From the NCBI GenBank assembly GCA_051453625.1, contig JBOZIK010000001.1, forward strand, positions 49,725,339 through 49,789,338: 64,000 nt of DNA. The letters are read 5' to 3'. Both the position numbers and the translations under genes were made by a program. Within the stretch, counting starts at the first letter, position 1. Every line of letters starts with the position of its first letter. This document shows positions 1-64,000 of this stretch, piece by piece. This DNA comes from Welwitschia mirabilis (taxonomy: Eukaryota). The notes under the pieces were generated by a model, which saw only the letters and a list, made by a program, of their open reading frames with translations, was not told the origin of the DNA and did no database searches.

Positions 1-1254
1 ATTTGTCACAATGTTCATGTGGAATATAGACATAGTGCTTGTAACCAAAAACATGAAAATGATTCAACTTCGGCTCTTACCTGTAACACAGGAGACTCCA
101 CCTATAAGTTCAAGATCAAAGAACAACTAGGCACATCGCAATCTGATGCACACACACTCATCACTGACTCTCCACTAGTGCTGCACCTAGTGATTTTTGC
201 ATTTTCTTCCACTTGCCGTGTGCACCCTTGCCTACACCGTTCATACCACAACTAGTCTTCGGGGCATGCCATCATAACAGGAAGGAAGCAGGTCAAAGAA
301 AGAGACAACACATTAACCACGAGGAGCGTTTAAAAAAAGGAGGAGAAGCATTAGAGAAAGAGGCACAGATGCGAGCAAAGCAACGGAAGTGCAAGGCAAG
401 TGCGAGAGTAGAGGAAAAGGATTTTCCTAAGTTATTTTTATTTTATTTTATTTTATTTTTATTTTTTTTATTTTTTAATAAAAGGCTTTTCTTTAAAAAA
501 AAACAAAAAGGGACCATTTATTTTTTTTTCCTGCAAAGTTATACATTTTTTTTTAGAAAAGAACTGAAAAACAAAACTTAGGAAAATCGTTTTTTTTTAA
601 GATAAGAGTTTTCTTTTAAAGCTATTAATTAGGATTGGTCTTATATTTGCAAAAAAAAAAATTTATTTTTCTTTTTAATTAAAAAAAACCTTTTTTAATA
701 TTTTTGAAATCATATTTAAAACTTAAACTTTTTCCAGGTTAGACATTAATTTAAATTTCTCTTAAAAAACCCAAAAAAATCATCACAAAAATTTTTACAA
801 AAAAAATGTTTTGTTGGATTTTAATTATTATTAAGTCCTAAACTTTTTTAGAACTCATTTTTATGCATTGAAATTTTCACTATAGGTAAAACTTTTTAGG
901 CCTAAAATAAATCACATGAAAATATTACAACATTAAGAAGCTTTGTCAAAATGAAATCGATTAAATTTAGTTAAACGTAGTCAACAAACATCACAACTTG
1001 TTCAAACTTGGTCAAAGTTAGTCAAACTGGTCAAAGTGAGTCAAAATGAGTTAAATGATGTCAGTCAACATAAGTCTAAGTTAGTCAAACATAGTTAAAC
1101 ATAGTCAAAGTCAGTCAACTTCAGTCAAACTGGGTTAAGTCATTAGGTTTAGCTTAAACTCATTTAAATCGCCATCAAACCACCAAAGTCAACTATCATC
1201 GTGTAACATTTGAACTAATTCACCATTTACGGGAAATAAAAAATCTCATAAAGA
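1..1254 (+). mobile_element. 5' LTR (left end outside window) of Ty3/Gypsy Tat-like retrotransposon
   Basis: About 210-910 and 1075-1254 recur at 2280-3062 and 3827-4000. This copy is followed directly by a PBS and gag. Confidence 0.7.
960..1145 (+). repeat. Degenerate short tandem motif (AGTCAAA/GTCAAAC-like) inside the LTR
   Basis: Many imperfect gtcaaa/gtcaac/gttaaa units at roughly 10-bp spacing. Confidence 0.6.
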
Positions 1255-1257
1255 GTT

Positions 1258-1275
1258 CGACACTAGAAGGAGGGC
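1258..1275 (+). promoter_or_regulatory. Primer-binding site, tRNA-Asn type
   Basis: cgacactagaaggagggc versus TGGCGCTAGAAGGAGGGC, the complement of the plant cytosolic tRNA-Asn 3' end (recalled). All differences are transitions, and it lies just after the LTR end. Confidence 0.7.
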
Positions 1276-1360
1276 CTCTCTAGTGGGTTTTGCAACAATT
1301 TGTCAAGTCTTTCACACACACTTTTTTTCATCGTCTTGTTAGAAATTTAGAATAGTCATA

Positions 1361-2179
1361 ATGCCAGTATCAATGAGAGGTAAAAAGGCATGCATTTCTG
1401 AGGAGATGTACAAACACCTCATTCAACAAGACCCCTCTACGCTCGTCGCAGATGAGCTTCATGCCATCATGGACTACAGAGCATATTGGAACCCATACCT
1501 TATCCACCCTAGTGAATGAAGTTGTGTCATAACATCCAAAAGGTTAGGATTAACTAGTCAGGAAGGGAGTGAAGCTCATCAGTACAAACTCCTTCATGAA
1601 GAAAACAACAATAAAGAGTTCATCAATGAATGGGGTCATGAAGAAAACCCAGAAATCCAATAGCAACCACAAGTACTATGCCCAAAGAAACAGGCTGACG
1701 ATGATGATAGCTTATTTGAATACTCCACACATGGAGAAGAATCACTTAAAAATAGGTAAGCTGCAAATAAAACTCTTAATCAACCTAATTTGACTACCAT
1801 TTGGAAAGTTATTAATGTCCTAAAACGAAGCCTCCAAAACAAGAAAAACTATTTAGATTCTGACTTTGATAACACTCTAATTCACCCCTCTGTTCCTTGA
1901 AAAATTATATCACCTATTAAAATGCTTGACTTTGAGAAATTCACAGGTGTAGAAGATCCCGTTATGCATGTAATAAACTACAAACATACATGTTATATTT
2001 ACAACATCGAACGAAACATAGCTTATCATCTATTTTGCCGCTCTTTGAAACAACAAGCCCTCGAATGATACCATAGGATACTGACTCATTCGATTAGAAG
2101 TTTAAAATAATTACTGGAAATATTTGTTCAACATTATTCCATCAATATCACAAATGGGTTACCTTAGGTTTCTTGACTA
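1361..2179 (+). pseudogene. Degenerate Ty3/Gypsy (Tat/Ogre-like) gag
   Basis: Starts MPVSMRGKK at 1361. From 1922 it reads MLDFEKFTGVEDPVMHVINYKHTC...HLFCRSLKQQALE*YHRILTHSIRSLK*LLEIFVQHY, a Retrotrans_gag-like pattern with stops. Runs into a gap. Confidence 0.8.
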
Positions 2180-2279
2180 NNNNNNNNNNNNNNNNNNNNN
2201 NNNNNNNNNNNNNNNNNNNNNNNNNNNNNNNNNNNNNNNNNNNNNNNNNNNNNNNNNNNNNNNNNNNNNNNNNNNNNNN

Positions 2280-4000
2280 CACCCTTGCCGTGTGCACCCT
2301 TCCCTACATCGTTAGTACCATAACCAGTCTTCGGGGCATGCCATCATAACAGGGAGGAAGAGGGTCAAAGAAAGAGGCAGCAAATTAACCATGAGGAGTG
2401 TTAAAAGAAAGGAGGAGAAGCATTAGAGAAGAGGGGAGATGCGAACAGAGAAGAAGAGGGCAACACACAGCCAGAAATGGAACCGTAGGAGTGAGGCACA
2501 GACACGAGCAAAGCAACCAAAGCATAAGGCGAGTGTAAGAGCAGATGAAAATGATTTTCCCAGGTTCTTTTTTTTTAATTTAATTTTATTTAATTTTATT
2601 TTTAATTTTTAATTTTTAATTTTTTTTTAATATAAGGATTTTCTTTTGAAAAAAAAGAAGAGGCCATTTAATTTTTTCTTCTTGCAATGTTATACATTTT
2701 TTTTAAGAAAAGAACTCAAAAAAATAAAACTTAGGAAAATTATTTTTTCTAAGATAAGAGTTTTCTTTTAAAGCTATTAATTAGGATTAGTCTTATATTT
2801 GTAAAAAAAAATGCTTTTTCTTTTTAATTTTGGAAAAAAAAGCTTTTTTAATATTTTTTGAAATCATATTTAAAACTTAGTTTTTTTCCTAGTTCAGGCA
2901 TTAATTTAAATTTCTCTTAAAAAACCCAAAAAAATCATCACAAAAATGTTTCCAAAAAAAATGTTTTGTTGGATTTTAATTATTATCAAGTCCTAAACAT
3001 TTTTTAAAACTCATTTTTATGCATTGAAATTTTCACTATAGGTAAAACTTTTTAGGCCTAAANNNNNNNNNNNNNNNNNNNNNNNNNNNNNNNNNNNNNN
3101 NNNNNNNNNNNNNNNNNNNNNNNNNNNNNNNNNNNNNNNNNNNNNNNNNNNNNNNNNNNNNNNNNNNNNNNNNNNNNNNNNNNNNNNNNNNNNNNNNNNN
3201 NNNNNNNNNNNNNNNNNNNNNNNNNNNNNNNNNNNNNNNNNNNNNNNNNNNNNNNNNNNNNNNNNNNNNNNNNNNNNNNNNNNNNNNNNNNNNNNNNNNN
3301 NNNNNNNNNNNNNNNNNNNNNNNNNNNNNNNNNNNNNNNNNNNNNNNNNNNNNNNNNNNNNNNNNNNNNNNNNNNNNNNNNNNNNNNNNNNNNNNNNNNN
3401 NNNNNNNNNNNNNNNNNNNNNNNNNNNNNNNNNNNNNNNNNNNNNNNNNNNNNNNNNNNNNNNNNNNNNNNNNNNNNNNNNNNNNNNNNATTCACTATTT
3501 CACCCCAAAAAAAGGTTTTACAACCACTGAAATACGTCATGGAATAATCCATATCCATGATAGTGTGATTAAATAACTTAGTAACACCATTTTATTAGGG
3601 TTTCCTAGGGTAGGTATTTAAATGTTGAATCCCTTCAGAAGCGAGAAATTCCTTAAACTTACTTTTCTGCTTTAGTCAGCTCACTTTTCTACTTAAGTTT
3701 TGAACTTCTTGAAAATATCCAAAGTCNNNNNNNNNNNNNNNNNNNNNNNNNNNNNNNNNNNNNNNNNNNNNNNNNNNNNNNNNNNNNNNNNNNNNNNNNN
3801 NNNNNNNNNNNNNNNNNNNNNNNNNNTAAGTCAAAGTTAGTCAAACATAGTCAAATTTAGTAAACTCTTGTCAAACCAAGTTAAGTTATTAGGTTTAGCT
3901 TAAGCTCATTTAAATCATCATCAAACCACTAAAGTCACCTATCATTATGTAACATTATAACTAATCCACTGTTTATGGGAAACAAAAAAACTTGTAAACA
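2280..4000 (+). mobile_element. Second (3' or solo) LTR copy of the Tat-like element, gapped
   Basis: Similar to 210-1254. Ends ...cttgtaaaCA at 4000 and is followed by Copia integrase sequence rather than a PBS. 3490-3726 inside it is a duplicate of 4079-4316. Confidence 0.65.
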
Positions 4001-7000
4001 ATATCCATACCAATTTTCAGTTAGAGATACTCCTTTTTTAGTATATCGACCAATATGATTATCAAGATTTACTATTGTATTCACTGTTTCACCTCAAAAA
4101 TAGGTTTTACAACCACTAAAATACATCATGGAATAATCCATATCCATGATAGTGTGATTAAATAACTTAGTAAGACCATTTTATTAGGGTTTCCTAGGGT
4201 AGGTATTCAAATGTCAAATCCCTTCGGAAGCGAGAACTTCCTTAAACTTACTTTTCTATTTTATTCAACTTACTTTTCTAAATAAGTTTTGAACTTATTA
4301 AAAATACCCAAAGTCTAGGATTTGAATTTGATGAAGTATACACCGTTATTCAGTAGTAGTCGTCAATAAAAGAGACAAAATAATAAAACTTGTGGAGAGT
4401 GGAAACTGACATAGGTTTACATAGATCACTATGAATAAGCAGAAGCTTTCAATTGACATACCACTTACTTGGTGCAAACTATTATCGAGTTACTTTACCT
4501 ATAATATATGCTTTACATTGAGGAAAATATCATGGAATAGAAGGAAGAAGCTAGTGGTCATTCTCAAGTATTACATTTATCATATAAGAAGTAGGACATC
4601 CTAGTCGAGCATGCCACAGTAACAAGGAAGAGATCTTGGCTTGGGAAATTATGCAACTAATCTCTTACATTCTGACATAATCATAAATATGAATAATCTT
4701 TCTATTCATGTTGCCTTTCATAACTAGTTATTGATTGCTATTAAAGTGCTTTGTCATAGAAATTTAATGATCTTCGTATACTAGAATGAAAAGTAATAGA
4801 AAATGTAACCTAAAAAAAGGCATATACAGAACATGAGAAAGAATCTGTGGAGAGAGTGATGTCAAGTTAAGGATAAATAAACCATAGCCTTTCATTAGAA
4901 CTAAATTTCTATTGACCAAATAAACCTGACTTAACACTTAAATAAAGTCATTAAAATAATCATGCTAATGAGTTATGTGATGAATAAAACCTATATTAAG
5001 AATTTACATCTTATCATGATGTATATGCTCATTCATAACCACAAATTTAAAGTTGTCAGAAATTGCATTTGACTCAAAATTTTCATTATGAAGTGATTCA
5101 GATTCTTTTGTAATTAAATTGGCCTTAGTTGTAGATTTTATCTTATCCCAAGGTATCCTATNNNNNNNNNNNNNNNNNNNNNNNNNNNNNNNNNNNNNNN
5201 NNNNNNNNNNNNNNNNNNNNNNNNNNNNNNNNNNNNNNNNNNNNNNNNNNNNNNNNNNNNNAAATTATGCAACTAATCTCTTACATTCTAACATAATCAC
5301 AAAGATAAACAAGCTTTCTATCCATATAATCTTTCATAACTGGTTGTTAATTACCATCATAAATATCCACAGAGTGCTTCATCATGGAAATAGAGTGATA
5401 TTTTTGCACTAGAGTAGAAAGTGATAGAAGATGTGACCTTAAAGAAGGAACATATAGAACATGAAAAATAGTCTACAAAGAGAATAATGTCAAGTCAAGG
5501 GTAACTGAGCCACATCCTTCCATAGAAATTGGAGTTCTATGAGCCAAAAAACATGGCTTGATGCTTCAATGAAGTCATCAAAATAATTGCGTCAATAAGT
5601 CATATGACAAGTTACACCTATGTTAAGAATATGTGTGTTGTTATGAGGTATGTGCTCATTCATATCAACAAAGTCAAAGTTGTCAAAGACTATCTTTGGT
5701 TCATAATTTTTAACATCATCAAAACAATTAGATTCTTTGGTAACTCCATTGCCTTAGGTTTAAACTATATCTTGTTCTAAGGAATCCTATAGAAGTCCAT
5801 GGTATGACTTTGTCTTTCACATCATGAGCACTAATATTTATTCATCTTTAGAGTGGAAACATTTAAAACTTATTTCTTAATTTGCTGGGTTTAATTAGAC
5901 TTCCTTTTTTGCTGTTTCTATGGAGCCCCCTTCCCATGATGTGATTCCTTTTGTAGATGGGATTTTTTTGGCAAACTATTTATGTTGATAATAAGGGCCA
6001 CAAGAATGAGAAACTTTACATCAGAGGAACGAGATCCAATAAAGTTAAATTGAGCTTTAGTAGCAATGAGATTCTTATGGAGCATATTAAAAGTCATATT
6101 GTGTAGTTGCTTGCTGTCATGTAGCAACATAATATAACTACGTAAAGATGATTCTTCCAAACAACAATGGATTAAGTTAACATAATGAATGTAAACTTGT
6201 TTTCGTGAATCAATTTCTGCTACATTTGCCTTGATGTCTTGCATCTATGCAATCAATTATCTGATCTACCTTTTTTTATAATGTAAACTATTTATGTGAG
6301 TTATGAGGTTAAGGAGCTTTGAATCATTTATAGAGTAGAATATATCCCTCAAGGTCTAGAAGTTGGTGTAGTTCAATCAACCAACTTCTTANNNNNNNNN
6401 NNNNNNNNNNNNNNNNNNNNNNNNNNNNNNNNNNNNNNNNNNNNNNNNNNNNNNNNNNNNNNNNNNNNNNNNNNNNNNNNNNNNNNNNNNNTAATAAAGT
6501 TAAATTGAGCTTTAATAGAAATGATATTCTTACTGAGCATATTAAAAGTCATATTGTGTATTTGCTTACTGTCATGTAGCAACATAATACAACTACGTAA
6601 AGATGATTCTTCTAAACAACAATGGATTAAGTTAACATAATGAATGTAAATTTTGTTTTCGTGAATCAATTTCCGCTACATTTGCCTTGATGTCTTGCAT
6701 CTATGCAATCAATTGTCTCATCTGTCTTTTTTTATAATGTAAACTATTCGTGTGAGTTATGAGGTTAAGGAGCTCTGAATCATTTATAAAGTAGAATATA
6801 TCCCTCAAGGTCTAGAAGTTGGTGTAGTTCAATAAACCAACTTCTTATGTTGATGAGTGATAGATTTCTACATAGTCTCTGTTAATTTTTCATCAATATC
6901 TTATCAAGAAGNNNNNNNNNNNNNNNNNNNNNNNNNNNNNNNNNNNNNNNNNNNNNNNNNNNNNNNNNNNNNNNNNNNNNNNNNNNNNNNNNNNNNNNNN

Positions 7001-7260
7001 NNNNNNNNNNNCAATATCTTATAAAGAAGCTTCGTCATCTAGATCTTGAAGAGGTATAGGATCATGTATTAAAAAATCCTTCTCATAACCATAAATCCAC
7101 ATAGTTGACATGAATCCTCATGTCAAATCTTTCATAATAATCAAGTAACTCTAATATTAGACATGATCCTTGTGGTGAGAATGGGTGTGAAAGGTTCTAA
7201 CAACCACTGAAACTTACCCTTTGAATATCATGTCAAATGTACTATGATGAAGAAATAAGG
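4001..7260 (-). pseudogene. Degenerate Ty1/Copia gag-protease-integrase
   Basis: Minus strand, Copia domain order: Zn knuckle CS*CERQSHTMDFY (5830-5789), protease ILNIGVTCHMT and VLYVPSLRSHLLS (5630-5423), gag-pre-integrase LWHARLGCP (about 4620-4595), integrase LIHSDLCKPM, FIDDY, P**NG and F(W)GETVNT. The duplicate reads FWGEIVN (track ORF 3058-3558). Confidence 0.88.
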
Positions 7261-9411
7261 AGTATCAGAATAGAGTTAACAAGTTATGAGGTAAAGTCGA
7301 TAATCAAAAGGATCTTTCTTACATCTACAAGTGAAAAAGATCTATTAATCACAAGAAGAAATATTGTCAAACCCTAAAAAAAGATATAAGAAAATAGGAC
7401 CAAGAGATGGTATAATCACAATAAAGGAATCTTGCTCTCATCCATAAATCCAAGTGATCTATCCAAGTCACAATGAAATGAAAGCAAAGAGATAAAAAAT
7501 AATTACAATTAAAAGGTATAGTCATTAAAAAAGGAGATCAAGCTCAAAATTTAAGTGATCTATCCAAACCACAAAGTGTGTCAACAAAAAAAAAGATCTC
7601 CCTAACCAGTGAGAACCCATGCACACAAGAAAGAAAACAAAGATACTTTGTTTAAAATTTCTTAATGTGAGCAAGCTAGATTTTAATGTAAGGGGTCTAA
7701 AATGATTATTAGATGATGAAAATGCTAAAATTGATCAATTTTAAAGTTTTCTCCCAAATTTGAGTAGTGATCACATCCTCTCCAAGGGTGGTATCCTTAT
7801 CTCTAAAGAGAGTAACAAGACAAAATATGAATCACGTCGGTGGGGTATTCAAGTCATTGGTTAGTTTCGGTTATCTCAGCTATATAGCCTCCTTAAGGGA
7901 GAGTATCATGCAATGTCAGTGATGTACTTATCTTAGACTTTGTAAATTTTAGATTTTATTAAACCTATGCTTGTTTGTGATGAAATCCAAGTGGATCCTA
8001 TCACTGTGCCTCTGGCCTTCACCCATTATACTGTTGATTACCAAGGCATACATGGGAATCTGTACCTTAGGGTGCCTAGGACATTTTCACTTAAGAGAGA
8101 CATGTCTCTCCATATGGCTCAAACTTCATAGTTATAGTAGTTAAGACTGCATAATAAGCTTTAGAAGACAGCATGAAGCCCAACATGAATCTCTGTCTAT
8201 GTAAGGCTCCCCATGCCCCCCACCAACCAAAACTTATTGCCACTAAAAATGTTAAATGTTTAAAGGGTGAAAGGTAATTTCCCTTTGTATTACTTAACTT
8301 AAGCAAGGGCAATAAAATTATTAAGAGTGAGAAGAAAACAAAGATCAACACAATAAAAGGTGTTGATTGTGGTATAATTAAGCTAAGTAGATCTTATTCA
8401 TTATCCAACTTCACTTAATCTATCCAAATCACAAAAAATATTTCAAGAGAAAGTGAAAATCAAGGTAAGGGATCTTGCTTCACATCCCAACCTAACTTGA
8501 TAAGAGAATATATACTTTACAAAATTGAAAAATGCCAAGAACATATTTAAAAGCTCAAAAAGAGTGTAAAAATTAGCTTAAAAAAAAGAAAAAAAAGCTC
8601 AAAGAAAATCAAATTAATGGATCTTGCTCAACATCCAGGCTTAGTTTAATCACAAAAAATAAGTTTTNNNNNNNNNNNNNNNNNNNNNNNNNNNNNNNNN
8701 NNNNNNNNNNNNNNNNNNNNNNNNNNNNNNNNNNNNNNNNNNNNNNNNNNNNNNNNNNNNNNNNNNNTGTAAAAATTAGCTTTAAAAAAAAGGAAAACAG
8801 CTCAAACAAGATCAAATTAATGGATCTTTCTCAACATTTCAACTTAGTTTTAATCACAAAAAGTAAGTTTTGGATTTACAAATTTTAAAAAAACCCAAAA
8901 ACTTAAAAAATGGCTAAACAAGCTTAAAAAAATGAAGAAATGTATAAAATTTTGTATGTTTGTAAAACAAAGCTAAAAGCTAGACAATTACTAGCTAAAC
9001 TGCATGTGCGTAGAATTGTGCAATGGCAGAGAAATGGCTTAGACATACTACATGTGTATATAAACAGAGAATTTAGCAAGCACAAACCAAATGTACACAC
9101 ACCTAACATAAATTTTTTAAAAATTGGTTTTAAAACCTTCTGTATCATATCCCTGACTGAGAGACTAAGAATCCAACCTACCAAACTAATTAAAAAGAGG
9201 TTGTCAGATGCACTGCATTTAAACTTAATTCACACAAACAAAACTATAGGCTACAGCAGAGGTGCAGATTAAGTGCAATAGTAGACAACCACAATAAAAA
9301 AGAAAGATGACTAGCACGTCATGCAAGATCGACAGGAACATAAGAACATAGATTAGCATAGGCGAGAGAATTGCATAAAGTATAGCACAGGATGTAATCA
9401 TGTCACACAAA

Positions 9412-9542
9412 GGGTGAGATGCCTAAGTCATGTATTTCTAGGCTTCCGTGTAACAAAAAATGTGTGATGCCTAAGTCATGTATTTCTAGGCTTCCGTGTA
9501 ACAAAAAGGATAAGATGCTTGAGTCATGTATTTCTAGGCATC
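9412..9542 (+). repeat. About 48-bp tandem repeat, about 2.6 units
   Basis: gatgcctaagtcatgtatttctaggcttccgtgtaacaaaaa repeated. The parallel copy at about 10397-10480 has only about 1.6 units. Confidence 0.85.
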
Positions 9543-11566
9543 TAAATCCATAAAAAAGGCATGAATATTTATAAATATAAATTAATATATTGAAATGCCA
9601 CAATTCTTGATACTAGAAGATGCATGTCTTGCCTATAGAGTCTTGTCTTGAAGAACTTATATCAACTGTGTAATTTTTCTGATATGCACGACCTTCTCTA
9701 AGTTTTAGTTTTAACAGACATAAAACANNNNNNNNNNNNNNNNNNNNNNNNNNNNNNNNNNNNNNNNNNNNNNNNNNNNNNNNNNNNNNNNNNNNNNNNN
9801 NNNNNNNNNNNNNNNNNNNNNNNNNNNCTTAGTTTAATCACAAAAAATAAGTTTTGGGTTTACAAATTTAAAAAAAACCCAAAAAACTTGAAAAATAGCT
9901 AAAAACGCTTAAAAAACAAAGGAATGTATAAAATTCTGTATGTTTGTAAAACAAAGCTAAAAGCTAGACAATTACTAGCTAAACTGCGTGTGCATAGAAT
10001 TGTGCAATGGCAGAGAAATGGCTTAGACATACTACATGTGTATATAAACAAAGAAGTTAGCAAGCACAAACCAAATGTGTGCACACCTAACATAAATTTT
10101 TAAAAAATTGGTGTTAAGACCTTCTGTATCAAACCCCTGACTGAGAGACTAAGAATCCAACCTACAAAACTAATCAAAAAGAGGTTGTCAGCTGCACCGC
10201 GTTTGAACTTGGTGCACACAAACAAAAACTGTAGGCTACAGCCGAGTTGCAGACTAAGCGCAGCAGCAGACGACCACAGTAAAAAGGAAAGATGACTAGC
10301 ACGCCATGCAAGATCGATAGGAACACAAGAACATAGATTGGCATAGGCGAGAGCATTGCATAAAATATAGCGCAGAACGCAATCGTGTGACAAAAAGGGT
10401 GAGATGCCTAAGTCGTGTATTTCTGGGCTTCCGTGTAACAAAAAGGATGAGATGCTTGAGTCATGTATTTCTAGGCGTCTGAATCCAAAAAAAAGCATGA
10501 ATCTTTATAAATCTAAATCAATATATTGAAATGCCACAATTCCTGAAACTAGAAGATGCGTGTTTTGCCTGTAGGGTCTTGTCTTGAAGAACTTATATCA
10601 ACTGCATAATTTTTCTGATATGCACGACCTTCTCTAAGTTTTAGTTTTAACAGACATAAAACATTAAAGATGGATGTTTATAGAAGTCGGTAGAGCGACG
10701 ACAGAGGCACCGCAGGGAGCTGGCAGGAACACAAGGCGTGGTAGGGTAACAACAGGACAGACCGGCAGGGTAGTAGCAGCGGGAGATCCTGATGGGACGG
10801 CACAAGCAGGAGCAAGTCGTCGAGGGGTGGCGGCCAACAGCAGACTTCCGATCTCTGGTATGTCCTTCCAAACAAGTGCAATAGGCCAACAAATGCAGTG
10901 GTAGTGCAGAGCAACAGGGCAAGCCGATGCAGATCAGATGCACAGCACGGTGAGAGCGACACTGCAGCGAGTGTCAGAAGTAGCTGAGGTAAGGTCAAGG
11001 CAGAGCAGTAGGTCGGTGGCAGGGGGAAGGCAGTAATAGAGAAAGTAGTAAACTGCAGGTGACCAGTAGGCAAAGGGAGGGTCGTGGGTTGTAGCAGGAG
11101 TTGGGGTAGCACCCCAGGTCATTTGGAGTTAAAAGTCTCCTTTAACAAATAGAAGAGCGATGGGAAAGGCCTTGAAAAAATAAATGTTATTTTTTTTAAA
11201 AACTATTTTATATTTATTTTAAAAAATATTTAAAAAGATAGATGCCACTTTAAAAATAAATATTTTCAAAACAAAGCAGCCCAATTTAAAAAAGACAAAT
11301 GTGTTAAAGAAGACTTTCAAGAGGAAAAAAAGCCACCCATTTCTTTTCTTTTCTTTTTTAAATACACTTCTTTAAACTTTTTTGTATTTTCTTAAAAAAT
11401 ACTTAAAAAAATGGTAGAAAAGAGGAGAAAATATAAGTCTAGGAGAGAGAAAGGGCCAAAAGAAGCCCAAGAAGCCATTAATCAGAGCCCAAAAAACTCT
11501 AAGAGGTCACAAGAAGCTCTAAAGCTTAAGGCTGGCCAAAGAGAGCTCCATAAGATCTCCTCCAAA

Positions 11567-11578
11567 GCTCTGATACCA
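11567..11578 (-). promoter_or_regulatory. Primer-binding site, tRNA-iMet (TGGTATCAGAGC)
   Basis: Plus strand gctctgatacca is a perfect reverse complement of TGGTATCAGAGC, 2 nt from an LTR terminus (tgttgg on plus, ...ccaaCA on minus). Confidence 0.9.
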
Positions 11579-11580
11579 CT

Positions 11581-12140
11581 TGTTGGAAAATAGGAGAGCA
11601 AGAAAATATAAGCAAGATTTTCTAAAATCAAATTTTATTTCTCCAAAAATATTCTTTGTTCTTATTGCATTAAAGAGCTTGCTTATAAAGACAAGCACAC
11701 CGTTGATGCTTCACTAGGATTTTCAAGTCCCCTTAGGCGTAGGACCATAATCTACATACAAACATTACGAACAACGTATTCTCTACTTCATAAGTAGGAT
11801 GAAAGTAAATGTAGATCAAGGATTTAGACATGCTATTACTCTAATCAAAGGCTATTAGTATCATAAAACCCATACTGCAATGTAAGTAGACTGTAATATA
11901 AATATTTCAAGGTATTTAGCAAATACATTACAGTGCAATTGAGGAATAGTACATAGGGACAAGATGAGCCTCAAATCTCAATCCAATTTCTTCATGTAAC
12001 ATTACATTAGAAAGAAGTATAACTGTGTGAGACCATATAACTATTTAGTTTGCACCAAGGTGGACTCTAATAAGTGTGAGTCTATTGCACCTTGTGTGAC
12101 ACAAATAAGTACATTAATATAGGTTATTTTTCCCTTTAGT
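11581..12140 (-). mobile_element. 5' LTR of a minus-strand, probably Copia, element (distal end unresolved)
   Basis: TGTTGG terminus abuts the iMet PBS. The right-hand boundary is a guess. The region is repeated from 12596. Confidence 0.55.
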
Positions 12141-15100
12141 AATGCTAGTAAAAATTCTAAAGTATTAATGTCTACTAATCAAGAATGATTTATCATTAAA
12201 TTTATCTGTACTATATTATACTTTGTCAATTTTGTTTTATTTTTAATATAAGGATGATAATATAGAAGTACAAAGAACCTACTTATTCATAAGCATAATT
12301 TATGTCATTAAAAAGAACTTGAGATTATCATCTGCCCCCACATAGTTACTCTCCTCTATGCTCTAATTATGTTTGACCTTCATCCTTGAAGTCTTATCCT
12401 GATCAAGCTTCTCTCTAAGATACAAAAAAGATTTTATCTTTAGTTTTTATATTCTATACTCTACTCCTTAATACTATCATTATGATATTTAAATNNNNNN
12501 NNNNNNNNNNNNNNNNNNNNNNNNNNNNNNNNNNNNNNNNNNNNNNNNNNNNNNNNNNNNNNNNNNNNNNNNNNNNNNNNNNNNNNNNNNNNNNTGCATT
12601 AAAGAGCTTACTTATAAAGACAAGTACACCATTAGCACTTCACTAGGATTTTCAAATCCCCTTAGGTGTAGGACCACAATGTACATACAAACATTATGAA
12701 CGATGTTTTCTCTACTTCATAAGTAGGATAAAAGTAAATGTAGGTCAAGGATTTATACGTGTTATTACTCTAATTAAAGGCTATTAGTATCATAAAACCC
12801 ATAATGCAAAGTAAGTAGATTGTAATATAAATATTTCAAGGTATTTAGCAAATACATTACAGTGTAATCGAGGAATAGTACATAGTGACAAGATGAGCCT
12901 CAAATCTCAATCCAATTTATTCATGTAACATCACATTTAGAAGAAGTATAATTGTGGTGAGACCATATAACTATTTAGTTTGCACCAAGGTGGAGTCGAA
13001 TAAGTGTGAGTCTATTGCACCTTGTGTGACACAACTAAGTACATTGATCTAAGTTATTTTTCCTTTAATAATGCTAATAAAAATTCTAAAGTATTAATGT
13101 CTACTCATCAAGAATGCTTTATCATTAAATTTATCTTTAGTATCTTATACTTTATCAACTTTTTTATTTTCAATATAAGGATGATAATATAAAAGTATAA
13201 AAGAACCTACTTATTCATAGGTATAATTTATGTCATTGATAAGAACTTGAGATTATCATCTGTTCCCACATAGTTACTCCTCTCTATGCTCTAATTATGT
13301 TCGACCTTCATTCTTGAAGTCGTATCCCCATCAAGCTCCTCTATAAGATACAAAAAGGGTTTCGTCATTAGTTTTTATATTCTATACTCTACTCCTTAAT
13401 ACTATCATTATGATATTTAAATTTTATTTTTTATTATTATTANNNNNNNNNNNNNNNNNNNNNNNNNNNNNNNNNNNNNNNNNNNNNNNNNNNNNNNNNN
13501 NNNNNNNNNNNNNNNNNNNNNNNNNNNNNNNNNNNNNNNNNNACAAAAAAGATTTTATCTTTAGTTTTTATATTCTATACTCTACTCCTTAATACTATCA
13601 TTATGATATTTAAATTTTATTTTTTATTATTATTAATCATTTTTAGTAAGTTTTAATAGCAAGTTTGAATGTTGTGTCACGAATTTGAAAGATACTCATT
13701 TTGAGACATAGTCAATTTAGAATTCAAATATTTCTAGATTTGGAAACTTCTACATGTAAAAATTAACATTGAATGTCTTGCATTTACATTTATAAGTTTT
13801 TATTTACATTTAGAAGTTAGCATTTAGAAACCTGCATTCTGCATTTAGGATTTTACAGTTAGCATTTAGAATTCTACATTCAAGATCTAGAATCTACAAT
13901 TTAAATTTCTAAGATTCTTGAATCCAGCATAGTGAAGTGGATCCAACATCTAATGTTCAAGCTTTAGATTTCAAAAAACTATGACCAAAAGCCAAATCCT
14001 AAATTTACATGTCAATGTATCAAATATTTTAAAAATTTCAAATATTTTTCAATCATTTTAAGATTCTCTCTAACCACTCATAACTCTTGGATAAAATATC
14101 AGGAACATCTCCTAAATGTAAATAAATTTGTAAGAATATGTATTAATACATTTATTCCAATTTAGAGTTCATTTCATCTATTAATACCCCCATTCCCATA
14201 GTCTTGAGGGTATAATTTTAGAAGACATCTCAAAAATCAAATATCCAAAGTCATAAAATTTACTAAAAACTAAAGGAAAATTACCAATCTAAGGATCCCA
14301 TTGTTAGCCACTACATCAAGTCATTCTTCCATGTCTAATTCACCATTTATCATGTCAGTTGAAATTTGGATGTTAATGTATTCAAGTCTTTATTTTTTAA
14401 AAATTCATAGATTTTGAACTATCATATCCCTTTTTTAAATTATATTACTTTTTGCTCCTTTTATTTTCAATTTGTTTAATATCTAAACCTTAACATGCAT
14501 CTTAGTTAAATTTTTTCAAAATAGGCGTTTTGAGTTTTTATAATTTGAATCACTATTTTCATAATTATTGCATTCAAAGTCCTTCTATTTTATACTTCCT
14601 AAATTAGGTTTATTTATTTTTTCAAATATCAAAATACAATTTATTTTATCATATTTACAATTTTGTGAATTTATATCTAAATTCCATGTCATAAAATCAT
14701 TCACTTATGAATATCAAATGTTTGGACTTTTTTATTGTAAACTTTTACATTCATATTTTCTATAATCTTGAATTCTGAATTTCTAGATTCAAAATTGTTA
14801 CATTGAAAATTCCCTAATTTATAAATTTTGAACTATATTCATAATCTTTGTAAACCATCCAAATTCTAGAACTAGTTACATAAGTAATTTTAGCATGTCA
14901 TATTAAATAACACTTAGTTCAAAAGTTAGTCACTAGTTATTGCTAAAAAGTGCATCAATANNNNNNNNNNNNNNNNNNNNNNNNNNNNNNNNNNNNNNNN
15001 NNNNNNNNNNNNNNNNNNNNNNNNNNNNNNNNNNNNNNNNNNNNNNNNNNNNNNNNNNNNATAGTCAATTTAGAATTCAAATATTTCTAGATTTGGAAAC

Positions 15101-16244
15101 TTCTACATGTAAAAATTAACATTGAATGTCTTGCATTCACATTTATAAGTTTTTATTTACATTTAGAAGTCAACATTTAGAAACTTGCATTCTGCATTTA
15201 GGATTTTACATTTAGCATTTAGAATTCTACATTCAATATCTAGAATCTACAATTTAAATTTCTAAGATTCTTGAATCTAGCATGGTGAAGTGAATCCAAC
15301 ATCTAATGTTCAAGCTTTAGACTTCAAAAAACTATGACCAAAAGCCAAATCCTAAATTTACATGTTAATGTATCAAATATTTTAAAATTTTCAAATATTC
15401 TTCAATCATTTTAAGATTCTCTCTAATCACTCATAACTCTTGAATAAAATATTAGAAACATCTCCTAAATGTGAATAAATTTGTAAGAATATGTATTAAT
15501 ACATTTATTCAAATTAGAGTTTATTTCATCTATTAATACCCCCATTTCCCTAGTCTTGAGGTATAATTTTAGAAGACATCTGAAAAATCAAATATCAAAA
15601 GTCATAAAATTTGCTAAAAACTAAAGGAAAATTACCAATCTAGGGATCCTATTGTCATCCATCACATCAAGTCATTCTTCCATGTCTAATTCACCTTTAT
15701 CATGTAAGTTAAAATTTGGATGTTAATGTATGAAAGTCTTTGTTTTTTGAAAATTCATAGATTTTGAACTATCATATCCCTTTTTTAAATTATATTACAT
15801 TTTGTTCCTTTTATTTTCAATTTGTTTAATATCTAAACTTTAACATGCATCTTAGTTAAATTTTTTCAAAATAGGCATTTTGAGTTTTTATAATTTGAAT
15901 CACTATTTTCATAATTATTGCATTTAAAGTCCTTCTATTTTATACTTCCTAAATTAGTTTTATTTATTTTTCAAATATTAGAATAAGATTTATTTTATCA
16001 TATTTACAATTTCATGAATTTATATCTAAATTCCATGTCATAAAACGATCCACTTATTATACCAAATGTTTAGACTTTTTCATTGTAAACTTTTACATTC
16101 ATATTTTCTGTAATCTTGAATTCTAAATTTCTAGATTCAAAATTGTTACATTGAAAATTCCCTAGTTTATAAACTTTGAACTATATTCATAATCTTTCTA
16201 AACCATCCAAATTCTAGAACTAGTTACATAAGTAATTTTAGCAA

Positions 16245-17640
16245 CAAATGAACATTTTTGTATTCAATTGTTTTATTGCAAAATCTATGCAATGCATTAA
16301 CATAACTAAGTAATCAATAATAGAGTTGGGTTGCTTGAAACTTTCTTAATAAATTACCCTTAAATTCAATTTTTTTCTAATTTCCAATTATTTTTCAAGC
16401 ATAGTACCTATAAACTTAGTAAAGATATTACTTACAACTATCATCTAATAGTCGTTCAGATTGTTTATGTATTCTTTCTTATATAAAATTATTACCTTAC
16501 TAATTTTCCATTACCTATTCAATCCATTTTCAATATTTTCTTTTAATTTTTGATAGATTTCTTTATGGATATTATCCTTATTCATTTAAGTAACTTAGCA
16601 TCTGAATAATTTATATCTATAGCATTTCTAATTGCTAATCTATTAATTCCATCTATGACTTCATTTGGAGTAAAGTGCAAGGGAGCTTGACATAACTTAT
16701 AATAGCCATCATTATCCTTTGAAAAGAGATTAATATAAAATTTTTAGATCTTAGTAAAAAAAAGAAATTAAGCATAAGAGAAGTTCTACGTCAAAATGCT
16801 TTTCAATAATTTTTGGATCCTTTTTTAATCACATATGTATATGTTTCTTATTGCTCTTTCACAAACTGTCTTCTCTTAATTTTGATTAAAATTTTATATC
16901 TTTTAATCATATTTTGTCTTTATTTCTTATTAGCTATTCTAATAATCCATCTAACCTACAAGCATTCACCATCAAAGTAAGACTTTTAAGTACTATGTTT
17001 TTGGGTTTTAGTAACTTGATTAGCTACATAAAGTAGAATTTGCTCAAAACTCTTATTATTCCCTTTGAAACTATACTAATTTTAGACAAGCTCCTTATAT
17101 TTATATTTTACATCTGAAGTTATCCTTTCTAATAAATTACCTTTTTTTTGTTCTTTTTTTATACCCAACTACATGCTAGGGTTTATTGAAAATTCCAAAT
17201 GATGATAACATGATTTTACTAAATCACGTTCTACTCTAAACTCCTTGATATATTTGATATTTTCAATAGATGATAAAAGAAAATTGATATAAGAGTTACC
17301 TTAAGGCCTTATAAATGTAAATGTTGTAGACCTTAAAAACCTAATTAGACAATTACATAGTAAAAAATCTAAAATTTTTTCTTCTATTAAAAATGTTGTC
17401 CTCTTTTATTGATAGGACTATCTTAAGATTTCAATTGAATTAGAAGAATTGCCTATTTGATTAATGATCAATGTTGACTTTTTGATTAATAATCTACATT
17501 GACTTCAACTAGGTTAACTTAAATGATCAATACTAATTAGTGTTGGCAATGCTTATATCCTTGTCCATAAGGTAATACCAATAGATATGACTTGGTTAAT
17601 CCATTGGTGTAAGTAATGAAATCCCATGATAATATAATAA
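16245..17640 (-). pseudogene. Degenerate LINE (RTE-like) AP endonuclease plus N-terminal reverse transcriptase
   Basis: Minus strand: IIMG(D)F..; TFTFIRP*GNSYINFLL...FRVERDLVKSCYH (APE-like); FTPNEVIDGINRLAIRNAIDINYSDAKLLK*; WKISKVIILYKKEYINNLNDY*MIVVSNIFTKFIG; *ESFKQPNSIIDYLVML (start of RT). Confidence 0.65.
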
Positions 17641-17959
17641 ATGTAAGTTTTTAATTTTATAAAAATGAATAAAAAATTTATTATGTATATCTTTTCTGTT
17701 AATTAAAAAATTATGAAATACTTTTTAGTATTTTACTTTTAAAATATTATTAAAACTCTATTATATATAGTAGAAAGATTAATGAATTTTGTTTTAGAAA
17801 TCATTTTAGAATTAGTGAAAGCAAAATATTAAGAAACTAACATTGAGAAGAATGATACAAATACTTTAGAATGTGTAACTTTTGAAATTTGATTACATTT
17901 AAATTTTCAAATGTGCATTAGATAAGGGAAGATAAAATCTTCCATAGATATTTTTATAG

Positions 17960-19560
17960 ACTTTTAAGATTGTAAGGTATTTCTCCTACATCATTTGCTT
18001 TTCTAAGTTATAATACCTTGATATTGTTTTATGCCATTATTTGAAAATGAAATGTAATAATTTTAATGCTTTAATATATCTAGCTTTAGATAAAGACAAA
18101 AACAATAGTTTTAACATGTCATTTAGACTAATGCTGATGCATGCTTTTGAAAGGAGCATTCCTCCTAATTTATGAAGGTTAAAACCCATGCAATTTTGAG
18201 AGGAATTTTGCTTGTAGTATCTAAAAATAATGAACTACTTGGCATAATTCTTAGATTTGTGTTATCAAAAGAAAATCTTGTGTATGTGTCAAACTCAACC
18301 ATAACATATGAGGGAAGTTTGGGAGGTTTCATTTTAAGTAATAATTATGGAATTAGAAATGCCTATGAAATAATTAACTAATAAAACTTTGGACTATACT
18401 TTCATTATCAGTGTCACTCTTACACTATGATATATAAAATTCTCTAATATAAGTTCTTGCTTAGTATCATCATATGTAGTTAGATCTTATGTCTTGCTTA
18501 TAAGACATTGAGCATTTAGTGATTGCAAGTGAACTAAACATTTTGTATTATGATAGTCAACCACATAATTTGAGGAAAGAGATAACCAACATCTTCAAAT
18601 CTATCTCTACCATCAGACATAAAGGAGAGTTATGATCTTATCATTTTTAAATCATAATCCTTACCTCGAGATTTTCTAGCATAATTATTTATTAATACAC
18701 TTATAAACTTTTATTGATTTAGATTATCCTTCATTTATTTATATATTACATCCAAATGTGATAAATATATTAATGATGTTAAAAAACTTCTTGTTTACTC
18801 ATTTCTATTATAAAGTTAACAAACCTTCACTGTTGGTAATTAATCAAGATCACCTATGAAGTAAAGTCAGTCAAATTATGGATACCTCCTGATAATTTTA
18901 TATATATTTCATTATTTAATAGTAAATAGATAAGTAGTATTAGGGAAAATTTGATAAAAAATATAAAAAAAGAATATATAATGATTGAGACACTTGTTTT
19001 CCATTTATAAGATCATAAGTTTAAACATTNNNNNNNNNNNNNNNNNNNNNNNNNNNNNNNNNNNNNNNNNNNNNNNNNNNNNNNNNNNNNNNNNNNNNNN
19101 NNNNNNNNNNNNNNNNNNNNNNNNNNNNNTCATCATATGTAGTTAGGTCTCATGCCTTGCTTATAATACATTGAGCATTTAGTGATAGCAAGTAAAGTAA
19201 ACATTTTTTATTATAATAGTCAACCATGTAATTTGAGGAAAATATATAACCAACATCTTCAAATCTATCTCTACCATCAAACATAAAGGAGAGTTATGAT
19301 CTTACCATTTTGAAATTATAATCCTCACCTTGAGCTTTGCTAGCATAATTGTTCATTAATACATTTCTAAACTTTTATTGATTTATACAATCCTTCATTT
19401 ATTTATAAATTACATCCAAATGTGATAAATATATTAATGATGTTTACAAACTTCTTGTTTACTCATTTCCATTATAAAGTTAACAACCCTTTACTATTGG
19501 TAATTAATCAAGATCACCTATGAAATAAAGCCAGTCAAATTGTGGACACCTCCTGATAAC
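17960..19560 (-). pseudogene. Degenerate PIF1-family (Helitron-type SF1B) DNA helicase, C-terminal part
   Basis: Minus strand: FIGDLD*LPIVKG (motif III, 19518-19492; also 18855-18828), L..IYK*...Q*KFRNVL, LPSYVMVEFDTY (18311-18282), IPLKIAWVLT/HKLGGMLLSKACISI and LSLSKARYIKAL (motif V/VI-like, 18206-18065). No Walker A or Rep domain seen. Confidence 0.7.
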
Positions 19561-22149
19561 TTATATACATTTCATTATTTAATAGTAAATAGATAAGTAG
19601 GATGAGGTAAAAGTTGATGAAAAATATAAAAAAATAATATATAGTGATTGAGATGCTTGTTTTCCATTTATAAGGTCATGAGTTTAAAAATTTATATTTC
19701 TATTTAACATACTATGAGGTCTTGAGTATAATTCAAATCATTGTTTAAGTGATTATGATAACTAGATTTGTAAGTATAATGGAGGTCTAGTTTACAAACT
19801 TTACTTGAGAAATACCATCCAAATAAAAAGAGATATGAATTAAACTTTTTTAAAAAAATTAAAATACTAATTTAGACATAAATGTAAAAGACATCTGATT
19901 TCAAGCCACTAAATAAATAATTTCTTTCTAGATAAATTCCACTCACTTTATGAGTCTAAAATAAAATTAAAAGTACTTAAAATTGAAGAGTTTTAATGCT
20001 TCTTTTAATTATGCCTTTAGTACCTAATTTTAAGTAACTTAGGGTAATAAGTAATTGGTTTCCAGGAAAATTCCACCTACTTTATGTCTGTAAGATGAAA
20101 TTAAAAGTTTTTAAAAGGAGAAGCTTCTAATACTTCCATTGATTATAATTTGATCAAATTATTTTTTAAACAATATTCTTTATTATCTTATAAACTATTT
20201 TGTACTTTTTGTTTATTTATTTATTTCTCTCTCTCTGTCTCTCTCTATGTGCATATATATATAACTATCTATCTTAGATATGATATTAAAAGTTGATTAA
20301 ATAATAATTAACATTTAATTTAAATTTAAATGAATTTATGTTTAATAATACATAATTCATACTATTCAATAATATCTAGTCTCTTCTTTATAATTGTCAA
20401 TGCTTTGTTTATAATTTTTAATAAATTTACACATGAAACTATACTCATAGAAAATATTCCTTAGAAAATGATATTAAAAATATAATTACAATTGTATTTA
20501 ATAACTATAATTTATCATGAATTATATCCAATTCTATCATTAAAATTTATTTGAGTTCTATTGTAAACCCAAATTAGGAATAATTACAAATATGCAATAC
20601 AGAGGGGAAAACACCTAAAAATTTGGTTAAACATTTAATATGCTATATCTAACATAAGAATTTTAACAATAGTCCCAACAATTTTAATCTATAGTAAGCA
20701 AAGCATCTAAAGATCCATTTTCAATTGAAAGTATCACCTACTATCTATTTCTAAATAGTAAAAAGAGAAAAATTTATTAATAACTTTAGACTAAGTTAAC
20801 TAAAGATATTAGAATTATAGTAATCGAACTTTATTTGTAAATCTAAAAAATAAGGCATTATTCCATAACGTTAGTAGAGTAAGTTAACTAAAACAATGTA
20901 GTAATAGTTGAAACTTAGTAAGAAAAACTTGCATTCATTTTTAAGGAATTTTAATAAGAATAGAGATTCCAGGCTAGGTTAACTATAGTCTCTATTTCTG
21001 TTGTCTTTTAGAAGGCTCCTTCTATTTTTAAAATTAATGAGTCTCTCTAGATCCCACTCATTATGGGTTTATTACTATTCATAGACATTCGAGTAAGTAG
21101 AAAAATGTTACATGTTTACACTTGTACTAGGATTATGTAATGATACTTGTGAGTTAACACTTATTTTGAAATTCAAGGAGTGGTTAAGAATAGTTGGCCT
21201 CCTTCATTATTTCCTTTAACTTCTTTTTGATGAACAGACACATGTCCTCTTCATGTAGCCCCTTCTTTACTCTAGTTATCTTATTTTTGATTTGTTGAAA
21301 TGCTTCCTCATCAACCTTCTTATTTATTTTTTGGCTAAATAAAATGTTAAAGTGTAAAAAGATATATGTGTACATTTATAATACTAGTTTACTCTTCCTC
21401 TTATATCATTATAAAGGATAAAAAATAAAAATATATTATACTTTTTTATCTATCTTTGTCTAATTTTTTTAATTTATCAAGATGAAATTATTTAATTATC
21501 AATTGATCTTATAAATTTTAAGGATTTTTAAGCACTAACTTGCTTTAATCAGAATGTGTTCTATGTAGTTAAAGATTGATTTTTCTTTAATTAATTAATA
21601 TTCTTCTACATTTATAAAGGAATAAATTTATATTTTTATCTAGTTTATTAAATTCTAATTCTTCTTATAATTTTTACTAAAGTTATTTCCCACTTGTAAT
21701 TTCTAATGCAAAATAAAAATAATGATTAAATTATAAAACATAGAATAAGAAAATGCCTTTCTCAATGTTTTAATAAAGAAATTATAATTTTGGTTTATAA
21801 TAAATACCTTAAATTGAACTAAAGACTTAGAATATCTGAAATAGACTATTACTATATAATCAAGTTTTATTAAGAAATCCATCAACTAGCTTTTTTCTAA
21901 CACAAAGTTTTTAGACACTTTAGATTTACTCTATATCATTTTTATAGTTGAAAACTTATGCTTTTAGATATAAAAGGATACAATAATAATTTTTCTTTTT
22001 ACAATTCTTTCATGCATACATTTATTCCATTTATAAACTATAGTTTATTAAAGACCCAAACATTTTTAAAAAGAAACCAATTATACTTTTTTATTACTAA
22101 GAATAAGTTTTTAGTTTCTATTCTCACTTTCAAATATACTATTTTACTT

Positions 22150-23630
22150 TTTTAATCATTTGTTCTTAAACTTAAATAATTATAAAACTCATCCAAAACA
22201 TGAAACATCTCTTTTGTACATCAATGTGGCATCATTTACATAAAGAAAAGAATTTACTAGCAAATCACTCGTATTAGTAGAATGATCTATCATAATATTA
22301 TGCATCCATTACTCCAACTCATCAATCAAAATTCTAAACAAGGTATAAAAAAGAGGAAATCCTTGTTTACTCTGATTTCACTCAAAATTTCAAAATACTA
22401 TTTGAAATTAACATCTTCAAATCTAATGATAACTTCTTTATATATTCTTTAAATGCTAGAAAAAATATTTATAGGCATACTTATACTAAAAAGACATGTC
22501 ATAATTTGTTGCAAATTACTAAATCATAATCCCTTCAGAAATCAACAAAGGAAATAAAAATCTTTTTTCATAAGTTTCTTTGTAAAGTCTAAGTGCTAAT
22601 AAAAGGTGACTAAGTGGTTAATTGTAGAATGAATTTGATGAAAAACTAATGATGAAATTGCTCTCATTTTATTTTCTTCTACTCAATTGCAAATTATTTG
22701 TTTAAGTGTTGATTGTGTACTATTCTTTAATTAATTATCTTCAATATTAACCTATAATGCTAGTATCTAATTCACACAAACACATACTAGTATAGGGAGT
22801 CAATCCAATGGAGTATTCTAGAGAGGAATTCTGAGTGCATTTATAAAATTACTTTATTCAAGGAAAAAAAAGATTTTCTGTTTTAATTTCAGAATGATAA
22901 ATAAATAATAATGCAATGATGAATGAAATGCATTAAATTAATGCAAGGATGATATGCAAACCTAAATGCAAGTTCTAATCAATTTTTACCAAATTGTTGT
23001 CACCCAAGTTGGTCTTTATATACTATATCANNNNNNNNNNNNNNNNNNNNNNNNNNNNNNNNNNNNNNNNNNNNNNNNNNNNNNNNNNNNNNNNNNNNNN
23101 NNNNNNNNNNNNNNNNNNNNNNNNNNNNNNAATAATTATAAAACTCATCCAAAGCATGAAACATCTCTTTTGTACCTGTTTTAAATGAAGAAATCAATGT
23201 GGCATCATTTACATGAAACAAAGAATTTACTAGCAAATCATTTGTATTACTAAAGTGATCTATCATAATATTATGCATCCTTTCCTCCAACCCATCAATC
23301 AAAATTCTAAATAAGGTATAAGAAAGAGGAAATCCTTGTTTACTTTGATTTCACTCAAAATTTCAAAATACTATTTAAAATTAAAATCTTCAAATCTAAT
23401 GATAACTTCTTTATATAATTTTTGAATGCTAGAAAAAATATTTATAGGCGTACTCATACTAAAAAGACATGTCATAATTTATTTCAAATTACTAAATCAT
23501 AATCCCTTTAGAAATAAACAAAGAAAATGAAAATCTTTTTTTATAAGTTTCTTTGTAAAGTCTAAGTGCTAATAAAAGGTGACTAAGCGGTTAATTGTAG
23601 AATGAATTTGATGAAAACTAATGATGAAAT
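22150..23630 (-). other. Protein-like decayed reading frame of unknown identity (possibly retrotransposon gag)
   Basis: ...KLYKEVIIRFEDFNFK*YFEILSEIKVNKDFLFLIP/ILIDGLEERMHNIMIDHFSNTNDLLVNSLFHVNDATLISSFKTGTKEMFHALDEFYNY, present in two copies. No diagnostic motif. Confidence 0.3.
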
Positions 23631-26577
23631 TGCTCTCATTTTATTTTCTTATACTCACTTGCAAATTCTTTATTGAAGTGTTGATTGTGTACTTTTATTC
23701 TATAATTAATTATCTTCAATAGTAACCTATAATCTTAGTATCTAATTCACACAAACACATACTAGTATAGAAAGTCAACCCAATTTAGTACTCTAGAGAG
23801 GAATTCTGAGTACATTTGGAAAATTACTTTATTTAAGAAAAAAAGATTTTTTGTTTTAATTTTAGAATGATAAATAAATAATAATGCAATGATGAATGAA
23901 ACATTTAAATTAATGCAAGGATGATATGAAAAACTGTATGCAAGTACTAACCAATTTTTACCAAATTTTTGTCATCCAAGTTGGCCCTCATTAACTATAT
24001 CAAAATTAAAATTAACTTAAATGTAATCAACTTCATTTTAACATAATATATAAAGAATATAAGAGAGAAGATAGCATAAACACAATGATANNNNNNNNNN
24101 TCATAATATTCTTACATTAGCTTAAAAGTAGGCACTCCTCAATGAAGGAATCTCAACCCAACACAACACCAAGGGAAGTTCCTCTCCTAAGCTAGGTGAA
24201 TCTCTTACACAATTGATCTTTAACTCATAATAAGAATAATTAATGCACTAAAGATTCTTATATTGAGGGCTCAAGGCCCTTTAGGGTTGAGATGGTTAGG
24301 AGCCTTTGGCTTGTAGTAGGTGGCATTTATAATTAGGAAATTACAATTTTTGTTGTGGTGGTTATAATTTTTGTCATGTAGCCTTGGTAGGATGGCTAAG
24401 ATTCATTGTTGTATAGTGTTAGGTGGAATCTTCATCTTATTGTATTAGGTGGAGTTTATTATAATGAGTCCAAAACTTAGCCTTTCGATCATGATGCCTC
24501 TACCAACTCATGCTATTACCATATGTCTTCAATGTCACCACCATGTCACTATTATATGTCACTACCACATGTCTCCTATGCCATTGCCACATGTCACATG
24601 CTTTTCTTCAATGCTCCATAATTACTTAGTTTTGATCCAAATTATTTTTAATTCTTTATCTTTAGTTCTCAACATCAAAATTGGTCAATATGAATATTAA
24701 ACTTACAAAAATAGCCTANNNNNNNNNNNNNNNNNNNNNNNNNNNNNNNNNNNNNNNNNNNNNNNNNNNNNNNNNNNNNNNNNNNNNNNNNNNNNNNNNN
24801 NNNNNNNNNNNNNNNNNNTGGTTATAATTTTTGTCATGGAGCCTTAGGAGGATGGATAAGATTCATTGTCATATAGTGTTAGGTAGAATCTTCATCTTAT
24901 TGTATTAGGTGGAGTTTATTATGATGAGTCCAACAGTTGGATCATGATGCCTCTACCAATCGATGCTATTACCATGTTTCTTACATGTCACCACCATGTC
25001 ACTATTACATGTCACTACCACATGTCTCTTATGCTACTGCCACATGTCACATGCTTTTTTTAAATGCTCCATAATTACTTAGTTTTAATTCAAATTATTT
25101 TTAATTCTTTATCTTTGGTTCTTAACATCAAAATTGGTCAATTTGAAAATTAAACTTACAAAAAGAGCATGCAAACACACTCTAAATATGATGCTAAATA
25201 TGGCCAATTTGGCTCATAACATTTTTCTTTCTAATATGGTTCTTAAAATCTTATAACAAATATTATTGATAATAATGAGTCTATAATTGTTCAAATCTAC
25301 TTTCTTATATTTTTGAAAGAGAATCATAGATTTTTTAGTCTTTTATTTTTTTGTCTAAGCCTTCATGAAGACTTTTATTTATTTTTTCATATTGCATCAT
25401 AGATAGGACTTTCTCATAATTTAAGAAAATTAATATAAAAACCAAAGCTATTTATCGCTTTAATAATATCAAGGTTTTAAATGGTTTCTACAACTTTATC
25501 AAAATATATAAATGCTAGTATAAGACAATGGAATACAATTTTTTATTCCTTGAAATTAAAAAGACTCTCAAAGAATAAGTTGATTTCCTTAAAGGAAAAT
25601 TTAAAATCCTCTTTCTTACAATTCTAAAATGACAACTCTAATTTTTTTGATTCATTTCTAATTATATGAACAAGTGAATCTTCTTTCTTTTTTATGAGTA
25701 TATTTNNNNNNNNNNNNNNNNNNNNNNNNNNNNNNNNNNNNNNNNNNNNNNNNNNNNNNNNNNNNNNNNNNNNNNNNNNNNNNNNNNNNNNNNNNNNNNN
25801 NNNNNAACATTTTCTTTCTAATCTTTTTTAAAGAGAATCATAGACTTTGAGTCTTTCATTTTTTTGTCTAAGCCTTCATGAAGACTCTTATTTATTTTTT
25901 CATATTGCATCATAGAGAGGACTTTCTTCTAATTTAAGAAAATAAATACAAAAATCAAAGCTATTCATCACTTTAATAATATCGAGGTTTTAACTAGTTT
26001 CTACAACTTTATGAAAATGTATATAAATTCTAGTATAAGACAAAGGAATACACCTTTTCATTCCTTAAAATTAAAAATATTTTTAAAGAAGAATTTAATT
26101 TCTTTAAAGGAAAATTTGAAGTCCTCTTTCTTACAATTCTAAAATGACAACCCTAATGTTTTTGATTCATTTCTAATTATATGAACAAGTGGATCTTCTT
26201 ACTTTTTTATGAGTATATTTTCTAATCTTGACTTAACATCTTGTAAGATTTTCTTACTGCATATTTTTATTTATCTATTTTATTTCAATCTTTAATCTTA
26301 TATTTTTGCATTCTTTATTAAACAATCTTACATTAACTCTTCTTTTTAATGTTTGCATGTGATTTAGATTGATCTAAAAAATTATGAAAAATTAAAATTC
26401 TAAATTAGATGAATACTTTATGAATTAATGTGAAGAAAATCATTGTAACAATTTTCTTGTGCCATATAAAAGTGAACATGTTTAATTCTAAACAAAATCT
26501 TCATGGACATCCATAGTTTAGCATCATAAGAGAAACATTTTTCTTATTTCATTAAAACATTAATTTTATAAATATTA

Positions 26578-26844
26578 AATTCATTAATCATTAGTATAAT
26601 CATCTATTCAACCATTAACTTACTCTTATGTTAAGACCTTAACTTGCCTTTTACCACCTCCTATATGGAAAGCATCACAAATAGAGATATTTCCCTTTTC
26701 TAAAATTTTGAATTCATTAATCATTAGTATAATCATCTATTTAATGATTAACTTACTCCTTATGTTAAGATCTTTATTTGCCTTTTACCAACTCTTATAT
26801 GGAATTCATCACAAATAAAGATATTTCCCTTATGTAAAATTTTA
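26578..26844 (+). repeat. 133-bp tandem duplication
   Basis: aattcattaatcattagtataatcatctatt... starts at 26578 and again at 26711 with no gap between. Confidence 0.85.
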
Positions 26845-27634
26845 AAATGCTATCTTTAAATGAAAAAAGAGAAAGATAATTAGATACTCCTAAATGATTA
26901 TAGATGGAAGTGAGTTTTATTGCAAATTAATAGAAATCTAAATAAAATTCACTAGAGTGGTAAACAATTTTAAGCGAGATAAACTATTTATGCTTGTTAT
27001 ATAAATAATATCAACAAACATTTTTGATATCATTTTGATAATGTGAGTGATTCCAACAAAACATCCACCTGTTCTATTTTCTCTATGATTAAAAATAGAA
27101 ACTTAAAAAAATCCAAGGATATGAACATCTTTTAAATAGTCATCTTCCCATGTTTTGAGAAAATCAAAGATATTAAATTATTTAAAAAATTAATATGGCT
27201 AAATCTATTACCTTATTTGCAAACCTTCCATCAATATTAATGAATCCAAAGCATAAGATTAGTATGTATTTTTTTAAATTTCTATTTTATCTAATAAATA
27301 GTATATTTTTCCATTTAAATATGTAATTTTTCCTTCTACTTTGACAACCTTCACTCTTTTCAATTTTTTTTTTTTAATTTTTTACTTGCTTAGAATTAGA
27401 ACAAGATATTTTATTGGTACAGATTTGAATAACAATAAGAAAGTTTTATCTCTTAAAGCTAATCATGCTACATGTTGACACTATGTTATTTGCTTNNNNN
27501 NNNNNNNNNNNNNNNNNNNNNNNNNNNNNNNNNNNNNNNNNNNNNNNNNNNNNNNNNNNNNNNNNNNNNNNNNNNNNNNNNNNNNNNNNNNNNNNNNNNN
27601 NNNNNNNNNNNNNNNNNNNNNNNNNNNNNNNNNN

Positions 27635-27701
<67 letters not shown>

Positions 27702-27725
27702 GAAAAGAAGAAGAAGAAGAAGAAA
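27635..27725 (+). repeat. (AG)n microsatellite followed by (GAA)n
   Basis: Read directly; the left side runs into an N gap. Confidence 0.95.
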
Positions 27726-27781
27726 GAAAAAAATAAAATACAGTCTTATTCAACCAACAAAAGAAAAAAAGTTAACAATTT

Positions 27782-28330
27782 CTTATCGTAGTGAAATTGT
27801 AATAGCCTTTAGGCATAAAGGACTTCATAGTAGTGAAATCACATGAATTACCTTCTTATGATGTATCTTCAAAGGAAACTAAGCGTTTTAATGGATGGAC
27901 TTATCTTTTTATAGAATCCTTTAAGAACAACATTCAAGTATCTAATTAATTTTATATTTTAGGGGGAAAAACTAGAAGAATCACATGAACCTTAATTATA
28001 TTTTAATAGTTGTCTTATTTGATAACATGAGAGTTGTCTAAGGGCTTATTTAGAGAAAAATAATGGGAATTTTATTTACCAATTTCTTATCTCTTGATTT
28101 CATTCCTTATAGCAATGAAATTATAAGAGCTTTTAGGCATAAAGGACTTTATAGTAGTAAAATCCCATGAATTACATTCTTATGATGTATATTCAAAGGA
28201 AACTAAGCTTTTTAATTGATGAACTTATCTTTTTATAGAATCCTTAAAGAACAACATTCAAATTTCTAATTTGTTTTATATTTTAGGAAGGAAAAAACTA
28301 CAAGAATTGCATGAACCTTAACTATCTTAT
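27782..28330 (+). repeat. About 324-bp tandem duplication (about 1.7 units)
   Basis: cttat..tgaaatt..ttaggcataaaggact... at 27782 and 28106. The same two-unit structure recurs at 28866-29350. Confidence 0.8.
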
Positions 28331-28468
28331 TTGATAGGTCGAGGGTTGTTAGAGGGCTTATGGCATGTCTAGCTTTTCGCTAAGGTTAAAAAACTTTCCT
28401 AGTTAATTAGATAAATAATTAAAACTAAATTATATACCAATGTTAAATTTATTTTTTACTCATTTTAA

Positions 28469-28498
28469 AATAATAATAATAATAATAATAATAATAAT
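28469..28498 (+). repeat. (AAT)n microsatellite
   Basis: Read directly. Confidence 0.9.
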
Positions 28499-31400
28499 CA
28501 AAATAAATATCTGCATGTTTAATTATATTAGAAATTTATTGAAAGATTAACTTATAGTTATTGATTTTATAAATTAATTAGAAGATTGAATTAACTATGA
28601 AATTTACTATTACTCATGTATATTTTTATATTATTATAGTTTAGAATTGGATTACTTAGCTTACTTTTGAAAATTAACTATAGTTTGGTGTAGATGTCTT
28701 TTAATTGTATCTTGTTCATGAAATAATAGTTATATGTGATTTGAAGTATTTAGTCATGTCATTTANNNNNNNNNNNNNNNNNNNNNNNNNNNNNNNNNNN
28801 NNNNNNNNNNNNNNNNNNNNNNNNNNNNNNNNNNNNNNNNNNNNNNNNNNNNNNNNNNNNNNNNNATGCTGTATCTTCAAAGGAAACTAAACTTTTTAAT
28901 GGATGGACTTATCTTTTTATAGAAGCCTTAAAGAACAACATTCAAGTCTCTAAATAGTTTTAGATTTTAGGGGAAAAATTACAAGAATCAAATGAACCTT
29001 AACTATATTTTAATAGTTGGCTTATTTGATAGGGTGAGGGTTGTCTGACTGCTTATTTAGAGAAAAATAATAGGAATTTTATTTACCAATTTCTTATCTC
29101 TTGATTTCATTCCTTATAGTAGTGAAATTGTAAGAGCCTTAGGCATTAAGGGCTTTATAATAGTGAAATCCCATGAATTACATTCTTATTATGTATCTTC
29201 AAAGGAAACTAAGATTTTTAATGGATAACTTATCTTTTTATAGAATCCTTAAAGGAAAACATTCAAAACTCTAATTTATTTTATATTTTGGGAAGGAAAA
29301 ATCTACAAGAACCGCATGAACCTTAACTATATTTTAATAGTTGTCTTATTAGATAGGTTGAGGATTATTAGAGGGCTCATGGAATGTCTAGCTTTTCATT
29401 AAGATTAGAAAACTTTGCTAGTTAATTAGATAAATATTTAAAAATAAATTATATATTAATGTTAAATTTATTTTTTGCTCATTTTAAAATAATAAAAGTA
29501 ATAATAATGATAGTCGAAATAAATATCTACATGTTTAATTATATTAGAAATTTATTGAAAGATTAACTTATAGTAATGATTTTATAAATTAACTGGAAGA
29601 TTGAATTAACTATGGAATTTACTATTACTTGTGCATATTTTTCTATTGTTATAGTTTAGAATTGGATTACTTATCTTACTTTTAAAAATTAACAGTAGTT
29701 TAGTGTAGATGTCTTTTAATTATATCTTGTTCATGAAATAGCAGTTATATGTGATCTAAAGTATTTAGTCATGTTATTTATTTGATGTAGTTACATTTAT
29801 TTATTACTATTATTATATTATTATTTACACCTAGTGGTTAGGCTTAGAAAGGATGGTTATGAAAACCTAAANNNNNNNNNNNNNNNNNNNNNNNNNNNNN
29901 NNNNNNNNNNNNNNNNNNNNNNNNNNNNNNNNNNNNNNNNNNNNNNNNNNNNNNNNNNNNNNNNNNNNNNNACATTTATTTATTACTATTATTATATTAT
30001 TATTTACACCTAGGGGTTAGGCTTAGAAAGGATGGTTATGAAAACCTAAAGTACCTATAGGCATCTAACCTTTATTGTTAGTCTTTAGTCATAAATACTT
30101 AAATCCCTTAGCTATTAGAGTCATAGATGCATACAGTGCAATTATAAACATGTTGAATATTTGGGTATAATTAGAAGTACTTAAGGATTTAGCCTAAAAT
30201 AGGTATGGTCACAACTTATTCTTGTATTACTTACATGATTCTAGTGTTTCTTGTATTATCTTACATGTCTAGAACTGTTTGTTAATAATATTTGTATGAT
30301 CTTACAACTTTTCTTTGGTGTCTTGCATGAATTGTTAGAGTTCTATAAAATTTGCTTGTGCAATCCCCCTTTATGTTACAATCCTTAAGATTTTAATAGA
30401 AGTTATAAAGTCTTGTGTATCTTGTTGATGTTATCCTTGAATCAGTCTCTTTTGCTAGCCTATTATAAATCATGTTTGTAGGTATCTTGAGTTGACCATC
30501 GACCTGTATTGTGACATGATAAATTATGAAAACTAAAACTAGCTAAGGTAATTAGTTGTATGGACTTAGAGAAGTCCTAAGGTTTTAGGACCAGAGTGCT
30601 AGAGTGAAAAGGGAGAAATATGCACAAATTAATATTATTTTTACCCCACATGGTAGGGTGCAGCTAGATTATTGGAATTTATTAGGGAATATGAGTAAAA
30701 GAAGATAATGTTAAGTTGATATGAGGTTTTGGTCATTCCTTAGCTAACATAGTGCCTTTATCTTGTACCTTATTCAAAGAAACCTATTTCTACCTATTCC
30801 TTGCCTTGGGAATTGTGATGGATGTAGTTATCACACCATACATGTATGTGTAGGACCTATTGTAAAAGAGAATACTAAAAAACACTAAAGGTAGCTATAA
30901 GTACTGGGTGTTATCTACTTTTTTGCTTTAGCTATATACATTATCATGTTATATTAGTTATATTTAAAAAGATACCTTATATCCAAGATTTCTATTATCA
31001 ACTTGGTTGATATGATGTAGTCAGCTAGCTATGCTCTAGTTATGTTATGATTTGATCACAGATAAATATTTTATCATTTTCTTAGAATTTGAAAATATGT
31101 GTATGACTATTTATTCCTATGAAAAATATTATATATGTCAAAAAATATTTTATCTTTTATTGGAATATATATTGTTGANNNNNNNNNNNNNNNNNNNNNN
31201 NNNNNNNNNNNNNNNNNNNNNNNNNNNNNNNNNNNNNNNNNNNNNNNNNNNNNNNNNNNNNNNNNNNNNNNNNNNNNNAAAGATAACTTATATGTGAGAT
31301 ATCTATTATCAACTTGGTTAATATGATGTAATTAGCCAGATATGCTCCAGTTATGTTATTATTTGATCTTAGATAAATATTTTATCATTTTCTTAGAATT

Positions 31401-31514
31401 TGCAAATATGTGTATGACTACTTGTTCCTATGAAAAATATCATATACATAAAAAAAAATATTTTCTCTTCCCTTGCAAGATCTATTATTGATATATATTG
31501 TTGATATATGTGTG

Positions 31515-31528
31515 TATATATATATATA

Positions 31529-31562
<34 letters not shown>
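31515..31562 (+). repeat. (TA)n-(CA)n compound microsatellite
   Basis: Read directly. Confidence 0.9.
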
Positions 31563-31566
<4 letters not shown>

Positions 31567-34500
31567 CATATACATCTATATGTATGTTATTTGTAATTAT
31601 TAGTGGTACTTTCATCAAGCCTAAGATTATTCATTTAATAACTTGCAGTTATAAACATAATTTATTTGTTATTTGCTATCAAATATTCCCATTCTCATGC
31701 AGAATCTTAACATAGTTGTTTAAGTTAACTTATTGTTGAATGAGAGGTCAAGAGTTTAAGTACCATTAGGTGTAAATTTTATACTTTAGCTTCCTTAATA
31801 AAGAATTTATTACTTGAAACAAATAGATTATTAGCATAAAAAAATTAGGAGGACTTTTAATCAAAATCTATTATTAATTATTATATCTAAAGGTTTCTTC
31901 ANNNNNNNNNNNNNNNNNNNNNNNNNNNNNNNNNNNNNNNNNNNNNNNNNNNNNNNNNNNNNNNNNNNNNNNNNNNNNNNNNNNNNNNNNNNNNNNNNNN
32001 NTATTAGTGGTACTTTCATCAAGGCAAAGATTGTTCATTTTAATAACTTACAGTTATAGACACAATTTATTTGTTCTCTTCTATCAAATATTCCCATTTC
32101 CATGCATAATCTTAGCATAGGTGTTTAAGTTAACTTGCTGTTCAATGAGAGGTTAAGAGTTTTAAGTCCCATTAGGTGTAAATTTTATACTTCAGCTTCC
32201 TTATAAAAGAATTTATTACTTGAAACAAATAGACTACTAGCATAAAAAATTAGAAGGACCTTTAATCAAAACCTATTATTAATTATTATATTTAATGGTT
32301 TCTTCATACTCTTAAACATATTACAACTAAGTGATATTGGAATTGGTAACTTAGCATGCATACAGCTCAATTATTACCTTTCACTCCTTGGGAAAGAACA
32401 TAAAATGTTATTAACATGATCTTCCCCCATCCTTACATGCAACAAATTCCTTGCTCTCACTCCTATTTCTTAGGGGCTTTTCTAAATTCAGGGCTATCTC
32501 TTCATAAAGAGAGGTGGGCCATTAGATTTTAATATTTGTTTTCCTTGCCACATCCTTATTGATGTGGCATAACCCATCAATAAGCTTCATGGCCTACATC
32601 AGTTTTATTCAGAGGCATTAACATGCCCATGAAATAAATGATGAATACTAAACTCATGGTGCTTGACTCCCACCTCTTTTGGTTTATTCCACTTGCTAGT
32701 TTTCAAGGCAAAGATTATTACATAGCTTGATAATTTCATTGCTTTTAAACGTCCATTATTCAATCCTTTCTTCTTCTATAAAGGAGAAAAGATTCCACTC
32801 ACCTTCAAATTTAACTGTCGAAACAAAGATACCTATGAGAAATTCTCTTTCAGTTGCTTGCAAAGTTTAGACCAACTTAACTGAGTGAGCTTCATCTAAA
32901 CATTTCCTTGTGTATGGATTCAGATAGACTCATGTGTCTCCTTATGTCTGGGAAAAGATGTTACAAGTGTGAATCCCCTATATTAATTTAATAGATAATG
33001 CTCTAACTTTTACAAATTTAAATCTTTTAATGCCAACATTTCTTATAGACACATTTTCTAGCAAGATGTTGAGTATGAAAACTCCATTTCAGTTTTTTTT
33101 TAGAAGATCTTTTAGAATGCTAGAGAATTGGAGCATCTTATTTCTTTTTCGTGTAAATGAAAACAACTAATTTAGAGTGTCTGTATTCTTGAATTTGCTT
33201 TTATTTGTGAGGCTAGTAAACTCACTTTACTACCTTTCTTGTTTAGGGCTTAAAATGGTACATTTATCATTTACTAAACTAAGCAATTTAAGCTTTACAA
33301 TAGTCTTAACCAAATGCCTTTCCACTGGTTTTATGAAATTAACTATAATTTTTATGCTTTGAAACTTCACAAAATATATAATTTTTTGTTTTTTCTGAAT
33401 GTCATGGTAAAAATCCTAATACTAGGAGTAGTAAATTTTAATGGCCTAATAATTGGGAGTGGTAATTCTTATGGGACTTAACTTTAACATCTTTGAAAAG
33501 TATCCTAAAATTCTTTTAATTGACATTTGTGTTAATCAGGATAGGTTTTTATGGAAGTGATTGGAAATTCATTCATAAGGGACTATTTTTACTATAAACA
33601 AAAGATTTATTTCCTGTGGACATCATTTTTGTTTGATTTTAGATGTTACAATTTATCACTACTTAAAATTAGCCATCTTTACTTATTTTCCCTTTTTTTT
33701 TTTTTGCTTTTCCACTAGTAATACTTCAAATTAATAATTATTTTTATTAGATAGTTAAGGGTATATTACAATGGTTATAGTGGAGATGATTTTATTCCTA
33801 ACTATTCTAAAATTCAATAAGATATCTTGTATTTTAATTGAATTAGTGGTAGGAATGGAGCATGTTTACAAATAACATGGGTGAGAAGATTATGATAATT
33901 ATTTTGTGTTAAATATATTTTTGACCATCCTCATCTCAAAAGAACTATTATGCTATTATAAAATTAAATAGAAAAATGAAAATTCTTATATACATGTACA
34001 CTATTCTTGATGTTATATCTTTAATTATTACTCTTTTTATTTTATTCTAAATAATAGTTTTTATTTTTGGATGAACATGTTTTCAGCTAAGCTTTTTAAA
34101 TTGCTATTACTAGATAAATTGTGATCCAAGCATATACACACCATTTTATATAAGGATTTAAGACTATTTTGCTTGAATAATAATAATTGGTGATGAAGTA
34201 TTATTATTTTATTATCATTGGTAATTATTTGAATGAATATATATTTACATTTTTAATTTCCATCTTTGGAACATTCAAAAAGTAGAAAGTAAGATGAGTG
34301 TTATCTATCAAAAATCCTAAATTCTTACACATGCTTTAATCATGTAAAGAAATATACTATGTATTTATGATGTCATATGTTTTTATTTAATATAAAAGAT
34401 AAGATTAAAGGATAATATAATTATATGAAGAACTGAAATGAAGAAGGAAGCTAGAGTTCGGGAGGTGCCAGATTGGCTAGAGTAGTTTTGGCATGCAGGG

Positions 34501-35584
34501 AGTGGTATCGACCACTAGATAGTCGAGCANNNNNNNNNNNNNNNNNNNNNNNNNNNNNNNNNNNNNNNNNNNNNNNNNNNNNNNNNNNNNNNNNNNNNNN
34601 NNNNNNNNNNNNNNNNNNNNNNNNNNNNNGTCGCGCAATGGGAAAGTTATGTTTTTTTTTTTTTTTTTTTTTTGTTTTTTTTTTTTTTTTTTGTTATTCA
34701 GCATTGATTCAAAGCAGGTTTTAAAAAGGAACTCGTGCCCTCAAAATGGAGAAGACTTACTTCTTGAAGAAGGAAAAACTCCTAATCTTAGACATAGATA
34801 AAGGTACATGTTTAGAACTAGAGAAGAAACTTAAATACAGTTTAATAGCTAAGTTTGTTTAATATAGTCTAAAACCTAGACTTAATCTCATTAGAGAATG
34901 GATAGTACAAAATGGACTAGGATTAGTAAAGTTGAGTTTATAGCCATGCTAGAAGGATTAGTACTCTTCTAGTTAGATAATGAACTGGATCGAGATGAGG
35001 TCATCATGAGAGGACCCTGGTTTTTAGAGTGAGTGGGTTTTCCCTAGCCAAATGGATACAAGGGATGCAATCGGACCTAAATCTGTTTAAAAAAATGTTA
35101 ATATGGATACATATACATAAGTTCCCCTTGAAGATTTAGAACAAAAATCTCTTGAATAAAATTGCTTCTCAATTTGGAGAACTACTAAAACTAGATAGAA
35201 TAACAATAAAACAGACAAGGTTGGTCTCAGAAAGATTTTGTATGTGGATAAGTCTAGAAGAAACAAAAGAGATATAATCTNNNNNNNNNNNNNNNNNNNN
35301 NNNNNNNNNNNNNNNNNNNNNNNNNNNNNNNNNNNNNNNNNNNNNNNNNNNNNNNNNNNNNNNNNNNNNNNNNNNNNNNNAACTTGAACTAAACTGGAGT
35401 GAAGGAGGAAGATAGGGTTTAGAAGGTACCGGATTGACGAGGGTAGTTTTGGTTTTGGAAAGTTATAGCATGCAGGGGAGGGTATCGGCCACCAGACAGA
35501 TAAGTAATGGATAAGTTGTGGTATTTCTTTGTTATTTCTACATTGATTCAAAGTAGGATTTAAAGAGGGGTTCATGCCTTTAAA

Positions 35585-36700
35585 ATGAAGAATAGTTAGT
35601 TCTTCAAAGAGGGAAAAACCTTATTCTTAAATATAGAGAAAGACACATGTTTAGAAATAGAGAAGAAACTTCAATACAGCTTAATTGGTAAGTTTGTTTC
35701 ATCTGGTCTAAGACCTAGACTTGATCTCATCAGAGAATGGATAACTACAAAATAAACTGGGGTTAGTAAAGTCGAGGTCATACCCATGTCAGAAGTATTA
35801 ATTCTCTTCTAGTTAGATAATGAACAGGATCAAAATAAGGTCATCACAAGAGGACCTTGGTTTTTCGAAGTGAATGTGTTAGCCCTAGCTAAATGGATGA
35901 CGTGGGCACAATCGAACCCAAATTTATTCAAGAAAATGCCAATATAGATTTGTATACATTAGTTTCTCTTGGAGTTTGGGGACAAAGATCTCTTGAAAAA
36001 AATTACTTCTCAGTTTGGAGAACTCATAAAAATAGATAGAATAACTATAAAATAGACAACATTGGTCCTAGAAAGATTTTGTATGTGGATAAGTCTAGAA
36101 GAAACAAAGGAGATACAACCTATTAAGTTTGGATCTAAATGGAGCACATACTATCTCAAAGTCACTTATGAGAACCTCTTGGTTATGTGTGAAACATGTG
36201 AAAAATCATGACACATCTTAATAAGATGCATGAAAATAGAGAATAAATGTTCCCATTGTGGGAGAAGGGGCCACACATAATGTAAAAAAAGACTTATTAC
36301 CAATGAAGGAAAACAAAATGAAACATACTCTTTCTATGGAAAGATAGGACATAATTAGAATGATTATTAGCATAAATAAAAGAGAGAGAAAATAGTCAAG
36401 AATACTACAGTCTACCCAAAGGAAAAGAATGAAAAGGATAGGGCATATAACCCCTTTCAACACCTTATGGAGGAAGATCCCAAAGACACTCAGCAATCCC
36501 AGAATTTAGTAAACATAGATGAGTTAAATGATGTTAAAGTTCAGAGGAAGGGAATATCTAGTAATAGAATCCTCAAAGAGAGGAAAAATACAAAAAATAT
36601 GGCTAACAGCTTCTAAGAAACCATTAAAGACATGCTAAAAAAGGTCAACAGATGCTTAAAAAGGGGTGAAAACAAACCTAATGAAGTGCCTCACCTCGAA
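35585..36700 (+). pseudogene. L1 ORF1 (DUF4283 plus zf-CCHC_4-like)
   Basis: LQYSLIGKFVSSGLRPRLDLIREWI, VITRGPWFF, ITSQFGELIKID, KVTYENLLVMCETCEKS*H. A second copy lies at 34745-35280. Confidence 0.85.
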
Positions 36701-39700
36701 CTACAGGGGATTAGGGTCCTCTTATAAGAAAAAGACCCTAAGAGATATGATCAGTAAATTTAATATCAATTTAGCCTATTTATAGGAAATAAAAATCTAA
36801 TATGGCATAAAATTGAAAAAACTCTAGCAATAATAAAACATCTTCACCTTTGTAGCATAAGGAAACTCAAAAGGTCTCATGACCCTCACAAATAAGGAGG
36901 CAAAATTGGTTAATAATAGTAAGAGTCATCTAACTATCTATCTAAATAAATAAGAATGGATCATAACAAACATTTACAATCCTCAGAATGACCCAGACAA
37001 AGTCTTCACCTTCAAGGACCTTTATAGGATAATGGTGGAAAATATCAAGTGATTAGTAGTGGGGGATTTTAATCAATGTCTTTACCGTTGAGAGAAAACG
37101 AGGGCTGAAAACTAGAATAGTAGATGAACNNNNNNNNNNAATACACTTGGTCTAATAAAAGGATGAGAGGCAAACAGCTGATGTCCAGGATAGATTAAAT
37201 ACTTGCCAGAAATAATATTATAAAGCTATTAATTGAGGCTAATGGAATTAATAGAATAGCCTTGGATTACTAAATAATTAAATATAGAATAGGGATGATA
37301 AATCCCCCTAGAGCCTATTTTTGGATGGAACGATATTGGATCATAAGGACAGAAACCAAAATGTTAGTTGAAAATATATGGAGTTAATATGATGGCACCC
37401 GCCCTTTNNNNNNNNNNNNNNNNNNNNNNNNNNNNNNNNNNNNNNNNNNNNNNNNNNNNNNNNNNNNNNNNNNNNNNNNNNNNNNNNNNNNNNNNNNNNN
37501 NNNNNNNATACTCATAGGAAATAATATTATAAAGCTACTAATTAAGGCTAATGGGATGAACAGAATAATCTTGGATCACTAACCAACTAAATATAGAATA
37601 GGGATGATAAAGCCCCTAGAGCCTATTTTTATATGAAATGATATTAGATCATAAGGACAGAAACCAAAACGTTAGTTAAAAAGATATGGAGTTAATATGA
37701 TGGAACCCTTTCTTTTACTTTCCTCTACAGAGGCTTAAACACCCTTAAAGCACACATCAAGAACTAGAGAAGGAAGGACAAGAAAAGATATAAATTAAAA
37801 AATAACCTAGAGGAAGATTTACAGAGAATTCAAACTGAGCAAGAGGATAGATGAGATCAAGACTACTTCGTAGCGAGAAATACGGATGTCTTATAGAACT
37901 CCATGAAATAAATGCAAATGAGGAAAATTACTAGAAGAAAATATCAAGGATTAAGTGGATCAAGAAGAGGGGCATGCATACTAAATTTTTCTTCCAGTAG
38001 ACCAAATAGCACAAAGTATATAACAAAATAGGGAGGTTNNNNNNNNNNNNNNNNNNNNNNNNNNNNNNNNNNNNNNNNNNNNNNNNNNNNNNNNNNNNNN
38101 NNNNNNNNNNNNNNNNNNNNNNNNNNNNNNNNNNNNNNNNNNNNNNNNNNNNNNNNNNNNNNNNNNNNNNNNNNNNNNNNNNNNNNNNNNNNNNNNNNNN
38201 NNNNNNNNNNNNNNNNNNNNNNNNNNNNNNNNNNTCAAAAGGTTGGTCAGTTAAGCTAATTCAAGACTTAGTTTTCTATTATGGGTGACAACCTTCATGA
38301 TGTAATGTAAGACATCTTAAATAATAAATGCATTCTTAGGGATATGAATAGAACCAGGGTCATTCTCATTCCCAAAAAATAGGACGTGAGAAAACCAAAA
38401 GACTATAGAATGTTAGGTATCTCTAATGTTCTATATAGGATCTTTGTGAAAATAATGGTGGGTTGTATCACCTCCTTATTCCCAAAGTAATCTCTGAGAA
38501 CCAAGCTAGCTTCATCTACTTTAGATACATTTAGGACCAAATTCTCTTAATCCATGAAATTATTCATTCTATTAAAAAGCATATATTTCCTTTACTCATT
38601 ACTAAATTAGACATAATAAAGACTTANNNNNNNNNNNNNNNNNNNNNNNNNNNNNNNNNNNNNNNNNNNNNNNNNNNNNNNNNNNNNNNNNNNNNNNNNN
38701 NNNNNNNNNNNNNNNNNNNNNNNNNNNNNNNNNNNNNNNNNNNNNNNNNNNNNNNNNNNNNNNNNNNNNNNNNNNNNNNNNNNNNNNNNNNNNNNNNNNN
38801 NNNNNNNNNNNNNNNNNNNNNNNNNNNNNNNNNNNNNNNNNNNNNNNNNNNNNNNNNNNNNNNNNNNNNNNNNNNNNNNNNNNNNNNNNNNNNNNNNNNN
38901 NNNNNNNNNNNNNNNNNNNNNNNNNNNNNNNNNNNNNNNNNNNNNNNNNNNNNNNNNNNNNNNNNNNNNNNNNNNNNNNNNNNNNNNNNNNNNNNNNNNN
39001 NNNNNNNNNNNNNNNNNNNNNNNNNNNNNNNNNNNNNNNNNNNNNNNNNNNNNNNNNNNNNNNNNNNNNNNNNNNNNNNNNNNNNNNNNNNNNNNNNNNN
39101 NNNNNNNNNNNNNNNNNNNNNNNNNNNNNNNNNNNNNNNNNNNNNNNNNNNNNNNNNNNNNNNNNNNNNNNNNNNNNNNNNNNNNAGTTAATAGTTATAG
39201 ATCCAAGTTTTTTAGTAGGTCAAGGATTAATACAAGGGGATTCTTTATCTTTATAGCTCTTTCTATTCATTATGAATGTTTTACATGGATTTCTTAAAAT
39301 GAATGGAGTAACAGACATTAAAATAAGAAGTCAAATGTTTATTAATAGCCACTCTGCTAATGACACAATTATCATCATTAAAGCCTCTTTCCAGCAAGTC
39401 AGAGCTATCAAGAAGTTCATGAATCTTTTTGTAGAAGTTATGATCCTCCAAACTAATTGAAATAAATCTAGAATTCACATTGTTAGCAGAAGCATTACCA
39501 AAGGAGAGGAAACTGATAGAATCTTGAGCTCCAAAATGGAAGACCTTAAAGACATCTACTTGGGAATTTCGCTATGGAATTGGCACAAGATCCTAACTTG
39601 GAATTTCATCCTGGAATCAAGTTAGAGATGATGCAACACTTGGTAGAATAAATTTATTTCTTCTAAAGTAAATATCATCCTAGCAACTTCTTTTTTGGTA

Positions 39701-40380
39701 TCTTCTTTCAAATACATTACCTCCATTACTATCCCCTGAAAGAAAATAATTAACAAAATAAATAAAATCTTGAAGGACTTCATTTTGTTGGGATGTAAGA
39801 ATAGAAATCGCATTCATCTCTATAAATAGAAGCTTATAGCTCATCCTAAGGAGTTAGGAGGTTGAGGAGTCCAAAGGCTAGAATACTATCTTCTCACATG
39901 TGCACACAGAGTTCTCAAAGGACTATCTAAGGGAGGATAGCCTTGGATTAATATTATTAACTACAAGTATTAAACTTAAAATAATGGAGAAGGGGAGTCT
40001 TACCTTAGGAAACACCTCTGCAAAGCCAAAATAAACTTGATAGAATTAAACATTTTCAATGAATACAGAGCCAAGTAGATTCTTATCAAAAAGTATGAAA
40101 AAAATAATGCATGTAAAAAGTTTTAGAAGGGATAAATTCTAGACAAAATCAAGATATTCTGTTGGTTAAAATACCATAACTAAATTCTTACAAGGGATTA
40201 ACGGCTTAAGCATGACATGCAAGTTGACTTTAACTATCCAATCTACCAATATTATCAAGAAGATGTTCAATACCTTTTTCATCAATATAGGTGGAGTGCT
40301 AAAATGATAATTATGACTAGCTATTACAATGACTAGAACATATCTGCGACATGCAGAAAAGATGGAATTCAACTGACTTT
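36700..40380 (+). pseudogene. L1 ORF2 (AP endonuclease and reverse transcriptase)
   Basis: VVGDFNQ (37062-37073), YTWSNKR..SRID, VILIPKK..KPKDYRMLGISNVLYRIF, ISENQASFI, KLDIIKT, GLIQGDSLS (about 39224-39250), SAND (from FADD), YLGI, HPKELGG*GV. Partly gapped. Confidence 0.9.
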
Positions 40381-40440
40381 ATGATAGATTTGGCATACAC
40401 ATAATAAAGTAATATTCAATAGCATTTCCATTTCATTCCC

Positions 40441-40448
40441 TATAAATA
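40441..40448 (+). promoter_or_regulatory. Candidate TATA box upstream of the 3' extra frame
   Basis: cc-TATAAATA-caccctcacttcttcattc in a plant-like context, about 60 nt upstream of an ATG at 40502. Confidence 0.35.
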
Positions 40449-41914
40449 CACCCTCACTTCTTCATTCAAGCCTTATAACACAAAGACTTAGCAAGATACT
40501 TATGACTAGTTATGACTCTTTAGAAGGCTACAAGGGATTAGAGGACAAGGGAGGCCCCTCCCCCACAGGAGACTTCCCTAAAGGAAAAATAGAAGAAAAG
40601 GACTATAACTAATGAAGTGCCTTATCCTAAGAGGGATGTTGAGCCAAGAAGTCCATGCTCTCAGAGATGGATGACTCTTCCTTAGGAAGTTTAGACAAAT
40701 AAGGTGAGCTCATCCCTAGAATAGGAAGAGACATTTGAAGAAAATCCTCTAGCTAAAACCTAGGAATAAGAGCATCAGTTCTAAGGATATGACTAAGAGG
40801 TATCTTCTTAGAAGATAGAAGGTAGCCCCAATCATAATGAGGAGTCAAATTCCCCATTGGTTCCTCCCTAGACGAAAGAAATCAAGAACCTCATGAAGAC
40901 ATTACTATGGNNNNNNNNNNNNNNNNNNNNNNNNNNNNNNNNNNNNNNNNNNNNNNNNNNNNNNNNNNNNNNNNNNNNNNNNNNNNNNNNNNNNNNNNNN
41001 NNNNNNNNNNNNNNNNNNNNNNNNNNNNNNNNNNNNNNNNNNNNNNNNNNNNNNNNNNNNNNNNNNNNNNNNNNNNNNNNNNNNNNNNNNNNNNNNNNNN
41101 NNNNNNNNNNNNNNNNNNNNNNNNNNNNNNNNNNNNNNNNNNNNNNNNNNNNNNNNNNNNNNNNNNNNNNNNNNNNNNNNNNNNNNNNNNNNNNNNNNNN
41201 NNNNNNNNNNNNNNNNNNNNNNNNNNNNNNNNNNNNNNNNNNNNNNNNNNNNNNNNNNNNNNNNNNNNNNNNNNNNNNNNNNNNNNNNNNNNNNNNNNNN
41301 NNNNNNNNNNNNNNNNNNNNNNNNNNNNNNNNNNNNNNNNNNNNNNNNNNNNNNNNNNNNNNNNNNNNNNNNNNNNNNNNNNNNNNNNNNNNNNNNNNNN
41401 NNNNNNNNNNNNNNNNNNNNNNNNNNNNNNNNNNNNNNNNNNNNNNNNNNNNNNNNNNNNNNNNNNNNNNNNNNNNNNNNNNNNNNNNNNNNNNNNNNNN
41501 NNNNNNNNNNNNNNNNNNNNNNNNNNNNNNNNNNNNNNNNNNNNNNNNNNNNNNNNNNNNNNNNNNNNNNNNNNNNNNNNNNNNNNNNNNNNNNNNNNNN
41601 NNNNNNNNNNNNNNNNNNNNNNNNNNNNNNNNNNNNNNNNNNNNNNNNNNNNNNNNNNNNNNNNNNNNNNNNNNNNNNNNNNNNNNNNNNNNNNNNNNNN
41701 NNNNNNNNNNNNNNNNNNNNNNNNNNNNNNNNNNNNNNNNNNNNNNNNNNNNNNNNNNNNNNNNNNNNNNNNNNNNNNNNNNNNNNNNNNNNNNNNNNNN
41801 NNNNNNNNNNNNNNNNNNNNNNNNNNNNNNNNNNNNNNNNNNNNNNNNNNNNNNNNNACTATGGACCACACAGAAAGAGAAATCTTGCTTGCTATAATTG
41901 ATGGTTTGAAAAGA

Positions 41915-42082
41915 TGCCCTTTTTTAACACTAGAAACCTTACACAGATCTTATTTGTAAGCCATTAAGTCAAGTTATCAAAAGAAGGCATTCATATTGCA
42001 TCCAAACAAGAACCAGGCAGGAGCTGAGGAATTTAAGAAAGTAAATTAGGCATTTGAGATGTTAGTAGATAAAATGGGATGA
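41915..42082 (+). pseudogene. DnaJ/J-domain relic, copy 1
   Basis: CPFLTLETLHRSYL*AIKSSYQKKAFILHPNKNQAGAEEFKKVN*AFEMLVDKMG*. Confidence 0.75.
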
Positions 42083-42444
42083 TTCTTAGTTNNNNNNNNN
42101 NNNNNNNNNNNNNNNNNNNNNNNNNNNNNNNNNNNNNNNNNNNNNNNNNNNNNNNNNNNNNNNNNNNNNNNNNNNNNNNNNNNNNNNNNNNCTCATTCTT
42201 AGAGCAGGAAGAGATATTTTAAGAAAAATCCTCTAGATAAAACATAGAAATAAGAGCATTGGTCCTAAGGAGATGACTAAGAGTCCACTCCTTAGAAGAT
42301 AGAAGGTAGGCCTAGCCATAATGAGAAGTCGAATTCCCCATCGGGTTCCTCCCAGAAGAAAGAAATTAAGAGCCTCATGAAGACATTCATATAAACCATA
42401 CAAAAAGAGAAATCTTGGTTTCTATGATCGATGGTTTGAAAAGA

Positions 42445-42612
42445 TGCCCTTTTTTAATACTAGGGACCTCACATAGATCTTATTTGTAAGCCATTAAGTT
42501 AAGTTATCAAAAAAAGGCACTCATATTACATCCCGACAAGAACCAAGCAGGAGCTGAGGAATTTAAAAAAGTAAATTAGGCATTTGAGGTGTTAGTACAT
42601 AAAATGGGATGA
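42445..42612 (+). pseudogene. DnaJ/J-domain relic, copy 2 (HPD intact)
   Basis: CPFLILGTSHRSYL*AIKLSYQKKALILHPDKNQAGAEEFKKVN*AFEVLVHKMG*; matches the J-domain consensus (PY.iLG...IKkaYrk.al..HPDKN...aeeFk.in.AyevL.D). HPDK at 42529-42540. Confidence 0.85.
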
Positions 42613-42989
42613 TTCTTAGTTGAACACCATTATGGAAACCTCTTATCCAATTATAGGGGGTATCAATACCATTTTTTTCCTAGTTATTCTTACTTTAGTT
42701 TTATTTTTTACTATATTTTACTTAATTGTAGTTTTTAAGGGCACTTTTACCCCTAATTGTGCCTTGAAAAAAGCAGGTTCCTGCGATTATAGTAGGATAA
42801 TTTCCTTTTTTACGAATTGGGTTTGTTATTCCTCTTAAGTCAATGTGTTTTTATTCTCTTCCCTTCCCCCCCCCCCCCCAACCCCTGACATAAATTTTCT
42901 CATTTAATATAATGCTCATTTCTTTAAAAAAAAATAATAATATGATTAACCACATTCTAATATCCTCCACTAATGTAACTTCAAAAATA

Positions 42990-43900
42990 GTGACAAAGGA
43001 GTATATTAGTAAGGATCTAGAAGTAGATCATTTATCTATATAGTTCTTTAGAATACATTAGGATATTTTTGGAAAAGGCTACTTCAAAGTAATCTATAAA
43101 GCCTTACATGAAGGTAATTTAGGTTCAAAGCTTAACTAAAATTTCATTCATCTCTTTTTAAGTGACTTGGATTTCATTTTCAATTGAAAATCAATTATTT
43201 ACTCAATGTCTTTTATAAAATTTTAGATATATGTTTAGGTAAGAATTTCAATATTATTCTACCTAATATTATTTGTATTCATTAAAGTGATTTTATTAAG
43301 GATTAATATATTAATAATCTTATATCTACTTTGGAACCTTTAGCATGGGTAAGATTACCAATTTAGATATTGCCTTCCTTAATCTTAATATATGCAACAT
43401 TTCACAATAAAATTGAATGGAACTTTTTCTTAGCTTACATGAAAAATATAGGATTTAGAAAGGTTTTTGTTCATATGGTAACTTATTTTTTCAAAGTCGT
43501 AAATGCTTGTGTTATCACTATAGGATGTGCTACTTTCACCTTTCCTATTAAAAAATCTATAAGGCAATCATGTTCTTTGACTTCTATCTTTTTATCATGG
43601 TAATATAACTTTTATTTCATGATATTTAGAAGGATGAATAAGATAATCTTATTTAAGGTATTTGCATTGGTGCAAATTTAAAGTAGCTTATTAACATTTA
43701 CTTTATAAATGAATTCTTATTTTTACTTAAAAAGTCTAAAGTTTTAATTAAGTAGCTACTATTTAGGATTAATTTTTATTTTCTAATTGGTTTTAGGATC
43801 AACAAAAAAGTTTATAGTATTTAGTTTTTTTAAAAATTAGACATGGCTTTCTCTAAATTGTGAAAATTATTTAAGATGATGAGCTAATTAAAATTTATGA
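42990..43900 (+). pseudogene. Older, highly decayed L1 reverse-transcriptase fragment
   Basis: KSIILLNVFYKIL..ILPNII..*SDFIKD, KIEWNFFLAYMKNIGF, FPIKKSIRQSCSL (compare RGVRQGCPL). Confidence 0.7.
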
Positions 43901-43953
43901 AATTACCTTTTTTCTTTTTCCTTTTTTAAAATAAACTTTTAAACATCTATGGG

Positions 43954-46787
43954 TTTTTTTTTTTAAAAGAGAAAAGGTTATTTTATTAGTTANNNNNNNN
44001 NNNNNNNNNNNNNNNNNNNNNNNNNNNNNNNNNNNNNNNNNNNNNNNNNNTACTTATGGCTTGAAGGTCATACTTACTCCTGTTTTAAAAGTTCATCAAA
44101 CATATAACAGGGAATATTCTACAAAAAAAAAAAAAAAAAAAAACTAAACTACTAAAGATAAAATATCAGAACTACAAAAATAAATAGCAGGAAAGATTGA
44201 AAATAACTTATGACCATCTTCCATATTTTTGAACCAATTTCTCCCAATGTCAAAAATGGTAGAATTTTGTTGCTCATTTGTTCATCAAGATGTGTTTTAC
44301 TCCATTAATTTCAATGGTTTTTTCTAAGGCTTCTTAGAAATGGTCTCCATTTTTGTCTAGGTGCTACTATAAGATCAAACACATGTGAACTTTTATTATT
44401 TCCTACTAGGTTACTCTTATCTAAATTTCCAAACTCAATAGTGATTTTTCTAGACTTTGAAGGTATTAATTTCATCATAATATGAATTAGCCTTAGTTTG
44501 TGAGGTGAGCTTAATCTCGATATCCTTTTTAGTATAGCTCTCTCAGGAAGAGGAGCCTAAAATGTTTAGGCATTTTTCTTCTTTTCCTTTTACAATGCAT
44601 GCTTTGGTCTTTTATCTTGAGCCAACCTTGCATTATGGGTGTCTTACTCCACTCTGATGTCTAGAGTTTCTTCCTTATCACTGTAATAACTACTTCGTCC
44701 CCTAAATTTTGATTCTTCTGTTTATCATGCCTCATTTAATCTTTTTGTTGGGCTTGCTCATTCTAATGGTGATGCACATTGTTAGTTATAGGAGTGGGAC
44801 TTTTCTTCTTTAACTCTGCTACCTTTTAATGATCTATAGGGATTTCTTATTCTCTTGGATTTTGCCTTTGTCTTACCTTCTCTTAGGCCTTTCCTGCCTT
44901 TCCTATCTTGGGAGTGCTGGCCCATGTTTAACCTTATTCTTATTGGCTAGAAAATTTGTAAATTAATCATTCCATACATCGCCTTTTACTCTTATTATTT
45001 CCTCTTAGCCCTAAGCTGGGGGCTTCCTCCTTGCTGCTTCTATAGTTTTAATAAATTTGATTAATATTTTCACTAAGATAAATGCATCCATTTCTTAAGA
45101 GGTAACAAAAAATTGAAATAAATCCCTCTTAACTTTTAGTGATTTCCATCCTAGATCATGTATGTATCAATGTATTATGCCACTAACTTTCAAGTCTCTT
45201 TCAGCTCTAATTTACAAATAAAGCCCTTTCTTATCCTTAATTCCACTTACTTAAAGAAGTGATATGCATTGTTAAAGCTTGAGATAATCAAGAAGAAACA
45301 TTCCCTTACTTCTTGAAGTCCTAGTGCTTGTGCTATCATTTGTTGCATTATTAGATGCCTCTTTCTACCAATTACTAATTTACCCTTAACAACTATTTTT
45401 TTATGGCAAAAGAGGAATTGCCATTTAGCTCCATTAATGGATCCCATCCTAATGCTTTAATCCTATTCCATAGCTATACTTTTTGATTGAATTTATCTTT
45501 NNNNNNNNNNNNNNNNNNNNNNNNNNNNNNNNNNNNNNNNNNNNNNNNNNNTTTAATGATCTATAGGGATTTATTATTCTCTTGAATTTTTCCTTCATCT
45601 TGCCTTCTCTTGGGCCTTTCTTATTCTGGAAGTGCTGACCCATGTTTAACTTTATTCTTATTGGCTAAAAAACTTGCACATTAATCATTCCATACATTGT
45701 CTTTTGCTCTTATTATTTTCTCTTATCCCTAAGTTGAGGGTGTTCTCCTTGTTGCTTCTATAGTCTTAATAAATTCAATTAATCTTTTCACTAATATTAA
45801 TGCCTCCATTTCTTAAGAGGCAACAAAAAAATTGAAATGAATCCCTCTTAACTTTGAGTAATTTCCATCCTAGATAATGTACCTGTCAGTGTCTTTTACC
45901 ACCAACTTCCAAGTATCTTTGAGCTCTAATTTACAAATAAAGCCCTTTATTATTATTAATTCTACTCACTTAAAGAAGTGATCTGCATTGTTAAAGCTTG
46001 AGACAGTTAAGAAGAAACATTCCCTTGCTTCTTGAAGTCCTAGTTCTTGTGCTATCATTTGTTGCATTATTAGATGCCTCTTTCTACCAATTACTAGTTT
46101 ACCCATAACAACTGCTTTTTTATGGCAAAAGAGGAATTTCCCTTTAGATCCATTAATGGATTCCATATTAATGCTTCAATCTTATCCCATAGCTATAGTC
46201 TTTGATTGAATTTATCTTTTTTTTTTATGCATATTAAGGATGCCTACCATCTATTTTAGCACTAAAAAACTCATTAATTTCCTTCTGATTTTTGGAAGAA
46301 TGACACTTGCACTTGAGCTTATATTTTGAAAAACCTTCTAGTTATAAGCTAGCCAAAGAAATCATAGTATCATATCAATAATTTTTCTTGGTATGCAATA
46401 GATCTTCTCCTAATTTAATCCTCCATTAAATCCTTTCCATAACTCTTGGGTAAATAAGCATTTCTNNNNNNNNNNCCTCTAAGTATCCTATAATAATTTA
46501 TTTACCACATACCTTTTAAGTAATAAAGATTTAGCATTAATATGATGCCAATCTATTTTTTGGTGGTTGCTTCTCATGGATGGTTATTTTCTTTTTATGC
46601 AATCAATGGATCTATTTATGACTTCATTTCTTGAGTGAGGGAGGTTCACCCTACTTTATTAATCCTTCATTCCTAGATTTCTTATATTCTTTAATTCTAT
46701 TTTTGTTGGATTTATCTACTCTAGATTATTTTACTTCTTTTTATTAAGTACTGTGAATGACTAAAAAGGAATGTCATCCTTCTAATT
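43954..46787 (-). mobile_element. 3' part of a minus-strand L1-like LINE (zf-RVT-like, possible RNase H-like, long basic extension, poly(A))
   Basis: Minus strand *EKIYCIPRKII..FLWLAYN (zf-RVT-like, about 46420-46340) and EMEALILVKRL (RNase H-like). T11 run at 43954-43964 is a poly(A) on the minus strand, preceded by aataaa. Confidence 0.5.
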
Positions 46788-48659
46788 NNNNNNNNNNNNN
46801 NNNNNNNNNNNNNNNNNNNNNNNNNNNNNNNNNNNNNNNNNNNNNNNNNNNNNNNNNNNNNNNNNNNNNNNNNNNNNNNNNNNNNNNNNNNNNNNNNNNN
46901 NNNNNNNNNNNNNNNNNNNNNNNNNNNNNNNNNNNNNNNNNNNNNNNNNNNNNNNNNNNNNNNNNNNNNNNNNNNNNNNNNNNNNNNNNNNNNNNNNNNN
47001 NNNNNNNNNNNNNNNNNNNNNNNNNNNNNNNNNNNNNNNNNNNNNNNNNNNNNNNNNNNNNNNNNNNNNNNNNNNNNNNNNNNNNNNNNNNNNNNNNNNN
47101 NNNNNNNNNNNNNNNNNNNNNNNNNNNNNNNNNNNNNNNNNNNNNNNNNNNNNNNNNNNNNNNNNNNNNNNNNNNNNNNNNNNNNNNNNNNNNNNNNNNN
47201 NNNNNNNNNNNNNNNNNNNNNNNNNNNNNNNNNNNNNNNNNNNNNNNNNNNNNNNNNNNNNNNNNNNNNNNNNNNNNNNNNNNNNNNNNNNNNNNNNNNN
47301 NNNNNNNNNNNNNNNNNNNNNNNNNNNNNNNNNNNNNNNNNNNNNNNNNNNNNNNNNNNNNNNNNNNNNNNNNNNNNNNNNNNNNNNNNNNNNNNNNNNN
47401 NNNNNNNNNNNNNNNNNNNNNNNNNNNNNNNNNNNNNNNNNNNNNNNNNNNNNNNNNNNNNNNNNNNNNNNNNNNNNNNNNNNNNNNNNNNNNNNNNNNN
47501 NNNNNNNNNNNNNNNNNNNNNTGTATTTTCTTTTTAGAAGGCTGATCTAGGGGGGTTTTACCTCTCACTTTGATGTTTCTTGTCAAGTTGAATTTCACTA
47601 TAAAGATGTTGTCTTTGATGTCTTAAATGTTTCAATCCCCTAACTCTATGGGTTTGGCTATTTCTTCCTAAGATGTTGCATGTATTTTGAACCCTCATTT
47701 ATCTTCATTCTTAATAAAAATTTCTTATCATCTTATATAGTATATATTTTACCTTTTATGGAAGGACCCTAATTAAAGCATTAGAGTTGGATATGGTAGA
47801 AATAATTAAGTTGACTAATGCAATCCTTTTCTTATTAGATTAAAAGATCATATCCTAGCTTGACTTTTTGTGTTTATTTTGAATGATATTTTTTTAAATG
47901 TTTTAGTATTATTTAGAAGTAGATTAGTGAATAGTATATTGTATTTTGCATGTAATTAAATTGAAGATTTAATATCTTTCTATTATCTTCTGTTTTGCAT
48001 GGAACTTGTATATGTAAAAGTTATGCAAAGTTTATCCAAAAGTAGTTTTACTATAGACACATAATAAATAGTGATTATCTATGAATTTAGACCATTTTGT
48101 TTATTAAATCCTATTAGTTTTGAGGGGATAATACCATGATGTAATCAATCTTAATCTATTGACGCTTCTTGGGTAACAGGAAATAAGAAGTTAATAAGAA
48201 TCCTTATTTTAAGAATTCATGATCTTAATTCGTGTTCTGTTATTTTTATGATGCTTTATTCATACTCTGTTCTATTCTGTTTTTCTAGTAAGTTCTTGAA
48301 TTCAAAGAATCAAGTATCTAGATTTCATTAAAGCTAATCATAGTAACTCAATGAAATTTATATTTTTGTTTAATTAATGCACTTCATTATTGGTAACTTT
48401 ATAGGTTTTCATCTATTCATTTATTTGCAATGAAGTAATACTGGTATAGTAGTCTTTGTTATAGTAGGAAATCTGCATTACTGTTAGTTTAGTAATTATT
48501 TAACTTAGGATTAAGAGTTTAAAGAGGAGTTCAAACTTAATATTTTCATGCTAAAGTTTTCATGTTGTAAATGGCGTACATATCTTTATGAGGAACATCT
48601 TAACCATGTTACATTTGTAGGAAGAACAACTAGGAATTACAAGAAACACCTTAATATTT

Positions 48660-48677
48660 TAGCACCATTGTTGGGGA
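48660..48677 (+). promoter_or_regulatory. Primer-binding site, tRNA-Asp/Athila type (second copy at 50553-50570)
   Basis: tagcaccattgttgggga versus TGGCGCCGTTGCCGGGGA: five differences, all G>A or C>T. Confidence 0.75.
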
Positions 48678-49183
48678 TGTGTTAACATTATTAGATAAAT
48701 TTATAGGTGAAAATTTTATGTAAATTTGTAAGAGTTATAAATTTTTGTAAAAAAAACACTGAAATATGAAAAAGAAAATTAAAGGATGTGAATAGCTAAT
48801 TCAGGAAAACATTTACCAAGGACTCTTTTCTTATGAAGAGTGTGAGGATACTATGTAGTCCTTATCTAACCCTTCCAAGATTGTGCTTTCATATTTTCTA
48901 GTTTCTAATATAAAAAGATAAGAAAAAGGATCTCCATCTAAAACAAGTAGAATTCGTTCAGTTATTCACCCAAGTGTGAATTCTATTGGTAAAGAATAGG
49001 CCAAAGAAAACATCTAACATCTAGAAACCTTGCATTTGAAGCCTTTAACTAATCAAGGAAAGAAGGATAAGTAAGTTGGAATTNNNNNNNNNNNNNNNNN
49101 NNNNNNNNNNNNNNNNNNNNNNNNNNNNNNNNNNNNNNNNNNNNNNNNNNNNNNNNNNNNNNNNNNNNNNNNNNNNNNNNNNN

Positions 49184-49362
49184 ATGCAAACCAAGAGGGT
49201 CTATGGTTAAGTAATAATTGTGCTTTCTAATTATTTTAAATCTTATAATGTGTTAATAGAATCTAAATAGGATTGATCCTAGGTTCCATTGTGCATGATA
49301 GTTAATAGCTATATAAAAAAAATATTATGGTTAATTAGGGTAATTAAAGTTGGGTTGTTACA
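49184..49362. mobile_element. Terminus of another LTR apparently inserted in the Athila LTR
   Basis: Ends gggttgTTACA, a common Gypsy LTR end, and is followed by sequence leading into the Athila LTR copy. Confidence 0.4.
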
Positions 49363-51059
49363 CAGCGCCTTTCAAAAGGGGAACTCCTCTCACTTCATCT
49401 GCCATCCCTTGTATTTCTTTTTAGAAGTCTAATCTAGGGGGGTTTTACCTCGCACTTTAATTTTTCTTATCAAGTTAAATTTGACTATGAAGATGTTGTC
49501 TTTAATGTCTTAAATGTTTCAATCCCTTAACTTTATGGGTTTGGCTATTTTCCTAAGATGTTGCATGTATTTTGGACCCTCATTTATCTTCATTTCAAAT
49601 AAAATTCCTTATCATCTTGTATAATATATCTTTTACCTTGTACAAAAGAACCCTAATTAAAGAATTATACTTGGATATGGTAGAAATAATCGAGTTGACT
49701 AATGCAATCCTTTTCTTATTAGATAGAAAGATCATATCCTAGCTTGAGTTTTTATGTTTATTTTGCATGTAATCATGTTATGTTTCTTAAATGTTTTAGT
49801 ATTATTTAAAAGTAGATTAGTGAATAATCTATTGTATTTTACATGTAGTTAAATTGAAGATTTGATGTCTTTCTATTATCTTCTATTTTGCATGGGACTT
49901 GTACATGTAAAAGTTATCAAAAGTTTATCCAAAAGTAGTTTTACTATAGACACATGATAGACAATGATTAGCTATGAATTTAGACCATTTTGTTTATTAG
50001 AGCCTAGCAATTTTGAGGGGATAGAACCATGATGGAATCAATCTTAATCTATTGACACTTCTTGGGTAATAGGAAATAAGTAGTTAACAAGAACCCTCAT
50101 TTTAAGAATTCATGATCTTAATTTCTGTTCTGTTATTTTTATGATGCTTTATCCTTACTCTGTTTTATTTTGTTTTTCTAGCAAGGTATTGAATTCAAAG
50201 AAGCAAGTATCTAGATTTCATTAAATCTAATCAGAGTTACTCAATGAAATTTATATTTTTATTCAATTAATGCACTTTATTATTGATAACTTTATAGGTT
50301 TTCATCTATTCATTTATTTGCAATGAAGTAAGACTAGTACTACAATCTCTGTTATAGTATGAAATATGCATTACTATTAGTTTAGTAATTATTTAACTTA
50401 GGATTAAGAGTTTAAAGAGAAGTTAGAACTTAATATTTTCATGCTAAAGTTTTCATGTTGTAAATGATGTACATATCTTTATGAGGAACATCTTAACCGT
50501 GTTACATTTGTATGAAGAACAACTGGGAATTACAAGAAAAGCCTTAATATTTTAGCACCATTATTGGGGAGGTGTTAACATTCTTAGATAAATTGATAGG
50601 TGAAAATTCTATATAAATTTGTAGGAGTTATAAAATTTTGTATAGGAAACATTGAAAGATGAAAAAGAAAAATAAAGGATATTAATAGCTAATTTAGAAA
50701 AACATTCAGCAAGGACTCTTTTTTTATGAATAGTATAAGGATACTATGTAGTCCTCATCTAACCATTCCAAGATTATGCTTTTATATTTTCTAGTGTCTA
50801 ATAGAAAAAGATAGTAAAAAGGATCTTCATCTAAAACAAGTAGAATTTATTCAGTTGTTCACCTAAGTATGAATTCTATTAGTGAAGAATAGACCAAAGA
50901 AGACATCTAACATTTAGAAACCTTTTATTTGAAGCCTTTAACTAATTAAGAAAGGAAGGATAAGTAAGTTGGAATTTCAATAGTGATACATAACTAACAA
51001 AGGATGGCTACTATACAATCAATAATTTCCAAGACATTACATGAAGCCTTGCAAAATAG

Positions 51060-52400
51060 AGGTAGAGAATTTCATGACACTATTAATTTACTAGTGGAAG
51101 ATGATGTGGAGATTAAAAATATTTTTGCTATACCAAAATATTGAAGGAAGGAATAAGATATTCCTCTATAATTCGTAATACATTTGGAATTGTATCTCAA
51201 TACATTAGGTTAATCAACTACCCATCATTTGTTTTTTATTGTGTTTAAGATGGCTTTGACAAGGAATACTCATAACTAGTTTTGCAAGATGCCTTACCAT
51301 TTCATAGTGACTAGAGAGGAGATGAAGGATACTTTTCTTAATAGGTACCTTACTAATTCTAAGTTTTAAAATCTTTAAAAAAAATAATAGGGTTCAAATA
51401 ACACAAAGATGAAGATTATCTTGCTGCCTTTAAAAGATATTCATCTTATGTTACATGTTACCTTGTAAATGATATTGAAGATTAGAAGTTAGTGGCATAT
51501 GTTATGGAAGGATTGCAACCTCCAACTAGAAAAATGATTGATTTTTCTTATGGAGGTGATGTCATGAATTTACCTGTCAATCACTATTAGGTAAAATTAG
51601 AAAGTCTGCAAGAATAGAGTAAAACCTGGTAGACTAACAAGAATAATGTATCCAAATTGGGAAAGTAATTTAGATAAGCATGTAGTGTGGAAGTAGTTGA
51701 AGAGATGGCTNNNNNNNNNNNNNNNNNNNNNNNNNNNNNNNNNNNNNNNNNNNNNNNNNNNNNNNNNNNNNNNNNNNNNNNNNNNNNNNNNNNNNNNNNN
51801 NNNNNNNNNNGTGGAAGATGATGTGGAGATTAAAAATATTTTTTCTCTACCAAAATATTCAAGGAAGAAATAAGATGTTCCTCTATAATTCTTAATATGT
51901 TTGGAATTGTATCTCCATACATTGGGTAAACCAACTATCCATTATTTTTTTTTATTGTGTTTAAGATGGCTTTGACAAAGAATACTCATAACTAGTTTTA
52001 CAAGCTGCCTTACCATTCTGTAGTAACTAGAGAGGAGATGGAGGCTACTTTTTTTAATAGGTACTTACTAATGCTAAGTTTTAAAACCTTAAAAAAATAA
52101 TAGAGTTCAGATAGAACAAAGATGAAGATTATCTTACTGCCTTTAAAAGACCTTCATCTTATATCACATGTTACCTTGTGAATGATATTGAACATTAGAA
52201 GTTAGTGGCATATGTTATGGAAGTACTACAACCTCCAACTAGAAAAATAATTGATTTTTCTTATAGAGGTGATGTCATGAATTTACCTATCAATCACTAT
52301 TGGGTAAAATTAGAAAGTCTGCAAGAATAGGGTAGAATCTGACAGACTAACAAGAATGATGTACCCACATTAGGAAAGCAATGTAGTTAAGCATGTAGTA
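51060..52400 (+). pseudogene. Athila-like gag (two interleaved copies)
   Basis: FKMALTRNTHN*F..IVTREEMKDTFLNRY, DEDYLAAFKRY, VMEGLQPPTRKMIDFSYGGDVMNL. Confidence 0.75.
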
Positions 52401-53959
52401 TGGAAGTAATTGATGAGATGCCTAGAATAGTTTAGCCAGTGTAAGAAACTTTAATATAAGTGATTTTTACTCTAAGAAAGATGACAACCACTTTGGCTAA
52501 AATCAAGAATGAAAAGAAACAAGTCTCATCTTCCAAGACTATAAAATTTGAAATTGAGGAATATTTATTATGTCAAGTAATTGATCAGAACATTGATTAG
52601 TATCTTGCCCTTCCATTTTGTCAAACTTTAGTTTTAGAATAAATATTTATTCTAAATCAAACTACCCCTAACTCTTCTCTCTAACCACCAAGATAATTTA
52701 TTAAAATAAATCAGAGTAGGTTTTAGAAGTCATTTGGATCATGATTTTATAGTAGTTAGAGTGTTGGTATTCCACTTACATAGTAGTGTGCAAATTAGGA
52801 TTATGTTATAGTTCCAAATGTTCCCTCTTTACCTTCAAACCAATCCATCCCTCGGGAAATGATGCAACACATATTTAAGACGTAATTTAGTAATCTTCAT
52901 ATTGTAGTTAACTAGATAAATAAAAATATGAATAAGCTAATAGTCTTAATGCAATAAACAATTTACTCTAATTCATGTGGACAAGAAGTCTTACCTTCCA
53001 ATTCACAGCCAAATCCATATCAAATACAGGACTTCAAGGTGATGACAAGAAGTTGAGTAGGAGTGGATACACCAAATAGAGATGAATTACATGTGGAAGA
53101 TCTAAATCATGGTTAAAATTTAGCTATATAATAACAGCAATAACAAGTAAAATATTAGCATATTCCTACTCAAATAGAATAACCTCCATTTGCAAAGTAA
53201 TTAAAAGGGAATGATGAAGATTCAAATTAATACCTTNNNNNNNNNNNNNNNNNNNNNNNNNNNNNNNNNNNNNNNNNNNNNNNNNNNNNNNNNNNNNNNN
53301 NNNNNNNNNNNNNNNNNNNNNNNNNNNNNNNNNNNNTTACATAGTAGTGTGCAAATTAGGATTATGTTATAGTTCCAAATTTGCCCTCTTTACCTTCAAA
53401 CCAACCCATCACTCTAGAAATGATGTAACACACATTCGAGATGTAATTTAGTAATCTTCATATTGCAGTTAACCAGAAATAAAAATTTTAATAAGCTAAT
53501 AGACTTGATGCAACAAAAAATTTACTCTAATTCATGTGGACAAGAAGCCTTACCTTCCAATTCACAGCCAAACCCATACCAAATATAGGACTTCAAGTTG
53601 ATGACAAGAAGTTGAGTAAGAATGGATGCACCAAATAGAGGTGAATCACATGTGAAGGATCTAAATCATGGTCAAAATTTAGCTACATAATAATAGCAAT
53701 AACAAGTAAAATATTAGCATATTCCTACTCAAATAGAATAACATCCCTTTACAAAGTAGTTAAAAAGGAATGATGAAGATTCAAATCAATACCTTAAATC
53801 CTTATTATAAGAAGCTAGAATTCCAATGCCCCTCTAGAGACTTTTCAATGATAATAAAAAGTATGAAAACATTTTCAAGGAGTTGGTCGAAAGGAATAAG
53901 AAAAGGAAGATGCTAAAAAGGATTTATTTAGCAGATTAACGATTTTTACAGCTCAGATA

Positions 53960-56900
53960 ACAAAGTTCAGAAATATAAGGATCCAAGGGCTGCTATATTA
54001 ACAGTTAATTTGGAAGTTAATTTTTGGCTTCATTATTATTTATTTAACTTGGATGCTAGTGTGAACCTTATATTTGAACATATAATATAAGGTTGAAGTT
54101 GTAGGATAGACTAGAACCCATTAATGTTATGCTAGAAATGTCTAATGGATCATTAAAAGGAGGCACAGGAATAATGAAAAATTTAGTGGTTTAAGTGGAA
54201 AAAGGATATGACCCTATTGATTTCGTAGTTTATAAGCTTAATNNNNNNNNNNNNNNNNNNNNNNNNNNNNNNNNNNNNNNNNNNNNNNNNNNNNNNNNNN
54301 NNNNNNNNNNNNNNNNNNNNNNNNNNNNNNNNNNNNNNNNNNGACTTTTGAAAGATAATAAAAAGTATGAAAAAGTTTTCAAGGAGTTGGTCAACAGGAA
54401 TAAGAAAAGAAATCTTCTAAAAAGGATTTATTGAGAAGATTAACAATTTTTATAGCTCAGATAACAAAGTCCAGAAATATAAGGATCCAAGGGCTGCTAT
54501 ATTAACAGTTACTTTGGAAGGCGAATTTTTGCTTAATTATTGTTTAGTTAACTTGGATGCTAGTGTGAACCTTATATTTAAACATATAATGCAAGGTTGA
54601 AGTTGCAAGATAGACTAGAACCCATTAATGTTATGCTAGAAATGGCTAATGGATCATTAACAGGAGGCATAGGAATAATAAAAAATTTAGTGGTTCAAGT
54701 GGAAAAAGGATATTAACATATTGATTTTGTAGCTTATAAGTTTAATAGTAGTAATGGTTATCCTTTAGTTTTAGAATCAGCTTGATTAGCAATAGTAAAT
54801 GGAATAATCAACACAAGAAGTGATGTCATAACCTTACAATTTGGAAGTTATAAGCTGGATGTAAAAGTATATAATACTACTAAAAGACATACAAGTTTGG
54901 ATGATGAGGAATTAGATAGCATTAATAATGTAAGTTTGATAAATACATTTAACTTAATATCATCTAAAACAACAAAGGAAATCACCCTAGTTTTATATTT
55001 TAATTACTCATCTTTATAGTTTACAGGCAATTTGTTATTAGTGGAATGATCCCTTACTTCATCTAATCCTTGTAATTTGAATGAGGATTTGGTGGGGTTT
55101 ACACCACATTTTAAGGAAGAAAAATTGATTAAGAGTCTAAGTAAATAAGAAAAGAAATTATCAAGGGAATACAACTATCTTCTAAGTGAGAACAGTCAAT
55201 TAATATCAATTGTCACAAATGAAAAAAGGCTATTGCAATCATTGCAACTTAAACCATTAGCCTCCAACCTAAAGTATGTTTTCTTGAATAAAGATGATAC
55301 TTAACCTCTAATTATTAGTTTATAATTAATATAATATCAAGAATAAAGTTTAATTCAACTTTTAAAAGGAAAGTTAAAGCCTTTACATGGACTCATAGTG
55401 ATCTTCTTGGAGTTTTACCACAATTGTGTATCATAAAATTTATTTAGATGCTAATATTAAACCTGTATGATAGCCATAAAGGAGTTTGCATCCAATCCAA
55501 AATAGGTAGTTAAAGATGAAATTATTAAATTACTTAATGTGAGTATCATTTATCCAATTACAAACAGCAAATGCATAAGTCCTATAACAGTTGTTCCTAA
55601 TCAAGATAATAAATGGTAAGTTTGTATTAATTTTTATAAGATAAATCAAGTGATAAAAAAAGATCACTTTTCATTACCATTTATTGATTAAGTTTTTAAC
55701 AAAATATAACATATAATTATTACTATTTATTGGATGGTTACAGTGGATATAATCAAATATAGATTGCTCTAGAAGATCAACATATAACCACATTCGCTTC
55801 CTCATTTGGTGTGTATGCATTTCAGCATATGCCTTTTGGATTGTCCAAAAACTCATGGATGATTTTTTAGTTTAGGGTTATTAATTTGATCAAACTTTGA
55901 GGAATTTAGAGATAGTTTTAGATAGATGTACAGAGAGTAGTCTCAAATAAAGTCAGAAAAAATCATTTTTTATGCTTACTAGAGGAGCAATATTGGGTCA
56001 TGTTATTTCTTATGATAGTATTAAAATGGATCCTTCTAAAATTTCAGTCTTCAAAATCTGCAACCATCTTCTAATGTTAAGAAATTAGGATCTTTTCTAT
56101 GTCACTCTAGATTTATTGAGGAGTACTTAAAGTTGTATAAACATTTACATCTCTTAATCGAGAAGGGTATTTCATTTCTTTGGACTAAAATATTTTAATA
56201 AGCCTTTGATAATTTAAAAATCATATTGATTGTTTCCCTAATCCTTCAAGGGCCTACTTAAGATTATCCTTTTGAATTGATGACTGGTGTTAGTAGTTAT
56301 GGTATTGGAGTTGTTTTGGATTAAAATATAGACAAGAAACATCATGTAATTTTTTTATTTTGACTACACTTTAAATGCTATCCAATGCAATTACTCTATC
56401 ACATAAATAGAAGTTCTTGTTGTTGTGCTATCATTTGATAAATTATGCCATTATCTTGTTGGTTTTCACACTAATGTTTATACAAATCATGCTACACTGA
56501 AGTACATGCTAGCTAACCTCACTTGAACTCTTATTACTTAATTGGATTTTTCTTCTTTAAGAATTTAACATTGCCATTATTAATAAAAAAAGAAACTAAA
56601 AATCTTATTGCTAATCACCTCTATTATTTACTTGTTCATCCTGATAAAAAATGTTAAGATAACTCTTTTGAATAATTTTCATATGAAGGAATCTTTCAGG
56701 TTCATACTTATTATTCATTCCTTCCTGATCCTTGATATGCAGACATTGCCAATTATCTTGTATATCATTAAAAACCCAAACAGTGATCTACTCTTAAACA
56801 TATGGTATTCTTGCATCAAATTAACCATTATTATTGAATACCTCCTTATCTTNNNNNNNNNNNNNNNNNNNNNNNNNNNNNNNNNNNNNNNNNNNNNNNN

Positions 56901-58740
56901 NNNNNNNNNNNNNNNNNNNNNNNNNNNNNNNNNNNNNNNNNNNNNNNNNNNNTTAAAATTTTTTAAAAAGCCTTTGATAATTTAAAAACCAAGTTGAGTG
57001 TTTCCCCAATCCTTCAAGGGCCTAATTGAGATTATCCTTTTAAATTGATAACTAATATTAGTAGCTATGATATTGGAGATGTTTTGAATTAAAAGATAGC
57101 CAAGAAACATTATATAATTTTTTATTTTTACTACACTTTAAATGCTATCCAATGCAATTACTCTATCACAGAAAGAGAAATTCTTGTTGTTGTGCTATCA
57201 TTTGATAAATTCTGCCATTATCTGGTTGGTTTTTACACTAATGTTTATACAAATCATGCTACACTAAAGTACATACTAGCTAGACCTCACTTGAACTCTT
57301 ATTACTTAATTGGATTTTGCTTCTCTAAGAATTTGACATTGCCATTATTAATAAAAAAGAAACTAAAAATCTTATTACTAATCACCTCTATCATTTACTT
57401 GTTCAACCTGATAAAAAATATCAAGATAACTCTTTTGAATAATTTCCATATGAAGAAATCTTTCATGTTCATACTTATTGTTCATTCCTTCCTGATCCTT
57501 GGTATGCAGACATTGATAATTATCTTGTATATCATTAAACACGTAAACAATAATCTACTCTTTAACATATGATATTCTTGCATCGAATTAACCATTATTA
57601 TTGAATACATTATTATCTTTTTAAAATATGTATTAATAACATGATTAGACGATGTGTGCCAAAGTGAGAGCATAAATAAATTTTGAGCTTATGTCATAAT
57701 GTATTAGAAGGAGGCCATTTTGATGGTGAAAAGACAACAATTAAAATCTTTCATGTAGGTTTATATTAGTCAACTATTTTTAAAGATGCCAGTGATTTTG
57801 TGAAGATATGTGATAAGTGTTAGAAGAAAAGAAGAATTAGAAGCAAAGATCAGATGCCACATCAACTAATCTTAGAATGTTAACCCTTTGATTGTTGAGG
57901 GCTAAATTTCATAAAATCCATAGAACCTTCATCTCATAAAAAATCCTATATCATTGTAGTAATAGACTATGAAACACATTGGACAGAGGCTATTGCAATA
58001 ATCAAGATGATGAAAAAATAGTTTGCAAATTTCTTAAAATTTATGTTTTAGCAAGATTTAGTTTTTCTCATATCTTATTTTCTTACTAAGAAACTCATGT
58101 TATAAATAATATAGTAAGCAAACCACTAACTTTAAATGGAATTGATTATAGAGTTGTAAATGTGTGTCACCCCCAAACTAATGCACTGATAAAAAGAGGA
58201 ATATAGAGAAATCAAGTGAATATTAGCAAAGTAATCAACACCCACAAGATACATTGGAGTGACAAGTTAGATGAAGTGATTTGAGCTTACAGAACAACCT
58301 ATAGGAATGTTTTGAATTATACCCCATATGAATTATTTATGGAAACTAATGCGTGTTACTAGATAAACTTATTTTTCAATATCTGAAAGCCATTACTTGT
58401 CTTAACACTACAAATCCATTGATTAATGTCCATCATTGGGTAGGTCAACTTAATTCATTGGATGAACAAAGAATGCAGCTACGAAATAGATAACTTCTAA
58501 TGAAGGAAAAAATAAAAGTTGAACATGATAAGCACCTATGTAAAAAAATCTTTATTGAAGGTGATTATGTTCTTTTATTTGATTCTAGGTTAAGTCATCT
58601 TCATAATAAATTGATGTCTAGATGGCAAGGTCCTTTTAAAGTTATCTAATAATATATCAATGGATTAGTTTTTCTCACAAATTTGGATGGGAATGGCACT
58701 TTTATAGTGAATGGTTAATGTTTAAAATCTTATTATTCTT
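53960..58740 (+). pseudogene. Athila-like pol: protease, RT, RNase H, integrase
   Basis: KYKDPRA..NLDASVNL..IDFV (PR); LKPLASNLKYVFL, KKDHFSLPFID, LDGYSGYNQI, PFGL, MDDF (RT); PFELMTGVSSYGIGVVL, NYSITEREILVVV (RH); GGHF..CDKC, VIDYETHWTEA, HPQTN, AYRTTYR, RWQGPFKV (INT). Confidence 0.92.
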
Positions 58741-61399
58741 AGAATATTATTAAGTAATATTTAAATTTAATAGAGGTAATATCTCTCGAGGAGTTAGACT
58801 ATGTGTTGTTTAGCTCACATTCACTATTATTTAATCAAGTTTAAATTATGCTTTTACTGTAAATACTATATATATTTAAAATAATAGTTCTTTTGGTATT
58901 ATACAACATACATTTATCTAAGGATGGCTACATCTTTTACAACTAGTAAGAGNNNNNNNNNNNNNNNNNNNNNNNNNNNNNNNNNTAATCTATGTAGTAG
59001 GTGCTAATAATCCATAAGGCTAGTGTTTTTTTAATACTACCATAACAATTTGGATCTCTTGAGCTTATCATCTAGAGTTCTAGAGTTTAATTATCTAATG
59101 GTACTTAGTACTTTAACATTTAAAAATGTTTTGAGTATGGTCTAAAACTTTGTGAGGAGAAATTCTAAGGACTAAATTGATATTATACCATCTGTTGACA
59201 GTACAATTGGCAGTCAGTTCTTTGTCCCATCTGAGGAGTACACTTATTAAGGTGCTAAGCTAATTNNNNNNNNNNNNNNNNNNNNNNNNNNNNNNNNNNN
59301 NNNNNNNNNNNNNNNNNNNNNNNNNNNNNNNNNNNNNNNNNNNNNNNNNNNNNNNNNNNNNNNNNTATACTATCCATATATACAAAGAATCTATGTAGCA
59401 TGTGCTAATAATCCATAAGGTTGGAGTTTTTCAATACTATCATGACAATTTGGATCTCCTGAGCCGATCATCTAGAGTTCTAGATTTGAATTATCTAATG
59501 GGGCTTAGTACTTTAACATTTGAAAATGTTTTGGATATGATCTAAAACTTTGTGAGGATTAATTCTAGGGTCTTAGTTGATATTGTATCATCTATTGGTG
59601 ATAAAATTGGTAGTCAATTCTTTATCCCATCTGAGAAGTACACTTAATAAGATGCTAAGTTAATTTATTACTACATAAATTAGTTTTACTTAGAAGAAAA
59701 TGAAATGAAACAACATATTAAAAAACATTAAAAAATGCAAAGCTCATCTTATTGGTAATAATTTTTCTGGTTGCCCTATGAAATTATTTATTTGTATATA
59801 TCTAGCACTTAATTATCTATNNNNNNNNNNNNNNNNNNNNNNNNNNNNNNNNNNNNNNNNNNNNNNNNNNNNNNNNNNNNNNNNNNNNNNNNNNNNNNNN
59901 NNNNNNNNNNNNNNNNNNNNAATAAGGCAACATATTAAAAAACATTAAAAAATGCATAGCTCATCTTATTGGTAATAATTTTTATGGTTGTCCTATGAAA
60001 TTCTTTGTTTGTATATATTTAGCACTTAATTATCTATAAATATTTTTTTACTTACTATAATTTAGGCTGGGGAGATGAATTCCTATATGTACATAGGCCT
60101 ATTTTAACCTCCTCTTTTTATAAAACCTAAATGTTCTTTTTCAATGTCAAATAGTTCTTGAATATAATGAGATTTCTCTAAATGTTTGTCATTCACTATC
60201 TAAATTTTTAGCATTCTCTCTAATAGTGAAACACTGACTCATGTTAAGCTAAGATATCTAACACTTACTGTTTTATTATCATTTTAATAGCTCAAGTAAA
60301 TAGCTTCAATAGGTACGAGTATTAGAAGGAAGTATTGTTATTGTCATAATTTCCCATATTTGAAGTTCTTTACTAACATATAGAGGTTACATAAAGACAT
60401 CAATTTAGGTATTAGGTTTAGAGACTAATTAGTTATCAAATTCTAAAATTATCATGCATCTAACCAACTAGAAACTTATCTTTCATTTTTCTATAATCTT
60501 TTGAACAATGCTTATATGCAAATATGATGCAAAAGTGATGTGAAGGCTTAGTCTAAACCTTCAGTATGCTGACATGTGTCCTTACTAATATGCATAAAGT
60601 TGCAACTTAACTTTGTAAAAAACATCTATCTCACCAAATGCCATATGTCCTGATGCAAAATTTGCATACTTCATGCATTTAAAAGCCCTTCAAAATACTT
60701 ACCTTGTTATTTCCACCTTGCATTTCATTCACCTAGAACCCTACATTTGCCTATACTTAATAATGCATTACTATGTTTATTTCATGATATTTCTCAATTG
60801 TTGAATTATTCTGCATCCTCTAGCAATGGAGGTAATGTTCTTCTATCAGAAATGAACTTCATTTTCATTATTCCTTTATATAAAATGCATTATCTTTGCT
60901 TTCTATTCCATTATTCTTAAACTCTTCATCTTTGACAAATTTGTTCTTTTTTATTTTTCAAAGTAAAATTTTCTTTAGTGGAGAATGGCAATAGTTGATA
61001 GAAAAAAGGGTGAAAATGGGCTTCTAATAGAAACATATCATAGAAATATATTCTCCAAATTTTTATGTGTAAACATATGCCTTCTTTCTTTTCTGAAGGG
61101 CGTTTAGCATTTAGAGTTGCTATTATAGATGTTAATATAGTGAATTAACAACTCTAATAAGTTGGAAATAATAAAATATCACTATATTTTAGTTCCTAAA
61201 CCTTCCAACAGNNNNNNNNNNNNNNNNNNNNNNNNNNNNNNNNNNNNNNNNNNNNNNNNNNNNNNNNNNNNNNNNNNNNNNNNNNNNNNNNNNNNNNNNN
61301 NNNNNNNNNNNAGTTGAAAACAATAAAATCTTACTATATTTTAGTTTCTAAACCTTCCAGCAGTTCTTGTACATGCACTTAACAATGAAATCTTGGGAA

Positions 61400-64000
61400 A
61401 AACATGCTAGAATATCAACACGTCCTTGTAGATTTTAAGAAGAGGAAATTAGCCTAGAATAAAGAGAATGAACCATAAAAATTTTCAATAATTAATGAAA
61501 TGCAAAGTAAAGAAGGGCCTTTGAAGTCTAAAAATGCAAATCTTCTGTGAAATACCAAACAATTGTAGAAAAGTTAAAAGATAAGCAAAAATCACTACAG
61601 AATTGAGAAAGCAAAAACGTGTAGAAAAAGAAGAAACTTCTAAAAAGAACTTGGTTAAATAGACAATAGAAAAGTTACTAGAAACTCNNNNNNNNNNNNN
61701 NNNNNNNNNNNNNNNNNNNNNNNNNNNNNNNNNNNNNNNNNNNNNNNNNNNNNNNNNNNNNNNNNNNNNNNNNNNNNNNNNNNNNNNAACACCTTCCTAG
61801 GAATAGAATACTAATTAATCTAACTATTTAAAAAAAGTCATGATAGAAACTTATAGACAATCCAGACCTAATTAAATACTTGATCTAATACTAAAACATG
61901 AACCAATAAAAAAAACATATTTTGAAGGCAAAAATAAAGGCAACTAACGAATCTAAAGGGAAGTAGGTTTAGAAGAATTCTAGAGTCAAAACTAAAGCAT
62001 AGATTCAAAAGGAAACTAAAGAGGAATAATAACAAAAAGAATAAGAGAATGAATAGCCAATGACTGAAACATTAAAATAAATTCTTGAGCCTCTTTAACT
62101 TACTAGTTAGAAACTTATCAAAAGTAAATCTTCCTCCAAGGATAAGGCAAATAGGTTGATAGCACTATCACTATTTAGGAATAAGTTGTAGATCAGCCAA
62201 ATAATTTAGATGAACAGTTAATAGAGATTGCTAGATGACCAAAAACTGAATAACTACTTGACATTAAACAAGTGGACATGCCAAAGAGGAGAAAAATAAA
62301 ACAAAAACTGAATCACAGGAAGAGCCCAAGGAATATACAAGAAAATGAAAGTATGAGAACTAGCTAGAAGTAAAAGTAAACTAAGAAACTAGCTAAAGTT
62401 GTAGTAATGAAGGAGGTTCTAGCTCCTATGGAAAGAAGTTCTAAAACCAAAGTTAACAAATGATTAAAGACACAGGTTGTAGAAGAAAATCTTTCTAAAA
62501 TGCAGGAATAGCCAAAACATAAGTAGAAATATCATGAAATGGAATAGAAAAGATCTTCACTACCTAAAGTAAAGATGACTATGCAAGATTACATTCAGCA
62601 TTTGATAGACTGATGAACATAAATTCAAGCTTATGAGTATGATTGAATGGTTTTTTATAGAAGAAATTAACATGTTACCATTATTTTCCCATCTCTTTCT
62701 AATTATTTATGATAGAAGTAAAGGTTTGGAATTTGATTATTTAGTCTCTTACCAAGGCAAGTATTTTTCATAGGAGGTCAAATAATTTTATGGTAGCCTC
62801 AAATTAGAAATCTGATTTTCTACTACTGCTGATGTAAAGGATATTCTTTTTGCTTCTATGAATAATGTTCAAGTTAAAATTGATCCTGAGATCATGAGGT
62901 AAGTTATAGCAACGTCCTATGAAAATGTTCCTATTTGGAAGAAGAACCATAAAGTAGAAAACAGGAAAAGAGTTATTATTGTAGCAAAAAATAAAGACAT
63001 TCTAAAATCCTATGCATTAGAAATANNNNNNNNNNNNNNNNNNNNNNNNNNNNNNNNNNNNNNNNNNNNNNNNNNNNNNNNNNNNNNNNNNNNNNNNNNN
63101 NNNNNNNNNNNNNNNNNNNNNNNNNAATCTAAGTTTTTGAAAAAAAGTCATGATAGAAACTTATAGACAGTCTAAACCTAATTAAGTACCTAATTTAATT
63201 CTAAAACATGAACCACTAAAAAAACATATTTTAAAGGCAAAAATAAAGGAAACTAAGGAATCTAAAGGGAAGTAAGTTCAAAAGACTTATAGAGTCAAAA
63301 ATAAAGCACAGATTCAAAAGGAAACTAAAGAGAAATAATTATAAAAAGAATAAGAGAATGAATAGCCAATGACCGAAACATTGTAATAAATCCTTGAGGC
63401 TCTTCAACTTATTAGTTAGAAACTTATCAAAAGTCAATCTTCCTCCAAGGATAAGGAAAAGAGTGTTGATAGCACTATCACTATTTAGGAATAAGTTGTA
63501 GATCAGCCAGATAATTTAGATGAAAACTTGATAGAGATTGCTAAATGACCAAGTTCTAAATAGCTACTTTACCCTAAACAAGTGGACATGCCAAAGAGAA
63601 AAAGAAAAACAAAAACCAAACCACAGGAAGAGTCCAAGAAATATATAAGAAAAGTAAGGATGAATAACTAGCTAGAAGTAAAAGTAAATTAAGAAAATTA
63701 GCTGAAGCTGTAGTATTGGAGGAGGTGCTAGCTCCTATGGAAAGAAGTTCTAAAAACAAAGATACCACACAATTAAAGACACAGGTTGTAGCAAAAAATC
63801 TTTTTAAAATGTAGGAATAGCTAAAAGATAAGTATGAATATCATAAAATAGAATAGAAAAGTTCTTCACTACCTAAAGTGAAGATGACTATGCAATATTA
63901 CATTCAGCAGTTGATAGACTAATGAACATAAATTCAAGCTTATGGGTATGATTGAATGGTTTTTTAGAGAATAAATTAACATGTTACCATTATTTCCCTA
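61400..64000 (+). pseudogene. Extra 3' ORF of the Athila-like element (env-like position; K/E-rich N-terminus plus Transposase_32-like segment)
   Basis: Purine-rich K/E-coding stretch, then GLEFDYLVSYQGKYFS*EVK*FYGSLK...VQVKIDPEIMR*VI (about 62720-62910), resembling the V.EFY.nL pattern. Duplicated from 63127. Confidence 0.5.

Follow-up and report, generated by a model that had tools for sequence, protein, structure and literature searches.

The window, a 64,000-nt stretch of Welwitschia mirabilis draft scaffold broken by 44 N runs, holds a decayed, stop-riddled LINE retrotransposon of the plant L1 type at 34424-42936. Inside this unit, which is bracketed by a putative target-site duplication (TSD) and ends in an A-run, a genuine J-domain lies on the LINE sense strand. 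The features are the following.

34412..34423, + strand: putative TSD, upstream copy, 11/12 match to 42937-42948
34424..34746, + strand: LINE 5' end and 5' UTR, interrupted by a 100-N gap and including an extended T run (34652-34693)
34747..36260, + strand: ORF1 region, with two 82%-identical pieces, 34686-35280 and 35524-36121 (self-BLAST)
36600..38626, + strand: ORF2, endonuclease/reverse transcriptase (RT) part, stop-riddled, frame-shifted and gap-broken
39191..40615, + strand: ORF2, C-terminal part in a single frame, with RT thumb, weak zf-RVT, a tail of ~100 codons and closing TAA TGA at 40610-40615
40616..40910, + strand: 3' region of copy 1, first part, sharing its contig with the ORF2 end; 40709-40903 matches 42192-42387 at 84% identity
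41858..42082, + strand: J-domain pseudogene copy 1, PF00226 E 2.1e-8; HPN at 41999-42007; TAA 41957, TAG 42047, TGA 42080
42192..42324, + strand: 3' region of copy 2, first part; its upstream continuation, homologous to 40593-40708, is hidden in a 100-N gap
42325..42612, + strand: J-domain pseudogene copy 2, PF00226 E 2.4e-10; HPD at 42529-42537; TAA 42367 and 42487, TAG 42577, TGA 42610
42613..42936, + strand: terminal 3' UTR and A-rich tail, with a C run at ~42867-42880 and a 9-A run at 42926-42934
42937..42948, + strand: putative TSD, downstream copy, 11/12 match to 34412-34423

An earlier reading made from the letters alone (the sequence-only reading) had called the element an L1, and domain searches agree. 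In ORF1, Pfam identifies DUF4283 (PF14111) at 35717-36064 (E 1.4e-19) and, partially, at 35032-35223 (E 1.2e-7). A Cys/His knuckle near 36150-36260 is seen by eye in the translation and has no Pfam match. The RT part of ORF2 is matched by a Cuscuta LINE protein at 38260-38624 (tblastn, E 6e-8), while RVT_1 is weak, its E of 0.011 lying below the Pfam cut-off. No APE-type endonuclease was matched by Pfam in two frames of 36212-37129, a frame-shifted and gapped region. Along 36600-38626, summed read depth is 100-4500 in public DNA runs, indicating a high-copy family.

The C-terminal part of ORF2 resembles residues 1102-1387 of the Cuscuta campestris protein P0069 (BLASTP E 2e-8). Its zf-RVT (PF13966) at 40082-40285 is weak, with E 0.0016 and 19.5 bits against a cut-off of 27.5. 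The frame contains no frameshift; in-frame stops occupy 21 of its 475 codons, and the final 74 codons are open. Because TAA (6), TAG (9) and TGA (6) all occur among these stops, we ascribe them to ordinary decay and not to an altered genetic code. A changed code, with TAA and TAG read as Gln (table 6), had been suggested by the internal TAA/TAG and terminal TGA of the J-domains; it is out: the ORF2 frame has its six TGA too, and under table 6 the element stays closed. P0069 extends 118 residues beyond its zf-RVT, and the alignment of this extension with the ORF2 tail is not significant (49 of 500 shuffles do as well). A protein search with the ORF2 C-terminus for longer relatives gave a single distant match, and no close LINE relative with which to compare 3' ends.

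The sequence-only reading had also suspected a degraded 12-bp TSD around the unit. The two 12-mers that bracket 34424-42936 bear this out: when 41-nt stretches of the window are paired at random 1000 times, no more than 6 pairs match as well. Just past the upstream copy, summed depth in public DNA run X1 passes from single-copy to repeat level, staying at 7-8 through 34441 and reaching at least 54 from 34442. At the other end, ~313 nt separate the terminal TGA of copy 2 from the 9-A run, close to the ~300 nt of 3' UTR originally described, and some J-protein tblastn alignments continue past this TGA to ~42650-42670. The sequence beyond the A-run is repeated too, with a summed depth of ~49-57. 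Pfam finds no family in the six frames of the flanks 30001-34442 and 42901-46787; an RT-like stretch picked out by eye at 43166-43879 found no support from Pfam or tblastn. Many small palindromes prompted a look at RNA structure in the 3' region, which is unremarkable (z-scores -0.38 and -0.11).

Two copies of a J-domain segment

Both J-domains exceed the PF00226 cut-off of 27.8 bits, copy 2 with 40.8 and copy 1 with 34.6. The profile check proposed by the sequence-only reading thus comes out in favour of a J-domain between ORF2 and poly(A). Of the 63 profile positions, copy 2 covers 3-54 and copy 1 covers 14-56, the match stopping before the TGA in each. A complete, open, four-helix J-domain is absent from both: each has 2-3 in-frame stops, and the TGA precedes helix IV. 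Two J-domains had been announced with the motif HPDKN; they lie where they were placed, but the HPD tripeptide is found in one of the two, copy 1 reading HPN. The best PDB match of copy 2 is the J-domain of C. elegans dnj-12 (E 1.3e-7).

The two copies are 84-91% identical (self-BLAST) and, as the sequence-only reading had observed, they share two premature stops: a TAA (41957 and 42487) and a TAG (42047 and 42577). The TAG column is Q in both displayed PDB alignments, which fits a CAG>TAG change. Just upstream, the J frame is closed by TAA TGA in either copy, at 40835-40840 for copy 1 and at 42319-42324 for copy 2. In copy 1, an ATG precedes the J core by 19 codons; copy 2 has ATA in its place and, from the upstream TAA TGA to the J core, no start codon besides an internal Met. 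When 11 J-proteins are compared with the 3' region by tblastn, they match only 41861-42073 and 42352-42672, all other alignments having E of at least 0.48. Outside the J segment, nothing in the 3' region looks like a J-protein, and we therefore describe the segment as a fragment and not a gene.

The scaffold around these copies probably interleaves contigs of at least two paralogous LINE copies. Three local duplications lie inside the element, each adjoining gaps; the one in ORF2 pairs 37209-37400 with 37518-37708 (88.5% identical, self-BLAST). A 947-N gap inside the region is probably spurious, because both of its edges carry the same 7 letters; this overlap makes copy 1 contiguous with 40910. 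The two J-domain copies resemble parts of the 3' ends of two paralogous LINEs, and not a clean tandem duplication. Two ungapped contigs carry the relevant junctions. The first, 39186-40910, contains the ORF2 end and reaches 298 nt into the 3' region; the second, 42192-43992, leads from the homologue of this stretch through the J-domain and tail to the A-run and on into the flank.

Public reads show the segment in further variants. Contigs assembled from them contain at most 16-24 distinct variants of the J core: 16 contigs of run X5 have a letter at 41980, and up to 24 of run X6 a letter at 42031, that is found in neither window copy. The segment is thus not single-copy, an outcome on which the sequence-only reading had staked its L1 link. 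In X1, the summed depth of the J core is 71-127, against ~8 in the upstream single-copy flank. Over the stretch between ORF2 and J the summed depth is 17, a low value that is expected because the copies are only 84% alike there, short of the applied cut-off of 88%. One X1 contig of 1144 nt (record 6) joins the two parts directly: its letters 305-420 align with 40593-40708 and its letters 421-1144 with 42192-42919, with 1 mismatch. The order ORF2-end homologue, 3' region, J-domain is found in both of the two assessable copies, as the sequence-only reading had supposed, the remaining 10-20 J-core variants being unplaced. Altogether, an L1 lineage carries the J-domain segment.

Origin of the segment

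We consider it probable that one plant-type L1 subfamily took up a fragment of a cellular J-protein gene in its 3' region and has since carried it along as a passenger. The captured piece would measure ~300 bp and lie on the sense strand of the 3' untranslated region, comprising a short stretch before the J-domain and helices I-III, perhaps IV. We infer a single pick-up. Read-through (3' transduction) could have brought it about, as could template switching or RNA recombination in the course of reverse transcription; neither a donor gene nor a sister element free of J was seen, nor were the breakpoints of the capture. The lack of an internal A-run speaks against classical 3' transduction, since this would leave an internal poly(A): in the visible sequence of 40616-42925 there is none between the ORF2 stop and J, although gaps could conceal one. 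Since its capture, the fragment would have been copied with the element. It would by now be a pseudogene, decaying mainly by transitions, from which presumably no protein is made and which would have no function.

Alternatively, the J segment could represent another repeat or a processed pseudogene family, nested in the LINE tail or beside it and outside the LINE transcript. This we find unlikely. The J core is indeed deeper in reads than the stretch that separates it from ORF2, and the repeated sequence past the A-run makes the area a nest of repeats; but the cut-off accounts for the first of these points. Two diverged copies share the order from ORF2-end homologue through J to tail, J has no poly(A), TSD or terminal repeat of its own around it in the visible sequence, and the TSD encloses the whole unit.

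The sequence-only reading itself proposed a third ORF, possibly transcribed from an internal promoter and encoding an Hsp70 co-chaperone. The L1 subfamily would have encoded, or would elsewhere still encode, a small J-domain protein recruiting Hsp70 to the LINE ribonucleoprotein particle (RNP), and the present locus would be a dead copy. We hold this to be improbable, even though several traits agree with it. The segment is multi-copy and in sense orientation within the retrotransposed unit, copy 2 retains HPD, and copy 1 has its ATG ahead of the core. Over 75-95 codons neither copy has a frameshift despite 9% letter divergence, and the 227 nt that both share contain no indel. The J core is 91% identical between copies, compared with 84% just upstream (Fisher p 0.053). 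The pN/pS between the two copies is 0.52 over 75 codons (Fisher p 0.11), so that the dN/dS below 1 anticipated earlier is not significant here. Such figures hint faintly that the J core was once under constraint, but the statistics do not reach significance. Among the read contigs, three majority differences fall on the core, two synonymous and one Phe>Leu.

Against a functional third ORF stands the absence of a conserved start codon and open frame: TAA TGA lies upstream of both copies, the ATG is confined to copy 1, and the shared TAA and TAG suggest that the common source was probably dead already. The PF00226 match, moreover, ends at position 54-56 of 63. The TATA-like site at 40441 and the ATG at 40502-40504, in which the sequence-only reading saw the promoter and start, are both present; but this ATG is in the ORF2 frame and not in that of J, 110 nt ahead of the closing stops at 40610-40615, and both sites most likely belong to the ORF2 C-terminal tail. 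In one oligo-dT RNA run, a single sample of which roughly a quarter was read, 9.6 kb received 6 reads and 40541-43108 none.

Protein databases yield no open or close relative either. A search of 5.8 billion clusters for open relatives of 52-2000 aa came back empty. With the 95-aa read-through, a word-indexed search for longer relatives left none of 19 candidates at E ≤1e-3, and a search for near relatives gave no candidate sharing three words. Among 1.84 billion representatives there is no close relative; the best match has E 2.6e-9, at identities of 31-57%. The best matches include P0025 and P0043, both with a DnaJ + DUF1977 architecture, and none of the 29 scanned has an RT or endonuclease domain alongside J. 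In metagenomes, a 26-letter J pattern has no match, while a peptide-pattern scan returns 7 loci of generic J-domains (38-52% identity). A literature search over titles and abstract beginnings found no LINE with a J-domain.

A past third ORF is equally doubtful. The L1 subfamily would have gained, behind ORF2, a minimal gene of ~70-95 codons for a J-domain and would for a time have used it to bring host Hsp70 to its RNP; the copies seen would descend from it and have died. In that case the two stops common to both copies would have arisen late, in one master copy, or else in parallel, by C>T changes at methylated CAA/CAG codons. The present evidence does not point to a LINE-encoded Hsp70 co-chaperone.

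Finally, it is hardly credible that the link between LINE and J-domain is an artefact of a gap-ridden draft scaffold: the 44 N runs, the duplications beside gaps and the probably spurious 947-N gap would suit it, but the two ungapped contigs and, independently, the 1144-nt public-read contig carry the same link.

If a cellular fragment was captured, this is a LINE lineage in whose 3' region a piece of a host gene became fixed and was then propagated. Exon shuffling and pseudogene dispersal are known to proceed in this way, with less documentation from plants than from mammals. Should there be intact copies, a retrotransposon with its own Hsp70 co-chaperone would add a novel type of accessory gene to LINEs, and would offer a direct handle on the chaperone dependence of LINE RNP assembly.

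Comparison with known systems

In viruses, the J-domain is an expressed and functional N-terminal domain of a large protein, as in the polyomavirus T antigen. The LINE segment is likewise a J-domain on a mobile genetic entity, but it shows no open frame, nor expression in the one RNA run.

With cellular class A/B J-proteins, the segment shares the helix I-III pattern and the HPDKN loop, at 45-56% identity over ~50-65 residues. Its best solved matches are the J-domains of C. elegans dnj-12 and human DNAJA1. It differs from these proteins in being a J segment alone, with 2-3 stops and without Gly/Phe region, zinc finger, C-terminal domain or DUF1977.

DUF4283 is given as the dominant ORF1 domain of plant L1 elements in PMC5203782. 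The Welwitschia mirabilis element shares with plant L1-clade LINEs (PMC5203782, in its main text; P0069) this ORF1 domain, which in such LINEs goes with a zinc knuckle, an ORF2 with RT and a zf-RVT that is here weak and below cut-off, an A-rich tail and a short TSD. Conversely, the main text of PMC5203782 has no occurrence of 'DnaJ', and Pfam finds no J-domain in P0069. The 3' region of the present element, at ~840 nt, includes the J-domain fragment.

Further parallels are the 3' transductions of L1, known from mammals, and chimeric L1 insertions. The latter, with fragments of mRNA, are described for mammals in PMC11838501. In these as here, sense sequence of host origin follows the LINE body and precedes the terminal poly(A), with a single TSD around the whole, and is copied by the LINE machinery. 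The present host genome is of the plant type, and the visible sequence has no internal poly(A) remnant. Furthermore, the segment exists here in many diverged copies, seemingly as part of a propagating subfamily and not as a one-off insertion.

The decayed LINE and the end of its ORF2

At about 34424-42936, where the sequence-only reading saw an L1 LINE, lies a plant L1-type non-LTR retrotransposon in advanced decay: ORF1 carries DUF4283, and there is RT similarity to P0069, a LINE protein of Cuscuta campestris with RVT_1, zf-RVT and DUF4283 domains. DUF4283 is described as the dominant ORF1 domain among plant L1s (PMC5203782).

Features of the element and its surroundings
23186-23341 (- strand): RT fragment, remnant of another decayed LINE (P0069 by tblastn, 39% identity, E 7.6e-5)
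~31000-31100: (CA)n-type microsatellite, THTHTH... in read-through translation
34652-34693: T run of ~40 nt with two G interruptions, 5' UTR, directly after a gap and just before the ORF1 start
35032-35223: second, partial DUF4283 match (E 1.2e-7)
35717-36064: DUF4283 (PF14111, E 1.4e-19) in the ORF1 region, stops read through
38260-38624: tblastn match of P0069 (E 6e-8)
39191-40615: ORF2 frame, 475 codons, no frameshifts, 6 TAA, 9 TAG and 6 TGA
41858-42082: J-domain segment, copy 1
42325-42612: J-domain segment, copy 2
42867-42880: run of ~13 C, terminal 3' UTR, shortly upstream of the A-rich tail

P0069 also aligns with residues 7-285 of the 39191 frame (BLASTP E 2e-8); Pfam matches in ORF2 are below cut-off (RVT_1, E 0.011; zf-RVT, E 0.0016, a weak match ending near 40285). 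Two frames of 36212-37129, a frame-shifted and gapped region, gave no Pfam match to an endonuclease domain. The stops in the ORF2 frame are ordinary decay. A ciliate-type genetic code was rejected, as the element stays closed under it.

The ORF2 frame continues for about 100 codons past the zf-RVT match, the final 74 of them open, and closes at TAA TGA (40610-40615); P0069 has 118 residues beyond its zf-RVT. From frame continuity and similar tail length alone, we infer that the TATA-like site at 40441 and the ATG at 40502, earlier proposed as the start of a third ORF, lie inside the ORF2 C-terminal tail and begin no such ORF. Aligned directly, this tail and that of P0069 show no significant similarity: shuffles scored equally well in 49 of 500 cases.

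The J-domain segment

The J-domain is real. Copy 2 matches PF00226 with E 2.4e-10 (40.8 bits, cut-off 27.8; positions 3-54 of the 63-position profile) and retains HPD; copy 1 matches with E 2.1e-8 and reads HPN. The two internal stops noticed in both copies are an in-frame TAA and TAG at identical codons. Both copies terminate at TGA, and TAA TGA closes the J frame just upstream in each; at a codon that is CAA in copy 1, copy 2 has an extra TAA. Among solved structures, C. elegans dnj-12 (E 1.3e-7) and human DNAJA1 have the closest J-domains; in both displayed alignments the TAG column is Gln, which fits CAG>TAG.

A search of 1.84 billion representative proteins returned 68 at E ≤1e-3 and none at 1e-10, with 31-57% identity. 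All 29 of these scanned with Pfam have a J-domain, two (the J-proteins P0025 and P0043) also have DUF1977, and none has an RT or endonuclease domain. By tblastn against 40300-43000, 11 J-proteins match only at the two J segments, some alignments extending through the TGA to ~42650-42670; elsewhere in the 3' region no score is better than E 0.48. With J-protein similarity so confined, no more than some 300 nt of a cellular J-protein gene (class A/B) is present.

Copies, linkage and boundaries

The window is a draft eukaryotic scaffold with 44 N runs, mostly exactly 100 long (6374 N in total), and 28.7% G+C in called bases. Three local duplications (82-91%) in this one LINE each adjoin a gap: 34686-35280 with 35524-36121 (82%), 37209-37400 with 37518-37708 (88.5%), and 40593-42091 with 42192-42621. 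The last includes 40709-40903 against 42192-42387 (84% identity) and 41865-42091 against 42395-42621 (91%, no gaps). The simplest account of such gap-adjoining duplications is probably that the scaffolder interleaved contigs from two paralogs of the LINE; genuine tandem copies are a possible source too.

The 947-N gap at 40911-41857 is probably spurious, since the same 7 letters stand at either edge, the sole such case among the 8 gaps inside the element, and the two halves flanking it are contiguous in copy 2, with whose ungapped sequence the region is colinear. Copy 1 would thus run unbroken from the ORF2 end through ~300 nt to the J segment. In the public read set X1, one contig of 1144 nt holds a homologue of 40593-40708, differing at 15 of 116 positions, and directly after it 42192-42919 with a single difference; therefore copy 2, too, begins at or before the ORF2 stop. 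Interleaved or tandem, both assessable copies (2 of 2) have the J segment at the identical place just 3' of ORF2. The J-domain is part of this LINE lineage.

The stretch between ORF2 stop and J segment (40616-40910; 42192-42390) has many short palindromes around CTTAG/CTAAG/CCTAGG. Predicted RNA folding of the 3' region, this stretch included, is unremarkable and no better than shuffles.

From three DNA runs (X1, itself a pool of four, X5 and X6), contigs were placed on 33800-43400 at ≥88% likeness. Summed depth is ~7-8 in the upstream flank (X1), 100-4500 in the LINE body and 17-127 in the J bins. At two positions the contigs show a letter absent from both window copies: 41980 (16 contigs of X5, a single run) and 42031 (24 of X6). 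With the read depth, these variants show that the J core is multi-copy, existing as some ten to twenty, or more, divergent copies. It is much scarcer than the RT core, and its abundance matches that of the ORF2 3' end (depth 65-150) in order of magnitude. At 17, depth is low between ORF2 and J, where the window copies are only 84% alike and fall under the 88% cut-off. Beyond the A-run it is ~49-57, so the downstream sequence is also repeated and depth cannot mark the 3' boundary. Directly past the A-run, 43166-43879, repeated at that depth, resembles a decayed LINE RT by eye in read-through translation, unconfirmed by Pfam or by tblastn with P0069.

The 12-mers at 34412-34423 and 42937-42948, the first directly before the depth rise and the second directly after the A-rich tail, match in 11 of 12 letters; of 1000 pairs of 41-nt stretches drawn at random from the window, only 6 match equally well. 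This agrees with the degraded 12-bp TSD suggested earlier and supports a single retrotransposed unit including the J segment.

A captured fragment or a third ORF

The two J copies differ in 23 of 75 codons, 8 synonymously and 15 not, by 19 transitions and 6 transversions. Their pN/pS of 0.52 falls short of significance (Fisher p 0.11; 75 codons, two copies). The J core also diverges less than the stretch upstream (21/227 vs 31/197 differences, p 0.053). Such signals hint at constraint at most, and they are offset by the stops common to both copies, by a copy 2 without start codon, and by the lack of an open relative (0 of 19 candidates scored in the 'longer' protein search, no candidates in the 'near' search). 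From roughly a quarter of one oligo-dT RNA run, 6 reads fell on the 9.6 kb and none on 40541-43108.

The sequence-only reading was largely right in seeing a J-domain in a LINE lineage. Its Hsp70 co-chaperone ORF3, even as a once-functional one, is improbable on this balance; the segment is rather likely a piece of a host gene, captured and then carried along as a dead passenger. Judged by titles and abstract beginnings, none of the papers listed describes a LINE that has a J-domain. Mammalian L1 is known to capture host RNA or DNA that flanks it (PMC11838501).
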